This document shows positions 1-64,000 of a stretch of 64,000 nt of DNA, piece after piece. The position numbers and the translations under genes are program-made. Source of the DNA: Pseudomonadota bacterium (lineage in GTDB: Bacteria; Bdellovibrionota; Bdellovibrionia; Bdellovibrionales; Bdellovibrionaceae); the NCBI GenBank assembly GCA_041178425.1, contig JBEGVH010000040.1, forward strand, positions 32,001 to 96,000, read 5' to 3'. The notes beneath the pieces were generated by a model that was given only the letters and a program-made list of their open reading frames with translations, was not told the origin of the DNA and searched no databases. The first letter of the stretch is position 1; each line of letters begins with the position of its first letter.

Positions 1-1
1 C

Positions 2-1300
2 CGTGGACAGGAGTCTGCTGGAGTCGTTTCTCTTAATGAAGGGCAACATATTCACCATAAAGGGCTCGGACTTGTGGGAGATGTTTTTTCTGAAGGCGAC
101 CTCGTTCGCCTTCAAGGACGAGCTGCCATTGGGCATGTTCGGTATTCCACCACGGGTCAAAATCTTCTAACGAATGCACAGCCACTCACAGCTCAGCTTT
201 ATAATGGGCCTGTTGCCGTTGCGCACAACGGAAACATTATCAATGCTCACGAGTTAAGAGCCGAACTACAAAAGGCTGGCAGTATCTTTCATGGCACGAA
301 CGACACAGAGGCTTTACTTCATTTAATGGCTCGGCACCCGAGTGATCAATTAATCACTGCGGTTAAAGAGTCGGTAGAAAAAATGGAGGGAGCTTTCAGT
401 TTTGTGGTGATGAACCATGACCGCTTAGTTGCTATTCGCGACCCGTATGGATTTCGCCCCTTAGTATTGGGTAAAAAGAAAAACGAAGCCGGGGAATGGG
501 CTTACATTGTAGCCTCTGAAACCTGTGCTTTTGATTTACTTGGGGCACAATTAGTTCGCGAGATCGAGCCGGGTGAAATATTTTGGTTAGATAAAGACGG
601 CGAACATAGTCTTTTGATGAATCGGACCGTTACTCGACAAGCGCGATGTATTTTTGAACATGTTTATTTTGCACGTCCTGATTCAGTTGTTTTTGGGCAC
701 AGTGTTTATGAATCTAGAAAAAACTTTGGTCGTGTTCTCGCTAGAGAAAATCACGTTGATTGCGATATTGTCGTGCCGGTGCCAGACAGTGGTGTTCCTG
801 CGGCGATAGGATACAGTGCTGAGAGCGGTGTTCCCTTTGAACTTGGGATTATTCGGAACCACTACGTGGGGCGTACATTCATTCAACCTCAGCAAAGCAT
901 TCGAAGCTTTGGTGTTAAAATCAAACTAAATCCCCAGTCTGCCGTGCTTGCTGGTAAAAGGGTTGTTGTCATCGATGATTCGCTTGTGCGAGGAACTACC
1001 TCAAAAAAAATTATCGGTTTGATCAGAGCGGCGGGAGCCAAAGAGGTGCATATGCGCATTGCCGCTCCACCAACGATTAGTCCGTGTTTTTACGGTGTTG
1101 ATACGCCTGATCGCTCTCAATTAATTGCAGCCCAGCAGTCGATTGAAGATATTCGGCAGTTTATTGGTGCCGATAGCCTTTCTTATTTATCGATGGAAGG
1201 CCTTTTTGGAGCAATCAAGGCTTCGCCTCAAAAATTTTGTGCCGCTTGTTTTGATGGAAAATATCCAACACCACTTCATGGTATGGAATCAAATCTCTAA
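2..1300 (+). CDS. purF: Amidophosphoribosyltransferase (5' end lies upstream of the window)
   Basis: Frame is open from base 2 (RGQESAG...); GHVRYST, AHNGN, CIFEHVYFARPDS, PRPP loop VVIDDSLVRGTTS, PCFYGVD and C-terminal CAACF Fe-S ligands. Confidence 0.97.
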   Translation, partial: RGQESAGVVSLNEGQHIHHKGLGLVGDVFSEGDLVRLQGRAAIGHVRYSTTGQNLLTNAQPLTAQLYNGPVAVAHNGNIINAHELRAELQKAGSIFHGTNDTEALLHLMARHPSDQLITAVKESVEKMEGAFSFVVMNHDRLVAIRDPYGFRPLVLGKKKNEAGEWAYIVASETCAFDLLGAQLVREIEPGEIFWLDKDGEHSLLMNRTVTRQARCIFEHVYFARPDSVVFGHSVYESRKNFGRVLARENHVDCDIVVPVPDSGVPAAIGYSAESGVPFELGIIRNHYVGRTFIQPQQSIRSFGVKIKLNPQSAVLAGKRVVVIDDSLVRGTTSKKIIGLIRAAGAKEVHMRIAAPPTISPCFYGVDTPDRSQLIAAQQSIEDIRQFIGADSLSYLSMEGLFGAIKASPQKFCAACFDGKYPTPLHGMESNL

Positions 1301-1312
1301 AAATTGGAAAAT

Positions 1313-1323
1313 TGGGGACAGAC
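1313..1323 (-). repeat. REP-like motif TGGGGACAGAC (inverted copy of GTCTGTCCCCA), left boundary of the RAYT unit
   Basis: Perfect 11-bp inverted match to 2591-2601; the same 10-mer core recurs at 3704, 4577, 8735 and 8786. Confidence 0.7.
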
Positions 1324-1478
1324 GCTTTAATGGCCCAGGCCTGAGGTTTAGAAAGCTCAGGCTTAGAATGTAAAAGCCGCAAATTCCCAGACCGAATTCC
1401 GATATTCGAGCCCATCGGACGCAGGATCGAAGCTATTCTGTTTAGAGTGTATCATGGAAATTGCAGAAAAATGGATAT

Positions 1479-2207
1479 ATGAGAATACCAAGATCCATTC
1501 AGTTATGGCCCACACAAGGAACAGTTCATCTTTTTTGGAGATGTCACAATCGTGAGTATCATCTTCGTTCAAAAGACATGAAGAATCTTTATTTTGAATC
1601 TATGGAGAGAGCTTTGAATTATCGCAAGAATGGAGAGAACTGTCTGGTGCACTCCTTTTGTGCCATGAATAATCATTTCCATCAGACGGTGAGCTACTTG
1701 AAGGGGTGGGAACGTTTATCTGCTACCTTTCAGTATGGTCATGGAATATTTGGTGCTAGATTCAATCGTAAAACCAGCAGGTGTGGTGCCGTATTTAGTG
1801 GACGACCCAAAACACCCCTGATTCAAAATCAAGCCCATGAACGACGAGTTCATTTTTATGTTGAATCGAACCCTATTCGGGCTGGAATCTGTAATTATGA
1901 AAATCTAATTAATTATTCCTATTCAAGTTTCGGATTTTATGCTCATGGAAAGAAAACACGTTACACATCGTTGCTCTCTATTCCCCAATGGTACTTGCAG
2001 CTGGCGAGAACTTGGAGAGCTCGACAACGTCGTTATAGAAAATTATTTGAGCTTTATCTTGGTCTTCAAGACAAAAAAGAATCGAGTTCGTTTTTTGATC
2101 TTTATATTGGTGATGATAGTTGGACCGAATATGAAAAAAAACGAGTTAAAAAGAGTATGGGGAATTCGGAGATTGTTATTAATATGATAAAGCTCGAGAG
2201 TTCTTAG
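1479..2207 (+). mobile_element. HUH Y1 tyrosine transposase, REP-associated (RAYT) / IS200-like
   Basis: HLFWRCHNRE, HUH motif CAMNNHFH, FNRKTSRCGAVFSGR, catalytic Tyr in YVESNPIRAG, YSYSSF; ATG at 1479 preferred to TTG 1461. Confidence 0.85.
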
Positions 2208-2588
2208 TTGGCTGAGACTCAAAACTACTGATTGTTCGATTTGGTAGTTAGGTGACTCTTACTCCTGGAGAGGTTAATTGGAATTAATCCGCACTGGTTC
2301 GGCTTGTTGTAATTTAATCAGACCTAAAATTAAAAAAAAACAACTGCATTGTCTGATAAAGTGTTGTAAAAACAATACTTTGTTCGTTCGCCTTATAGAC
2401 TCATGCCAATGGATGTGCATTTTTATTTAATTGTGCACGGTTAAATTTTCTTAGGACCAGATTCAATTTAGCTGCGCTGTGTTAGATTGAGATCTAAAGA
2501 TTCAAAGCTTCGTCGATTATTATTCTTGTTGGGCTGTTTTTTTTGGGGCTATCGAAGGTTAATGTTACCTGTTCCGAAACCTCCTCCC

Positions 2589-2601
2589 GGGTCTGTCCCC
2601 A
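2589..2601 (+). repeat. REP-like motif GGGTCTGTCCCCA, right boundary of the RAYT unit
   Basis: Seen directly; inverted relative to 1313-1323. Confidence 0.7.
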
Positions 2602-2674
2602 GGGATCGGCAAACAACGAAGTGCTGAAAGTATTATGATGAATTTATTTTTCTGATTTGGGAGTAAAAAAGTTT

Positions 2675-4165
2675 ATGCGATCTTCTCTTCCTGTTTTTTA
2701 TCAGATTTATATCCAAATTGTACTTGTCGTTAGTGCCTTGTTTTTTATTCATTTTCTTAAAGGCTTACAAGTATGCAAAAATGATAGAACAAAGCTTTCG
2801 TTGAACTATTTATTTCTTTGCTTGTGGGCTTTTTGTTACTCATTTTTATTTTGGTTTCGACTAAGCTTTTCCGGATTAATTGACTTGATTCACATGCGGC
2901 ACCTTTTATGGATTTTGAGCCTTATTACTAATACCTTTTACGTTGAAACACTGGCTGCCTATCTTGAAATTCAAAATTCAGTGGTCTCTACCATAAGGAA
3001 AGGATTGATTTTCTTTACGGGTTTATTTGTTTTTTTCGAGCTTCATTTTTTGGGGACAGGCCACTCTCTAATTTTTGTGGAGTCAGCAAGGTCGCAGGCA
3101 AATCTTTTTAACGTTTTGGTTGGGGTAAATACTTCTAGCCCAACTCCGCTCATGAAAGATCTAAGCTTTATTTTAAGTATTTTTGTTATTTTTCTGACTC
3201 TTTATTACCTTAAGTTGGCTTATGCCAGAAAACGCAAAGAGGTTCTTTTAACTTTAGGAATTGGAATTACATTTGCTGCGTCAATGAATGAGGTTTTGAA
3301 TTCAATGGAAGTTGTTGAAAGTATTGCTTTTTTATTCGCATCAAAAGCAGTGGAAGTTTTTAGGATCGGGGAGTTTTTAAGTCGTCAGCGAATAGCTGCC
3401 GTTCAGGCAATGAAAATAGAGATTCGATCGTTATCGAAAATGGCCGCTTATTCGTTTATAGCTGGAGGTTTGATGCATGATATTAGGACGCCCATATCTG
3501 TAATTTCAGCCCATTTGGAGAAATTAAGAAGACGCTTCAAGGAAATAAAATCCTCTCAAGATTCTGATTTAAATTCAAATTTGACAGCGGTGGTTGATAA
3601 CTTAGATTTATCCGTGGGCAAGATGAGTGATCAGATGGATCGTATTCAATCGATGTTATTCAGTTATCTAGATTTGGTCCGGACTACAAATAACCATACC
3701 AGGGTCTGTCCCCTCGGGGAGATAGTAGAACAGGCCTTGGAGTTATCGCAGCCTCGAGTTATTTCATCTGGTGTGTCACCGATAATTGTTGAGTTGATTC
3801 CCAATGTTTTGGTGAAAGGTGTCCCCGTTCAAATCGAGATGATTTTAGCCAATCTCTTTAATAATGCTATTGATACCATTAAAGAAAAACCATTGGGAAA
3901 TGTACGGTTAAGCTTCAAGCTTTATTCAACAAAGATTGCCCTGACCGTATCAAACACGGGCCCGATTGATGATGCAACTTTGCAAAAAATACTCAAAAAA
4001 CAGCCCGTTTCGACAAAGGGTGCAGATGGGAATGGAATAGGCCTGCGGATAGTCTCTGAGCTTTGCCGCGCTAACAATGGGGAACTAGCAATTTTTAATG
4101 ACGATGGGAGGGCAAATATTGAGGTAGCCTTTCCCATAGAGGGCAGAGTCGCCACCACGATATAG
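2675..4165 (+). CDS. Membrane-bound sensor histidine kinase (orphan)
   Basis: Multi-TM N-terminus, H-box GLMHDIRTPIS, N-box NLFNNAID, G-box STKGADGNGIGL. Confidence 0.88.
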   Translation: MRSSLPVFYQIYIQIVLVVSALFFIHFLKGLQVCKNDRTKLSLNYLFLCLWAFCYSFLFWFRLSFSGLIDLIHMRHLLWILSLITNTFYVETLAAYLEIQNSVVSTIRKGLIFFTGLFVFFELHFLGTGHSLIFVESARSQANLFNVLVGVNTSSPTPLMKDLSFILSIFVIFLTLYYLKLAYARKRKEVLLTLGIGITFAASMNEVLNSMEVVESIAFLFASKAVEVFRIGEFLSRQRIAAVQAMKIEIRSLSKMAAYSFIAGGLMHDIRTPISVISAHLEKLRRRFKEIKSSQDSDLNSNLTAVVDNLDLSVGKMSDQMDRIQSMLFSYLDLVRTTNNHTRVCPLGEIVEQALELSQPRVISSGVSPIIVELIPNVLVKGVPVQIEMILANLFNNAIDTIKEKPLGNVRLSFKLYSTKIALTVSNTGPIDDATLQKILKKQPVSTKGADGNGIGLRIVSELCRANNGELAIFNDDGRANIEVAFPIEGRVATTI

Positions 4166-4179
4166 TTTAGGCGACCTCA

Positions 4180-5790
4180 TTAACGAATAACGGTTTTGAA
4201 AAAGTCGTTACCCTTATCATCGAGAATGATAAACGCAGGAAAATCTTTTACTTCAATTTTCCAGACGGCTTCCATTCCTAATTCTTTAAAATCAAGGACC
4301 TCAACCTTTGTTATACACTCTTTGCCAAGGCGTGCAGCAGGTCCACCAATAGAGCCAAGATAGAAACCCCCATGTTTTCGGCAGGCCTCGGTGACTTGGG
4401 GACTTCTGTTTCCTTTACCCAACATAATCATGGAAGCACCTAAGCTTTGGAAGGTTCCGACATACGGATCCATTCTCTCGCTTGTTGTTGGGCCAAATGA
4501 ACCTGAAGCATAGCCTTTCGGTGTTTTCGCTGGACCAGCATAGTACACCGCATACTTTTTGAAGTAATCAGGGAGGGTCTGTCCCCGGTCGACCATTTCT
4601 TTGAGCTTGGCGTGGGCGATGTCTCTGGCAACAATCATTGGGCCATTGAGCATGACTCTTGTCGCAACCGGCTGCTGCCCTAGGAGTTTAAGAGTTTCTT
4701 CAATTGGTTGGTTCAGATCAATCTGCAAAACCGGCTCATTCGAATTATTGAGATTCGCAGGAAGAAAACGGGCCGGGTGCTCCTCGAGTTGTTCTAAAAA
4801 AAGCCCCTCTTTAGTGATCTTTGCCTTTATATTGCGATCAGCGGAGCAGCTAACGCCTATTCCCACAGGACAGCTTGCGCCGTGACGGGGGAGCCGTATA
4901 ACCCGCACATCATGAACAAAATATTTACCTCCAAATTGAGCTCCGATTCCTAATTCGCGAGCCCAAATCTCAACTTGTTTTTCCATTTCGATGTCGCGAA
5001 ACGCTCGCCCACCTTCATTTCCAGTTGTTGGCAGGCCATCGAGATATCCGGCTGAAGCGTATTTAACAACTTTGAGATTTTCCTCTGCAGAAGTTCCTCC
5101 GACAACCAGGGCGAGATGATAGGGAGGGCAGGCGGCCGTTCCAAGTGACTTCATTGCCTCTTTGGCAAACTGCTCAAATCCTTGAGGGTTTAATACAGCC
5201 TTCGTTTTTTGATATAAATAGGATTTATTTGCACTCCCACCACCCTTCGCAACGAAAAGAAAATGGTATTCATCTCCAGGTTCTGCATAAAGGTCTATTT
5301 GAGCCGGAAGATTAGTTCCAGTATTCTTCTCTTCATAAAAGGTGAGCGGTGCCATCTGAGAAAAACGAAGATTCTGTTTTTGATAGGTATTGTAAACCCC
5401 TTCTGATAAATATTCTTTATCATCAGCACCGGTAAATACGAGCTCCCCTTTTTTGCCCATGATAATCGCCGTACCTGTGTCTTGACAGGAGGGGAACTCT
5501 CCTTCAGCGGCAATCACTGCGTTACGTAAGAGGTCAAGAGCAACGAAGCGATCGTTATCGGACGCCTCTGGATCTTTAAGAATATTGGCTAGTTTTTCTA
5601 AGTGGCTCGCGCGTAAAAGATGAGAGACATCTCGCATGGCTTCTTCGGACAAAACAGCGAGTGCCTTTGGTTCAATGACGAGAACTTCTTTTCCATTAAA
5701 TATTTCTGTTCTTACGTAGTCTTTAGAAATTTGTCGATACGAACAAGAGTCTTTAGCTTTCTCGTAAAGTGGAAAATACTTAAACGTCAT
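4180..5790 (-). CDS. fumA: Fumarate hydratase class I (Fe-S)
   Basis: [51 protein letters not shown]. Confidence 0.96.
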
Positions 5791-5840
5791 GGCAATTACC
5801 TCCGAAAAACAGGATAGAGGATTACAGATAGTTTTGAGGC

Positions 5841-5856
5841 TGGCAAACCATTTGCA
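5841..5856 (+). promoter_or_regulatory. Putative sigma-54 promoter (-24/-12)
   Basis: TGGCAAACCATTTGCA, GG-N10-GC spacing, about 50 bp upstream of ORF 5907. Confidence 0.55.
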
Positions 5857-5906
5857 CTGTATAACACTAGGTCAAATTACTCATTAGATGCCTCAAAAAG
5901 AGGGTT

Positions 5907-6659
5907 TTGAGAATTGGTTTTGGAGGACTTTTGAACAACTGTAAAACATTTTTGCACATAGTGTTCCTTCTTAACCTAACTATTCCCTTTTTGGGTTGGG
6001 CCGAACAAATTCGACCTAACTCAGGCAAAGGTTTGTGTAACAACACTGCAGGTGATGAAACCTCAATGGTTTATGTAAAGCCAAAGATGGTGAGCGGATT
6101 GAAAAAATTCGACTTAACACTGGTTCTGTTGAAGAAAAAACCGAAGCTACAGACGGATCGAAAATTCTATCATGGCTTTGACTGTTTCTCAGGAAATGCC
6201 GGAGCTCGTAAGGCCTACTTTTGCAAGGGCGAAGTCGAAGGGGGAGCACAGATCCTTCTCTCGGTGAGTCAGGCCGACGAGGGTTTTCAAGTCGTCTGGA
6301 AAACTCGAGAATCGGATTCCGAGGATTTTAGTTCCCTGGATTGGGGCTCGGGTTTTCAGTGTAATCTCGACGGAATCATCAAGGATTCGGTGGTTGCTCC
6401 CCAATCTAAGGTAGAAACTATCAATCGAGCGGTTGTCTCGCCTATCCCCCCCAAATTAGCTGGCAAAGAAGACCCGCCTAAAGAGACTGAAGTCAAAGTT
6501 ACAAAGAATAAAAAAGAAAAGACGCCCCCCGAGGTGGTCTATTGGGATCCCGAAGAGGATGCAAAAAAAACCATCGTCTCTCGTCAGCTTTCATCTCCAA
6601 AGAGTTCGTATTCATCGGATTCTCTCTCTGAGTCGGAAAGTTCATACGGTGCTCAATAG
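5907..6659 (+). CDS. Hypothetical exported protein
   Basis: 250-aa ORF with signal-peptide-like N-terminus, four Cys in the mature part and a low-complexity Pro/Ser/Lys tail. Confidence 0.6.
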   Translation: MRIGFGGLLNNCKTFLHIVFLLNLTIPFLGWAEQIRPNSGKGLCNNTAGDETSMVYVKPKMVSGLKKFDLTLVLLKKKPKLQTDRKFYHGFDCFSGNAGARKAYFCKGEVEGGAQILLSVSQADEGFQVVWKTRESDSEDFSSLDWGSGFQCNLDGIIKDSVVAPQSKVETINRAVVSPIPPKLAGKEDPPKETEVKVTKNKKEKTPPEVVYWDPEEDAKKTIVSRQLSSPKSSYSSDSLSESESSYGAQ

Positions 6660-6662
6660 TTT

Positions 6663-7331
6663 TTACCATGGTAGTTCTTCGCCATTCGCATGCCAGAAGG
6701 TTCCAGAATTTTCCAAGTTCAGTTGGTCTATGCGCTGGAGGATATTTGTCGCTGCCACACGCGGACTTATGTCGCCATTAAAGCCAACCATTCGAGTTTG
6801 AACAAATCCTGGGTGCAGAAGTCCAATGGCAATGTGCTTCTTTTTTAAATCGATCGCCAAACTTTTTCCGAAGGCATTCAATGCCGCCTTAGAAGCTCGA
6901 TAACCATAGTAGCCTCCGCTCGAATTGTCAGCGATAGAGCCCATTCTGCTGGTTATCATCGCGATTTTAGAATGGCTGGTCATTTTTGGAATGAGACTGA
7001 GGGTGAGTAACAAAGGTGCTAGAGCGTTAGTATCAAATTGTTGTCGGATGGAGTCAGGATTCATGCTCTCGATGGTGTCGTTTGCGAGGATGCCCGCATT
7101 GTTTATCAGAAGACTAATTGAGTTCATGTTGAGTAAGTCATGGAGATGATTCCAGCTTTTTGAGTTGTTGACATCCATTCCATCTACAACAGCGATTTTA
7201 AGCTCTTCAAGTTCAGCGCTTCTTTCGCGGCACGTGCCGATGACATTCAACCCTCTTTCTTTTAGTAGTTTGCATAGCTCAAGTCCGATACCTCTATTTG
7301 CTCCTGTGACGACGGCGTATTCCATTCTCAT
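6663..7331 (-). CDS. Short-chain dehydrogenase/reductase, CsgA (C-factor)-like
   Basis: TGANRGIG, LINNAGI, SRMGSIADN, YRASKAALN, LHPGFVQT. Confidence 0.93.
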   Translation of the reverse strand: MRMEYAVVTGANRGIGLELCKLLKERGLNVIGTCRERSAELEELKIAVVDGMDVNNSKSWNHLHDLLNMNSISLLINNAGILANDTIESMNPDSIRQQFDTNALAPLLLTLSLIPKMTSHSKIAMITSRMGSIADNSSGGYYGYRASKAALNAFGKSLAIDLKKKHIAIGLLHPGFVQTRMVGFNGDISPRVAATNILQRIDQLNLENSGTFWHANGEELPW

Positions 7332-7430
7332 CCTCTATTAATGTTCTAGGTTCAGAAAGACACCCGATTCGATCTCGTGAAAACATGCATAGAAGCACTC
7401 CTCACTCTCTTCGATTGAAAAAGGTTTTTG

Positions 7431-8636
7431 TTATCCTTGTTTAAAAAGTTTTTGGCCCGGATAGATTCCTTGGTCTCCAGCCACTCTCGTGGCCACCAGG
7501 GTTACAAGGATAACAAAGGGTGTAATATTCCATCCAAAATACTCTATGGCCAGAACAGCACAGGTCCAAGGGGTCTTTGCCGCTGAAGCGAAAAGTGAAA
7601 CAAAACCGATTGCTGCAAATAGAAATATTGGCTGATCGAGGAATTGAGCGATGACGCTTCCCGTGGTCGCGCCAATAAAAACGAGAGGGATAAATTCTCC
7701 TCCCTTAAAACCTGTGGCGAGTGCAATTATTGTTAGAAAAAACTTAATAATGGGTGTGTCCCAAGTTGGCGCAGCAATAAAAGTTGTGCGAATGGTTTCG
7801 AGGCCAAGCCCCTGGTAACGTTCGAGGGGAAATACCAAATAAAGAGCCAAAAGAATTGAACCACCTAGGAAAGCTCTCCAAGACGGACTGATGGTTTTCA
7901 AGAGATGTTCGGCAAAATGCATAATGCGGACGTGAGCTCTAGAAATCAATCCGATGACAAAAGAGAAAACAATCAAACTCATCAATAAAGATAAATTTAT
8001 TTCGGGAAATGAGACGAGCTGAGGTTCAAAATGGGGCGACTTCATTGCAACGGACGTTGCCCATGCAACAAAGCTTGCAATAAAGCATTCTAGCACTACC
8101 GTTTTTTCAATATGACCAACGACGATAACCTCCAAAGCGAAAATGGCTCCAGCAACAGGTGCGCCGAGAGCCGCTCCAAATCCGGCACTCAAAGCAGCCA
8201 TTAAAACCCATCGTCGTTCTTTGATCTTTATATGAAAGTATTTGGCTATTCGGTCGGCTGTAGCAGCCGACATTTGTAGGGCCGTTCCCTCGCGCCCGAC
8301 GGAGGCTCCGACCAGGTGGGAGAGAAGTGTTGTGAGGTAGATGAGTGGGGCCATGGCGAACGGAGCTATTTGCTGGGGTTTGTGAATTTCCTCAAGAACT
8401 AATTTTATCCCTTTCTCTGCGCCAAAGCCGAAGGATCGGTACAGCCAGGGAGTGGCGAGTCCGACCAAGGGTAGCCCCAAGATGAAATAGGGATGCTCCT
8501 GACGCTCTATGGTGATCCATTGAAGGGTAATGAGAAAAAGAGCCACTAAAATGCCTGAGACGAGGCCAATGATTCCACTGACCGTGTACGCCTTCATTTT
8601 TGCGGGAGATGCTAGGTGCTTGAATTGATTTTTCAT
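7431..8636 (-). CDS. CLC-family anion transporter, CLC-F (fluoride exporter)-like
   Basis: GREGT signature, GFKGGEFIP, multiple TM helices, no CBS domains. Confidence 0.85.
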   Translation of the reverse strand: MKNQFKHLASPAKMKAYTVSGIIGLVSGILVALFLITLQWITIERQEHPYFILGLPLVGLATPWLYRSFGFGAEKGIKLVLEEIHKPQQIAPFAMAPLIYLTTLLSHLVGASVGREGTALQMSAATADRIAKYFHIKIKERRWVLMAALSAGFGAALGAPVAGAIFALEVIVVGHIEKTVVLECFIASFVAWATSVAMKSPHFEPQLVSFPEINLSLLMSLIVFSFVIGLISRAHVRIMHFAEHLLKTISPSWRAFLGGSILLALYLVFPLERYQGLGLETIRTTFIAAPTWDTPIIKFFLTIIALATGFKGGEFIPLVFIGATTGSVIAQFLDQPIFLFAAIGFVSLFASAAKTPWTCAVLAIEYFGWNITPFVILVTLVATRVAGDQGIYPGQKLFKQG

Positions 8637-8731
8637 GGGTTGTTAACTAACGCAAAAGAGGGCGTGGAGGCAATCAATGATTCCGATGGGTTAGACTCTA
8701 AGTGTGTGATTTTGAGAGTTGTGGCAAAGGT

Positions 8732-8795
8732 GGGGTCTGTCCCCAAAAAAGCGGCCGGGGAAGGGAAAGGGGCCGGGGAAGGGGGGTCTGTCCCC
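8732..8795 (+). repeat. Doublet of GGGGTCTGTCCCC motifs enclosing a G-rich tract
   Basis: Copies at 8732-8744 and 8783-8795; a direct repeat GGCCGGGGAAGGG lies between them (8753-8765, 8771-8783). Confidence 0.75.
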
Positions 8796-8857
8796 AAGAG
8801 GTGTGACGGGACAAGTCGAAGGGTGAAAAAGAGGGGGGAATTGTTTATTCAAGTGCG

Positions 8858-11368
8858 ATGACAAAAGAAAAAGATTCACAGACGCCATTGATGCGACAGT
8901 ACTGGGAAATTAAGTCGGCTCATGCCGATAAGATTTTGTTTTTTCGAATGGGCGATTTTTTTGAAATGTTTTTCGATGATGCCATAACCGCAGCTCCGAT
9001 TCTCGGAATTGCTCTCACATCTCGAAACAAAAAAGCCCAAGATGAAACCCCCATGTGTGGAATTCCTCATCATTCAGTGGCGGGGCCTATCAATAAACTT
9101 TTGTCTCAAGGTTTCAAAGTCGCCATTTGTGATCAAATCGAAGACCCCAAATTTGCCAAAGGGATCGTAAAGAGAGCCGTGACTCGGATCCTCACGCCGG
9201 GAATGGTCTTTGATAATGAAACTCTCGAGGCTACTGAATCTCACTTTATGGCGTGCTACGAAGCCAATCATTTGGCTTTTGTCGATCCAACCACGGGCGA
9301 GGCTTTTTATTTTAAAACGCCGGAGGTCCATCAGGCTCGAAAGCTCTTGCAATTGTTACCAGTGGCAGAGCTCGTCCTTCACCCTGATTTGATAGAGGAT
9401 TGGAAAACTAATAATCTGACATTGAGTCTCTCATCGCATTCGGAAGCTTTCGGTGATGATTCAGAGCCAGAAGCCTGCTCTCGATTGCGTTCTTATATAA
9501 AAAGTTTGGGAGGAGAAGATGCACTTGCTGTAATCAAATCGTTCGAAAAACGCGAGTGGCAACATCGTCTAGAAGTCTCTCCAACAAGTTTACGGCATTT
9601 AGAAGTTTTTAACACCTACAAGGGCGACACTAAAGGAAGTCTCTTTAAGGCGATCGATCGGACGCAAACATCCATCGGTGGACGAATGCTTCGACAGTGG
9701 TTGGCTTTCCCTCTTCGAGACGAAGCGGCTATTCAGCGACGATTTGATCAAATTGAAAAATGGATTCCTAAGCTTTTCGAATTAAAAGACCTTCGTCGAC
9801 AATTGTCTCAAATTGGCGACATCGAACGGCGGTTGAGTCGTTTAGTCACTCCACAAAGTCACGCACGCGATCTTATTTCGATTGCACAGGCAACTCAGGG
9901 TTCAATCACGGCGCTACGAAATGCTGCCAACGAATGGACAGGAAAACTTTCTCATCTTGACCTCATAAAACTAACAGAGCAGTCACAGAAAATTCTGCAC
10001 ACCTTCAGAGAGGATGCTCCTCTCTCGACTCGACAGGGCCATATGATTCAGGAGGGTGTCTCAGTTGAACTAGACGAAATGATCCGGTTGACTCAAGATA
10101 CGCAATCCTTGTTGAGTGAGATGGAAGCTCGCGAAAAAGAGGCAACGGGAATCAGTTCTTTGAAGATCCGATACAATAATGTTTTTGGCTATTATATCGA
10201 GATTACTAATACCCATAAAGACAAGGCTCCTGCTCACTATCAGCGCAAGCAAACACTTACCAATGCGGAGCGATTTTGCACGGATGAGCTCATTGAGCTG
10301 GAAAAAAAGGTTTTAACGGCTCAAACTAAGCGAGCTGATCTCGAATGGGCAATTTATGATCAGATTCGGCGCGAAGTTGTAAATTCCTCACAATCTTATC
10401 TGTCATTGGCGAACGAAATCGCAGAAATTGATGTATTGTCGAGTTTGAGTTGGTTGGCTATTGAGCAAAATTATTGTCGACCGATCTTTAATGAGACTGA
10501 GGGTTTGCAGCTCCTCGGATCACGACATCCCGTTGTTGAACAGGAAATGCCGGGTAAATTTATATCAAACAATATTCATTTATCTGCCGATAACTGTATG
10601 TTGCTAACGGGTCCGAACATGGCGGGTAAGAGCACGCTCATGCGACAGGTGGCAGTGACTGCGATACTGGCTCAGATGGGAAGTTTTGTTCCTTGCGAGA
10701 AAGCGCAGTTACCAATCTTTGATCATCTTTTTACAAGGATTGGTGCGAGTGACCATCTTTCTGAAGGCCTTAGTACCTTTATGGTGGAAATGACGGAGAC
10801 TGCGGAAATCCTCAAGGACTGCACGCGGTCATCGTTGGTGATTCTAGATGAGGTAGGCCGAGGAACAAGCACATTTGATGGGTTATCACTAGCCCAGTCG
10901 ATTCTTGAACACCTACTAACCCAGAAAAAAGCGATTACTTTTTTTGCGACTCACTACCATGAATTAACTGAGTTAGAGCCACATTATTCTAATCTCGCTA
11001 ACTACCATATGGCTGTTAGCGAGCGCGGTGTAGAGGTTGAGTTTTTACACACTCTCATCAGTGGGCCCGCTCTAAAATCCTATGGAATCTATGTGGCTGA
11101 GCTTGCGGGTTTACCTGTGGCGGTGACTCGGAGGGCGAAGACTCTCTTAAAGCAAGTTGAATCGCAGAAAATGACGGTGAGTGCGCAACTTAGTTTTATG
11201 GATTATATGATTGAGGAACCGCTTTCGTCGAAAGAATTCAATGGCGCGAGCGAATCCCAAATAAAAGTGTGTAATGAGATTCAGTCGATGGCGTTGGGGG
11301 AAATGACACCATTGAAAGCGTTGAATGTTCTTGCGCAATGGCAAGAGATGTTAAAAACATTGAACTAG
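8858..11368 (+). CDS. mutS: DNA mismatch repair protein MutS
   Basis: TPLMRQY, FFRMGDFFEMF, Walker A TGPNMAGKST, STFMVEM, ILDEVGRGTST, FATHYHEL. Confidence 0.98.
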   Translation: MTKEKDSQTPLMRQYWEIKSAHADKILFFRMGDFFEMFFDDAITAAPILGIALTSRNKKAQDETPMCGIPHHSVAGPINKLLSQGFKVAICDQIEDPKFAKGIVKRAVTRILTPGMVFDNETLEATESHFMACYEANHLAFVDPTTGEAFYFKTPEVHQARKLLQLLPVAELVLHPDLIEDWKTNNLTLSLSSHSEAFGDDSEPEACSRLRSYIKSLGGEDALAVIKSFEKREWQHRLEVSPTSLRHLEVFNTYKGDTKGSLFKAIDRTQTSIGGRMLRQWLAFPLRDEAAIQRRFDQIEKWIPKLFELKDLRRQLSQIGDIERRLSRLVTPQSHARDLISIAQATQGSITALRNAANEWTGKLSHLDLIKLTEQSQKILHTFREDAPLSTRQGHMIQEGVSVELDEMIRLTQDTQSLLSEMEAREKEATGISSLKIRYNNVFGYYIEITNTHKDKAPAHYQRKQTLTNAERFCTDELIELEKKVLTAQTKRADLEWAIYDQIRREVVNSSQSYLSLANEIAEIDVLSSLSWLAIEQNYCRPIFNETEGLQLLGSRHPVVEQEMPGKFISNNIHLSADNCMLLTGPNMAGKSTLMRQVAVTAILAQMGSFVPCEKAQLPIFDHLFTRIGASDHLSEGLSTFMVEMTETAEILKDCTRSSLVILDEVGRGTSTFDGLSLAQSILEHLLTQKKAITFFATHYHELTELEPHYSNLANYHMAVSERGVEVEFLHTLISGPALKSYGIYVAELAGLPVAVTRRAKTLLKQVESQKMTVSAQLSFMDYMIEEPLSSKEFNGASESQIKVCNEIQSMALGEMTPLKALNVLAQWQEMLKTLN

Positions 11369-11417
11369 GGTTCCGCTTGCTGGATGCGCGGGCGATGCCC
11401 CTATTCTCTGTGAACAA

Positions 11418-12458
11418 CTAGAGGTTGTGTTTTGTTTGTCCACTAGAAATTAAATTAGTTTCATTTGCGTCTGAGCTGGCAATCGCTCGATCTTTATTTA
11501 GATCGATGAGATAGAAACTGTTGGAAGCCACATTGTGATTGTTGTCGTATTCGCGAAAGGCTGCGACACAGCGCCCGATGGAGGCCCCGTACCCAGCTGT
11601 ACCTCCGCCATTGTAGATCGCACCAAGGCGGTGAGCTTGCGCGGCACTCGCCGTCGAGCGTATTTGCCTTCGATTGTTTGCCTTTCCAACAATAGCATAG
11701 CTTCCGCCGCTCACGCGACCTGATCCCGGCATTTCTGAAAGGTGAAGCGCATTCATGCAAATGGCATGATCACGATAAAAAGGACTCAGGGTCGTTGTTG
11801 GAGGTTTGGTTTTCGCAATCTGGAGAAGATCCTCCGCTTTTGAAGGCTTGATTTGAGCAATCGAGATATTTGAATAGGCAAGAGGATGGGTTGTCGATTT
11901 CGAAAGTGCATTAAGACAGTCGGTCAGTCTTTGCTCTTTTTCGGGGGCGCTTCGGATGATGCGTTCATAGCCCGACCAGGTTCCAAAAGTGAACTGGGCC
12001 AAACCCACTCCGCACATCTTATTTTTATTTTTACAAACGGCAAGGCGATTAAATTCGACCTGGTATGGGTCGTTGTTGTTTTTCACAGAAGAGCTTTCTT
12101 GCCGAAGGATACAGTAGGGAACCTCTGGATCCATCTGGAGATTCAAAGCTTGATAAGCTCTGAGAGTTTGGCTCCGAACGCATTCGGGACTCACGTCTTC
12201 GGAATAGCTACCAGAATTCAAACGATCTCGGCATTGAGAGGAATCGGTGACTTGTGTTGCGAAGGGATTTTTTTCTTGCAATTTTTTGACGTCGGAGAAC
12301 TCAAACGGGTTATTTTTGTTTTTGCTTTGGTATGAACTAAAAAGATTTTGCGGCTCAGGCTTCTTTGGCGCTGAGGCAAGGCAGCCTGCGATAAACTGTG
12401 ATGCCAGCAAAATCAATATTGCATCGGGGCGCTTTAAAAAATTGATGGTTCGGTTCAT
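11418..12458 (-). CDS. Lipoprotein with lytic transglycosylase (SLT-like) domain
   Basis: Lipobox IAGC; catalytic ILRQESS, GVGLAQFT, AIYNGG; SD AAAGGAGG precedes ATG 12458. Confidence 0.7.
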   Translation of the reverse strand: MNRTINFLKRPDAILILLASQFIAGCLASAPKKPEPQNLFSSYQSKNKNNPFEFSDVKKLQEKNPFATQVTDSSQCRDRLNSGSYSEDVSPECVRSQTLRAYQALNLQMDPEVPYCILRQESSSVKNNNDPYQVEFNRLAVCKNKNKMCGVGLAQFTFGTWSGYERIIRSAPEKEQRLTDCLNALSKSTTHPLAYSNISIAQIKPSKAEDLLQIAKTKPPTTTLSPFYRDHAICMNALHLSEMPGSGRVSGGSYAIVGKANNRRQIRSTASAAQAHRLGAIYNGGGTAGYGASIGRCVAAFREYDNNHNVASNSFYLIDLNKDRAIASSDANETNLISSGQTKHNL

Positions 12459-12495
12459 GGGGCCTCCTTTTACAGTCTTCTCAAACATTATAGTA

Positions 12496-12511
12496 AGCAA
12501 AAAACCGGCCT
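12496..12511 (-). promoter_or_regulatory. Putative sigma-54 promoter
   Basis: Minus strand AGGCCGGTTTTTTGCT, GG-N10-GC, about 40 bp before the SLT gene start. Confidence 0.5.
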
Positions 12512-12780
12512 GAAGAAGTGAATCAAAATGAGATACGGAGTCTGTAGCGAGTGGTTTAAAGCCCTCATATTTGAAATAAATATTTTATATTTATGGATGG
12601 AAATCTGGACCCTCCGGTCTGGCCCAATTTTGCTCATCAGTATCTTGTTTCTAATCGGTGGATTTTAACTATAAGGAGGTGTGGTGTTTCTATTTGAGAC
12701 GGAATTGAAAAGTTCGAGGCTTTAATCTAGTTCGCTAGGGACTAGTTCTCACCGAATGTAGGATCAAGTAGAATTTATCT

Positions 12781-13092
12781 ATGTCGAAATGCCCTTATAC
12801 CTGGTTTGTTGGTCTATTTAGCGGTTCGTCGCCGTTTCCAAAAACGGAGGCGACGCATCTCCGTGTAACCGTTGAAAAAGAACGAGTTCGCGTGGTGGAC
12901 GTGGCTCTTCCTGCTGGAAGTGCACGGTGGCTCATTGATCTGATACCAAGTGACGTGATCGTTAAAATCAAAGAAGAGGGAATTCCTATCGAAGCTATTC
13001 AAGAGGATTTAGCTCAAAGAGCGCACTTGAGTCCTCAAAAGATTTTCAATCTTGAAGAACCGCACCGACAAGTTGTTGTGTGGCTTGAATAA
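12781..13092 (+). CDS. Hypothetical protein
   Basis: 103-aa ORF with normal composition, convergent with and abutting the next gene. Confidence 0.6.
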   Translation: MSKCPYTWFVGLFSGSSPFPKTEATHLRVTVEKERVRVVDVALPAGSARWLIDLIPSDVIVKIKEEGIPIEAIQEDLAQRAHLSPQKIFNLEEPHRQVVVWLE

Positions 13093-13095
13093 AAC

Positions 13096-13479
13096 TTATT
13101 TACTGCTTTGGATCCAAAGTCGGATAGCAACATAAATAAGAAACACTGAAAACGCTTTGCTGAGTATTTTTGATGACAAAACGATCGATAACTTTGAGCC
13201 AATCAGAGCTCCAAAAAACATCCCAGCACTGATCATAAGGCCCATTTTAAAGTGAGTTTGATTTATAATGCCAGCTTTGAAGTATTGCCATACGCCGAGA
13301 ATTCCCACTGGGAGGATCATGGCAACGAGTGATGTTGCACTGGCTGTTTTCATCTCGAGGCCATAAACAAAATAAAGAAGAGGAACAATAATAACTCCGC
13401 CCCCGATTCCAAAAAGGCCCGAGCCAATTCCGGCAATCAATCCAGTAGCACAAAGAATAAGAAGCTGAAGATTAGTCAT
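13096..13479 (-). CDS. TSUP / TauE-SafE family permease (half-size)
   Basis: GLIAGIGSGLFGIGGGVIIVP, ASATSL, four TM segments. Confidence 0.85.
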   Translation of the reverse strand: MTNLQLLILCATGLIAGIGSGLFGIGGGVIIVPLLYFVYGLEMKTASATSLVAMILPVGILGVWQYFKAGIINQTHFKMGLMISAGMFFGALIGSKLSIVLSSKILSKAFSVFLIYVAIRLWIQSSK

Positions 13480-13518
13480 AGACTCATAGTTAAAGACGAA
13501 ACTTCAATGAGTCAAAAA

Positions 13519-14058
13519 CTATTTTTTAACTTTTATTTTTCGTTTCTCAGTCTTCGCAGAGAGATCATTTTGGTAGGCCAGCTTACCAAAATATTTTCGG
13601 GCCGCTCGATTGTAAGCTGAAGCCGCGTCTTTTTCACTGGCAAAGTTCCCTAGATTGATTGAAACTCCATCGACTTCGATTCCTGCTCTCCAGTTACTGC
13701 TTCCTTTGGCAAAAGAGACTCCTCTAAAAATAGAAGAAGCATCCTTTCTTGCTTTGGGTAGCAGGCGTTGGCGTTCCTTAAGAGTGCAAACAACGAGATT
13801 GTCACGTCGGTAATCGAGTCCCTCGTTAAAGCGCCTAGCATAAACCTGTTTGCCAGCTGGGGGCTTCATAAGAAAGGCACCCAAAGTGATATTTTTGACT
13901 CCGTTTTCGGTTCGAACAGAGGTAACCACTCGTGGTCGCCCTGAGGCTCCGTAGGTAATTCTCCATTTGTGTTTTTCAATTTTGGATAAATCTTTACGAT
14001 CAACTTTGATCTTAGTTTCTGGGTGCACTTTGATGTAGGTCCAAGTGGAGCTTGCCAT
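13519..14058 (-). CDS. AP2 DNA-binding domain protein with degenerate HNH-like N-terminal region
   Basis: C-terminal SSIFRGVS...WRAGI...NLGNFASEKDAASAYNRAARKYFGKLA is an AP2 domain; the preceding GLDYRRDNLVVCT matches the HNH-AP2 linker. Confidence 0.8.
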   Translation of the reverse strand: MASSTWTYIKVHPETKIKVDRKDLSKIEKHKWRITYGASGRPRVVTSVRTENGVKNITLGAFLMKPPAGKQVYARRFNEGLDYRRDNLVVCTLKERQRLLPKARKDASSIFRGVSFAKGSSNWRAGIEVDGVSINLGNFASEKDAASAYNRAARKYFGKLAYQNDLSAKTEKRKIKVKK

Positions 14059-14312
14059 TATGGTGATTCCTTCTGTTTGGTTTTATAATTATTGCATAGT
14101 GCGAACGAGGGTAGCCAGAAAAAAGATGGTGATATTCGAGTTGTCTGTTAAGTTGGCTTGGGGTTTTGAATTTGAAAAATCTTACTTTTGAGTGAGTTGC
14201 TAAAAGTGATTGTTTACAACTCGATCGATGACCGCCAAAAAAGACACTTTATCAGATTGAAACACACAATTCTCAATTTGATACATTCATAGCGAAATGG
14301 ATGCTTTTGTTT

Positions 14313-14328
14313 TGGCCAGCTTTTTGCT
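14313..14328 (+). promoter_or_regulatory. Putative sigma-54 promoter
   Basis: TGGCCAGCTTTTTGCT, GG-N10-GC, 45 bp upstream of ATG 14373. Confidence 0.55.
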
Positions 14329-14372
14329 CCGAAGTAAGAGTGATGTCTTTGATCGGAATTGCGAGGAGAATA

Positions 14373-14705
14373 ATGGTGAAAAAATATAAATTGACGTATC
14401 TCATTCTCTGGCTCGCGTTAGTTTTTAAATTGCCGCTCATGGCGCAGACGACCAAAACTCTTGTTCAAACGGCGAACACGAAGCTACCTGGAGTAAGCAA
14501 AGTCTTGGTGTTGCCTACATCAAAAAAATTGATGACCACCACGAAGTTAAGTTCAGAAGATCCGAATCTCTTGAAGCATCAAGGTGATGATGGTGGGCAG
14601 ATCATAGTCGAGGACGAAGGGTCTGTGTTTTCGGGCGACAGGAGCATGGAGACGAATGAGTTGATCCACAGGCCTCCTTCATCGACTAACTCTGCCAATC
14701 GCTAA
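14373..14705 (+). CDS. Small hypothetical exported protein
   Basis: SD GAGGAG before ATG 14373; signal peptide MVKKYKLTYLILWLALVFKLPLMA. Confidence 0.55.
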   Translation: MVKKYKLTYLILWLALVFKLPLMAQTTKTLVQTANTKLPGVSKVLVLPTSKKLMTTTKLSSEDPNLLKHQGDDGGQIIVEDEGSVFSGDRSMETNELIHRPPSSTNSANR

Positions 14706-14841
14706 AAAAACCATCACTATTGCGTCATTGTGTCGAGGCTTGCTGCCCTTATGGCGAGCCATAAAACTTGGATTTGAAACTCTTGAGCAAATACTCAAGA
14801 AGAGCTAGAATAATCAGAGCAGGGTTTGTGGGGGTATCAAA

Positions 14842-15717
14842 GTGCAAGAACTCATTTCAAAAGCGCCTTGGTTTAATAACCCTGATATACAGCCCTATGT
14901 GTTTGTTCGTGAAGAAAATCATATTGCTACTCCCGGACAGAGGCATCATCTGGATTGGTTTCAGGGGCGAAATCCAATTTTTAAAAATCCGCTCGATTTA
15001 AATCACCTTGAGTTCGCAGAACAAATTTACTTTCTCGAAGAAAAAGCATTTGGGCCTGCCAATCTGGCAATGCCTCGCTGGGTGTTTTACGACTGTGCCA
15101 TAGTGCCTGGCTTCGTTGCGGGTTTCGCCCATCGAACTGAGACTCTTCCTGAGTCTTTAAAAAGTAAACTTAGATACAGTGCCGACCTCGATTGGACCCC
15201 CCTCAGTTTATTCATTATCATTCCAACGATGGCAAAAGGTGAGTGGGTTGCTCACAATCTATGCTCTGTAAACTCATTATTACCTCGAGATGAGCAATTT
15301 TATGGCCTTGGCTTTTTGTCGAAGGCTTTTGGTCTTTGGTACGCGAACGTTGAAACCTGCGTAGGAATGACCCAGTGGAGCTCTCCGGCACGTCGACTTC
15401 ATTCTCACTACGGCCCTATGGAAATTCTCACGAGTTACACTCCTATTCATTCCCACGCTGAAACTCTCACTTATCGGGTAAAGGTAAATGTCAATAGCTG
15501 GATGCTCTTTTTTACGAGGGAACCAGATTTGGAATTTTTGGAAACCTATCGCCCATCGGGACTGACAGTTGACCCAACCGATATAAATAGCTTAAAAGGA
15601 CTACAAAAAAGATTAGAAATTGGTGAAGGCCCCTATTTTTTGAGTGCAGCAGAAATAGCCGCTCAGAGTCTGAAGGCCCCTCTAAGAATTTATACACCCA
15701 AACAAAACAAAGGATAA
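14842..15717 (+). CDS. Hypothetical protein
   Basis: 291-aa ORF, first of a tightly spaced three-gene run ending in the helicase. Confidence 0.7.
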   Translation: MQELISKAPWFNNPDIQPYVFVREENHIATPGQRHHLDWFQGRNPIFKNPLDLNHLEFAEQIYFLEEKAFGPANLAMPRWVFYDCAIVPGFVAGFAHRTETLPESLKSKLRYSADLDWTPLSLFIIIPTMAKGEWVAHNLCSVNSLLPRDEQFYGLGFLSKAFGLWYANVETCVGMTQWSSPARRLHSHYGPMEILTSYTPIHSHAETLTYRVKVNVNSWMLFFTREPDLEFLETYRPSGLTVDPTDINSLKGLQKRLEIGEGPYFLSAAEIAAQSLKAPLRIYTPKQNKG

Positions 15718-15723
15718 GAATAT

Positions 15724-16152
15724 ATGGTTCAGTTGCCTGCGGTTGCTTCGAGTTTCTATTGTCATTGTTCTAAATGTGGTCAGGATCGCTATCACAAGGT
15801 GTTGACTCACACTAATGCGACCACAGTTCGATTAAAGTGCGAAGTTTGTGCTAAAACTGGAAATCATAACCTTGAAGAGAAAAAAACGGCCACCTCAAAG
15901 GTAAAATCAACGCGCACCTCTACTCGCTCGGCGGCAGCGAAAACGGCTCACCACAATTCAATGTTTGAATCTATGAAGGGAAACATCCAATCAGCGGTGG
16001 CAGTTCCCTACAATATGAAAATTTCGTTTAAAGAAGAGCAGGTTGTACAACATCCTAAATTCGGTCTTGGCCTTGTGCGCTCCGTGCAAGGTGACAAAAT
16101 TGAAGTTTTTTTTGAAGATGAAGTCAGATTTTTAGTGCACGGTCGTGCCTAA
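15724..16152 (+). CDS. Zn-ribbon plus PcrA/UvrD-CTD-like Tudor domain protein
   Basis: CSKC...H...CEVC...H N-terminus; C-terminal VVQHPKFGLGLV...KIEVFF. Confidence 0.7.
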   Translation: MVQLPAVASSFYCHCSKCGQDRYHKVLTHTNATTVRLKCEVCAKTGNHNLEEKKTATSKVKSTRTSTRSAAAKTAHHNSMFESMKGNIQSAVAVPYNMKISFKEEQVVQHPKFGLGLVRSVQGDKIEVFFEDEVRFLVHGRA

Positions 16153-16170
16153 TTTGATTCTCTAGGCTGA

Positions 16171-18216
16171 ATGAAATCAAAGCCATCGAATAGCCCATGG
16201 GTCCAAGGGCTCAATCCAGAGCAAGCGCAAGCGGTCCTCCACAGTGAAGGGCCGCTTCTTATTTTAGCGGGTGCAGGCTCGGGGAAAACCACTGTTTTGG
16301 TTGCACGGGCCGGTCGTTTAGTGGCCGAAGGCGTTTGTCGTCCAGATGAGCTCACAGTTTTGACTTTTACAAATAAAGCCGCGCGCGAACTTAAGCATCG
16401 GGTGCAAGTCAAATTAGGCAAAGTGGCCAAGAAAATTTGGGCAGGCACCTTTCACTCCTTCGGTTTACAAATCGTAAAAAAATATCACAAGCAGTTGGGT
16501 CTTCCTCATTCACCAACTATTCTTGATCAGAGTGACACGCAGGCAATCATTAAAGATTTGCTACGAGATTTGACGATCGCTGGAAAAGATAAGTTTGCGA
16601 CAGAGAAACTATTAAATCTTGTCAATGAGAAGCGAGCCAATCCAAAGAAAACCCTCGTAGCCGAGGAGGAATATCTCACCGTGGCCGATTGGCTTCTACC
16701 TCGCTACGAAAAGCGTCTCTCCCTCTTGGGGGCCGTTGATTTTGAGGGACTCCTGCTATTACCGCTCAAATTGCTCAAAGAAAACACTGATATTCGATTT
16801 GAGGTTCAGAAGCACACTCGCTACATGATGGTTGATGAGTTTCAAGATACCAATGCTCTGCAAATGGAGTTGATAGACCTTCTCATTCGGCCCCAAGACA
16901 ATCTTGCGGTGGTTGGTGATGACGATCAGTCGATTTATGGATGGCGAGGAGCTGTCATTCAAAACATCCTTGATTTTCCTCGCCAGTACAAAAAGTGTCA
17001 GGTGGTGAAATTGGAGCGTAATTATCGTTCTACGCCAGCCATTGTGGCGGTTGCGAATAGTGTCATTGAGAAAAACGACCATCGCCATGGCAAAGTGCTC
17101 AAGGCACAAGACTCTCACGACGACCCGCTGCCGGAAATATTTCAGTGCGAAAGTGACGAAGAAGAGTGCGAATTCGTCGTACAGCAAGTGCGACACTTCG
17201 GGGGGCTGGGGTATAAGCCAGCCGATATAGCTGTTCTCTTTCGCTCCAACGGGCAAGGGGCCCTTCTTGAGGGAACCCTTCGTCGGCATCATATCAAGTA
17301 TAAAATCACTGGAAGCTCGACTCTTTTTGATCGCAGAGAGGTAAAAGATGGCTTGGCCTTTCTACGATCGGCCTTAGCGCCTACGGATTTCTCTTTAAAA
17401 AGAATCCTTAACGTGCCCCCAAGAGGGCTCGGTGATGCCTTTTTGGAAACGGTGAACGAGGCTCAAAGTCATTCGGGGAAAGATTTTTTTGGTCTTCTCA
17501 CAGGAGATGGAGAGGCTCTTGGTCTAAAGAGTAATGTTCGTGAGAGCCTACAGGAACGGATGAGACAGCTCGATGATTTTGCAAAAAAATTATTGGATCG
17601 GTCTTCTAATTTAACACCCGGTCAGGAGCTTGAAGAGTTTCTTCGGGGAATTGGTTACCGTGATGAATTATTAGCAAGAAGTCCGGAAGCGCAAGCGGCT
17701 GAGCGACGTTGGTCGCTCATATGTATTTTAGGAAGAATTCTCGATGGTTTTGTACAAAAAGGGGAACGCAGCTTAGCGACCTTGATTGAGTTTTTAGAAG
17801 CTATGGAGCTTCGAGATTTCGATAGCAATGAAGAGGCCCATGATGAAATTCAGCTTTTAACTATGCATGCCTCGAAGGGGCTCGAATATCCAGTGGTGAT
17901 AATTATTGGAGTTGAGGAAGATTTGATTCCTCATCGAGTTTTAGGGACAGACGTGACGGAAGAGCGCCGGCTCTTTTATGTAGCGGTCACCAGAGCTAAA
18001 AAGCATCTTTTGATCTCGCGATGTTTAAAGCGAGAACGCTATGGTCGTCCTCAACCTGTGGCGCCCTCACGATTTTTACTAGAGATCCCTCCGGATCTCT
18101 ACCTTAAATACGATTCGATTTATCGCCCGGTCTCGGGTGAGGCAAGGCAAACCCTGGTTTCTGACTTCATGACCAAACTTCGCGATCGTCAGGCGACCAA
18201 GCCGAAAGCTCCTTAA
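16171..18216 (+). CDS. UvrD/Rep/PcrA family SF1A DNA helicase
   Basis: LNPEQ, AGAGSGKT, TFTNKAA, VDEFQDTN, VGDDDQSIYGWRGA, NYRS, TMHASKGLEY, EERRLFYVAVTRA. Confidence 0.96.
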   Translation: MKSKPSNSPWVQGLNPEQAQAVLHSEGPLLILAGAGSGKTTVLVARAGRLVAEGVCRPDELTVLTFTNKAARELKHRVQVKLGKVAKKIWAGTFHSFGLQIVKKYHKQLGLPHSPTILDQSDTQAIIKDLLRDLTIAGKDKFATEKLLNLVNEKRANPKKTLVAEEEYLTVADWLLPRYEKRLSLLGAVDFEGLLLLPLKLLKENTDIRFEVQKHTRYMMVDEFQDTNALQMELIDLLIRPQDNLAVVGDDDQSIYGWRGAVIQNILDFPRQYKKCQVVKLERNYRSTPAIVAVANSVIEKNDHRHGKVLKAQDSHDDPLPEIFQCESDEEECEFVVQQVRHFGGLGYKPADIAVLFRSNGQGALLEGTLRRHHIKYKITGSSTLFDRREVKDGLAFLRSALAPTDFSLKRILNVPPRGLGDAFLETVNEAQSHSGKDFFGLLTGDGEALGLKSNVRESLQERMRQLDDFAKKLLDRSSNLTPGQELEEFLRGIGYRDELLARSPEAQAAERRWSLICILGRILDGFVQKGERSLATLIEFLEAMELRDFDSNEEAHDEIQLLTMHASKGLEYPVVIIIGVEEDLIPHRVLGTDVTEERRLFYVAVTRAKKHLLISRCLKRERYGRPQPVAPSRFLLEIPPDLYLKYDSIYRPVSGEARQTLVSDFMTKLRDRQATKPKAP

Positions 18217-18306
18217 AAAACCTAAAAAAGATGCGCTGCCCAATAGCTCGACCTTTGGTTCTAATCCTCTGACAATTTTTAAATCAACTTCACCGGAGGA
18301 AAAGAT

Positions 18307-19245
18307 ATGAGTTTGGCGACGACGAATGACTTTTGTTTACGATTGGATGATCTCGCTGAGCTTTTGAATTTAAAGCCGGAGAAAACGAAGAAAGAACTAT
18401 CGGCGCTTGGGTTGGAGATTTTCCTTACCCAGGGCAAGGCCTACGTCACACCTGAAAATGTAAGGAAATACCTCGAGCACAAGGGGTTTTCCTATAGGCC
18501 CCAGGTCATTTCGTTTCAAATGCTGAAGGGCGGAGTGGCTAAAACGACGTCCTGTTTAAACATCGGTCTGCGAGCGGCGATGTATGGATTTAGAGTTTTA
18601 TTTCTCGATTTAGATCAGCAAGCCAATCTTAGTTTCGCCCTGGGGGTTGATGATCTCGATGCCCCTGTTTTTTTGAACGTACTAGAACGCAAGACCATAC
18701 TGTCTAAGGCGATAAAACCTCTGACCTCAAATATCAGTTTATTGCCCTCAAATCTCAATAATTCAGTGGTTGAGCGGGTTCTTCTTCAGGGGGTGCGTAA
18801 TCTAGGGCGCGTCGTGCGGGGGCCCATTGAAGACGTTTTAGGAACCTTTGATTTGGTATTGATTGATACGGCGCCGAGCCTGAGTGCCCTTAATACCGCG
18901 GTGACTTGTGCGTCGGATCGGATTGTTTTGCCTATAAACCCCGATAAGTTCACCTTGTTTGGTGTGCAAAAACACATGGCCGATTTGCAGCAAATTCAAG
19001 AGGATTTTTCTGTGAAATTTGACGTAAATATTCTTTTTACCAAATATGACGGGCGAGAATCTTCCAGTCAGGCTTATTTTAACCAGTGCTTGGAGCTGTT
19101 TGGAAAAAAAATGATTAGAACTTATGTTCGTCAGACCGCTGAAATCAAGAACACCATTGCCTCTGGTCGGACTATTTTTGATCTCAAGGGGAATGCTAAA
19201 GAGGATTACGACCGCGTCACTCGAGATATTTTTAATCTTTGGTGA
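18307..19245 (+). CDS. ParA-family ATPase with N-terminal HTH-like extension (orphan)
   Basis: KGGVAKTT, DLDQQANLS, LIDTAPSL. Confidence 0.9.
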   Translation: MSLATTNDFCLRLDDLAELLNLKPEKTKKELSALGLEIFLTQGKAYVTPENVRKYLEHKGFSYRPQVISFQMLKGGVAKTTSCLNIGLRAAMYGFRVLFLDLDQQANLSFALGVDDLDAPVFLNVLERKTILSKAIKPLTSNISLLPSNLNNSVVERVLLQGVRNLGRVVRGPIEDVLGTFDLVLIDTAPSLSALNTAVTCASDRIVLPINPDKFTLFGVQKHMADLQQIQEDFSVKFDVNILFTKYDGRESSSQAYFNQCLELFGKKMIRTYVRQTAEIKNTIASGRTIFDLKGNAKEDYDRVTRDIFNLW

Positions 19246-19362
19246 AGCGGGCAACAAGGAGTGGTTCCCGAGGAATTCCTTGTCAGCCCCAAATGATTTA
19301 GGTATAGCTCATCTCGTTGGCGTCATTGGTAAAACCACGAGACCAATTCGAAGGAGGAGTCT

Positions 19363-19944
19363 ATGTCTAGTTCCAAAAGCAAAGTTAAAAAGCAAACGAG
19401 CAAAAAAGAACATCAACATGATATCCCTGTGGTAAAAACAGCGAAAGGTCGACGTCCTCATACCGAAGTAGTTCTTGAGCCTTATCAGCCATCTCTCTTG
19501 AACGAGGCAGACATCGAGGCCGCGAAAGTGACAGAGAGCTCTGTTTCTCCTGAGGAACTAATTCTCGCGGGGGCCACTGTTGAGACTGAAAACAAAGAAG
19601 AAGTGATCCTAGAGGGCAAACCTGCGCCTCCACCAGAACGAAAGAAAATCAGCATGAAAGAAAAAATCGAGAGCGTCAAAGGTGTTTTAACGATGGGAAC
19701 GGCCATTGCGAAGTCATCTTTTCCTAAATCCTACGAGTTCGCGGAAAAAATTGTTGAGGATTGGAAACAAGATGGGGATTTTTCTGAGTTGCCAATTAAT
19801 CAGCCGCTGGTTCAATTTTACGTTGGTTTAGGTCTTCGTAAGGCGAAACAAACCGAAAAAACACTTGAGAAAAAACTAGAGACTGCGGGTGTGTTGCCAG
19901 TGGTGCGTCAGCAGTTAAATAAGGCGCAGAAGCTCTTTAAATAA
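19363..19944 (+). CDS. Hypothetical protein
   Basis: SD AGGAGG; 193 aa; stop overlaps the bolA start (TAATG). Confidence 0.7.
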   Translation: MSSSKSKVKKQTSKKEHQHDIPVVKTAKGRRPHTEVVLEPYQPSLLNEADIEAAKVTESSVSPEELILAGATVETENKEEVILEGKPAPPPERKKISMKEKIESVKGVLTMGTAIAKSSFPKSYEFAEKIVEDWKQDGDFSELPINQPLVQFYVGLGLRKAKQTEKTLEKKLETAGVLPVVRQQLNKAQKLFK

Positions 19945-20261
19945 TGGATAACGAACGCCAATCACTCTCCCGATTAGTTCGCTTTGAGAAGATCTTTCGG
20001 GAGAATCTTAGAATTGTTTACCTTGAAATCGAAAACGAAAGCGCTTCGCACTCTGGTCATTATGATGGCGATGGAGAAAGTCATTGGAGGGTTTTGATCG
20101 TCGCCGACAACTTCAAGGACCTCGCTCGCGTTCGTCGTCATCAACTAGTCAACGATCTCGTGAAAGATGAATTTTCGTCGGGTCTGCATGCGCTCACTCT
20201 TCAGCTTTTTGATGCTGGTGAGTGGGAGAAGAAAAAGCAAAATCATTTTGACCAGCCCTAA
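19944..20261 (+). CDS. bolA: BolA family protein
   Basis: NESASHSGH, ESHW, RVRRHQLV, GLHALTL. Confidence 0.92.
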   Translation: MDNERQSLSRLVRFEKIFRENLRIVYLEIENESASHSGHYDGDGESHWRVLIVADNFKDLARVRRHQLVNDLVKDEFSSGLHALTLQLFDAGEWEKKKQNHFDQP

Positions 20262-20312
20262 AGCCAATATTTTATTAAATGTTAGTTTAGCTAGCCTCTT
20301 AATGATGGCCGT

Positions 20313-20570
20313 TTAAAGGGATTCACTAGGTTCATTGGGAGCTGGCGTTGGCTCAACGGTACTTGGAGTAGACAGTTCGTCCAGTTTCGATTTGAGTTCA
20401 ATGAGAAGGCCTTCAATCTCCCTCATCATTTTTTGGTCAGGTGCGACCTTTCCTTCTTCTTTAACGGTGTGGGAAATTGTAGTCCACTCCTCGAGCGCTT
20501 GTGAAAGATGAATTCCAGAGGCCTTCAATGTTTTTTTCTGATTTTTTTCAGCCATGATAACTTCTTTCAT
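20313..20570 (-). CDS. Small hypothetical protein
   Basis: 85-aa helical/coiled-coil-like ORF filling the gap between bolA and ettA. Confidence 0.55.
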   Translation of the reverse strand: MKEVIMAEKNQKKTLKASGIHLSQALEEWTTISHTVKEEGKVAPDQKMMREIEGLLIELKSKLDELSTPSTVEPTPAPNEPSESL

Positions 20571-20805
20571 CGATGAATCTATAAACGGATTGCCGTACTA
20601 CCTAACTTAATTAAAGATCGTCACCCAGGTAAATTTCAAGTGAAAGTTTGCTTTTTAATGAATTTCCCCAGTTTCCCCTTTGGGAAATTGACATTTTCGC
20701 AGGGGGAAAGCAAAATAACCCTATATTTCCAATCTTTATTTATAGGCTCAGCGAATCGAAGTTCATTCGTCTAAGAGTAAATTCTGACAAACACAGGAGG
20801 TCGAA

Positions 20806-22479
20806 ATGTCTCAAGATATTATTTATACCATGAAGGGAGTTTCCAAGGTTTATCCTCCCAATAAATATGTCCTCCGTAATATTTATTTATCTTATTTTTA
20901 TGGAGCCAAAATCGGGGTTTTGGGATTGAATGGATCGGGTAAGTCGACCCTTTTAAAAATCATGGCGGGTTTAGATAAGGATTTTATTGGAGAAGCTTTT
21001 CCTGCGCGTGAATTCAAGGTGGGTTATCTCGAACAGGAGCCTCAGCTCGATCCTAAACTGACGGTGAAAGAAAACATTTTCTCTGGCATGGGTGAGTTGC
21101 CCCTGTTGGTGGAAGAGTTTAACAAGATTAATCAGCGACTCTGCGAAGACATCTCTCCCGAAGAAATGGAAAAACTCATTGAGCGTCAGGCAACAGTTCA
21201 AGAAAAAATCGAAGCGCTCGACGGGTGGGAAGTGGATCAAAAAATTAATGTGGCGATGGATGCTCTTCGATGCCCAGATGGAGACTCTCAAGTCACTAAT
21301 CTTTCGGGTGGAGAAAAACGTCGAGTGGCTCTTTGTCGTTTGCTTCTTTCAAATCCGGATATTTTACTCCTCGACGAGCCAACCAACCACCTAGACGCTG
21401 AGAGCGTCGGCTGGCTTGAGCAGTTTTTGGCCCGGTTCCCTGGTACTGTCATTGCTGTTACGCATGATCGTTATTTTCTCGATAACGTGGCAGGGTGGAT
21501 CCTCGAACTTGACCGAGGAGAAGGAATTCCTTGGAAAGGCAATTACTCTTCATGGTTAGAGCAGAAAGAAGCTCGCACGGCGCAAGAGGAGAAAGATAAC
21601 TCGCGTCGTAACAAGACATTGGAGCGGGAGTTGGAGTGGGTGAGAATGGCACCAAAGGCTCGACAAGGAAAATCAAAAGCCCGTCTTTCTGCCTATGAAA
21701 ATCTCTTAAAAGAGCCAACAAAAGAGCGATTACAAGATCTTTCAATCTACATTCCACCAGGACCTCGCTTGGGGGATGTTGTTGTGGAAGCTAAGAACGT
21801 GACGAAGGCCTATGGAGACAAGCTCCTTTTGGATAATGTTAATTTCTCAATTCCTAAGGGTGCGATTGTCGGAATTATCGGGCCGAATGGTGCAGGTAAG
21901 ACAACTCTCTTTCGAATGATTACAGGGAAAGAAAAACCAGATGCTGGCGATTTGATTGTGGGTGAAACGGTAAAATACGCCTATGTGGATCAAGGGCGTG
22001 ATACTCTAGAAGGAGCGAAAACTGTTCACGAGGTTATCAGCGAGGGTCAGGAGCCCATTCGCCTAGGAACCAGAGAAGTTGCTTCACGGCAGTATGTTTC
22101 TTGGTTTAACTTTTCGGGCGGTGATCAAGAGAAAAAAGTTGGAAATCTATCGGGTGGAGAAAGAAATCGCGTTAATTTGGCGAAAATGTTAAAAACGGGT
22201 TCTAATTTACTTTTGCTGGATGAACCCACCAATGATTTAGATGTGAACACCATGAGAGCCCTCGAGGATGCGCTTCTGGAGTTCGGTGGTTCTGCGATCG
22301 TTATCTCGCATGATCGCTGGTTTTTAGATCGTATTTGTACTCATATATTGGCCTTCGAAGGCGATAGTCAGGTTTATTTCTACCCTGGAAACTACTCTGA
22401 ATATGAAGCTGATCGTCAAAAGCGACTGGGGTCGGCGGCTCTTCAGCCTCACCGCATTCGTTATCGTCCGATTCAGTAG
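20806..22479 (+). CDS. ettA: Energy-dependent translational throttle protein (ABC-F)
   Basis: Two ABC domains (GLNGSGKST, LSGGEKRR; GPNGAGKTT, LSGGERNR), ELEWVR linker, no TM segments. Confidence 0.97.
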   Translation: MSQDIIYTMKGVSKVYPPNKYVLRNIYLSYFYGAKIGVLGLNGSGKSTLLKIMAGLDKDFIGEAFPAREFKVGYLEQEPQLDPKLTVKENIFSGMGELPLLVEEFNKINQRLCEDISPEEMEKLIERQATVQEKIEALDGWEVDQKINVAMDALRCPDGDSQVTNLSGGEKRRVALCRLLLSNPDILLLDEPTNHLDAESVGWLEQFLARFPGTVIAVTHDRYFLDNVAGWILELDRGEGIPWKGNYSSWLEQKEARTAQEEKDNSRRNKTLERELEWVRMAPKARQGKSKARLSAYENLLKEPTKERLQDLSIYIPPGPRLGDVVVEAKNVTKAYGDKLLLDNVNFSIPKGAIVGIIGPNGAGKTTLFRMITGKEKPDAGDLIVGETVKYAYVDQGRDTLEGAKTVHEVISEGQEPIRLGTREVASRQYVSWFNFSGGDQEKKVGNLSGGERNRVNLAKMLKTGSNLLLLDEPTNDLDVNTMRALEDALLEFGGSAIVISHDRWFLDRICTHILAFEGDSQVYFYPGNYSEYEADRQKRLGSAALQPHRIRYRPIQ

Positions 22480-22492
22480 GGCGTTTTAAGTT

Positions 22493-22522
22493 AAAAGAGA
22501 GGTTTGTACCTCTCTTTTTTTT
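22493..22522. terminator. Rho-independent terminator, probably bidirectional
   Basis: AAAAGAGAGGT-TTGT-ACCTCTCTTTT plus T run, between convergent genes. Confidence 0.85.
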
Positions 22523-22535
22523 GCCTTTTTAGGGA

Positions 22536-22985
22536 CTACAACAACGATAGTTGGTCGTAGTGTTCCCTCAGTTGAATATAAGTTTCGGTGGCTCTGGGGT
22601 GTGGGTTTTGGTCTGGGTGAAGGGATCTCGCCAGTCTTCGGAATTGTTTTTGAAGTTCCGTTTTATTGAAGTTCTCATTGAGAGCCGCGCCTTTTTTCCA
22701 AAACCACAACCAGCCTTCTTTTTGTTTCTTGGTGAGGTGGTTGGGCGGGTTTGGTGGTGTTGGTAATTCGATCTGTGAGAGCCTTTGAATGTCGGTTTGA
22801 GTTGAAGATTGAGGAAAATAAACCTTGTTTTTGCCGCTAGAAATACTGGTTTTGGCTATGGTTGCGAGGAGAAAGGCGAGGTGATCGGGGGGTGTTTCGA
22901 GTGGGCGAGACCACGGAGATTCAGAACCTTGAGGCTTGTTTTTTGCTAGTTTCTCTCTGAGAATGCGTTCAAATTCACTCTTCAT
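22536..22985 (-). CDS. J-domain-containing protein (C-terminal J domain)
   Basis: LQKQFRRLARSLHPDQN with the HPD motif. Confidence 0.8.
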   Translation of the reverse strand: MKSEFERILREKLAKNKPQGSESPWSRPLETPPDHLAFLLATIAKTSISSGKNKVYFPQSSTQTDIQRLSQIELPTPPNPPNHLTKKQKEGWLWFWKKGAALNENFNKTELQKQFRRLARSLHPDQNPHPRATETYIQLREHYDQLSLL

Positions 22986-23153
22986 AGGTTCCTTTTCGGA
23001 GGGAAATTGTCAATTTTGAGTCGAGAATGAAGAAAACAAAAAAAAACGGTATTGACTCTTATTTTTTTTAGACATTAGACTGAAGACAGTTGAACAAACG
23101 TAGAGTCTGTAAAACTAAAACAATTAGCCAAAGACCAATTTCGGGAGGATCAA

Positions 23154-23525
23154 ATGGCGAAGGCAAAGAAAGCCGTAAAAAAAGCAGCACCTAAAAAAGC
23201 AACTAAGGCAGCAGCTCCTAAAAAAGCTAAACCTGCAAAAGCAGCTAAAGCAGCACCTAAAAAAGCCGCTTCTAAAAGAAAGCCAAATGCAGCTTTCATG
23301 AAACCACTTACTCCAAGCTCGGCTCTTGCTGCTATCGTTGGTGCGTCTCCATTGCCACGCACTCAGATCGTTAAAAAGATCTGGGATTACATCAAAAAAC
23401 ACGGTCTTCAAGATGCTAAAAACAGAAGAAACATCAATGCTGATGATAAATTGAAGCCAATCTTCGGAAAAGCTTCTGTAAGCATGTTCGAAATGACAAA
23501 GCTTGTAAGCAAGCACCTTAAGTAA
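23154..23525 (+). CDS. SWIB/MDM2 domain protein with histone-H1-like Lys/Ala N-terminus
   Basis: AKKAVKKAAPKKA repeats followed by FMKPLTPS...LPRTQIVKKIWDYIKKHGLQD...MFEMTKLVSKHL; SD GGAGG. Confidence 0.93.
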   Translation: MAKAKKAVKKAAPKKATKAAAPKKAKPAKAAKAAPKKAASKRKPNAAFMKPLTPSSALAAIVGASPLPRTQIVKKIWDYIKKHGLQDAKNRRNINADDKLKPIFGKASVSMFEMTKLVSKHLK

Positions 23526-23550
23526 TTTCTGGTTAAACAGAGATTCTTCG

Positions 23551-23577
23551 AAAAGCCTCCTTACGGGAGGCTTTTTT
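23551..23577 (+). terminator. Rho-independent terminator
   Basis: AAAAGCCTCC-TTACG-GGAGGCTTTTTT. Confidence 0.88.
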
Positions 23578-23713
23578 GTTTTTAGCTTCAAGAAAAAGAG
23601 ACAAAAATTGTTCCTCCTTAGACAGGTAACGCCTTTCTGATGGTCCCTTGATCGATTAAAAAAATCACTTTCTGCTTACCTTGCTCCTGATTTTAGTGTT
23701 ATCACTAGGGGCA

Positions 23714-24478
23714 ATGTCGAAGCCATCTATACTCTCAAAAGACGATATTGTTCTCATGCGGAAATCCTGCCAGTTGGCGGCCCGTACGCTTGAGCATGTG
23801 AAACCCTTTGTGAAGGCTGGTATTACCACAAACGAAATAGACCAGATCGTACACGACTATATTCTCAGTAAGGGGGCAAAGCCTTCTCCGCTGGGTTATC
23901 ATGGTTATCCAAAAAGTGTTTGCACCTCTATCAACGAAGTAGTTTGTCATGGAATTCCAGATCAAACAGTCGTTAAAGAGGGTGATATTATTAATGTCGA
24001 TGTAACTTGTTTTTTGGATGGTTTTCATGGGGACACCTCCGCGACGATTATGGTTGGGAACGTGTCTGAAAAGGCTCGCGACATCACGACTGTTGCCTAC
24101 GAGTGTATGATGAAGGGAATTGAAGCTATTACTCCCATGGGAACTACGGGGGACATCGGTTTTTCCATTGATAAATACGCTTCTCGAAAAGGCTATACCA
24201 CCGTTAAAGAAATTGGTGGCCACGGAATAGGGAGAACGTTTCATGATGAGCCCTTTGTTCCAAGTTTTGGTAAAAAAGGGAAGGGATCAAAGTTGATTCC
24301 ATGGCGCTGCTTTACTGTAGAGCCGATGATTAATGAAACAACGGCTCCGTTGAAAGAGCATGACATTCCTAATTCGGCCATCAAATGGTACACGACGGGG
24401 GATAACACTCTCTCAGCTCAATTTGAACACACGATTTTAGTAACAGACACCGGGTACGATATTTTGACGGTACCCTAA
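23714..24478 (+). CDS. map: Methionine aminopeptidase type I
   Basis: CTSINEVVCHGIP, INVDVT, FHGDTS, GHGIG, TVEPMIN, SAQFEHT. Confidence 0.97.
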   Translation: MSKPSILSKDDIVLMRKSCQLAARTLEHVKPFVKAGITTNEIDQIVHDYILSKGAKPSPLGYHGYPKSVCTSINEVVCHGIPDQTVVKEGDIINVDVTCFLDGFHGDTSATIMVGNVSEKARDITTVAYECMMKGIEAITPMGTTGDIGFSIDKYASRKGYTTVKEIGGHGIGRTFHDEPFVPSFGKKGKGSKLIPWRCFTVEPMINETTAPLKEHDIPNSAIKWYTTGDNTLSAQFEHTILVTDTGYDILTVP

Positions 24479-24495
24479 AAGGAAAGGTTTAAGAA

Positions 24496-25905
24496 ATGGC
24501 AACAATGACGGTTATTCAATCTACCAAGGGAGTCAAAACAATGAAGAACAGCAAAAAGACTGTTTCTAAAGCGTTAGCGATGCAGCCTGATTACAAAGTC
24601 TGTAAAGAAGCCATGGAGAATCCAAAGGTTTTTGCAGAATTGGCGCGTTGGGGACGTGAAGAAATTCGCATTGCCGAATCTGAAATGCCAGGCCTTATGG
24701 CACTTCGTAAAGAGTACGGAAAGTCTCAGCCACTCAAAGGGGCTCGTATCGCTGGTTGTTTGCACATGACCATTCAAACGGCGGTTCTTATCGAAACGCT
24801 GGTTCATTTAGGGGCAAAAATTCGTTGGTCTTCTTGCAATATTTTTTCAACTCAAGATCACGCAGCGGTTGCCATGGCAGCGGCGGGCATTCCTGTTTTC
24901 GCCTGGAAAGGTGAAACAGAAGAAGAATTCAACTGGTGTATTGAACAAACAATTACTGGTTGGGGTAAAGACGGTTATAATTTGATTCTCGATGATGGTG
25001 GCGATTTGACAAATATGATGCACGAAAAGCGTTTTGCTCATATTCTCAAAGGAATCATTGGTCTCAGTGAAGAAACAACGACAGGCGTTCATAATCTTGA
25101 AAAACTCCATAAAAAAGGTCTTCTGAAAGTTCCTGCAATCAATGTGAATGATTCTGTGACTAAGTCAAAATTTGATAACCTTTATGGTTGCCGTGAGTCT
25201 TTAGCGGATGGCATCAAGCGTGCCACAGACACTATGGTGGCCGGTAAAGTGGTGGTGGTTGCTGGATATGGTGATGTGGGTAAGGGTTGTGCGTTCAGCA
25301 TGCGTTCCTATGGTGCGCGAGTGCTTGTAACGGAAATCGATCCTATCTGTGCTCTGCAAGCGGCAATGGAAGGCTTCGAAGTAACGACGATGGAAGAGGC
25401 CGCACCTGAGGCCGACATTTTTGTAACAGCAACTGGATGCCTTGATATCATCACTGATAAGCATTTTAGCAAAATGAAAAACAACGCTATTGTTTGCAAT
25501 ATCGGTCACTTTGATATCGAAATTGACATGGCTTGGTTGAATAAGAACAGCAAAGTTCGTGAAATTAAAGCGCAGGTTGATCTTCATACTTTGAAAAATG
25601 GCCGTAGCGTTATTATTTTGGCTAAAGGTCGTTTAGTGAATCTTGGTTGTGCAACAGGGCACCCGAGCTTTGTTATGAGTAACTCATTCACTAATCAGGT
25701 TTTGGCGCAAATCGAGCTTTACCTCAATCGCGACAAGTACTCTGAAATTGGCGTTTACCGCTTACCAAAGCATCTTGATGAAAAAGTTGCAGCTCTTCAT
25801 CTCGATAAACTTGGGGTTAAATTAACAAAATTAAGCGATAAACAATCGAAGTACCTTGGTCTTTCTCAGCAAGGTCCATTCAAGCCAGAGCATTACCGTT
25901 ATTAG
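24496..25905 (+). CDS. ahcY: Adenosylhomocysteinase
   Basis: [59 protein letters not shown]. Confidence 0.98.
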
Positions 25906-25933
25906 TTTTTTCCCTAGCTTGAGCTAAGAATAC

Positions 25934-25966
25934 AAAAAAGCCGATCTCGTTGAGGTCGGCTTTTTT
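25934..25966. terminator. Bidirectional rho-independent terminator
   Basis: AAAAAAGCCGATCTC-GTT-GAGGTCGGCTTTTTT between convergent genes. Confidence 0.88.
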
Positions 25967-26018
25967 ATTTTTAAGTTCAATTGTAAGTTTGGGTCAGCGG
26001 CCCAAGTTTTTTTCAGAA

Positions 26019-26564
26019 TTACCCCTTTGTTTGAATTTTAATGTGTTGCTCAATTTGTTGAATAGCCTTATTTGGAATATGAGCGAACTCAATAGAAAAA
26101 CCGGATTTATCGTCAAGTATATGTCTAACCACTCCGGTGGCCGCGAAAGGTTCAACGGTAGACTCTTCTTCGGGGTGAATCTCAATTTGTGCAATAGCAG
26201 CGTCTCTGGGGGGCAAGTGTTGAGAAATGATCATCATTCCACCGGTGCTTAAATCTCTGCAAATACCAATGTGGTTTGTCTGTGGTGGATCTTCTTTAAA
26301 ATGAAATCGCACCACGGCAATAAGTTCTGCTCTCTGGCCCTTGCGTTTGTCGCTCAGTTGGGTTTTTTCTATTCCTCTCATGAGGTTTAAAATATCTTCT
26401 AGCTCTGGTACACTTTCAATTTCAGTCCATTGTTCGAGGCCTGGCCCGATGGCAAAGAGGGGGCCTTGCATTTTTCCGCTCTTAATGACCATTCGAATCT
26501 CGGACAAACTTAATGGGCCAAAGCCACTGCCTCTGTACTGTAAATACCAAGTTGTTAACGACAT
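26019..26564 (-). CDS. GYF_2 (DUF4339) plus PilZ domain protein, c-di-GMP receptor candidate
   Basis: N-terminal WY...FGPLSL...GLEQW; PilZ motifs KRKGQR (RxxxR) and DLSTGG (DxSxxG). Confidence 0.85.
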   Translation of the reverse strand: MSLTTWYLQYRGSGFGPLSLSEIRMVIKSGKMQGPLFAIGPGLEQWTEIESVPELEDILNLMRGIEKTQLSDKRKGQRAELIAVVRFHFKEDPPQTNHIGICRDLSTGGMMIISQHLPPRDAAIAQIEIHPEEESTVEPFAATGVVRHILDDKSGFSIEFAHIPNKAIQQIEQHIKIQTKG

Positions 26565-26654
26565 AGTATTAACCCTCAAGAAATCACATTCCTAACCCTG
26601 ATGATCTCATTAGACCAAAAAGCTGTAAATTTTTTTTAATGCACCAAATTGAGA

Positions 26655-26813
26655 GGCGTCTCGATGGGGGACGGAGCCTTGGCGTGAAGAACTGAGGGCT
26701 CCGGCGAACGTGATGTGTTGGCCGGGCCCCAGCGGGGCCGGCCACGCCGGCGAGGCCATGGAATGGCCGCCCCGAAGTATTCACGCCAAGGCTCCGTCCC
26801 CCTTTGAGACGCC
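26655..26813. repeat. Intergenic cruciform / REPIN- or MITE-like element
   Basis: 34-bp inverted arms (26655-26688 / 26780-26813, 2 mismatches) enclosing internal hairpins GGCCCC-AGC-GGGGCC and GGCCAT-GGA-ATGGCC. Confidence 0.8.
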
Positions 26814-27036
26814 GTTCTTTGAGTGGAGACCGGTGGGGATTTTTATAAATTTTCACTTGAAAACGGGAGGGTTAAACCGAATAATAGGGGCGAGTTGAAT
26901 AGGGGACGTAGGGTCTTCTTTTGGCTCAAACACATTAACGTTTTTTAGTGTCTTAAAGGTGTCGTCGGCAAGTTGCAGAGCTTAGGTCGGCATTGGCGCC
27001 AGATAGGGATTCTAAAAGAAAAAGGAGAACGTCACT

Positions 27037-29184
27037 ATGTCTAACGACAAACCTGTTGTAATGCCTGTATCTGAATACTTTGGTGAATTGACTTTTGGTC
27101 TTCGCCAGATGCGTGAAAAACTCCCTAAAGATGCCTTCTCTAACCTTATGCGCACCCTTGAAAAGGGCGAAAAACTCACAAAAGAAACCGCAGAGGTAAT
27201 TTCTCAAGTAATTAAAGATTGGGCTGTCGCCAAAGGGGCCACCCACTTTTGTCATTGGTTTCAACCCATGACGGGCCTTACAGCCGAAAAACATGATGCC
27301 TTTATCACTATTCAACACTCACACCATTCTGAATTGCGAGTGATTGAACGCTTCAGTGGCTCTCAATTGATTCAAGGTGAGCCCGACGCCTCATCGTTTC
27401 CGAGCGGTGGTATGCGCTCAACCTTCGAAGCCCGCGGATACACGGCGTGGGATCCGACCTCACCCATTTTTATTGTGACTGGAGAAAAGGGACACACCCT
27501 TTGTATTCCCTCAGTGTTCTTCGGCTATCATGGACACGCTCTTGATAATAAAACTCCCCTCTTGCGGTCAATGACCTCAATATCAAAAGAAGCCACTGAA
27601 TTTCTAAAGCTTCTTGGTGATGTAGATTGCAAGCATGTGCAAACCACCCTTGGAGTTGAACAGGAGTATTTTCTTATTGAGCGTGATTTTGCTTTTGCTC
27701 GGCCCGATATCGTAATGACGGGGAGAACCATTTTAGGCGCTCCGGCACCTCGTGGTCAGCAGCTTGAAGATCACTACTTTGGATCGATTCCTGCGCGAAT
27801 TAAATCTTTTATGGAAGATGCCGAAATGGAACTTTTCCGTTTAGGTGTTCCTGTGAAAACTCGTCACAACGAAGTGGCTCCGAGCCAGTATGAAATTGCG
27901 CCGATTTTCGAAAGCGCCAATATTGCCGCTGATCACAACGCTCTAACCATGGAAACTCTCAAGCGAGTTGCTATACGTCATGGCCTTGTTTGTATGTTTC
28001 ATGAGAAGCCTTTTAAAGGCCTCAATGGTAGCGGTAAACATTGCAACTGGAGTCTAAGTAACGATAAGGGAGAGAATCTCCTTGAGCCGGGCAATACCCC
28101 TCACCAGAACTTACGCTTTCTTGCTGTTTGCTCGGTTGTGTTAAAGGCAGTGCATGATCATGCTGACGTTCTTAGAGCTTCTATTGCTTCTCCTGGGAAC
28201 GATCATCGCTTAGGCGGTAACGAAGCTCCTCCGGCGATCATGAGTGCTTTCATGGGATCTTTCCTTGAGAAAATTTTTGATAGCATCGAGCAAGGGGAAG
28301 CGGCTAAGGCGACCGATGCTTCCATCATCGATTTAGGGGTTAATCATCTTCCTAAAATTTCAAAAGACTATACCGACAGAAATAGAACATCTCCGTTTGC
28401 CTTTACTGGTAACAAATTTGAGTTTCGAGCCGTGGGTTCGTCGGCCAACGTTTCTGTTCCCGTATCGGTGTTAAACGCGGCGGTCACTGAAGCTTTTAAG
28501 AATGCCAGTGCCCGACTTAAGGAGCTTCTCACTCAAAAGATTCCTCGCGATGAAGCAGTAATGCAATTAACGAGAATGCTTTTAAAAGAAGCTCGCAATA
28601 TTCGCTTCGAAGGAAATAACTATTCTCAAGAGTGGAGAGAAGAAGCAAAAAAACGTGGGCTACCAATACTCGATAATAGCTATAGCGCTCTGAAAGTTCT
28701 TAAAGATCAAAAAGCCGTTGCATTCTTAAGTGAGTCAAAGGTTCTCGATCACGAAGAAATACACGCTCGCTATCACATTTTGGTTGAGCGCCATGTGAAA
28801 ACATTGATGATCGAAATCAATACGCTCACCGAGCTGACGCGCTCTCATGTTCTCCCTGCTCTCGAAGCACAAATTCTAGAGACCGCTCAAGTGGCAGCAC
28901 AGTTCACTTCATCGATCGCGAAAAAAGCTCATGCTTCTCGCTTGACAGAGATGGAAGAAGCCTATGGTCAAATCATCAATAGTCTTGGCGACGTTGAAAA
29001 GTTGTTTATCACGATTGATGGTACGGAAGACTTAGAAAAACAAATGCAGGAGATCGTTGAAAACATGACTCCTCTGACGAACGCGTTACGAGAGGCGTGT
29101 GATCGAGCCGAAACAATCATCGGAACCGATTTGTGGAAGCTTCCGAAGTATCGAGAAATGTTGTTTACAAACACATTATCTTAA
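27037..29184 (+). CDS. glnA: Glutamine synthetase type III
   Basis: HWFQPMTGLTAEKHDAF, GEPDASSFPSGG, KTRHNEVAPSQ, GLNGSGKHCNWS, HRLGGNEAPPA, DRNRTSPFAFTGNKFEFR. Confidence 0.96.
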   Translation: MSNDKPVVMPVSEYFGELTFGLRQMREKLPKDAFSNLMRTLEKGEKLTKETAEVISQVIKDWAVAKGATHFCHWFQPMTGLTAEKHDAFITIQHSHHSELRVIERFSGSQLIQGEPDASSFPSGGMRSTFEARGYTAWDPTSPIFIVTGEKGHTLCIPSVFFGYHGHALDNKTPLLRSMTSISKEATEFLKLLGDVDCKHVQTTLGVEQEYFLIERDFAFARPDIVMTGRTILGAPAPRGQQLEDHYFGSIPARIKSFMEDAEMELFRLGVPVKTRHNEVAPSQYEIAPIFESANIAADHNALTMETLKRVAIRHGLVCMFHEKPFKGLNGSGKHCNWSLSNDKGENLLEPGNTPHQNLRFLAVCSVVLKAVHDHADVLRASIASPGNDHRLGGNEAPPAIMSAFMGSFLEKIFDSIEQGEAAKATDASIIDLGVNHLPKISKDYTDRNRTSPFAFTGNKFEFRAVGSSANVSVPVSVLNAAVTEAFKNASARLKELLTQKIPRDEAVMQLTRMLLKEARNIRFEGNNYSQEWREEAKKRGLPILDNSYSALKVLKDQKAVAFLSESKVLDHEEIHARYHILVERHVKTLMIEINTLTELTRSHVLPALEAQILETAQVAAQFTSSIAKKAHASRLTEMEEAYGQIINSLGDVEKLFITIDGTEDLEKQMQEIVENMTPLTNALREACDRAETIIGTDLWKLPKYREMLFTNTLS

Positions 29185-29203
29185 GAACCAGTTTCAAGAA
29201 TTA

Positions 29204-29234
29204 AAGAGAGGGAGCCGGCAAGGTTCCCTTTCTT
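29204..29234. terminator. Probable terminator hairpin
   Basis: AAGAGAGGGAGCC-GGCAA-GGTTCCCTTTCTT between convergent genes. Confidence 0.65.
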
Positions 29235-31611
29235 ATTTGCGAAGGATATTCATCGAGCCAGCATGGGCCGCTTTGCCCATTTTTCCGTTTTCCACTTCGT
29301 TTGGACCACAGATGCCCGATTGGCCCGCTTCACCAGGGTTGCCTGAAGACAAAAACCAACGACGGGGGCGACTATCCGCCTGCGAAGAAGGAAGCAACAG
29401 CGTAATTTGGCCGCCGGAGCCAGCATCTCCACCATTGCTGCCACCCGTTCTGGGCAAGTTGATTTCAAAGGTTCCATACCAATGATCTTCATATTCCGAC
29501 TTTGATAGGAGTTTTAATTGCGGGTGAGCCATTTGATAATCAATCCACTTCTGAAACCAATTTTTGTGATGACTGAGAGCCACCTTAAAGCTTTGGTAGA
29601 CTCCTTTTTGACATAGTGGACTAGACTGCCCATCGGAGCCAGGGCTGCCATCGCCGCCCATGGCGAGAAGTAAAGGCAATTGAAGCCCCTCTCGCTGCGA
29701 AGAAACATCGATCTCCAATTTTATAGAGCCACCAGGGGCCCCTTTGATGGGGACCGAAGTCTCTGGTGCCTCTGGGGGGGTTCCTAAGTCGACCATCTGT
29801 TCAATGTCGGCCACACTCTCTTTGTTTTTTTGAAGAGCGGTGGAGCTGCAGATCAACAAGTTATTTGGAAAAGGATTTTCCATAGAAAATCCGACCCACT
29901 TGGCTTGATCTCGGCCAGGAATTTTAAGGAGATTCACCCCTTCTAGATAATCACGAGTAGCGCAGGCTTGAGAGTTTTTGATCCACGGTCGCTGCCCTGG
30001 TGAGCGCATTGTCTTTGGGCCTTCTGTGGCATTGCTTCCAGAAACATCGATCCAAGGGTAGACTATTTTATTCCCACGCAACTCCACTCGCCCGGAAGGG
30101 GCAATAATTTTAGTGAGCCAATTAAAGTGAATTCGAGGGGCCTTAATAGAAAGAGTTTCCTGTTCTCTCAAAATAATTTGCCCGGCCGGTAGTACAATCG
30201 GTGTGGAGCTTTCAAGCTCCCAGCGAGACTGTTTGATGCCCTTATCATTTAAGACTTCACGATACCGAATAGGAAAGTTCGTTCGCCACTTTTGACAGGT
30301 CGGAGTTTGAAGATTTTCGCGATAACATTTATCAACGAGAGACACATTATAGAGAGTAAGCTGGAGAGTCCTTAAAACCTCGAGGTGCGCCTTGTTAAGT
30401 TCGTCATTCCACAATAGTTCGATGCCGCTTTGAAAGTGTTTATTTGAGAGCCACTGGCCCTTGGAGATAATATCCGTCGATGGTGAGAGCTGGAGTCGCA
30501 AGCTAATTGCTGCGCGTAAATAGCTAAACGTCTCATAGGCCTGTCTCAGTTTTCGAAACGAATCAGTTCTTCGGTCTGTTTTGGCCAGCCAGAGAACGAT
30601 TTCATCGTGGCGTCCAAAATAGGATTTAATTCTCGGAGAATCGAGTCCCATAAAAAGTTTGTGTGTTTGTGCGCCCAAGATCAGACTACTGATGGCCACC
30701 GATTCAAGGAGAGACGAAGAAAAAGAGGGGTGACTCCAAAGGGTTGCAATAACGGGACTCTGATTAAGTGTTTCAGGCAATTCTTGTAATAAGCCAAAGT
30801 ACCTCTGTTGCAGGTCAATAAGATCACCGGAACTGATCTCGGCGGTGCGGAGATCATTGAACTCAAACACAAGATCTATAGCCTCGAGGCTAGAAAAAAG
30901 AGTTTTCGCCTGCGCCTGGGGGTTAGAGAAGAGTTTCAGTGGCGCTACTAATTGGCTGTTGGGTGGGGTTGGTTGAGGCCTCATTGATTCCTCAATGAGG
31001 ATTTGCTCTTGTTTAATCAGTCCTAAGAGGTTGGCCAGAAAAGTTCGGTTCCAAGCTTTTGCGTGTGTTTTATCTCCATAAATCGATGGAATGAGTTGCG
31101 TGCCTACCCAGTCCAGAGTGTTCACAAGACTCCATTGAATCTCGAGATTGTTTAACATCGAATGGTAGTAGTTGAGCCAAAAGCGATCTTGTGGAAAGAG
31201 ATTTGAGATCGAATAGTAATCGTTCCACAATTCATAGGGCTTGAGCTCGAGAGACTTGGCCATTCTTTTGGAAAAATAATTTTTAATTTCAATGGCGCCT
31301 TCGGAAAGATAGAGATCCTGATGCAAAAGTAGAGCTTCTAGAAGTTGATGATCTTGTTTTGAAGTCCAACCGGAGGTGAGATTGTTTGAATCGGGTCTGG
31401 CCGCCGTGACTCGAGCAAAGGTGGCAAGTTCTGCAAAAATTGTCTTTAAATTTTCACCGAGCGACAATTTGGGGCGTACAGAAATTTCTGCAGGAAGTGC
31501 TGCCTGGAGTGATTCAAGGGGCGTGGAGCTCTGGGATTGGCCCCAAGATGATGAAGATCCCATCGAAACTACAAAGGAAATTAAAAACAAGAAAAGTTTA
31601 TTTACCTTCAT
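29233..31611 (-). CDS. Large hypothetical secreted protein with C-terminal Gly-rich (GxxGxxG) segments
   Basis: Signal peptide; helical N-terminal region; GGDGSPGSDGQ, GGSNGGDAGSGG, GNPGEAGQSG segments. Confidence 0.7.
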   Translation of the reverse strand: MKVNKLFLFLISFVVSMGSSSSWGQSQSSTPLESLQAALPAEISVRPKLSLGENLKTIFAELATFARVTAARPDSNNLTSGWTSKQDHQLLEALLLHQDLYLSEGAIEIKNYFSKRMAKSLELKPYELWNDYYSISNLFPQDRFWLNYYHSMLNNLEIQWSLVNTLDWVGTQLIPSIYGDKTHAKAWNRTFLANLLGLIKQEQILIEESMRPQPTPPNSQLVAPLKLFSNPQAQAKTLFSSLEAIDLVFEFNDLRTAEISSGDLIDLQQRYFGLLQELPETLNQSPVIATLWSHPSFSSSLLESVAISSLILGAQTHKLFMGLDSPRIKSYFGRHDEIVLWLAKTDRRTDSFRKLRQAYETFSYLRAAISLRLQLSPSTDIISKGQWLSNKHFQSGIELLWNDELNKAHLEVLRTLQLTLYNVSLVDKCYRENLQTPTCQKWRTNFPIRYREVLNDKGIKQSRWELESSTPIVLPAGQIILREQETLSIKAPRIHFNWLTKIIAPSGRVELRGNKIVYPWIDVSGSNATEGPKTMRSPGQRPWIKNSQACATRDYLEGVNLLKIPGRDQAKWVGFSMENPFPNNLLICSSTALQKNKESVADIEQMVDLGTPPEAPETSVPIKGAPGGSIKLEIDVSSQREGLQLPLLLAMGGDGSPGSDGQSSPLCQKGVYQSFKVALSHHKNWFQKWIDYQMAHPQLKLLSKSEYEDHWYGTFEINLPRTGGSNGGDAGSGGQITLLLPSSQADSRPRRWFLSSGNPGEAGQSGICGPNEVENGKMGKAAHAGSMNILRK

Positions 31612-31718
31612 GTGTCCCCAAAAGTTGTTTCAAAGCGTGAAATAAGTTTTGTTTAAAAAGATTGGTATGCACATTGAATGCCTAAACCTTATCGATTGAT
31701 TTTTCCGCGGAGGATACC

Positions 31719-32516
31719 TTGAAACCAGTCATCACAAAATTCACAATTCGAATTTTAATTGGCTTTACGGTTTTAGGATTTGGGACTGGCTGCGATAGTA
31801 AGCGCGAAGAACGATCTATAAAAAAGGTTAAGGGCCTAGAAGTTCGAATTGAAGATTACCGGCAGTCTCATTTTTTTGATCGCGCTCTTGGAGAATTAGC
31901 GGTTGGATTACAAAAGTGGAATGCGGCACTTGGTGCGAATATGGAATCGCAACAAGGCATGGAAAAAGAACCAATTCTTAATAATAGTCTCGATCCCATA
32001 ATGCCAATCCTCAAGGAGGCCCAGCGCGGTTTTTTTAAAAAAGGCGGCAAGGGTTGGAAAAAAGAGATTCGGCGCTTAGAGCGATTGTCTGCCGACAAAG
32101 AGATTTTTCTAGAAACAATCAGGGCGGAGATAGAGACAACTTCAGGGGCTAAAAACAACCCTTGGCATTTGACGGCTTTAGGTCGCTACCCAAAGGATCA
32201 GTCAGGGGAACTTTTTGACATTCAATGGCGTCCGCAAACCCAAGAATTAAAAATCGAAAGTTTGCAAAAGTCGGAGGCAAAATTGAGTTGTGTTATACGA
32301 TTCCGTGATCAAAGAGTGGTTGACGAGGCCTCTTGTGTCAATTTCGTACTTTTTCGTTTCGATAACAAAGATGTTAATCTTTCGAGGCTTTCTTACAGCT
32401 TAAAAAAAGGCTTTAGTGGCGAGGGTAAAATCACCACCTCCAAAGGAGTCACCGAAAAGTGGAGTTTTCCGGTCGTAAGTACCGATGCTCCTGTTCCCTC
32501 GGGAGAAGCCCATTGA
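31719..32516 (+). CDS. Hypothetical lipoprotein
   Basis: Lipobox-like GTGC after a hydrophobic stretch; SD GGAGG; first of four coupled ORFs. Confidence 0.7.
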   Translation: MKPVITKFTIRILIGFTVLGFGTGCDSKREERSIKKVKGLEVRIEDYRQSHFFDRALGELAVGLQKWNAALGANMESQQGMEKEPILNNSLDPIMPILKEAQRGFFKKGGKGWKKEIRRLERLSADKEIFLETIRAEIETTSGAKNNPWHLTALGRYPKDQSGELFDIQWRPQTQELKIESLQKSEAKLSCVIRFRDQRVVDEASCVNFVLFRFDNKDVNLSRLSYSLKKGFSGEGKITTSKGVTEKWSFPVVSTDAPVPSGEAH

Positions 32517-33382
32517 ACAAAAGCTTTTTTTTTATTTTATGCGCAACTTTGATCGGTTGTGATCTTTCTTTGAGGAGCCCGGATTCCACTCTACGTGAGT
32601 CGTCTCCGATGCGAGATTCTTTAAGACTCATTGATCAGGGGCGCCCAGAAGAAGCCGCCGTTCTTTTAGAAGAAATAAATCTTTTACATCCAGAGGATGA
32701 TGAGGTCGCCGTTGCATTGGCCTCTGCCTATGCGGGCATTGCTGGACTTAAAATAGCCTCTTATTATGATCTCTTTCGAGACATTCTGTTTTCGCGCCCA
32801 CTCACAAGCCTTCCAGGGCTTTCGGGAAGTGAAAAATTTCGGACCATGATTGGCAAGAAGGGAACCGTTGAAGACGATCGCTTTGAAAAAAATCGACAAA
32901 GTCTATCAGCAATGTCTGAATTACGATCCAGTCTTCTGATGGTTCTAGCACTGAGTGACACACTTGATCGCCTCCCGAATGTCTCCGAAGAAAAACAAAT
33001 GTTTTTGAGTGAAGCCATCGTCATTTTAGAGCGGCTCCAAAGCCCAAAGCGAGCGCACTTTGCTTATCGTGCACTTTTGAGGGCCACCTTAATAAAAAAC
33101 GAACTCAAACAAAAGCTCCAACACGGTAGAACCTGTGATGAAAGTGTTTTTGAGCTTATAGAATTAATTCGAAGAATGAAAGAGAAACTGGAATCTCTTC
33201 TTACCGACGTCGCCCTTGCCTTTCCTCGCGAACGGACCCAATTAAAACAAATTCTAGCATCGATTGATCGAAGTGTTCGTGAGTTGGATGTTTTGGCGCA
33301 AGTTCAAGGAAAGATTGCTTGGGCAAAAAGTATTGAGGAACTGAGACTGAGTGATGATGCCATGTCGTGTGGTGCCCATTGA
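32513..33382 (+). CDS. TPR-like helical lipoprotein
   Basis: TTG start overlaps the upstream stop; lipobox LIGC; LIDQGRPEEAAVLLE...HPEDDEVAVALASAYAGIAGL. Confidence 0.7.
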   Translation: MNKSFFFILCATLIGCDLSLRSPDSTLRESSPMRDSLRLIDQGRPEEAAVLLEEINLLHPEDDEVAVALASAYAGIAGLKIASYYDLFRDILFSRPLTSLPGLSGSEKFRTMIGKKGTVEDDRFEKNRQSLSAMSELRSSLLMVLALSDTLDRLPNVSEEKQMFLSEAIVILERLQSPKRAHFAYRALLRATLIKNELKQKLQHGRTCDESVFELIELIRRMKEKLESLLTDVALAFPRERTQLKQILASIDRSVRELDVLAQVQGKIAWAKSIEELRLSDDAMSCGAH

Positions 33383-34437
33383 CCATTACGAGAGTGGTGT
33401 GCTTTTTAGTCGCGTTGTGGAGTTCTTTCGGACAAGCGAGTTATGTTCTCGATGAACTACCGACGGCCTTTGTTCCGAACTCTCAGTCTTTCGCTGTTCG
33501 AACAATGGGTGGAAGTTGTTTGGCTATGCTCAGCATCCAAGACGGTGTTCCCTGTGCTGCGAGCCTTTTACCTGTGATTCGGAGCCCTCGATTTTTTGCT
33601 ACTGGCCAAATTGGTAACGGCTTTGAAGCCGCAAAGACCACCAACGATATTCTCTATAAACCCATCTCAAAAACCGAGCTTGAAAACCTTTTTTCACAGA
33701 AGAATCAACTGCAAGCTGATGGAAGTTTAAAATTTACTTTTGTGAGCTCTGCGTTTGCTGCGGAATTTGCGCCCTACCAAGCTCATCTCAACGGAGTCCT
33801 CAGGAATGCCAGCTATCCAGTCATAGGTCTTCATGCCCTCAATGAGAAGAGGCTTTTATTCTCTGGTGCGAAAGAAGTTTGGGAGAATGTAACGGTGGGT
33901 TCCCATCTGAGACTCTTTCAAAGGCGTTATGTGCACGAAGAAATTCAAATGTTTCAAATGGTCACGAACTCAGGCGCGATTGTTCGAACGAGAGAACAAA
34001 GTGGGGTCTTTTTTGATCCCAGTGTTACGTGGTGGAGCGGCCAGAGCGACAATGATCATCAAACGCGGCTGACCGTGGGTATTGAAAACCTGGGATGGGT
34101 TAGTCGAACTGATGCCTACTTATCCACGGCATCTCAATGGGTGGCAGGATGGGGGTACTCATTGCCTCTGGGGCTCGGTCTCTTAGAAGCGGGTATCGAT
34201 GCCAGGCCTAGGAGAGCTCAGGCTATCGATGCTCGTGATTTTGTCTTGGGCACTAATTATCGGCTCGGGGGACTGCAATTCTTAGCCGGGATTAACCAAG
34301 ACACTTTAAACGGTGGAGTGAGCTTCGCTCTCAAGCAAATCAATCTGGGTGTTTCCTACTATACTACGCGATGGCCCTCGGGCGACTCGGAAGCCTACCA
34401 GCAGAGTTTGAGAACTCAATTTTCGGTGGGTTTTTAA
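33367..34437 (+). CDS. Putative outer-membrane beta-barrel protein (TraF/FadL-like)
   Basis: Signal peptide, VRTMGG, alternating amphipathic strands, C-terminal beta-signal TQFSVGF. Confidence 0.65.
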   Translation: MWCPLTITRVVCFLVALWSSFGQASYVLDELPTAFVPNSQSFAVRTMGGSCLAMLSIQDGVPCAASLLPVIRSPRFFATGQIGNGFEAAKTTNDILYKPISKTELENLFSQKNQLQADGSLKFTFVSSAFAAEFAPYQAHLNGVLRNASYPVIGLHALNEKRLLFSGAKEVWENVTVGSHLRLFQRRYVHEEIQMFQMVTNSGAIVRTREQSGVFFDPSVTWWSGQSDNDHQTRLTVGIENLGWVSRTDAYLSTASQWVAGWGYSLPLGLGLLEAGIDARPRRAQAIDARDFVLGTNYRLGGLQFLAGINQDTLNGGVSFALKQINLGVSYYTTRWPSGDSEAYQQSLRTQFSVGF

Positions 34438-34438
34438 T

Positions 34439-35023
34439 ATGAGATTTTTTACTTTTTTGTTTCTTTCTTTGTTGAATGTTGATGTCTGGGGTTTGCCCAG
34501 AGAGCTGTATGTCAATCCCGTTCCGCGATCCGAATTGGACGCAAAACCAACCTGGGACAATTTTCAAAAGGTGATCATCGAACAGAAAAAAAGAAATGAG
34601 CAGGAAGGATTGGCCTACGTGATTAGCGGAGGCATCGCTTTTGTTGGCGGGATTGTTGGCTATCAACGATCCAATGATCTTTTTGCAAAAGGGGCCTACG
34701 CCCTTTCGCAGAGCTTGGGCGTGGCCGCTGTCGGGTATGGTGCTCACGAATCCTTAATTGGGTCACAGGAACGATTAATTTATGACACTCTGAACGCGGA
34801 TCACTTTTTAAATCCTGCTCAGAGAGATCAGTTCGTTAAGATTTATTTTGATCTCGAAGCGAAAAAAAATCGGGAGACGCAAAGAATTGCAGCTCTCACT
34901 CACGGACTCTTGGCGGGCCTCAATCTTTATAACGGAGTTCAGGCGACCCATGAAGATCTTCGATCCACCCTTTATTTTATTGCTGTGATCAATGTCATCG
35001 CCTGCGTAACCTATTCCTTCTAG
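34439..35023 (+). CDS. Hypothetical membrane protein
   Basis: Signal peptide, Gly-rich hydrophobic hairpins, C-terminal TYSF. Confidence 0.65.
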   Translation: MRFFTFLFLSLLNVDVWGLPRELYVNPVPRSELDAKPTWDNFQKVIIEQKKRNEQEGLAYVISGGIAFVGGIVGYQRSNDLFAKGAYALSQSLGVAAVGYGAHESLIGSQERLIYDTLNADHFLNPAQRDQFVKIYFDLEAKKNRETQRIAALTHGLLAGLNLYNGVQATHEDLRSTLYFIAVINVIACVTYSF

Positions 35024-35055
35024 CCCAACGAAGGTCTAGGACAACTAGACTTGGA

Positions 35056-35074
35056 TGTATTCATTTTGAATACA
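35056..35074. promoter_or_regulatory. Perfect 8-3-8 palindrome, candidate operator
   Basis: TGTATTCA-TTT-TGAATACA upstream of the TIGR02147 gene. Confidence 0.45.
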
Positions 35075-35099
35075 ATTTTTTTAAATTCCAGGAGGATTA

Positions 35100-35126
35100 T
35101 CAAGTCGAGGTCAAAATATCCGATAG
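35100..35126 (+). promoter_or_regulatory. Putative sigma-28 (FliA) promoter
   Basis: TCAA-N15-TCCGATAG versus consensus TAAA-N15-GCCGATAA. Confidence 0.4.
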
Positions 35127-35146
35127 AATAGAGGGAGGAGGGTGTT

Positions 35147-35986
35147 GTGATCAAAAAGCGGACGTTTTTTGAACATACGAATTATCGAGAACTCCTCAAG
35201 TGTCTCATTAATGATCGAAAGGAGGAGGGAAAGCCCTTTTCTTTTCGATGGTTTTCACAAAAGGCAGGATATTCGTCGCCGAATTTTCTCAAATTGATAC
35301 TCGAGGGTAAGAGAAATCTTACTGACGACGCCGTCGATCGATTGAGTCACGTCTTTCAGTTTAGTGCAAAGGAACGCACATTTTTTCGCATTTTGGTTCA
35401 ACTCAATCAGGCCAAGACGCCAGACCACAAAGAGTCGCTTGTAAACGACTTGTTAAAGTTTCTAGGGCCCCAAGGAAAAACCCTTTTAAGCGTTGAGCAG
35501 TATAATTACTACGCCAAATGGTACTACATACCACTGAGGGAGCTCATTGCGGCTTCGGGCGGAGGTCTCTCGGTGAAGGAAATGTCTCGCCGGCTTCAGC
35601 CAAATCTCACGGCGGACCAAGTGCAAGAGGCGTTGATCACATTGAAGAGTCTTGGGTTGATTGTCGATGACGAGGGTCGTTGGAAAGTAACAGAGAAGCT
35701 TTTAACCACGGGCGATGAAGTAACCATGGTGGCTGTGACTCATTATCATCTCAATATGCTGCGATTGGCAGGTGAGAGCATCAGTCGCTTTTCGCGAGAC
35801 GAGAGAGAAGTCTCTTCAGTGACCCTTTCTTTAACTCCAGCGAAGGCCATGGAAGCGAAGAGGATGATCCAGGAGTTTCGAAAAAAGCTCTGGGCTCTCG
35901 AAACGGAAGAGCCTGAAAGGGAAGTCTACCAAATCAATTTTCAGCTCTTTCCGATGACAAGTAGTAAAAAGGCAGGGGCGCGATGA
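35147..35986 (+). CDS. TIGR02147 / DUF4423 family HTH protein
   Basis: YRELLK...FSFRWFSQKAGYSSPNFLKLILEGKRNLT, YYAKWYYIPLREL, REVSSVTL, VYQINFQLFP. Confidence 0.9.
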   Translation: MIKKRTFFEHTNYRELLKCLINDRKEEGKPFSFRWFSQKAGYSSPNFLKLILEGKRNLTDDAVDRLSHVFQFSAKERTFFRILVQLNQAKTPDHKESLVNDLLKFLGPQGKTLLSVEQYNYYAKWYYIPLRELIAASGGGLSVKEMSRRLQPNLTADQVQEALITLKSLGLIVDDEGRWKVTEKLLTTGDEVTMVAVTHYHLNMLRLAGESISRFSRDEREVSSVTLSLTPAKAMEAKRMIQEFRKKLWALETEEPEREVYQINFQLFPMTSSKKAGAR

Positions 35987-36468
35987 TGAAGAAATCAATT
36001 CTTTTGTTGCTCTTTGTCTGTTCGTTCACGGCGTGTTCGATGACACGATGGAAAGGCACCGATACTGGAAATCCCGATCAGGTGCGCGACCCAGTCTCAG
36101 GAGACTCGGGCGCAAATAATTCGAACCCAACGGATCCAGCAGCCTTGGTTGCAAGTAAAATCTGCAGTAAGTTGCAAACGTGTTTTGCGGGAAGTGACCA
36201 AACTAATTGTATGGATTCGGTTTTGATGGTTGCGGGGCTCGCACCGCACTTGGGTTATTTTTCTCGCTCTACGCTTAACGATGTTTTGAATGATATGATG
36301 AAGAACGTAGATTCCACCAAATTAGTTCTCTGTTCAACGGAACTGGATGCCATTTCTTGCGTGGGAGCGCCTATGAGTTCTTCGTATAATAGCGGGATGA
36401 GTGGGAATTACTCAAGCGTCGGAAATCTCTTTTCGGCCACGCAAAACTGCAGTTCCGTTGGCTTTTGA
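35983..36468 (+). CDS. Cys-rich lipoprotein
   Basis: Lipobox FTAC, GTDTGNP, ICSKLQTC; translationally coupled to the TIGR02147 gene. Confidence 0.75.
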   Translation: MMKKSILLLLFVCSFTACSMTRWKGTDTGNPDQVRDPVSGDSGANNSNPTDPAALVASKICSKLQTCFAGSDQTNCMDSVLMVAGLAPHLGYFSRSTLNDVLNDMMKNVDSTKLVLCSTELDAISCVGAPMSSSYNSGMSGNYSSVGNLFSATQNCSSVGF

Positions 36469-36477
36469 AAACCCGCT

Positions 36478-37938
36478 TCATAGGCTTATATAAAGCATCA
36501 TTCGACTTTCGTCGAACTTTTGTGGTGCGCCGATGGCGTTCACTGCATCCACATGAACCGATTCATATTTTGCACCTAGCTTCCAGCTCTTTTTCATTTG
36601 AAAGCGGCGAGTGTAATGAAGATTCAGCCCCATGTGTGATTTCACCACTTTGGTTCCTGCAGGTTGAGATTCAAATTTTAATCCCAGCTCGTCGTTGGCA
36701 CTCAAATTATATTTAGCAATTAGACCACCACCGAAGTGCCCCGTTTGCAGGGCAAAGCCACTTAATTGGTGGGTGTAGTTTCGGTAGGCTCCGCCCACAA
36801 CGGGAATCAAAGTCAATTTTTTGAGATCAATCGAGTAGCCCAAGTTTCCGTATCCAAGAAAAGAATCGAGGCGATTGGTTTTTTGCGACATTGGAAGTGT
36901 GGTAGAGAATCCAGATTCAAAAATAAGTCTGCCCCAAATCGGTGCGCTCATGGTGAACATTTGCAGACTGAGCTCCGAGTCGGTGAGGGTGGATGTGCCT
37001 ACGGTGGACTGGTCAAGAGCAAAAGTCATACTGCTGTTGCCGATGCCAAAGTAAACTTCAAAATAAGAGATGAGCATCTCTAATTCATCCGCTTTTTTTT
37101 GCAACTCTCTGCTGCTTTCGCTCATATCTTTATTTTTTTTCTTCAGATCGGCGAGGGCGTCTTTGAGTGAGCGATTCTCTTTTTGTAACTCTTCGAGCAT
37201 TTTAAGGGCGGCTAACTGTTCAAGATTGATTGAAACTAAGTTAATCTTGTAGTTTTTACCTTTGAACCCAAAAGTCACGTTGCCAATGATACCACCCTGT
37301 TGTTCGGTGTCGGGAATTTCAAAAAAACGCCAGCGCTCGCCTTTACCAAGAATATCAAAAAACGTCGTCGAATCGATGTCTACTGATCGTGGAAACGACA
37401 AAGTGAGAGCCTTGTTGCCACTGGGTCTTAGTACGCAGTGCACCCCAATGGGGAAGGTTGTTTTTTCTGAGTCAGTGGAGAGTACTACGTCAGGAAAGTT
37501 TTTGGTGCATCCATCTTGAACGATGGTCGGATTTTCAAAGGTTTTGACCGCGAGCATTTTGGTGGCGGCACCGTTTTGTCGATTCACTAAGATTTCTTGT
37601 TCTATGTCTTGAGCGGCCAGAAAAAGGGTGCCATCTTTAAATGTGGCGCTTCCTTGCTGAGATTGCACAGAGGCCATAGAAAACTCGGGTGGTATAGCCA
37701 CTTTCGCTTTGTATGTGAGGGCTTTGACTTCTTTGTTGCCGTCTTTAGCGACAACCTCAAATTCCTCCTTCTCCTCAATCACAGAAAACAACATGGGTTT
37801 TTTGACCACTTTTCCCTGATCAAGTTCAATTAAGAAGAATTGCAATTTAGCCTGAACGACTGTCGAAAGGCAAAAGGCAAAAAGAAAGATCGTATTTCGA
37901 ATGGAGGATACTAATAAAACGTTTTTAAATTGTCTCAT
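36478..37938 (-). CDS. Exported protein: beta-rich N-domain, coiled coil, putative C-terminal outer-membrane barrel
   Basis: Signal peptide; heptad stretch LEELQKENRSLKDALADLKKKNK...; aromatic alternating strands ending RMMLYISL. Confidence 0.6.
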   Translation of the reverse strand: MRQFKNVLLVSSIRNTIFLFAFCLSTVVQAKLQFFLIELDQGKVVKKPMLFSVIEEKEEFEVVAKDGNKEVKALTYKAKVAIPPEFSMASVQSQQGSATFKDGTLFLAAQDIEQEILVNRQNGAATKMLAVKTFENPTIVQDGCTKNFPDVVLSTDSEKTTFPIGVHCVLRPSGNKALTLSFPRSVDIDSTTFFDILGKGERWRFFEIPDTEQQGGIIGNVTFGFKGKNYKINLVSINLEQLAALKMLEELQKENRSLKDALADLKKKNKDMSESSRELQKKADELEMLISYFEVYFGIGNSSMTFALDQSTVGTSTLTDSELSLQMFTMSAPIWGRLIFESGFSTTLPMSQKTNRLDSFLGYGNLGYSIDLKKLTLIPVVGGAYRNYTHQLSGFALQTGHFGGGLIAKYNLSANDELGLKFESQPAGTKVVKSHMGLNLHYTRRFQMKKSWKLGAKYESVHVDAVNAIGAPQKFDESRMMLYISL

Positions 37939-38168
37939 CTCATTGTGCTACCTTTTCTCAATAATAAGCAGCGAAGCCTGAGAACCGAAACAAAAAAACG
38001 CTCACCGAATCTCAGTATGAGAGAGTTAGACCAAGGTGTGTTTCTTCATGAGTCAGAGCGCTTGGGGGTTGGTCTTAGGGCTAACGATTTGCCCCAATCC
38101 AAAAGTCAGAATGAGAACTTAACACTTCTATTGATTGATTCTAAGCGGTCTAAGAGTAAACTTAGAGC

Positions 38169-40235
38169 ATGTGGCTACCTAGTTTTTATGGGATCATTAA
38201 ACGACTTACGGTAACTCTGAGAGTTGGCCCCGAAGTCATTTTGGGGGTGATGTTATTGTCGCTCGTTGCTTGTCAGCCGCAAAAAAAAGAAGAGGCAAAT
38301 AACTCGACCCAAAACTCACTGTCTCCGATTGAGAATGACGACGGAACCATTGATGCCCCTGTGGGAACCAAAGATTGTGCACTCAACGGTTCTAATTCTT
38401 CGGTCTGTGTGCTTTCTAAGGATTCCTATTTTTACAAGCAAGAAAACGGTGGTCGCAATCCAGAGGTTAAGGGTCCGTTGGTTTTTAAAGAGAGAACCAT
38501 TCAGTCTCTGCCCGATGGTTGGGTCGCGGCAATGACATCGGCTTCTTTTACCGATCCCAACTTGAAAGCCTCAAATATCCGAAGAGGCATTACCATTTTT
38601 GGAGTGACTGGAACAGTCAACTCGGATCATCCGCTTCCCTGTAATTTAGCGACGATGCCTTTCAGTGAGGCCTCGTGCTTGCTTTCGTCGGGCTTATTTG
38701 CTTACACGAGTGAGTACGGTGGACGCGCGAATGTTTGTTCTATCACCAACGGCTCCCAGCCAGAAAACTGTTGGCTCAACAATTCAAATACCTATTTTCT
38801 TTCAAATCAATTAGTCACCCTGATTAATCGTTGCAGTGCAAACGACGTCGATAGTTCCATTCCGCTCGCTGGTCAGTGTTGGACTCCGGCGGGTCCTTTT
38901 GTTTATACGCAGGCTTACGGTGGGCGTTCGACCCTCTGTAAAACAGATGAAAGTGCCAATGCGACAGCCTGTTGGGCTGAAAGCCTCAACGAAACAAACA
39001 AAGGCATCATTGCCTCTTCGAATACGCAGTCGTGGTGTAATTGGAATGAAAAAACGACTTCTACCTGCAAGGTGAGAATCAACGTAACGATCAATCCTGG
39101 TGATAGTCAGACGCCAGCCAGTCTGCCCTATGGGTATGTGTATCCGCTGCAATACGGGGGGCGAAGTAAGTACTGTTCAAAAAATAGCGACGGAAAGTGC
39201 TGGTTAGCGGTCGAAAAATCACAGCTCGAATCAAACCTCAAACCCGAGATCATTAAAGCGGGAGTTGCCATTTTTGGGGTCGTCGGAAAATTTAAGGGTG
39301 AAGGCGCGTGGAAGTCGGGCGCCCATCGGGATTTAGTGACGAGCCCTCTAGCAATTTCTGATGAGAGTTTTGTTTATGGTGGGGATCGGGACAAAGACAC
39401 CGGTTTCCCCGATGGCTATCGAGAGGTGCCCATGTCGGAGCTCGACGACGAAGGCACGTATTCAAACTCTGTTCTTCCTGTTGATAGAACGGGCTGGGGA
39501 AGCCTCACGTGTGGAACAGGATTAGATGCACAGGGGAATCCGGCGCCGCTACCTGCAGGTTTTGATAGTTGGAGCTTTCGTGCTCGTATGGCGGATTGCG
39601 GAGACGTTTTTGGTACGGCGGCCGTGTGGAACGGCACGACCAACGGAAATGCTGGTCAATCCAAATGGAAGCTTGTCATAAGAACGGGTGATCTCAGAAG
39701 TGGTAAGGGGCGTGAGGTTTGGCTCGATGAAAATACCGGTTTGCTTTGGAGCTCGCTCATATCAACGGCAACGAACTGGTGTAAGGCCTCGGGAAGCAAT
39801 AATATTGCTGGCAATAGTGCGCTTGAAAATGATCCTAATGATATTTGTGATAGCGCCGCTTATCAGAATCTCGCTGGCAATGCGGTGAGTGCCTGTTTTG
39901 AAGGAGATGGATTTAGCACCACGGATTCAACGCTGAGTAATGATGGCAAAGCCAACTTGTTAAAATCTTCGACAACCCTGCCGGTGGCATGGAGACTTCC
40001 TACTATTTACGATTTTGATGTGGGTGAATACAATGGGATGCGCTTTGTATTGCCCGATATGGGAGTCGCATTGAAGGGGATTCCGGGTACATTCTATGAG
40101 TGGACGGCAACAGTGAGTAGCTCAAATTCTAGAGAGGCGTGGGTGGTGCCGTCCCTTCTTGGTGGCCACGGAAAAATAGATCGCTCAATGACTGCGAGGG
40201 TGAGATGTATTGGTCGCGCCAATATTTTAGAATAA
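38169..40235 (+). CDS. Cys-rich lipoprotein with C-terminal DUF1566 (Lcl / C-type-lectin fold)-like domain
   Basis: Lipobox LVAC; VWLDENTGLLWS, WRLPTIYD, WTAT, VRCIGR; two NIxxGxxIFGVxG motifs; four YxYxxxxGGR repeats. Confidence 0.78.
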   Translation: MWLPSFYGIIKRLTVTLRVGPEVILGVMLLSLVACQPQKKEEANNSTQNSLSPIENDDGTIDAPVGTKDCALNGSNSSVCVLSKDSYFYKQENGGRNPEVKGPLVFKERTIQSLPDGWVAAMTSASFTDPNLKASNIRRGITIFGVTGTVNSDHPLPCNLATMPFSEASCLLSSGLFAYTSEYGGRANVCSITNGSQPENCWLNNSNTYFLSNQLVTLINRCSANDVDSSIPLAGQCWTPAGPFVYTQAYGGRSTLCKTDESANATACWAESLNETNKGIIASSNTQSWCNWNEKTTSTCKVRINVTINPGDSQTPASLPYGYVYPLQYGGRSKYCSKNSDGKCWLAVEKSQLESNLKPEIIKAGVAIFGVVGKFKGEGAWKSGAHRDLVTSPLAISDESFVYGGDRDKDTGFPDGYREVPMSELDDEGTYSNSVLPVDRTGWGSLTCGTGLDAQGNPAPLPAGFDSWSFRARMADCGDVFGTAAVWNGTTNGNAGQSKWKLVIRTGDLRSGKGREVWLDENTGLLWSSLISTATNWCKASGSNNIAGNSALENDPNDICDSAAYQNLAGNAVSACFEGDGFSTTDSTLSNDGKANLLKSSTTLPVAWRLPTIYDFDVGEYNGMRFVLPDMGVALKGIPGTFYEWTATVSSSNSREAWVVPSLLGGHGKIDRSMTARVRCIGRANILE

Positions 40236-42205
40236 TCTTGCTAGCGACCCTCGTGTGTGTTGGTAGCGGATGCGCGAAGCCAACAGCCACAGAGGACGAT
40301 AGCCTATTAAAGCCAGAGGAGACGGCCATCGCGAGCCCGTTGCCGCGCACCAAGTGCACCGAAGGTGAGAAAGCCTCTGCGCGCTGTATTGTGAACTCCT
40401 CGGAGAGTTTTTCTTATACGTCGTCGTTTAATGGTCGAAATGTCTTTGGTAATAACCTCGAAGGTAACGAAGGATCGGCGTCAGTGACTGTGCCCAAAGG
40501 CTTTTATCAAAGCAAATTTGTGAGCGTAAAAGACCTTGATTTTGTCGCCGCCAATATCGTGAGAGGCGTCAGTATTTTTGGCTTGGTGGGTGATTTGGAT
40601 GCGACGCAGATTCCAGATTGTACCGCCGAGGCCGTCGATTCTGGAGTTGCAAACACCACGAGTTGTCGGTTCACCGCCTCCGGAAAGTACGCCTATCAGA
40701 GCTCTTTTGGTGGAAGAAGTCAGGATTGTTCTATTCAAACAACGCTGGCAGATGGAACCACGGTGAAGGGTCAGTGTTGGCTTAGAAATACCGAACGGTT
40801 ATACGCTTATGAAGAGAGGCTCGACTACCCGGAGTGCAACTTGAACAGTCAGGCCGGCTATTCTTGTAAAACAGGTCCTTCCACTTATCTTTACAATCAG
40901 GCCTATGGAGGGCGAGATATTATTTGCCCGACCAACAAGGTGGTTAATTACAAATGTTTCGTTAAAGATCCCAACTTTGCTGTATACTCGATAATTCCCT
41001 GCAAAGAAAATCCAGAGGTTGATTCGGCCATCAACAACTACGCCTGTTTTCCATCGAGTATCGGGACGTGGGTTTATGATGTTCCCTTTGGGGGGCGATC
41101 TCAGAACTGTGAAGACAATAATAATGGTAATTGTTATTTTCAATTCAGCACCAAAGCGCAGTCATCGGTTAACTTAACGGATGAAAACATCAAAGCAGGA
41201 GAGACGATCTTTGGAGTGATGGGAAGCTTTATCACTCAGGGCTTTTATTGGGGCAGTGGGGCTCACCGAGATGCGGGCGATAAAAGAATGGTTTACCAAA
41301 AGCCACCAGGACCGGTGCCTAATCCTGCGCCCTACATTGAGGCCGAGGCAAGTTTTGGCACCTCACAAACAACACTACCAACAAACTACCGCTTTGTACC
41401 TAAAATTGCGACTGATACCGAAGCTCCCGTAGTCGCAAAAATGGTGAATAGAGTTGGGTGGGGTACTACCGAGTGTGGAGTGGATGTGAGCTCTGACACC
41501 ACAGCGAATAGAACGGTGTTGGAAAAGCGCATTCTCAATTGCGCGGCCAATGCAACGGTCGGGAGCGGCGCGACTTGGGATGGCACCACCAAAGGAAATG
41601 CCGGTCAGGGCGTTTGGAAGCTTGTCACCAGAAAAAACATCAGTGGTTCTATGTATGAAGTGTGGTTAGATTCATCGACCGATCTCCTTTGGAGCGGAAA
41701 GGTCTCAATCCCAACAGGACTTAATTGGTGTAAAGCTTCGGGAAATAGTTTTAGCACTAAAATCGATGAAAAAATGCGCGAAAACGACGCCTCGGGCATT
41801 TGTAATTCAAGCACCTATCAGAATAATGGACTCAATCATCCGATTAGTGCGTGCACTGAAGGTTTTGCCGGTTACTTAGCGTCTGACGATGATTCTTCCA
41901 ATGGGTTCTTGAGCACGGGAACCTTTCAGAATGGAAAAGCGGGTTTAAAAACGGTGGCGCCCTCGCTCAAGGCACAAGGGCGCATTTTTTGGCGTATTCC
42001 CACCATTTACGATTACATGCTCGCCAATCATAACGGGCTTCGCTATGTGCTTCCAGACGCGGGGCCGAATCAAGGAGCCGAAGAGTGGACGGCCACAACT
42101 TATTCGAGGGATCGAAGCATGGCCTGGACCTATAACTCCACCAACGGACTTCGTCGGGTTCAACCTAAAACCTATAATTATAACGTGAGATGCGTGGGAC
42201 GGTAG
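40205..42205 (+). CDS. Cys-rich lipoprotein with DUF1566-like domain, paralog of the upstream gene
   Basis: Lipobox GSGC; VWLDSSTDLLWS, WRIPTIYD, WTAT, VRCVGR; same internal repeats. Confidence 0.78.
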   Translation: MYWSRQYFRIILLATLVCVGSGCAKPTATEDDSLLKPEETAIASPLPRTKCTEGEKASARCIVNSSESFSYTSSFNGRNVFGNNLEGNEGSASVTVPKGFYQSKFVSVKDLDFVAANIVRGVSIFGLVGDLDATQIPDCTAEAVDSGVANTTSCRFTASGKYAYQSSFGGRSQDCSIQTTLADGTTVKGQCWLRNTERLYAYEERLDYPECNLNSQAGYSCKTGPSTYLYNQAYGGRDIICPTNKVVNYKCFVKDPNFAVYSIIPCKENPEVDSAINNYACFPSSIGTWVYDVPFGGRSQNCEDNNNGNCYFQFSTKAQSSVNLTDENIKAGETIFGVMGSFITQGFYWGSGAHRDAGDKRMVYQKPPGPVPNPAPYIEAEASFGTSQTTLPTNYRFVPKIATDTEAPVVAKMVNRVGWGTTECGVDVSSDTTANRTVLEKRILNCAANATVGSGATWDGTTKGNAGQGVWKLVTRKNISGSMYEVWLDSSTDLLWSGKVSIPTGLNWCKASGNSFSTKIDEKMRENDASGICNSSTYQNNGLNHPISACTEGFAGYLASDDDSSNGFLSTGTFQNGKAGLKTVAPSLKAQGRIFWRIPTIYDYMLANHNGLRYVLPDAGPNQGAEEWTATTYSRDRSMAWTYNSTNGLRRVQPKTYNYNVRCVGR

Positions 42206-42209
42206 CAGG

Positions 42210-44501
42210 ATGAAACGACGAATCTTTAATTTAACATTCATCTCTTTTTCTTACCTCACGCTGGCCTCTTTTTTGAGTGCTTGTTCAGGGAATTTAAAAG
42301 ATCCCGTCATCAATATTGGTGATTCTCCCGACGGAATTTTGTATACGCGCCCAACCCCTTCACCCACACCAACGGGTCGTCCCGGTTCTGGTGGAGATGG
42401 AGTAGGCGGGGATTGTTATGAGAATCCCGATATCGGACGTTTCTGCGAAGCGGATGGTGGCACCTTTGGAAATGACGCGGGTGTGATCACCGTTAATCTC
42501 CTTAACTTCAATGGGGGTGAGGCCGTTAAAGGCGGTGGTAGTTACTTTATCAAATATAAAACGACGATCACTTATGAAAAATTCAAATCTGTCTATAGTA
42601 AAATCGAATTAAAAAAACAGTCGGAGCCCGACACCGCTTGGAAAGTGGTAGGCGAAAAAATCACCTCGAACGATGGGGAGTTGGTTGAGTTCAATTGGAA
42701 TGTGTGTCCGAGCCTCCAAGTGGAAAGTTGTGAAAGAACCAATTCCGGAGAACTAGTGTCCGTCAACGGAAGTGATTATCAGCTTCGCGTAACCAGTCAA
42801 CGATTGGCCAATCAGTCGGGATCAAAAGTATCAACGGGGACTTTTGCCATCGATTCGGCCTCTCCGGTTCTATCCACAAAGCAAACCGGAGCCTCGCCCA
42901 AAGGGTTTGTGGCCAAAGTGACTCAACCAAACAATGGTTTTATCAATCTAGAGCTCAAGGGTGCCACTGACAATTTGAGCACCATCAAGTCCATTTGCTT
43001 AAAAACCAATTCGGCTGCTCCAGAAGAGTCAAATGGATGTTGGATACCGGTGACAACATTTAAGGCCGTTAAAACTCCCATTGCGGGTGGCAATGAGCTG
43101 AACATTGAGACCTTACCGGTGTTTGTAGGGTTCGGCGCGATTGGTATAAATTATTATGTGTGGCTGATGGATGTGGCTGGCAATATTTCGAAAATGTCAG
43201 AGACTCTACTGGATGATGTTGTGAAGTATGGGATCAACGAAAAAGATGTGTTGTCGCTAAGTCGCGCGGCTATTAGTTTTCCTGGACGGGATTCATTTTG
43301 GCAGCCTGGCTCTGCCTCTCAAACAACTCCTAGTTACAGTGGTAAAATCACGCTGAAGACAATTGCGGGGGCGAGTGCGGTTCAATATTCGGGTCACCTC
43401 GATGATAACTTTATGGCTGATCCGGGCTCTCTGGTAGTGACCTCAGCAGGGGTGGCTTATATTAAGAGTCCAGACGGGGTCGGAACGACTAAGGGTGTAT
43501 TAAAATTCGACCTCAATGCCGGAGAATACAAAGTTCTCTTAGCTCAAGGCAACCACACGGTGGGAGCTGCGAACGGTACCACCGCTAAAGTTTATGATCC
43601 TTTGCGTATTGCTCTGGATTCGAATGAAGACTTGTGGGTGATGGATAAAAAAGAAGACGGCAAAGTGGTCATCTCCAAGGTCACGGGGCTCGCGGGCGAT
43701 TCTCCTGTGATGGCCGATGTTATTGGTGGTGGTGTGAATACAAATACGGCCGATAAGGCGGCCCTCGATCTGCAAATTGATTACTCTGACGACTTTCGAC
43801 ACTATGGAACCTTCGCGGCTCTTCCTGGGGGGCTGCTGGTTTTTTCAAGTGACTCTCCCGTCAGGGCATTGGCGCCCCTCGCCCCGACCGCTAGGTTTCA
43901 ACTGAGGGTGTATTACCCAGAGCGAGCGTTGGCGTCGCAAATTGCAACGATTTTGATTTCATCGACAGACCTACGAGGTGCGGAACTCAATACCCCTAGT
44001 GGATATCCGCTCAAGGCGGTGGAGGGTTATGGGACTTTTGGCGTTTCGTATGACTGGAGTCGACACGATGTTGGATATCTCTACGGTCGAGGCTGTGCTC
44101 CCATGGTAGTAGGTTCTGGCCGGACCTGTTCTGAGTTGGTCAATATGGTGTTTGATCATAAGGGACAGCTAGTTTCTTTTTTACCAACCCAAGGACCTTG
44201 GCTTTGGGGAAATGAGACTCTCACGGTCTCAAAGCAAAAAAATCTCTATGCGCTCAATGCTTACCGCGGTCGTCTGAGTGTTTTAAGAGGCGCTGCGCTC
44301 GACGAAAACTGGATTGATGTTTTTGCAACGTCGGGGGTGGGTGCTAATTACTGTGCGAACGGCACCGTGGCTGGTCAATGTGCCGTGCGCGTAAAAGATG
44401 TATTTATCGGCCCGACCGGACGGGTTTATTTTATTGATGAGCAGAGACTGAGATTTATTGATGAGGATGGAAGTGTGCAATCGCTTCTGTCGTTTGAATA
44501 A
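42210..44501 (+). CDS. Surface lipoprotein with Ig-like and beta-propeller (NHL-like) regions
   Basis: Lipobox LSAC; IDSASP, DVAGNIS, PGSLVVT, PLRIALDSNEDLWV, VYFIDEQRLRFID. Confidence 0.7.
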   Translation: MKRRIFNLTFISFSYLTLASFLSACSGNLKDPVINIGDSPDGILYTRPTPSPTPTGRPGSGGDGVGGDCYENPDIGRFCEADGGTFGNDAGVITVNLLNFNGGEAVKGGGSYFIKYKTTITYEKFKSVYSKIELKKQSEPDTAWKVVGEKITSNDGELVEFNWNVCPSLQVESCERTNSGELVSVNGSDYQLRVTSQRLANQSGSKVSTGTFAIDSASPVLSTKQTGASPKGFVAKVTQPNNGFINLELKGATDNLSTIKSICLKTNSAAPEESNGCWIPVTTFKAVKTPIAGGNELNIETLPVFVGFGAIGINYYVWLMDVAGNISKMSETLLDDVVKYGINEKDVLSLSRAAISFPGRDSFWQPGSASQTTPSYSGKITLKTIAGASAVQYSGHLDDNFMADPGSLVVTSAGVAYIKSPDGVGTTKGVLKFDLNAGEYKVLLAQGNHTVGAANGTTAKVYDPLRIALDSNEDLWVMDKKEDGKVVISKVTGLAGDSPVMADVIGGGVNTNTADKAALDLQIDYSDDFRHYGTFAALPGGLLVFSSDSPVRALAPLAPTARFQLRVYYPERALASQIATILISSTDLRGAELNTPSGYPLKAVEGYGTFGVSYDWSRHDVGYLYGRGCAPMVVGSGRTCSELVNMVFDHKGQLVSFLPTQGPWLWGNETLTVSKQKNLYALNAYRGRLSVLRGAALDENWIDVFATSGVGANYCANGTVAGQCAVRVKDVFIGPTGRVYFIDEQRLRFIDEDGSVQSLLSFE

Positions 44502-44516
44502 AGGGTTGGAGGAACA

Positions 44517-47500
44517 ATGATGTTCGCAATCAGAAAAATGGCGTACTCGCTGGCATGCCTCGCTTTGGTGGCCTGTTCTGGACAGGTTCAAGAAGGGCAG
44601 CACGATATGCTTTATTCTATTTTGCCGCCTTTGCCTCCGACGGGTGATCCTGGCCTGAATTTTCCGATCGACCCTGAGTTGAATGTTCCTGGGTTGAACA
44701 TGAAGTCTTTTGTAGGGGGCGAACACATTCACTGGGGCACCCATAAGATTTCGTGGTTTTTAGAGCCTCTCGATACAAAAGACGAAGGGATGTACTCAAC
44801 ACAATTAGAGTTCTCCCGTGACAGTGGAACCACCTGGACGACGATCGTGGAATCGGTTCCGAGTGTAGGTGCCAAGCTGATGTCGTATGATTGGGTCGTC
44901 GGTCAAGACCCCGAGTGGGAGGGGATTAATTATCGAGTGCGCATTACTACAAAAAATGTTTATGGCGTTAAATATGTTAAAGAATCGGAATCTGATTTCA
45001 CCGTTGATAACACGGCTCCGAACTTGGTCTCTGACGCTTTAAAAGTCAACAGCAAGCAAAGCACTCTGGTGCCAGGGCAGGGCTGGACTAAAATTGAAAT
45101 CGAACGGAGCTACATGTCCGTTGACTTTAAGGCCGAAGACGCCTTGAGCCCCGTTTCTGCCTATTGTATTAAAATGGGTTCGTCGGTGGCTCCCACCGAG
45201 AACGATGAGTGTTGGAAGATACTCAACAACATGAATATCGAACCCGGGCTCTCTGTTGAAGTAAGAGGCGCCCCTGCTTTTGTGGGCTTCGTTGCCTTGA
45301 ACAACGAATTAAGAGTATGGGTCAAAGATATGGCGGGCAATGTTTCTGCTCTTTATGCTGGTTCAGGTGTTTACAATAAGGATCGGGCTCCGATTGTTTT
45401 CAATCCGGCATTACCTCCCGAAGTCACTAACGTTATTGCGGCCAATGTGGTCAACCCGTCGGTTCCCCCTGCTCGAGGGGAGTTGACGACGGGTTCGGGC
45501 CTCAATCGAATTTTTATCAAATGGCGTATTCGCCCTAAAGGCAAGGGCCAACTGGCAGCCACCAAGGGCGTAAAATTAGAGTACACCACAGACGAAGAAA
45601 CTTTTCTGCCAGTCACTGAAGATGAATTAAAAGATAAAGACAACTCGGCCAATGGTTATTGTTTTTCGTCGGGTGACACCGATATTTACTCTGGATGTTA
45701 CACCTGGGTAGGATCCAATTTGCCGACCAGCTATTTTCGTGTGCGGGTGGTTGCCACTAACGATGTGGGATTAGTGACCGCCTCGTCCAGTGATCCCCTC
45801 AATTCTGGATCGTTTCGCAATATTGCTGGTAACACCGACCCTGGAATAGGCAATAGCGCCGAGAGTGCCATCTACTCGTATAGTGGGGGTGGGGACTCTA
45901 GCTGGTCGAACCCGGGATCCATCGTGGTCACGCGCAAAGGACGCATTTATATTCGAGATGATCGTATGGGCATCTTAGTGGTTGATCCTGCCGATGGTGT
46001 GAACCGCGTGTTTATCAAGAGAGGAAACACCTCTCTTGCTGTGCAACCGGGCGAAGATGTTGATGTGACTCAAGCCACAACAGTGCCTTATCGGATTGCG
46101 CTTGATTACAAAGACCGCTTACTGATTCTCGAAAAAAACCGTGTTCGTCGGGTGAGTGAAAATAATATTATTTCTACTATCATTGGAATCAAACCGGGCC
46201 CCAATGGCACCATTGAGAGTGGTTTTGCTCGTTTTAAAGATAATGGATTAGTGTCTGGTGACGGGAAAGCCAATTGGTGGGAGAAAAAAACCGATGGAAC
46301 CTACAAGCATTTATCTCCAGAGGGCTGCTTTTCGGTTTACACCACGCCGGGAATTCCCGCACAATACTACGATTTTACAAATACGGGCGCCGCACAGGTT
46401 ATGTGGCCTCTTCCTAACGGCGATATTTATTTTTCATCGAGTAACTTTTGGGGTCAAAAAGTTCAATCGGCAGCCGATGCCGCGCCTTATTTTGCTATTT
46501 ACAAAGAGAATGACCTCAAGGGTAACCCTGTTAAGCGTGTTTATCCGCTTCGCCTTTGTGGATTAGGTCTCAATGATGGCATTAAACAAGATCCGTATTA
46601 TCCTTATGATGACATCTATATTTCTTCTTTTCCGGGAATTAACTTTAATCCTTATAACAGCATGGTCGAGAGCTTTTCTCTTAGGGTTCATAAACCCGTG
46701 AGTGGGGGAGCCATTTATTATGGAGCTTCTTTTAATCCGAGAAGTGGTCGTTCGCGGGGCGCCAACACGATTTATCCGCTGCCACGATCGGCGGCCGGAA
46801 ATGTAACCTACTGGGGGGCGCCAGCCCTCATTCCCACTCGAAAAGGGGGATTGTATTTTAATCACAACTATTCAAGCTTAGCAGGAACATTTAAATACAA
46901 TGCCAGTTATAACCAATGGGAACCGATCTTCAAAGCATGGAACAACGGTCAGTGCTACGATGGAACCAAAACTAATGAGTGTTATGTTGATAATCTCGAT
47001 GTTTATGTGACCGAAGACAATGTGACATACTTTTTTGATCGTGGTCGAATACGCGCAATATCCAACAACAAAATAAAAACTATTTTTGGTCAGTCCCGTA
47101 AATACGGGGACGGAGAAGTTCCCTCATCGGCGCGTTTGAATATGGTGGAGTATCTTGGTGTGTGGGGCAATGATAATCGCATCATCGTTTATGACACGCG
47201 AGAGTATGTGGCGCGGGAGATTCGACCGGGGGTGAGTATTTCGCGCATTATGGGATCGAATGGTGAAGGTAAATGTGAAGTCGTTAATGGGGAGTTCAGC
47301 TGCACCACAGGATATTACTACTGGGGTTCTCCGAACGCGGTGATTGGCAATCAATTTGATAATAACACCAAAGTAGGGTCGCTTGCGATGGATGCCTCGT
47401 GGTGGGGAATTCACTACTGGGATTGGGCTACGGGCTTTGTGGTCGATCGCGACAATGGGGACATATATTCTTATTCAGGGGGCGGGCCGTTTCATGGCAT

Positions 47501-48452
47501 TGCTCGATACTTTAATAATCCCAATTACAATGGGTCAGGCATCGCCAAGCGCCAAGGGCAAATGGTCATAGGCCATTATAATAGCCCCTGGAAGTACTTT
47601 GTCACGAAGGGTGAAAATTCTTGCGATAATAAGTCGGGTATGGCCTGTTACTTGGGGGGATCTCCCGACTCCGGAAACGGTCTCTATGGAGGTGGAAATT
47701 ACGCCGTCGTGGTGCCGGCAATGGGAGTGGATAAGGTCACTAATAAAAAAACGATCATCGCCACTACTCACGACTGGAGCTTTAATAATTACAATGATAA
47801 AAATAATTGGATCGGCTCGCACAAGCATTGTTTTATGAAAGCCATTCGTCTTCCAAACAATACACCAACGGGGGCGCCTATTGCGGCAGGTGCTGATCTC
47901 AACTCCTCGTTGGTGCAACACGTGATGGGGAGCAATGATCGTTGTGTAGGTTATGGTGGAAATGGCGAAGCTCTTCCGGCCGATGGAACAGTAATGACCG
48001 ACAATCCCAATTTTCCAAGTTGGCACTCAACAACGATTCCTCATCGTTTTATGACAGAGGGAAATGAAGATGCGTTGCTAATGAGTTGGCGAGGGTCGAG
48101 TCGAATCGTTAAGGTGCCTTTTGTTCGAAGCAGTGTGGCCGGAGTGGGTGAAGGGGTGATCACCGGAAGTGCGGCGACGGTAACAGTTGCGAATCTCCCG
48201 CGTGGTATCTTAGGATACAATTATCGGTTCTCTGGAGCGGGCAATATGCAATTCTATTATTGTGCAACAAATGGCCTCCTCTATAAGTACGAAGGAGGCC
48301 TAGAAACTCAATTAACCTTCCCAACGGGGTCTGGAATATCCTGTTACAACAGGGGTAAATCCATTGAGTGGAATAAAACAAAAACCGCCTTTTATTTTAT
48401 TTATACTCAGAACGGATTGACGGGAATCGGCGAGTATTACGTTGGCCCATAA
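44517..48452 (+). CDS. Large surface lipoprotein (1311 aa) with Ig-like and beta-propeller regions, adhesin-like
   Basis: Lipobox LVAC; VDNTAP, DMAGNVS, PGSIVVT, PYRIALDYKDRLLI, YFFDRGRIR; Gly/Asn/Tyr/Cys-rich. Confidence 0.75.
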   Translation: MMFAIRKMAYSLACLALVACSGQVQEGQHDMLYSILPPLPPTGDPGLNFPIDPELNVPGLNMKSFVGGEHIHWGTHKISWFLEPLDTKDEGMYSTQLEFSRDSGTTWTTIVESVPSVGAKLMSYDWVVGQDPEWEGINYRVRITTKNVYGVKYVKESESDFTVDNTAPNLVSDALKVNSKQSTLVPGQGWTKIEIERSYMSVDFKAEDALSPVSAYCIKMGSSVAPTENDECWKILNNMNIEPGLSVEVRGAPAFVGFVALNNELRVWVKDMAGNVSALYAGSGVYNKDRAPIVFNPALPPEVTNVIAANVVNPSVPPARGELTTGSGLNRIFIKWRIRPKGKGQLAATKGVKLEYTTDEETFLPVTEDELKDKDNSANGYCFSSGDTDIYSGCYTWVGSNLPTSYFRVRVVATNDVGLVTASSSDPLNSGSFRNIAGNTDPGIGNSAESAIYSYSGGGDSSWSNPGSIVVTRKGRIYIRDDRMGILVVDPADGVNRVFIKRGNTSLAVQPGEDVDVTQATTVPYRIALDYKDRLLILEKNRVRRVSENNIISTIIGIKPGPNGTIESGFARFKDNGLVSGDGKANWWEKKTDGTYKHLSPEGCFSVYTTPGIPAQYYDFTNTGAAQVMWPLPNGDIYFSSSNFWGQKVQSAADAAPYFAIYKENDLKGNPVKRVYPLRLCGLGLNDGIKQDPYYPYDDIYISSFPGINFNPYNSMVESFSLRVHKPVSGGAIYYGASFNPRSGRSRGANTIYPLPRSAAGNVTYWGAPALIPTRKGGLYFNHNYSSLAGTFKYNASYNQWEPIFKAWNNGQCYDGTKTNECYVDNLDVYVTEDNVTYFFDRGRIRAISNNKIKTIFGQSRKYGDGEVPSSARLNMVEYLGVWGNDNRIIVYDTREYVAREIRPGVSISRIMGSNGEGKCEVVNGEFSCTTGYYYWGSPNAVIGNQFDNNTKVGSLAMDASWWGIHYWDWATGFVVDRDNGDIYSYSGGGPFHGIARYFNNPNYNGSGIAKRQGQMVIGHYNSPWKYFVTKGENSCDNKSGMACYLGGSPDSGNGLYGGGNYAVVVPAMGVDKVTNKKTIIATTHDWSFNNYNDKNNWIGSHKHCFMKAIRLPNNTPTGAPIAAGADLNSSLVQHVMGSNDRCVGYGGNGEALPADGTVMTDNPNFPSWHSTTIPHRFMTEGNEDALLMSWRGSSRIVKVPFVRSSVAGVGEGVITGSAATVTVANLPRGILGYNYRFSGAGNMQFYYCATNGLLYKYEGGLETQLTFPTGSGISCYNRGKSIEWNKTKTAFYFIYTQNGLTGIGEYYVGP

Positions 48453-48462
48453 GGTGATTTAG

Positions 48463-48595
48463 GAGCGCCATCCAAGACTGACTCTAGTTCTTCGGAAAAC
48501 GAGTTCGGAGCGCAGCCGGAGGGAACTTGTTCCCGAGGGGAGCAGCGCTTGTTTGAAGTTTTACGAACAACTAGAGTCAGTCCTGGATGGTGCTC
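48463..48595. repeat. Intergenic cruciform / REPIN-like element
   Basis: 38-bp inverted arms (48463-48500 / 48558-48595, 4 mismatches) with internal GGGAAC-TT-GTTCCC hairpin. Confidence 0.8.
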
Positions 48596-49513
48596 TTATT
48601 CTTTTTTAATCGAGGTTTCGTCTTTCATTTTGATGCGTCCCTCGTCGTCTACATTAAATTGATAGTGGGTCTTCTGTTGCCCCGTTTTATTGAGTTTGAT
48701 CGTTGGCATTTTAATGTTTGAAAGACTGCTCACCAAACCGGTTTCGACGACGGCGTCGGTTAGGTTTCCTGTTTGATTGTATAAGGTCACGGTGACTTCG
48801 TAGTCACCAGGGGCTAATTTATTTGTGCTCCAGATTTCGGCGCCAGGCCCATAGCGAGAGTCAAGTACGAGTTCTCCTGCGGTGTCGGGGTACTTTCTAT
48901 TTTTAAAGTCATAAAGTTTACCAGAAGGTGTTTTGACCGTTAAGTCGATGTCGTGTTTTTCGGTGTCCCATTTGGTGAAAACAATAAGAAAATTATTCGA
49001 TTTAAGTTCTTCGAGTCGCTTAGCCAATTTCGCTTCGTCGGCAAGCTTCTTTTTGAGTTGTTTTTCGAGCTCTTCAATTTTTTTCTTGAGGGGGGCAGGG
49101 TCTTCAAATGCTTGTGTGGCGGCAATTTCGCGTGATTGAGTTTCGGTTTTGCTCGCAAGATCAGTAATCTGTAATTTTTGTTCCTCGAGTAACTTTTCAA
49201 GTTCGGCAATCTTATTCTCTAATTGAGTGATCTCTTCTTTTTGTTTGCTAACGGTGTCGCGAAGCTCTTTAAGTTCTTTGTCGGTGATTTTAACCATCAC
49301 GGGAGGAGCCTCTTTTTTTGCTTTGTCATTCATAGCATCGGCGATTTCAGCGAGGGCTTGGGCCCCATTGGGGTTTTCGGCGGCAAGAGAGTACATTAAG
49401 ACAAAAAAGCCAAACAGAAGTGTCATTAAATCGGAGTAGCTAACGAGCCATTTTTCATCCACATGAGGCGCATGATTGGAGTTGTGCGACGACTTCTTTT
49501 TGCTCATCCCCAT
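48596..49513 (-). CDS. MotB-like protein: MotB TM segment, coiled coil, YfaP/DUF2135-like C-terminal domain (no OmpA domain)
   Basis: WLVSYSDLMTLLFGFFVLMYS with Asp28; heptad stalk; KWDTEKHDIDLTVKTPSG...GELVLDSRYGPGAE...PGDYEVTVTLY. Confidence 0.8.
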   Translation of the reverse strand: MGMSKKKSSHNSNHAPHVDEKWLVSYSDLMTLLFGFFVLMYSLAAENPNGAQALAEIADAMNDKAKKEAPPVMVKITDKELKELRDTVSKQKEEITQLENKIAELEKLLEEQKLQITDLASKTETQSREIAATQAFEDPAPLKKKIEELEKQLKKKLADEAKLAKRLEELKSNNFLIVFTKWDTEKHDIDLTVKTPSGKLYDFKNRKYPDTAGELVLDSRYGPGAEIWSTNKLAPGDYEVTVTLYNQTGNLTDAVVETGLVSSLSNIKMPTIKLNKTGQQKTHYQFNVDDEGRIKMKDETSIKKE

Positions 49514-50388
49514 TAGGCACCTTTTTTCTTGTCTTTGGCACCCTTGAGATCGTAAACGCCGGCATCCATGGGCACCCCATAGACTTCGAAGAAAGATTGT
49601 TTGACCGTTTCTTTTAGTCGCATTTTTTCTTGAAAACTAACCTTGCTCTCGATGAGTTCAAAGATATGGGCGGCAGTGTATCCCTTTTTAATCATATAAA
49701 CGGTATCGATAATCATGTCTCTGAGTGACGACTGCTCTTCCGCTTGTCTCATGGCAAAATCGCTGAGAGGGAGCACCACAAAGTTTGCAACTCCAATTCC
49801 CCAGAATGTTGCGACAAGCGCGACGGCCATGGCTTTTCCAATTTCAGACACGCCACCGGCACCACCCACTTGTTGCATCATCTCAATCATCCCGGCAGAG
49901 GCACCAAGGAGTCCGAGAGCCGGAGGAAACTTGGCAATAGCCACAAGGATTTTGGCATCATCAAAGTACTTACTCACGACGGTTTCTTTTTTATCATGGA
50001 GAAGCTCCGAGAGTTGATCTTCGGTGAGTTCGCTTTTTGCGAGGGCGGCAAAGGCATCTTCGGCAAAAGGGTGTTTTAGTCGCGTTCGTTTCATCGGGTC
50101 GATGGCATAGGCGGCAGTTCCCTTAACCAGCTCAACAGCGACATCATAGCGTGTAATAATTTTTTTGCGAAACAAAAAGCCCATGATCACAAAGTCATAA
50201 ATATCTTTGAGTTTTGAGAGAGGAAACGCAAGAAATGTGACACCAAGTGTGCCAAGGACAACGAGCATGAGGGCGTGCGCATTCAAATACATTCCCGGGC
50301 TTGCAGCGTGCTTGATAACGCCAAAGTAAACAACGCCCGCAATGATGATGCCACCAATCCAATTGCTAAATCTATCGATTGATCCCAT
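49513..50388 (-). CDS. MotA-like proton-channel subunit
   Basis: ALMLVVLGTLG, FPPALGLLGASAGMI, MAVALVATFWGIGVANFVVLPL; stop overlaps the motB-like start (TAATG). Confidence 0.88.
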   Translation of the reverse strand: MGSIDRFSNWIGGIIIAGVVYFGVIKHAASPGMYLNAHALMLVVLGTLGVTFLAFPLSKLKDIYDFVIMGFLFRKKIITRYDVAVELVKGTAAYAIDPMKRTRLKHPFAEDAFAALAKSELTEDQLSELLHDKKETVVSKYFDDAKILVAIAKFPPALGLLGASAGMIEMMQQVGGAGGVSEIGKAMAVALVATFWGIGVANFVVLPLSDFAMRQAEEQSSLRDMIIDTVYMIKKGYTAAHIFELIESKVSFQEKMRLKETVKQSFFEVYGVPMDAGVYDLKGAKDKKKGA

Positions 50389-50474
50389 AGACTCCCTTGA
50401 GATTTAATTGTCTCGTAAAATCCTAGTTTTGTCCATGGATTGCCAATGGTGATTGAGGATTTTGGATGTTTATC

Positions 50475-51317
50475 TTAAGACCTTCGATAGACTTTAAGTT
50501 CTACAGACTCTTTGCTTGAAATGACGTGACGGGGATAATGGACCCGCGAAAGAAAGAGTCCAGATGGTCTTGCTGGTCTACCAATCATTCGACGGTTGGT
50601 CATCGACAAGAGTCGAGTGAGTGCTTCAGCAGTTTCCTGTTTTTCTTGAAGTCTGAGTTGCGTGCCTACGAGATTGCGAATCATTTGCCGTAAGAATCCA
50701 TTGCCAGTGATTTCGAAGACAAAAAGATTTTTATGAGGTTGAGTCCAGCGCGCGCGATAGATTTTTCTTACTGAACTTTTAGGAGGTCGACCGCCCACAG
50801 ACTGGAATGTTTGAAAGTCGTGTTCACCGATCAGAACTTTTGAATAACTTTGAAGGCGACGAAGGTTGAGCGGGCGTGGATACCAAAGTGTGAAACGGCA
50901 GTGAATAGGCGAAGGCGTCTCGTCGTTCCAAACATAATAGCGATACGTTTTTGCATAGGCCGAACGATTCGCATGAAAGGCAGAGGAAACGACCCAAGCT
51001 CTCTTCGCACTGATGGTGGGAGGAAGAAGTGTTCGAAGTGCTTCAACGAGCGGTATTGTCTGGGGGTCCTTACTCACAGAAAAATGCACGTTTTGATCGA
51101 TTGCATGCACTCCAGAGTCAGTGCGACTGGCGGCCACACAGTGAATGGGCTCTTTGTAAATTTTTGAGAGAGCCCTCTCGAGAATTGTTTGCAGACTCAC
51201 CAAATTTTTATATACAAGTTGGGATTGCCAACCACAGAAACTGCTACCATCGTAAGCGATTCGAAGGCGAACCCGAAAAGGATTTTGAATTTTTTGTAGT
51301 TCGTCCTTGTGATTCAT
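50475..51317 (-). CDS. truA: tRNA pseudouridine(38-40) synthase
   Basis: IAYDGSSFCGWQSQ, SRTDSGVHA, KTYRY, GEHDF, GNGFLRQMIRNLVG, GLFLSRVHY. Confidence 0.95.
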   Translation of the reverse strand: MNHKDELQKIQNPFRVRLRIAYDGSSFCGWQSQLVYKNLVSLQTILERALSKIYKEPIHCVAASRTDSGVHAIDQNVHFSVSKDPQTIPLVEALRTLLPPTISAKRAWVVSSAFHANRSAYAKTYRYYVWNDETPSPIHCRFTLWYPRPLNLRRLQSYSKVLIGEHDFQTFQSVGGRPPKSSVRKIYRARWTQPHKNLFVFEITGNGFLRQMIRNLVGTQLRLQEKQETAEALTRLLSMTNRRMIGRPARPSGLFLSRVHYPRHVISSKESVELKVYRRS

Positions 51318-51473
51318 TCGCAGCTTTCAAAAAAGTAAAATTCAACTTGATGGATTTGAAGAATTCCTTCAGTTTGCATCAACGCAGTTCTAGCGGTGTA
51401 CGATATTTGCAATTGATAGACAAAGAGAAAACATCCCCTATGGGCCCAGTTTTTATAATGGAAATAATGGATT

Positions 51474-53792
51474 ATGAACGGAGAAAATGTGAAACAAATA
51501 CGATTTTTGTCACTCTTTATAGTTTCGAACCTTATCCTCCAGCCAATTTTTGCCAAACCCCTTCGAACAAAGTCACAGGCCGAGGCTGAAAAACGGGCCT
51601 TTGTTCAAAACTTAATCAGTCAGATGACTCTTGAAGAGAAAATTGGGCAATTGACCCAGTTTTCGAGCGATATGGATCAAACCGGCGCCAACCTCCGGGA
51701 GCAGTACATTCAGGATATTCGACAAGGCAAAGTAGGGTCTGTTTTCAATGCTTATACTCCCCAGTTTACCCGAAAGTTACAGAAAATAGCCGTCGAAGAA
51801 ACTCGGTTAAAAATACCGCTTCTTTTTGCTTACGATGTTATTCATGGTCATCGAACAATTTTTCCAATTCCGCTCGGAGAGGCGAGTAGTTGGGATTTGC
51901 CATTAATGGAAGAGACGGCTCGGGTAGCGGCTAGAGAGTCGGCTGCAGATGGTCTTCATTGGACGTTTTCTCCGATGGTGGATGTGGCCCGCGATCCAAG
52001 ATGGGGAAGAGTAGCCGAGGGCACGGGCGAAGACCCTTGGTTGGGAAGCGAAGTGGCGCGCGCGAAGATTCGCGGATATCAAGGAAAGAGTTTCTCAGAC
52101 CCCAACACCGTTCTTGCGTGTGTGAAACATTTTGCTTTTTACGGAGCCCCTGGAGGCGGTCGCGACTACAACACGGTTGATATGAGTCGACGAGCGATGT
52201 ACGAAACGTATTTACCTCCTTATCACGCCGCGGTTCAAGAGGGAGCAGCCACCTTGATGACATCGTTCAATGAAGTCGATGGCATTCCTGCGACGGCCAA
52301 TCAATGGTTACTAAAAGACTTACTTCGCATCGATTGGAAGTTTAAAGGTTTTATTGTGACAGATTACACCGCCATAAATGAAATGGTTTATCACGGGGTA
52401 GCAGAGGACGTTGAAAAAGCGGCTCGCTTAGCAATACGTGCTGGTGTGGATATGGATATGCAGGGTGCGGCTTATTATAATTACCTTTCGGCACTCGTTA
52501 AGCAGGGGCGGGTTTCAGAAAAACAAGTCGATCAATCTGTGCGTCGAATCCTTGAAGCCAAATATGATTTGGGTTTGTTTAAAGATCCGTATCGCCAAGT
52601 CACCGAAGAACGAGCAAAAGCTGTTTTAATGAATCCACAGCATCTAGCTGTTGCGCGCGAAGTGGGTCGTCGATCCATCGTGCTTCTCAAAAATCAGGGA
52701 TCGGTTCTTCCTCTAAAGAAAAACAGTCGGGTGGCTTTGATTGGTCCTTTGGCCCAAAACAAAAGAGATTTGATTGGTAACTGGAGTGCCGCGGGTGATT
52801 GGGGCAAGGCGATCACCGTGGCGGAGGGCCTGGCGGCTAAATCAGATATGAATTTGCAAATCTCCTACGAAAAAGGAGCAAATATTGTTGATGATCCAAT
52901 CTTGCTCCGAAGATTGAACGATCATGGCGCTTTGATCGATACCGATGAGCGAAGCCCTGCCGATATGCGGGCCGATGCTGTGCGACTCGCTCAGGTTTCG
53001 GATGTCGTTGTTGCCGTTTTAGGTGAATCTCAAGCGATGAGTGGAGAAGCGGCTAGTCGGGCTGATATTGGCCTTCCGGCTAATCAACAGGAGCTTTTAA
53101 AAGCTCTGGTGCAAACTAAAAAGCCAGTGGTGCTGGTTTTAATGAATGGTCGACCGCTCACTTTAGAGTGGGAAAATGAGAATGTGAACGCCATTCTTGA
53201 AACCTGGTTTCTTGGAACGCAAGCGGGGCACTCCATTGCCGATGTGCTGGTGGGTGATTATAATCCGTCGGGAAAGTTAACAATGAGCTTTCCGCACCAC
53301 GTGGGGCAGATTCCGATTTTTTACGCGAGCAAAAACACGGGAAGACCGAGTGATCCTAAAAACAAGTACACTTCAAAGTATCTCGATATTCCCAATGAGC
53401 CCCTTTATCCTTTTGGTTTTGGTTTAAGCTATACCACTTTTGAGTATGGTGTTCCTAAAATTGATAATGCAAGACTCTTCAAAACGACGAAGACCCCCAT
53501 CCATGTGAGTATTCCAATCACCAATACGGGGAAGCGCGCGGGCACTGAAATCGTTCAGCTCTACATTCGCGATGTCTTTGCTTCGGTCACTCGGCCAGTA
53601 AAAGAATTAAAAGGCTTCAAGAAAATTCGTCTTCAACCCGGAGAAACAAAAATTGTTGAGTTTTCGATCACTCTTCAAGATCTCGAATTCTACAACCAAG
53701 ACCTTAAAAAGGTGTCCGAACCCGGCGAATTTCGTATCATGATCGGACCTAATTCCTCCGATCTCAAAGAAATCCGCTTCGAATTGGAGTAA
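51474..53792 (+). CDS. bglX: Periplasmic beta-glucosidase (GH3)
   Basis: MTLEEKIGQL, DVIHGH, RDPRWGR, CVKHF, VTDY, SGEAASR, YPFGFGLSYT, FN3-like C-terminus. Confidence 0.94.
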   Translation: MNGENVKQIRFLSLFIVSNLILQPIFAKPLRTKSQAEAEKRAFVQNLISQMTLEEKIGQLTQFSSDMDQTGANLREQYIQDIRQGKVGSVFNAYTPQFTRKLQKIAVEETRLKIPLLFAYDVIHGHRTIFPIPLGEASSWDLPLMEETARVAARESAADGLHWTFSPMVDVARDPRWGRVAEGTGEDPWLGSEVARAKIRGYQGKSFSDPNTVLACVKHFAFYGAPGGGRDYNTVDMSRRAMYETYLPPYHAAVQEGAATLMTSFNEVDGIPATANQWLLKDLLRIDWKFKGFIVTDYTAINEMVYHGVAEDVEKAARLAIRAGVDMDMQGAAYYNYLSALVKQGRVSEKQVDQSVRRILEAKYDLGLFKDPYRQVTEERAKAVLMNPQHLAVAREVGRRSIVLLKNQGSVLPLKKNSRVALIGPLAQNKRDLIGNWSAAGDWGKAITVAEGLAAKSDMNLQISYEKGANIVDDPILLRRLNDHGALIDTDERSPADMRADAVRLAQVSDVVVAVLGESQAMSGEAASRADIGLPANQQELLKALVQTKKPVVLVLMNGRPLTLEWENENVNAILETWFLGTQAGHSIADVLVGDYNPSGKLTMSFPHHVGQIPIFYASKNTGRPSDPKNKYTSKYLDIPNEPLYPFGFGLSYTTFEYGVPKIDNARLFKTTKTPIHVSIPITNTGKRAGTEIVQLYIRDVFASVTRPVKELKGFKKIRLQPGETKIVEFSITLQDLEFYNQDLKKVSEPGEFRIMIGPNSSDLKEIRFELE

Positions 53793-53911
53793 GCCGTTTG
53801 GGCCGAGGTGCCCAGCGCTTCCAGCTCGTCGGAGCCCGAAGCTCCTCTCCGAATCAGCGCCTCTACCCTCTCTCGATCACCGCCAATTAAACTCATCCAG
53901 TTATCCAGGAA

Positions 53912-54064
53912 GATTGTGGAAAGGGAATTGGATCAGAGACAGCGGGCGGAGGGCTCCGAATAGCCGGAGGCGTTTTCAAGGAGGTTAACCTCCTTGAAAA
54001 TTCGGTGAGGGCAGGAGCCCGTCCCGAACGACGCTGGCTCTGATCCAATCCCCCTCCCACAATC
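53912..54064. repeat. Intergenic cruciform / REPIN-like element
   Basis: 33-bp inverted arms (53912-53944 / 54032-54064, 4 mismatches) around a perfect 28-bp palindrome TTTTCAAGGAGGTTAACCTCCTTGAAAA (53973-54000). Confidence 0.8.
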
Positions 54065-54139
54065 CCCCCAAAGTTAGCAATGTCATCCCTGCTGGCGAGC
54101 ACATTCTTTGCAACCCAAATAGAGCTTGCGGGAGGCTCT

Positions 54140-56926
54140 ATGTTGTTGAAACAGCCCTTACAGTTTATGATGCGTTTGTTGGTTCTTGGACTCTTTGTGT
54201 TTGTGAACGCCTGTCGAGGTCTTCAGAGTCAAAGTGCTAAGGATTTGTTTTTAAGCGGGCGCTTGCCGAAATCCTTAGAACGTTTGGCCAATCAAGATTA
54301 TCAGCTTCGCGCAAAGGAATCTGAGATTGTAGCGCGTGTTCAGAAAGACGCCTTAAATCCTAATCTTTTGACGGTGGCAGTGATTGATAATGGAATCGAT
54401 TTGGCGCATCCTGATCTCATTCATCAGTTGGCATTCGATGTTCGTGAGGGGCGCGTTGTTGGTGCCGGATACGACTTTATGGGTGAGGATGCTTGGGGGT
54501 CGTCGAATCTCATTAATGCTAATATTTTTGCTTTTGGTGCTAAGAGCATAGAAAAAGGTCTCATTGCAGGACCTCTAGAAAATCCAATTCAAACCTTGCG
54601 TGAAATGAACGAAGAATTTTGGAAGAGTCTCGACGGCGAGTTTGCAGCTCAGCCTCAACTCCAAAAATCATTGTTTTCTAAATTAAATCGGTCCAATTTT
54701 TCGTTGATTGGGGCTTTTAGTTTGGTGAATTATCAAAGTCTGTCATTAAAAGCCTACGAGAAAAATAAAAAAGAGAAAAAGCTTATTAACTTTCAAAGCA
54801 AAGAAAAAATGCTTAAGGACAGTCGCTTTGGCGGCCAAAAAGAAGTGGCTCAGTACATCGAGAATGCTTGGACATTAAATCCTGATCGTGGTCTTCCAGC
54901 AGAGGTTGCCTCTGCTGTCTTGCCAAGTTTGGAGCACGCGGATCTATTTTGGCAAGCCATTGAAAAATCTCTCGATAAGATGCCGGAGTCTCATTCTTTT
55001 AAGAGGGCTTTTAATTCCTATGTAGAATTTATGGCGCAACGAAGCCGTTCTTTTGATCGCGGCCATGATGCAACAATGATGAATCTCTTGCAGTCGCTTT
55101 CAAGCGCTCTCAGTTTTTCGAACACGTCAAGATCGTCTATCGATCCGTTGTCGGCCTTGAAGGTGAGTTTGCGAGATCTCTCGCGAACAGAAGGGGTTTT
55201 CTCGGAGTTCAGTAAAAATAGTTTATTTCAATCCGGCCGCTCCGAATCAGAGGCCCTGCAATCGACGATCAACCGATTTGAGTCGATTGTTCAGTTTAAA
55301 GAGAAGCAAGCATCACTCGCGCCAGATGAAGAAAAATACATTGCTGCGAGCAAAAAAATGATTGGAGCTTTACGTGAAGCCAGTCGTTGGGTGGTTGATG
55401 AGAGGTCTCTTGATCAAAGCGGTAAACGAGAAGATCTTGCCAGTGCTTATCGACGCTATGCCATTCGTGCCAGCCACCCTTTTTTAAGTGGCCAATCTGC
55501 CACATCGACGCATGGATCTCATGTGGGAGGCAAAATCGCCATTGCTCATCCAGACATTCGTATACTGCCTGTTCGAGTCACAACTCAAACGGTCGACATT
55601 GCTCCGGCCACCTTAGAGTTGATGAGAGCGAATTTTACGAAAGACTTTCAACTCTGGATCATGGAGCCCCTGGTTTACAAAGCCGTGGGTGAAACATTGG
55701 GATCGGTTTATCCTGATCTGGATTTTTCACCAAAGAGTCGAGCAGAAACCGCAAGACTTTTGATGAAGCGTTTGCAGGCCCCAATCCAAAGATCTTTTTA
55801 CAGTAAAGGTCTGGAGTACAAATTTTTGGGAGAAGTGAAAGCGGCCCTCGCCTTTGTCGGTGAACGCAAGGTGAAGCTGGCCAACATATCATTGGGTATT
55901 AATTTTGAAAAGGCTCCAACTTCGGTGAGATCAGAGAATCAGGAGTTTGCCCTTGAACGGGCCTTCGACTTTTTACGTTATGAATACTTTAAGTATCGAA
56001 TCGCTGAGACCATTGAGAAAAAGGCCCCCCACACGCTCTTTGTGATAGCTTCGGGAAATGACGGCAAATGGATAGACGGGCAATCGCGAAGTGCCCTTCC
56101 AGTGGATATTTCTTCTCCGTGGTTGGAGGAGTATCAAGAAGATCTTAAAATAGAAGCGCCCAATAATCGCATGAAGAATGTTCTTGGGGTCGGGAGTATA
56201 GATCCAAAACATCGTTTGTCGTCCTTTTCAAATATTCCAATTAACGTGCGAACGCCCTTTGTCTTGGCCGAAGGCGAGAGTGTACTTTCTGCTATTAAGA
56301 CGACTGATTTAGAAGCGGTTGAACAAATGATGAAAAAGAAATTTCCCGAAATCGAAAATATTTTGCGTCTCGATTTATCGAGTGGCGAGCTGAGCGGGTG
56401 GATGGAAGAAAACTTCAGGGGTTTAGAAGGTCTCTCCGTCGAAGAGCGCAAGGAGCTGCAAGACCATTTATCTCTCGGGATTATGAAAGATGCGGCAGCG
56501 ATTGGTGAAATGTTACAGGTTCTTAAGCTTCATCTTTTTATGAAGTTTCCGGAGCATAGAGCCCGCTTGACGGGAACCTCGATGGCAACCCCCACCGTGG
56601 TGGGAATCCTCTCTGAGAAGGTTATTGAAAAAGCGAAGAAATTAGGGGTTCCGGTAAAAGAACTGTATGATCATCCCGAGTTCACACCGGCTCGTTTGGT
56701 CGAGGATGTTTTTGCTCGTGCCGAACCACTCAGTCGGCGATCGGTCGGAATTTCGTTGGCGAAACTCGTCGGAGATAAAAAACAAGCGGAGGGTCCCTCA
56801 ATTCAAAAGATGGATTTGCAGATAGAAAAGTTTTTTAGCCTCGGACCTCAAGGAACCTTGCTGCAGGTTGGCGATTATCAGTCGATGTCTTGCCGTCGAC
56901 TGTTTTCGGTTGATTTTGCTCTCTGA
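54140..56926 (+). CDS. Subtilisin-family (S8) serine peptidase lipoprotein with large insertions
   Basis: VAVIDNGID, THGSHVGG, ASGNDG oxyanion Asn, LTGTSMATP; SD GGAGG before ATG 54140; lipobox VNAC. Confidence 0.88.
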   Translation: MLLKQPLQFMMRLLVLGLFVFVNACRGLQSQSAKDLFLSGRLPKSLERLANQDYQLRAKESEIVARVQKDALNPNLLTVAVIDNGIDLAHPDLIHQLAFDVREGRVVGAGYDFMGEDAWGSSNLINANIFAFGAKSIEKGLIAGPLENPIQTLREMNEEFWKSLDGEFAAQPQLQKSLFSKLNRSNFSLIGAFSLVNYQSLSLKAYEKNKKEKKLINFQSKEKMLKDSRFGGQKEVAQYIENAWTLNPDRGLPAEVASAVLPSLEHADLFWQAIEKSLDKMPESHSFKRAFNSYVEFMAQRSRSFDRGHDATMMNLLQSLSSALSFSNTSRSSIDPLSALKVSLRDLSRTEGVFSEFSKNSLFQSGRSESEALQSTINRFESIVQFKEKQASLAPDEEKYIAASKKMIGALREASRWVVDERSLDQSGKREDLASAYRRYAIRASHPFLSGQSATSTHGSHVGGKIAIAHPDIRILPVRVTTQTVDIAPATLELMRANFTKDFQLWIMEPLVYKAVGETLGSVYPDLDFSPKSRAETARLLMKRLQAPIQRSFYSKGLEYKFLGEVKAALAFVGERKVKLANISLGINFEKAPTSVRSENQEFALERAFDFLRYEYFKYRIAETIEKKAPHTLFVIASGNDGKWIDGQSRSALPVDISSPWLEEYQEDLKIEAPNNRMKNVLGVGSIDPKHRLSSFSNIPINVRTPFVLAEGESVLSAIKTTDLEAVEQMMKKKFPEIENILRLDLSSGELSGWMEENFRGLEGLSVEERKELQDHLSLGIMKDAAAIGEMLQVLKLHLFMKFPEHRARLTGTSMATPTVVGILSEKVIEKAKKLGVPVKELYDHPEFTPARLVEDVFARAEPLSRRSVGISLAKLVGDKKQAEGPSIQKMDLQIEKFFSLGPQGTLLQVGDYQSMSCRRLFSVDFAL

Positions 56927-56960
56927 CAAGAAAAGAATTCGAAACATAAGAGGTGAACGC

Positions 56961-57755
56961 ATGGAACTTCAAAAATTACTTAGTAGCATGTGGATTGATT
57001 ATCGTACTTTAAATCCGTCGGCAGGAAAAATCTTTGATTTATTCACCGCCGAAGGGGAGAACGTGGTCAATGATCATATTGCTCTAAGAACATTTAAGCA
57101 TCCAAGACTCGGTTTGGAATCAATGGCCAAAACGTTTAAAATGTTAGGTTATTGCGAGATGAATGACTACCATTTTAAAGCAAAAAAACTTTATGCCAAA
57201 CACTACGAGCACTCTGATGAAACAATGCCAAAAATTTTTATTTCGGAGTTGTTGTTAGAGCAAATGTCGGTGGCGACTCAGGCTGCAGTTGAATCAATCA
57301 TCGAACAAATTCCTGATTCCGTAATCAATAGCCCGGAATTTTCCTTGTCTGGAAGAAGTTGGAATCTCTCTTACAAAACGTATGAGCAATTAGCGGCCGA
57401 AAGTGAGTATGCTTCTTGGCTGGCAGCGGTTGGTTTCCGTCCGAACCATTTTACGGTGTTTGTTAATAATATGAAAAAGTATAATACGATTCAAAAGGTT
57501 AATGAGCTTCTTGAAGCCCGTGGATATGCTCTCAATGCTTCTGGCGGTAAAATCAAAGGCACCCCCGAAGAGCTCCTTGAACAAAGCTCAACCATGGCAG
57601 AATTGGTGAGAGTGGGTTTCGATGACGGCTTCCATGAAGTGCCAGGTTGCTACTACGAATTTGCCCGGCGCTACCAAGATCAGTCAGGACGCCTTTATCA
57701 AGGTTTTGTTGCTACATCGGCCGACAAGATTTTTGAATCAACTAATCGAATGTAA
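56961..57755 (+). CDS. DUF1338 family protein (2-oxoadipate dioxygenase/decarboxylase, HglS-like)
   Basis: NDHIALRTF, PKIFISEL, ESEYASW, NHFT, LEQSST, YYEFARR, ADKIFEST. Confidence 0.88.
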   Translation: MELQKLLSSMWIDYRTLNPSAGKIFDLFTAEGENVVNDHIALRTFKHPRLGLESMAKTFKMLGYCEMNDYHFKAKKLYAKHYEHSDETMPKIFISELLLEQMSVATQAAVESIIEQIPDSVINSPEFSLSGRSWNLSYKTYEQLAAESEYASWLAAVGFRPNHFTVFVNNMKKYNTIQKVNELLEARGYALNASGGKIKGTPEELLEQSSTMAELVRVGFDDGFHEVPGCYYEFARRYQDQSGRLYQGFVATSADKIFESTNRM

Positions 57756-57789
57756 GTTTTAAAAAATAACGGTTCTTTCAAAGGTCAGC

Positions 57790-57821
57790 AACGAGCCCCC
57801 ATTGAGGGGCTCGTTTTTTTT
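57790..57821 (+). terminator. Rho-independent terminator
   Basis: AACGAGCCCC-CATTGA-GGGGCTCGTT followed by a T run. Confidence 0.88.
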
Positions 57822-57854
57822 GGGCAAGGCATCCATGAAGTGTTCATTGGACCT

Positions 57855-58484
57855 CTAGAGCAATAAATTATGGCCGTAGAGATGCAGTAGATTGTCTGCT
57901 ATGGCTTCAAAATCAGAAGATTTTTTTAAGTCAATTCCAATGAATTTTGAGTGAAGATCGTTTCGGCGACAAAGCATATTTAAAGTAGAAAAGAGCATTA
58001 AAGTGATAAAGCGCGGATCAATGGACTCTTTGAGGAGATTGAGCTTTTTTGCGCAAGAGTAAAATTCCTCTAACATACGAAACACATCTAAAAGTTGATT
58101 CTCAAATCGGTGTAAAATAGATTTTGAAAGTACCTTTTCGCACTCTCTGTTGAGAAGGAGGTAGAGCTCAGGATCTTGAAGGTATCTGTTGAGCAGATGG
58201 TGAATATACAGATTCAAATTCTCAATAAAATCGTGCTTGGTCTGAGGGGTCTTTAAAATCGCGCGAGTCGACTCCCTGCCAATTTGAGTAAAGTCCTCAA
58301 GAATGGCATAGTAGAGTTCTTTTTTACCACCAAAGTGGTAGTTGATAAGGGCCGGGTTAGAACGACTCTTCAGTCCGATTTCTTTGACCGTCACGGAATC
58401 AAAACCCTTATTGGCAAAGAGCGACTTGGCGGCGCCCTTGATTTTAGAGGTCGTGTTGTAGGGGAGACTTTTGCTCAACTTCAT
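57855..58484 (-). CDS. TetR/AcrR family transcriptional regulator
   Basis: AAKSLFANKGFDSVTVKEIG...ALINYHFGGKKELY. Confidence 0.92.
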   Translation of the reverse strand: MKLSKSLPYNTTSKIKGAAKSLFANKGFDSVTVKEIGLKSRSNPALINYHFGGKKELYYAILEDFTQIGRESTRAILKTPQTKHDFIENLNLYIHHLLNRYLQDPELYLLLNRECEKVLSKSILHRFENQLLDVFRMLEEFYSCAKKLNLLKESIDPRFITLMLFSTLNMLCRRNDLHSKFIGIDLKKSSDFEAIADNLLHLYGHNLLL

Positions 58485-61400
58485 TTTCAACCTTTTCTAT
58501 TTTAATAAGTTCAAGATCTTGGTTTTGACTTCGAAAAAAACTTTTCATCCAACGATTAAAGCTCTCAATATATCCATAGGCCGCAGGAATAATTACTAGG
58601 GTGAGGATCGTCGAGCTGATCAAACCTCCTATGATGGCAATACCCATACTAGTTCTTTGTTTTGAGGCTTCATTCAGACCAATGGCCACTGGCAACATTC
58701 CGGCAATGAGGGCAAAACTTGTCATGAGGATAGGACGAAGCCGTGTGCGCCCTGCGGAAATGATAGCATCGCGTTCTGGAACACCCGAGGCCTTGAGTTG
58801 AAGTGTGTAATCCACCAAGAGGATCGAGTTTTTGGTGGCCACTCCGAGCAGCATCACACAGCCAATCATTGAATACATATCGAGAGTCTTCTGAGTTATG
58901 AACAAAGCAAAGAAGGCTCCACAAACTGCAAGCGGCAGAACTAACATGATGGTGAAAGGGAGAATAAACGATTCATAAAGACTCGATAACACGAGGTAAA
59001 TAAATAAAACCCCAAGGCCAACGGCAACGACCATGCTCGTGCCGAGCTCTTGGAAGTTTTGGGCCTGACCACTGAAAGAATAGGAAATTCCAAGCGGTAG
59101 TTTTAACTCACCCTTTGTTGTCATGGATTTGATATCTGCGATTGCACCACCCATACCGGGCCCGCTAGGGGCAATATCGGCACCGATCGTGACGGAACGA
59201 TTTCGGTTTTCACGATTGATCGTTGCAGGTCCAATGCGTTCTTCGGTTCGAGCAATCATATTTATGGGTACTAATTTGCTATTAATGTTTGGCACTGTAA
59301 TGTTATTGAGGCGGTTTCGAAGGTCTCTTTGTTCTGGCTGAGATCGGACTCGAACGTTGTATTCGATTCCATTGTCTCGAAGAACCGCTGGGGTTACGCC
59401 CTCGACGAGAGTTCTTAGTTCAGCACCTGCTAATTTGGTAGAAACCCCAAATTGTTCGGCCCGGATCGGATCGATCACTATTTGAAATTCAGGTTTACCC
59501 TTTGATACAGAAGAAGATGCGTCTTTAAGGGCCGGATGTGATTTTAGTTTTTCATAAACCTTTGAGGTATAAGCCTCGAGCTCCTCAAGATTTGCACCGC
59601 TAAATACAACGTTAAAAGGACGCTGACCGCCACCAACGGCATCCATATCGGAGACGATAGGTTTGTATTCTTTAAAAGCTTTAAGTTCCTCACGAAGAAC
59701 TTCCTTCACCTGGCTGGTCGACAGCTTTCTTTCTTTTGAGCCTTTCAAGATCAAGGTGAATGTTGCTTTGTGATTTTCTAAATCGCGATTCCCAATGACC
59801 ATGAGGAGGCGATCTAATTCTTTATGACTCTGAATGAGAGAAGCAATTTTAAATCCCACCTCTTGAGTTTGATCAAGCGTCGAACCAGGTTTTAGTTCGA
59901 AGCTGATCTGGAATTCTCCGTTGTCTTGTGGGGGAAGAAAAGTCTTCGGTACGAATTTGAGAATAAGAAGGCTTGCGATGAATAGGCCTATTCCACCAAG
60001 GAGGACTTTTTTTCGATGATTGAGGGTATGAATCAAAATGGCCTCATAGGTGTTTTCAAGATAGGTTTGAAAACGATCAAAGGACTTGATCGCCACCCCA
60101 AAAGTGCGGTCGTATTGAGACTCGATGCGATTGAGAATAGTTCCCCAGAGTCCATGGCGTTGTTTTGTTTCTGAGTGAGCCCCAGCAAAGTAGGCGGAGA
60201 GCATAGGGGCCATGGTGAGGGCATCAAAAAGGCTGATGAGCATCGCAAAGCAAATGGTCATCCCGAATTGTTTAAAAAATTGCCCAACCACTCCATCAAG
60301 AAAAGCAATGGGGCCAAAGACCGCAAGAACAGTAAAGGTTGTAGCAATCACGGCAAGGGTGACTTCTTTAGTCCCTTCATAAGCGGCTTTAAAAGGGGAA
60401 TGCCCCATTTCGAGGTGTCTAAAAATATTCTCCCGAACAACAATTGCATCATCAATCAAAAGACCAACGGCCAAGCTCAACGCCAAGAGTGTCATGATAT
60501 TAACAGTGAATCCGCTGAGAGCCATCAAAATAAAGGCACCAAGTAGGGAGTTGGGGAGAGCGATACTGGTGATGAGGGTTGAACGAAAGTTTCCAAGAAA
60601 AAATAAAACCACCAATATTGTTAGGATTGTTCCTATAAAGATGGACTCGTAAACATCGTCGACGTTTGCTTTAATCGGTTTTGAGTTGTCGCGAATGATA
60701 TTGATTCGATAGGGGATCTGCTGCTCGATGTTTTTTTCGTTAATTTCGGCAACCTTCTTTTTAAGAGCGTTAACAACCGCAATCGTGTTCGATCCTGATT
60801 GTTTGAAAATCCATAAGTTCAGCGAACGGTTGCCATTGAAAAAGGCGCGTGCTCTTTCGTCTTCGAGGGTGTCATTAATGGTTGCCAAGTCTTTCACTCG
60901 AACCGGTGTTTCGTTAGCAAAAAAATTAACAATGGTGTTGGCGATTTCTTGAGGGTTCTGGAATTCAGCTAAAGTTCGGTAAACGAGTTCCCCTTCAGAG
61001 TTGGCGACCTTTCCGGCAGGAATATTTTGCCCTGCTGAGCCTATACGTTGCGCTACTTGTTGCGCTGAAATGCCATAGGCGCGGAGTTTGTCTTGATCGA
61101 GCTCAACGTGGATTTCACGTTTACGTCCACCGAGAATTTCTACGAGTCCGACCTGCTCGATCTGTTGTAGTTGAGGTTTAATGACCTCACTGGCGTAATC
61201 ATACAACTCACTTGGTTTTAGGTTGCCCGTGATCCCGATACTGAGAATGGGTTGATCGGCGGGGTCAATGCGGCGAACGCTGTAGTCATCGACATCGTCG
61301 GGGAGCTTTCGTTTGACCGAACCCATTTTGTCGCGAATTTGTTGCTCGGCGTATTTAACGTCTGTCTTAAGAGAGAATTCGGCAATCACCACCGAAGCGC

Positions 61401-61659
61401 CTTCTTTATTGATAGAGCGCAGAGTTTTTATCCCTGAGATCGAGCTCAGTTCATCTTCGATGACTTTTGATACCAAGGTTTCCACCTCTTTGGGGCCAGC
61501 CCCCGGATAAGGTGTGGTTACGGTCACAACGGGAAAGGTCACATCTGGAAATAGATCAATAGGGAGTTTTAAGAGCGAGAGTGCTCCTACGGCTAAAATC
61601 AAAAAGAAAATGCACGTGATAAAAATTGGTCTTTTTATTGATGTGGAGACAATATTCAT
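58444..61659 (-). CDS. RND efflux transporter permease (AcrB family)
   Basis: LPIDLFP, GLLIDDAIVVRENI, ATKNSILLVD, RLRPILMTS. Confidence 0.96.
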   Translation of the reverse strand: MNIVSTSIKRPIFITCIFFLILAVGALSLLKLPIDLFPDVTFPVVTVTTPYPGAGPKEVETLVSKVIEDELSSISGIKTLRSINKEGASVVIAEFSLKTDVKYAEQQIRDKMGSVKRKLPDDVDDYSVRRIDPADQPILSIGITGNLKPSELYDYASEVIKPQLQQIEQVGLVEILGGRKREIHVELDQDKLRAYGISAQQVAQRIGSAGQNIPAGKVANSEGELVYRTLAEFQNPQEIANTIVNFFANETPVRVKDLATINDTLEDERARAFFNGNRSLNLWIFKQSGSNTIAVVNALKKKVAEINEKNIEQQIPYRINIIRDNSKPIKANVDDVYESIFIGTILTILVVLFFLGNFRSTLITSIALPNSLLGAFILMALSGFTVNIMTLLALSLAVGLLIDDAIVVRENIFRHLEMGHSPFKAAYEGTKEVTLAVIATTFTVLAVFGPIAFLDGVVGQFFKQFGMTICFAMLISLFDALTMAPMLSAYFAGAHSETKQRHGLWGTILNRIESQYDRTFGVAIKSFDRFQTYLENTYEAILIHTLNHRKKVLLGGIGLFIASLLILKFVPKTFLPPQDNGEFQISFELKPGSTLDQTQEVGFKIASLIQSHKELDRLLMVIGNRDLENHKATFTLILKGSKERKLSTSQVKEVLREELKAFKEYKPIVSDMDAVGGGQRPFNVVFSGANLEELEAYTSKVYEKLKSHPALKDASSSVSKGKPEFQIVIDPIRAEQFGVSTKLAGAELRTLVEGVTPAVLRDNGIEYNVRVRSQPEQRDLRNRLNNITVPNINSKLVPINMIARTEERIGPATINRENRNRSVTIGADIAPSGPGMGGAIADIKSMTTKGELKLPLGISYSFSGQAQNFQELGTSMVVAVGLGVLFIYLVLSSLYESFILPFTIMLVLPLAVCGAFFALFITQKTLDMYSMIGCVMLLGVATKNSILLVDYTLQLKASGVPERDAIISAGRTRLRPILMTSFALIAGMLPVAIGLNEASKQRTSMGIAIIGGLISSTILTLVIIPAAYGYIESFNRWMKSFFRSQNQDLELIKIEKVENEVEQKSPLQHDL

Positions 61660-61667
61660 AGTTGTTC

Positions 61668-63119
61668 CTAATTCTTTGACTTTACAAGCTCGTCGCGAGT
61701 CGCTTGATATTCATAGATTGATAATTGGTAATCAGCGAGAGCAGCACTCAGTGAAGACTTGGCTCTAAAATAAGTTCCGTAATCAATAATCAGTTCCGCC
61801 GTTGTGATGCGGCCGAAACGGTGATTTTTTTCTTGGTTTTTAACGGCCTCTTCCCACAACCGCACTGTTTCTTGTGCATTAACGGCAATGATGTATTTGG
61901 ATTGAAGATTGCGTTGGGTGCGATCAAGAGCTTCAACGAGGTCGTTGCGGAGTTTGGCTTGGTTATTGAGAGCTTCTTCGAAAGCCACCTTTTTTGAAAG
62001 ACTTTCGGCTTTTTGCGCTGATCCACCCCAGCGCATAATGAGTTCGAGGCCGACGCTGTATTTTGGATGCTCACGATGGTTCATTTCCGAGAGAGCCACG
62101 CTGTCGCTCTTGTCCAGGCCAGAGTAAGTGGCTTGGCTGGTGAGAAGAAGATTGGCCATTCGATTATTTGCAGCCGCTTCTTTTTCTGCCTGGGCGGCCT
62201 CAATTTGTAAAACCATGGATTTTGATTTTCGCAAGTCTTCAATGGTGGGAGATTGGCTCACAGCCATGGGCGAAGGAATTATTTCTGGAAGAGCGATCGT
62301 GACCTCCTCGGGCGCTGTTGCGTTGATCACGGTGTAGAGTCTTTCGATCAGATTGAGGTATTGGAGTGATGCGCTTTTCACATTTCGTTCTTGAGTTTGT
62401 AGCTCTGCTTTAGTTTTAGTGAGTTCACTTTTGTCGTCAAAACCCATACTGCTCTTTTGCTTTACCGATTTTACCAAGAGAATGTATTTGTCTCTCGCAG
62501 CTAAGCTTTGCTTGAGGTTTTCTTGTGCAGCATAAGCATCGAGATAGATCTTAATCGCTTGAAGAACGATGTCTTCAGAGGCTTCATCTCGCTCGAGGTC
62601 CGATCGTTGATATTGTTTTTCGGCGGCATCAAAAGAGCGACGATCGCGGTATCCAAAAATATTATTCAATAAATCCTGTTTAAACGTCAAAGAGGTAAGA
62701 TGGTAGTATTGAATAGGAATGGCGGCGGTTTGCCGCATAAATGCTCCTAAATCGCTTTCTCTGTGGAGGTAGGAGTAATCAATTCCAAGTTGCGATCCTG
62801 TTGAGAAGCGCCGACTAAGACCGAAACCGAGGCTGTTGTTTAGATCGCGGTCATTGTTGAGCCCGCCTATAGCCTCGATGCGCGAGTCTTCTTTTTGGCC
62901 TTTTAAATACATCTGAGTGTCAAAGTTGGCATTGACCTGCAAAAGCGAAAGCTCTGCCTTTTGAAAGGTGAGGGTGACATCTTTATGATAAAGACCCTTT
63001 GAAAGAGCCATTTCTATGACGTCTTGAATGGTTAAAGGCATTGGACTCGCTCTAACTATGGCTGGCGAGAGAGTGGTCAGGATTAAAAATAATAAGGGGA
63101 TCAAGATCAGTTTCGTCAT
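61668..63119 (-). CDS. TolC-family outer membrane efflux protein
   Basis: ATG 63119 coupled to the upstream stop; signal peptide, LTIQDVIEMAL, two OEP-like repeats, RFGRITTAEL; directly upstream of the RND gene. Confidence 0.85.
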   Translation of the reverse strand: MTKLILIPLLFLILTTLSPAIVRASPMPLTIQDVIEMALSKGLYHKDVTLTFQKAELSLLQVNANFDTQMYLKGQKEDSRIEAIGGLNNDRDLNNSLGFGLSRRFSTGSQLGIDYSYLHRESDLGAFMRQTAAIPIQYYHLTSLTFKQDLLNNIFGYRDRRSFDAAEKQYQRSDLERDEASEDIVLQAIKIYLDAYAAQENLKQSLAARDKYILLVKSVKQKSSMGFDDKSELTKTKAELQTQERNVKSASLQYLNLIERLYTVINATAPEEVTIALPEIIPSPMAVSQSPTIEDLRKSKSMVLQIEAAQAEKEAAANNRMANLLLTSQATYSGLDKSDSVALSEMNHREHPKYSVGLELIMRWGGSAQKAESLSKKVAFEEALNNQAKLRNDLVEALDRTQRNLQSKYIIAVNAQETVRLWEEAVKNQEKNHRFGRITTAELIIDYGTYFRAKSSLSAALADYQLSIYEYQATRDELVKSKN

Positions 63120-63976
63120 TACAAATCGTATCCAAAGCCCAAATGGAATCGTTCCATTTCGGTTGCGATTGGTTTTTCTGCGAGGGGCCATTGCTTATGA
63201 AGCTCCAAAAGGGAGTACCAGCGGGCGCTCAATTGTATTTTTGTTTGAGCGTTGAGGGCCAATGCGGGATTCCATCGAGACCAACGGGCATCAATGGCAG
63301 CGCCATTTTGCTGCCAGAGTTCTTCAACGACAGAGCCGGTGAGTCCGAAGCGAAGGGTGTCTTCAATGAGGCTTTTTTCGAGACTAATCCCCGCGTGAAG
63401 ATTCATATAAAGTATTTCGACATTCGAAAGGGTGTAACCATTGGTGTGTTGGAGGTGAATGTTTTTTTCTCCCACACCCGTTCCAAATAAAATACCAACC
63501 TGGTGTCCTCGCTCGTCGTCCTTAATAAGCCAACGCTGAATTTGGGCGGAAATCACCGGAATCGATGCAACCTGTGAAAGATCATAGGTCTGTTTTCCGA
63601 TCATGCTGACCGCGCCTCCTGGTGAGACAGTAGAGAATGTTAGGGCGGCTTCGGTAAAAGTGGGCGTCACGATCGACAGTGGAGTAGGTAAGTTGCGAAC
63701 TTGGAGTGGAGCCTTATGATTAGCCTTACTTTTTATTTTTGCTTGGAGTGGCTCGAGAGAAAGTTCTTGCTCGGCCTTGCCGCGAAGTGACATTACTGTG
63801 TCGCTTGAGGCCTTGTCTTTTTTGACAGGCAGAGTCATTGGGGCTGACGCCGAAAAGGAAGCGAGGGTGTGGAGAATTATTAGGAAACAGACCACCCCTT
63901 GAGTATGAGCGCGGCACTGAGGGAGAGAGGGGAAAAAAAAGTTTTCTCTTAGCACTTTAAGCTCCTTGATTGACAA
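63119..63976 (-). CDS. Hypothetical exported protein, possible outer-membrane barrel
   Basis: Hydrophobic signal-like segment, amphipathic strands, C-terminal FHLGFGYDL; start codon uncertain. Confidence 0.55.
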   Translation of the reverse strand: MSIKELKVLRENFFFPSLPQCRAHTQGVVCFLIILHTLASFSASAPMTLPVKKDKASSDTVMSLRGKAEQELSLEPLQAKIKSKANHKAPLQVRNLPTPLSIVTPTFTEAALTFSTVSPGGAVSMIGKQTYDLSQVASIPVISAQIQRWLIKDDERGHQVGILFGTGVGEKNIHLQHTNGYTLSNVEILYMNLHAGISLEKSLIEDTLRFGLTGSVVEELWQQNGAAIDARWSRWNPALALNAQTKIQLSARWYSLLELHKQWPLAEKPIATEMERFHLGFGYDL

Positions 63977-64000
63977 CTTTGTAAAAAGAGATAAACCACT

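Follow-up and report, generated by a model that had tools for sequence, protein, structure and literature searches.

Introduction

Stators of the flagellar lineage (FIT clade) are listed with an OmpA-type wall anchor, and in the available part of that source, a recent survey, the anchor is taken to be invariably present in this lineage (PMC12505986). A precedent for coupling a motor to an outer-membrane barrel and from there to a lipoprotein adhesin is provided by the Agl-Glt system, as outlined in the accessible sections of PMC9946355. How Bdellovibrionota glide, in terms of motor, adhesins and force transmission, is described as an open problem in the accessible text of PMC13104615. Here we describe a MotA/MotB-type pair encoded in a stretch of 64,000 nucleotides of Bdellovibrionaceae DNA (the window), in which MotB carries a coiled-coil stalk and a YfaP-like tip. 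Together with a barrel protein and lipoproteins encoded nearby, this motor points to an undescribed machine with which some predatory bacteria would power something at the cell surface. No description of such a stalk and tip on MotB was found in the literature searched (few subscription papers, without supplements), in line with a preceding sequence-only reading, which did not recognise the architecture among described systems.

MotB carries a coiled-coil stalk and a YfaP-like tip

48596..49513, minus strand: MotB-type B subunit, 305 aa, with membrane helix, coiled-coil stalk and YfaP/TerD-like tip, without an OmpA domain
49376..49456, minus strand: transmembrane helix of MotB, residues 20-46, containing the invariant Asp28
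48998..49282, minus strand: coiled-coil stalk, residues 78-172, with a fully extended length of about 14 nm
48620..48994, minus strand: beta-sandwich tip of TerD fold, YfaP-like, residues 174-298; its invariant residues are W, H, DxD, D, GPG and E

The transmembrane helix with an ion-binding Asp28 and the coiled coil of about 100 aa that the sequence-only reading had seen in MotB were both borne out. Pfam MotB_plug (PF13677) covers residues 5-56 (E 6e-15) and Asp28 is invariant in 57/57 full-length MotB homologs, whilst the AlphaFold2 model (pLDDT mostly >90) consists of helices at residues 78-134 and 140-172, some 96 residues of coiled coil, followed by an all-beta domain at 176-296. Stalk length over 111 homologs ranged from 63 to 398 aa with a median of 172. 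Eleven positions after the Asp the residue was M, L or I in 151/152 cases, which we take to be Na-type-like and to speak against the proposal made below.

Over 111 columns the tip could be aligned with E. coli YfaP by HHalign (probability 96.8, pairwise E 2.2e-10), and proteins of YfaP type were also retrieved from other genomes by the tip profile. The tip gave no match to the Pfam DUF2135 model (PF09906), so that of the YfaP/DUF2135-like domain proposed earlier the YfaP homology stands and the Pfam family does not: the tip is YfaP-like and is not a Pfam DUF2135 member. By structure comparison it matched TerD (Z 9.4), with a weak resemblance to Ca-dependent carbohydrate-binding modules (2xhh, Z 6.5). 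The OmpA family (PF00691) matched neither the window MotB nor any of the 57 homologs, and the OmpA fold was not among the listed structural matches of the tip; the peptidoglycan anchor is absent from MotB, as had been claimed, and the domain in its place, which might have proved OmpA-like, has a YfaP/TerD-like fold. A Pfam match to Anthrax_toxA (E 0.002, below the cut-off) was attributed to chance, as it did not recur among the families listed for the homologs and the fold differs.

MotA belongs to the flagellar-stator lineage

49513..50388, minus strand: MotA-type A subunit, 291 aa, flagellar-stator lineage (PF01618, E 2e-17)

The motA and motB genes overlap by one base and the coordinates of both are exact. 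The PF01618 match of MotA lies above the Pfam cut-off; MotA/PomA were also its best NCBIfam matches, all below cut-off, and its closest PDB sequences. Retention of the TM3/TM4 motifs, noted previously, is consistent with this family match and with P at both the P173 and P222 columns of the alignment. The cytoplasmic loop had been described as lacking the RxxGLLxLE pattern that contacts FliG, and this was confirmed: AAYAIDPMKRTRL is aligned with the RxxG(L)LxLE segment of MotA/PomA chains of solved structure, and the columns of the FliG-contact charges E. coli R90 and E98 hold A and R in a loop that aligns with gaps. Across the partner MotAs of tipped motors, in a likewise gappy loop alignment, E98 was kept in 0/45 and R90 in 9/45, the R90 column being basic in 24/45. 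E was present at the E98 column in only 5/41 comparison MotAs, and most OmpA-bearing Bdellovibrionota paralogs also lack E98, so its loss alone is not proof of a non-flagellar role. A separate, flagellar-type motAB pair elsewhere in the window's genome (G000), beside fliA/flhG-like genes, keeps both R90 and E98. Two PomA threonines, presumably the Na site, are replaced by A in 38/45 and 42/45 partner MotAs, a loss that would favour H+ as the ion.

No flagellar genes were present among the ORFs listed for window positions 24000-64000, in agreement, for this part, with the earlier remark that the window has none. The genome itself is flagellated, with FliG and nine flagellin-family matches, and FliG was also found in 5/5 other carriers tested.

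Distribution of the tipped motor

The architecture is common to 114 of the best 150 cluster matches, and genome loci with a taxon name belong to Bdellovibrionota. Contigs from two other studies span the MotB fusion gap-free (X2, 44968-51400; X4, 48708-49826). The possibility of an assembly chimera, raised by the sequence-only reading, was rejected because the fusion is found in many genomes and is crossed by these contigs. The tipped motor occurred patchily, in 28/401 sampled genomes. Its named carriers are Ca. Bdellovibrio qaytius and Pseudobdellovibrio sp. HCB154 (two copies), and their existence means that the module may be testable. None of 26 sampled genomes of genus g4 had a tipped motor and the sole match in B. 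bacteriovorus Bd16 was through an OmpA-type MotB; the tipped motor therefore cannot explain gliding across the phylum. Outside the phylum, the tip profile matched 17/301 genomes of the phylum of genome G401, where the 22 loci seem to code for proteins of YfaP type or for long ones of DUF2135 type (six truncated at the end of the locus), with no visible motor subunit and no barrel match. In the Atlas, some clusters of Bacteroidota and Pseudomonadota are similar to the GIT-type subunit and may offer a lead.

An outer-membrane barrel is co-inherited with the motor

36478..37938, minus strand: candidate partner outer-membrane protein, 486 aa, with signal peptide, two beta domains, helical linker and 10-strand beta-barrel; no curated family

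The sequence-only reading had envisaged an ion-driven motor that reaches a periplasmic partner through its stalk but had not named one; a co-inherited barrel protein with conserved N-terminal domains is now the candidate, which supports that view. The barrel was detected in 25/28 tipped-motor genomes and in 0/373 others of the 401-genome sample, figures in which the positives are partly circular, the profile having been built from motor-adjacent barrels, distant barrels may be missed and kin among the genomes are not independent. The three tipped-motor genomes with no barrel detected were G088, G273 and G193. Barrel and motor copy numbers agree in multi-copy genomes (G145, G285, G327 and G397, each 2/2; G333, 3/4). 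A barrel lay inside the fetched flanks at 25/39 tipped-motor loci; at most paired loci it was adjacent to the motor or within 1.5 kb, and otherwise it was mainly the lipoprotein block that intervened. This linkage has been retained through numerous differences in gene order, through inversions and through a switch of motor family. At five loci an ExbB/TolQ-type motor bears this stalk and tip, with a barrel at 5/5, and 15 of the best 150 cluster matches are tip homologs on such a motor; the output part has thus been kept and the motor swapped. The neighbourhoods held no recurring flagellar gene cluster, effector, regulator, TonB transducer or receptor, or Glt family, and no cytoplasmic anchor for MotA is co-encoded.

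The sole invariant residues of the barrel protein (C144, C168, G198 and K199) all lie in N-terminal domain 2. The shortest linkers between barrel and N-terminal domains measure 11-12 residues, which would place domain 2 in the periplasm, and the N-terminal domains are probably periplasmic. The barrel is 10-stranded and OmpT-sized (structure match Z 20.2). Its identification as an omptin protease was rejected since, although the fold fits, no Asp or His column, such as the catalytic residues would give, reaches 60% conservation over 36 barrels and the omptin Pfam family gives no match. A search of the ESM Atlas with the N-terminal domains gave no usable match (best TM 0.40), and neither the window barrel nor the lipoproteins match an NCBIfam family. 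Two runs of complex prediction for tip and barrel domain 2 each scored 0.01, the mark being 0.32, and count neither way. Barrel linker and stalk length were not correlated (rho -0.01, n=36), the stalk varying six-fold; all five linkers of at least 45 residues pair with stalks of at most 141, a post hoc pattern from about three independent lineages. A correlation of tip and barrel distances (rho 0.43) is expected from linkage alone and was not used as evidence.

Cys-rich lipoproteins lie beside the barrel

38169..40235, plus strand: predicted lipoprotein of 688 aa, rich in Cys (21), whose C-terminal domain is Lcl_C-like by a weak match
40139..42205, plus strand: second predicted lipoprotein rich in Cys (23), a paralog that probably starts at 40205; its Lcl_C match (E 1.3e-6) falls below cut-off
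42210..44501, plus strand: predicted lipoprotein, 763 aa, 11 Cys, in an Ig/NHL-type cluster found beside the module
44517..48452, plus strand: predicted lipoprotein, 1311 aa, 18 Cys (teneurin-NHL-like match E 2.8e-4, below cut-off)

A big Cys-rich lipoprotein was encoded within 3 kb of 18/21 barrels with full flanks (22/32 overall), against a background of 59/923 ORFs (6%) in the window's genome. The lipoprotein families vary by locus and some loci have none nearby; the lipoproteins are adhesin-like or, in other loci, a subtilase. The C-terminal Lcl_C-like domain of the window family also occurs in 16 module-less genomes, and a homolog of the 1311-aa protein lies on another contig of the same genome (C9). 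The Cys-richest family was found only in module-bearing genomes (10/10, most of which supplied the alignment). Among the repeat pairs listed, none flanked the lipoprotein block as the ends of an invertible segment would, and there were no joints; a promoter scan remained at chance level, and no RNA holder was listed.

Proposed function and alternatives

We propose, at slightly less than even probability, that a proton-driven, envelope-spanning motor coupled to the barrel presents or moves surface lipoproteins, in the manner of Agl-Glt or GldLM. A MotA5:MotB2-type inner-membrane complex would conduct ions, probably protons, via Asp28, and the MotB pair would form a coiled-coil shaft across the periplasm; because it has no wall anchor, MotB would be the moving output, like GldM. 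The YfaP-like tip may engage the conserved N-terminal domain of the barrel, directly or through another protein, and the barrel may serve as a platform on which the large disulfide-rich lipoproteins of the adjacent genes are held or unmasked. The force of the motor would then determine how surface proteins for use on surfaces or prey are presented or moved. On a reading of its ORFs, three Agl-Glt-like clusters are present in the window's genome, so that the need for yet another gliding motor is not evident. A bolder version is a minimal three-gene surface-motility or prey-gripping machine, an inverted stator whose unanchored MotB rotor shaft turns or drags a barrel loaded with giant, disulfide-rich adhesins; the shaft-barrel output on two motor families would be a new envelope-motor class beside TonB, Tol, Agl-Glt, Gld and Zorya, with a possible link to epibiotic predation, in which the predator is attached to a surface. 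We consider this version unlikely.

The co-inheritance of barrel and motor would also fit an energised export or assembly device, in which a TonB-style pull on the N-terminal domain of the barrel moves lipoproteins across or onto the outer membrane with no lateral movement. The lipoprotein cargo varies around a constant three-gene core, and the restriction of the Cys-richest family to module-bearing genomes points the same way. However, a 10-strand, OmpT-sized barrel is too narrow for folded, disulfide-bonded proteins of 70-140 kDa, and the Lcl_C-like domain occurs in module-less genomes. Moreover, Myxococcus CglB gets to the surface without its barrels, according to the accessible sections of PMC9946355, and export does not seem probable to us.

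The MotA lineage, the presence of FliG in carriers, the frequently basic R90 column and the lack of E98 in OmpA-type paralogs could all be accommodated by an auxiliary flagellar stator with a new anchor, in which the tip replaces OmpA by binding to an outer-membrane protein or a glycan of the wall while FliG is still driven by MotA. The weak likeness of the tip to carbohydrate-binding modules would suit such an anchor, and all three B. bacteriovorus motAB pairs are said, in the title of Morehouse 2011 (as cited in PMC11323537), to contribute to swimming. Against this, the same output is found on ExbB/TolQ-type motors, a lineage without flagellar features in the available part of PMC12505986, no flagellar gene cluster recurs among the neighbours, the distribution is patchy, and the linkage to barrel and lipoproteins is left unexplained. 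We infer that the motor is non-flagellar and hold the stator reading to be quite improbable.

Similarly improbable is an envelope sensor or gated ion channel, whose tip would sense a ligand, Ca2+ or the barrel-lipoprotein state and open the channel, leading to a signal or Zorya-like defence, not to mechanical work. The invariant acidic residues of the tip (DxD..D..E), similar to those of TerD-type folds that bind Ca, speak for it, as do related MotA clade members paired with MotB bearing PDZ or other non-OmpA domains and the place of E. coli YfaP in an operon with yfaS, which we take to be of alpha-2-macroglobulin (A2M) type. No Zorya model, however, matches the window MotA/MotB, the only matches being to coiled coils, and MotA at 291 aa is without the long tail of ZorA. 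Among the neighbouring genes there is no recurring effector or regulator, and an A2M match is absent from the window's genome. A2M as an obligatory partner was itself rejected, PF00207 being unmatched in that genome and present in 4/4 other carriers. That the motor merely hitchhikes on a surface-protein island of barrel and lipoproteins, its real partner lying elsewhere, would agree with four fetched regions (L177-L180) in which barrel and lipoproteins lie together but apart from motAB, and with the three motor genomes in which the barrel went undetected, but is very improbable given the 373 motor-less genomes without a barrel and a linkage that outlasts rearrangement and motor change.

Comparison with known systems

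The preferred reading, a motor acting through a barrel on surface lipoproteins, shares with Myxococcus Agl-Glt (AglRQS, GltABH, CglB) the logic of ion motor, barrel platform and lipoprotein adhesin, as far as the accessible text of PMC9946355 and PMC13104615 describes it. It differs in that the motor is MotA/MotB-type in most loci, the stalk comes from the B subunit itself with no GltG/J-type transducer co-encoded, and the barrel is 10-stranded with extra domains, no Glt family having been seen to recur alongside. GldLM/PorLM of type IX secretion is a 5:2 motor whose two-copy subunit acts through a long periplasmic shaft on an outer-membrane assembly (PMC13104615, accessible text), as would be the case here, but it is not homologous, and here there is no GldKN ring or SprA translocon and the coiled-coil shaft has one YfaP-like domain. 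The family defines a compact candidate machine, made up of a motor, a new 10-strand barrel family and lipoprotein cargo.

Zorya ZorAB is also a MotAB-like pair outside flagella, whereas the window pair has no ZorA tail, OmpA-type ZorB domain or ZorC/D/E; PADLOC, run on nine proteins, gave no Zorya match for window proteins and one weak ZorA match (E 7e-4) for a GIT-type A subunit. With E. coli YfaP/DUF2135 and the TerD fold the tip shares a homologous beta-sandwich and the pattern W..DxDL..P.G..D..GP.E, but YfaP is a free periplasmic protein, and here the domain is fused to a motor subunit and falls below the PF09906 model. ExbBD-TonB and TolQRA-Pal exert proton-driven force on outer-membrane targets, as the present motor would, and tip homologs are carried by motors of that type, whereas the present loci have no TonB/TolA transducer or plugged 22-strand receptor; TolQRAB and ExbBD are encoded separately in the window's genome. 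The pairing of one output with either a flagellar-type or an ExbB/TolQ-type motor constitutes a natural experiment on the repurposing of 5:2 motors. With MotAB/PomAB (FIT) the pair shares the MotA lineage, the MotB helix with its catalytic Asp and the motA-motB gene pair; in place of the wall anchor it has a long coiled coil and a YfaP-like tip, its FliG charges are unconserved and it is linked to a barrel and lipoproteins. The tipped motor is a conserved exception to the OmpA-anchor rule and appears to have been redeployed to the outer membrane.

Architecture and distribution of the tipped MotB

motA: 49513-50388, minus strand, PF01618
motB: 48596-49513, minus strand, MotB_plug at residues 5-56 (E 6e-15)

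Both motAB reading frames proposed in the sequence-only reading were confirmed, overlapping by one base, and every NCBIfam MotA/MotB match to the pair fell under its cut-off. The claim that MotB lacks an OmpA-like anchor also held, as a Pfam scan found no OmpA domain and the best solved matches to the C-terminal tip were TerD proteins (Foldseek E 7.5e-5; Z 9.4, rmsd 3.7 over 125 residues). An AlphaFold2 model built from 57 homologs (mean pLDDT 81) comprised a membrane helix (residues 20-46), helices 78-134 and 140-172 and a beta domain (176-296), with a computed stalk of approximately 14 nm when extended. The YfaP/DUF2135-like assignment was upheld as YfaP homology (E. coli YfaP aligned with the tip at probability 96.8, pairwise E 2.2e-10, 111 columns, 23% identity) but not at the family level, Pfam scans giving no match of PF09906 to the tip. 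An assembly chimera, considered in the same reading, was ruled out by contigs of two other studies that span the motB fusion without gaps.

A protein search with MotB returned 91 matches; among the 57 top-ranked, full-length homologs taken for alignment, the ion-binding Asp28 was invariant and PF00691 was found in none. A tip profile retrieved 158 clusters at 50% identity (E up to 1e-30). The best 150 comprised 114 with a MotB-type membrane helix, 15 with a differing ExbD/TolR-like (GIT) helix, 17 helix-less fragments and 4 unrelated clusters, three MotB-type rows and one GIT-type row being assigned by eye, and all 150 lacked the OmpA motif. Stalks in these homologs span 63-398 residues (median 172). 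Long matches with a taxon label, among 80 loci, were Bdellovibrionota, and homologs assign the window's genome to the same group. The tip profile matched 30/401 sampled genomes of this phylum, two of which hold motor-less YfaP-like proteins, leaving 28 tipped-motor genomes, and 301 genomes of another phylum gave 22 tip matches with no motor subunit as far as the loci extend. The tipped motor is a real and conserved feature. One tipped B subunit (L170:9323-10468, genome G193), with a membrane segment lacking the W..SY.D motif and no barrel gene nearby, is possibly a decaying copy.

Relationship to flagellar stators

The window's own genome, G000, is 100% complete and contains FliG, flagellins and four MotB_plug genes. 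Its C10 motAB pair adjoins fliA- and flhG-like genes (names from ORF reading), and the C10 MotA retains R90 and E98, the E. coli FliG-contact columns, and clusters with E. coli MotA in the tree. In the window MotA these columns are A and R. Across 45 partner MotAs, in a loop that aligns with gaps, the R90 column is R in 9 and K in 15 and none has E at E98; comparison MotAs retain R90 in 32/41 and E98 in only 5/41, a caution against making too much of the missing Glu. Looked for as marks of a flagellar stator, the OmpA domain and the R90/E98 pair were both missing from the window pair, which is probably something other than a flagellar stator. All 45 partner MotAs fall within a single 52-row clade (SH-aLRT 99, quick tree without bootstrap), the other seven rows having MotB partners with OmpA (2), PDZ (2) or an unassigned domain (3). 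PomA sodium-site threonine positions are mostly Ala in the partner MotAs, favouring protons, but the MotB Asp+11 residue is M, L or I, a sodium-like state that points the other way.

Other stator variants were also observed. PDZ domains replace OmpA behind the MotB helix at L057:5923-6900 and L076:5899-6972, whose MotA partners share the window MotA's clade. MotB-type proteins at L025:5974-6831, L034:5953-6789, L066:5944-6849 and L026:456-1298 have an unassigned C-terminal domain without an OmpA match, the ending of which may resemble PilZ. In G000, the OmpA region is degenerate and the customary GHTD motif missing in the MotB at C10:47877-48773, which adjoins the fliA/flhG-like genes. An OmpA-type motAB (C28:7772-11381) follows a 673-aa membrane protein whose C-terminus weakly matches FliG_C (E 9.6e-4); such a stator may have a FliG-like target of its own in the membrane. 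C6:143993-144694 encodes a stand-alone 233-aa FliG_C-like protein ending in coiled coil. Second, weaker FliG_C matches occur in G145 and G333 too.

An outer-membrane barrel as probable partner

barrel gene: 36478-37938, minus strand, the one recurrent third gene at tipped-motor loci

The neighbourhood survey proposed earlier, run as neighbour clustering of the window together with 38 long-match loci, recovered this gene at 25/39 loci; in the window it lies 10.7 kb downstream of motB. In the model of its product, a signal peptide and two beta domains are followed by a helical linker leading into a 10-strand barrel, which is matched by OmpT (Z 20.2, rmsd 2.8, 188 residues) and OpcA. A curated-family scan gave no match above cut-off, and Phe is the last residue in 24/36 barrels. 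Omptin identity was rejected, the conserved Asp/His being absent (36 barrels). The invariant residues C144, C168, G198 and K199 all lie within domain 2, and the shortest homologs drop domain 1 and keep domain 2. With linkers of only 11-12 residues in the shortest cases, domain 2 is more likely to sit in the periplasm than to pass through the pore. The barrel profile matched 24/401 genomes, all within the 28 tipped-motor genomes, a co-occurrence given no P value because part of the sample had contributed to the alignment, scoring was limited to four candidates in each genome and the counts include non-independent kin. A 25th barrel adjoins the motor in G109, and none was detected by profile search and neighbourhood in G088, G273 or G193. 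This previously unnamed family is the probable partner of the tipped motor. Among the differences listed, dense substitutions in two other runs at 37410-37860, covering domain 1 of the barrel protein and the sequence upstream of it, suggest a variable allele.

At five loci (L151, L152, L162, L171 and L172) the tipped stalk begins with an INVF(S/A)..AIDLF helix, the preceding A subunit is ExbB/TolQ-type, branching far from MotA in the tree, and a barrel lies nearby. On a FastTree tree these GIT-type tips require three changes of label, and a single origin is possible. Since the same stalk, tip and barrel occur on an ExbB/TolQ-type motor, they form the constant unit and the motor is replaceable, the strongest argument that periplasmic output, not FliG contact, is the job. 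In three of the five a small FHA-like protein, its motif as we recognise it, precedes the motor (L151:7657-8091, L152:7875-8306, L162:3172-3603) and is a possible cytoplasmic partner.

Lipoproteins and locus surroundings

The interval separating barrel and motAB encodes four predicted lipoproteins (688, 688, 763 and 1311 aa; 11-23 Cys) with weak Lcl_C and teneurin-NHL matches. Homologs elsewhere follow the order motA-motB-lipoproteins-barrel, and some loci instead carry other families with 31-65 Cys and subtilase, Ig, Fn3 or NHL domains. Counting lipoproteins of at least 350 aa and at least 10 Cys within 3 kb, with the lipobox called by a crude regex, one was found near 22/32 barrels, and near 18/21 barrels with both flanks available compared with 59/923 (6.4%) similar-sized G000 ORFs. 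Strict dependence of lipoproteins on the module is countered by an Lcl_C-like domain in 16 module-less genomes and a further NHL-type homolog on C9 of G000. An imperfect inverted repeat at 48460-48598 sits where the lipoprotein gene and motB converge; it has 41-nt arms at 88%, a spacer of 57 nt and a fold of -80 kcal/mol. With five further incomplete copies elsewhere in G000 and breaks of assembly at this site in reads, it looks like a REP/MITE-type element. A 948-aa subtilase-family protein (PF00082, split catalytic domain) at 54080-56926 is not conserved beside the module in the fetched loci.

Proposed mechanism and alternatives

Our tentative reading, held at somewhat under even confidence, is that an ion-driven MotB shaft acts via barrel domain 2 to present or move lipoprotein adhesins or proteases. 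Ion flux through Asp28 would turn the MotB pair relative to the MotA ring in a putative 5:2 assembly; lacking a wall anchor, MotB would be the output shaft. The tip would contact barrel domain 2, and force may govern presentation or movement of barrel-held lipoproteins, predicted to lie at the cell surface. The boldest reading, in which the module is a minimal rotary machine for surface motility or for gripping prey, is doubtful. Among alternatives, energised export or assembly is unlikely. An auxiliary stator with a new anchor is improbable, the motor swap arguing against FliG contact, and a sensor or gated channel is equally so. Incidental linkage, set beside the confinement of profile-matched barrels to tipped-motor genomes, is very improbable.

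Comparison with known systems

The architecture had been called unfamiliar from described systems, and our literature search, of incomplete coverage and confined to main texts, likewise found no published description; the available parts of three papers discuss motAB1-3 or lineage-specific genes without a tipped form (PMC11870529, PMC11323537, PMC11656739). The tipped motor represents a new form of envelope-spanning ion motor, with the barrel family as its probable partner. A tipped MotB homolog is encoded in Ca. B. qaytius (P0027), described as epibiotic in the portion available (10.1101/506055). As the module occurs in 5/14 genomes of genus g2 and 0/26 of genus g4, any tie to the style of predation is no more than a lead.

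ORF reading of G000 also gave TolQRAB (C10), two ExbBD pairs (C31, C9) and three motor clusters that resemble AglRQS and adjoin large TPR-type ORFs (C30:62948-71096, C20:24629-29364, C40:140516-145716). Zorya identity was rejected for the window pair. Elsewhere in G000, C9:149790-154813 shows a Zorya-like arrangement, in which a MotB-like protein with long coiled coil and a terminus resembling OmpA sits with a divergent A subunit, and an FHA-like protein with coiled coil is encoded convergently. A macroglobulin search of G000 gave no match; MagA and MagF are presumably YfaP-like. In Pseudomonas both bind the macroglobulin MagD, the available text not using the name YfaP (PMC5764988).

Flagellar stators differ in their OmpA domain, which the available part of PMC12505986 counts among the FIT traits, and their R90/E98 pair, both absent from the tipped motor. 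In GldLM, the two-copy subunit is described as the shaft (PMC13104615, in part), as proposed for tipped MotB. Together with GldLM, the system most alike in working may be Agl-Glt, whose inner-membrane motor, according to the portion available, uses barrels to act on CglB, a lipoprotein adhesin (PMC9946355), paralleling tipped motor, barrel and lipoproteins; for both systems the proposed likeness is one of working.
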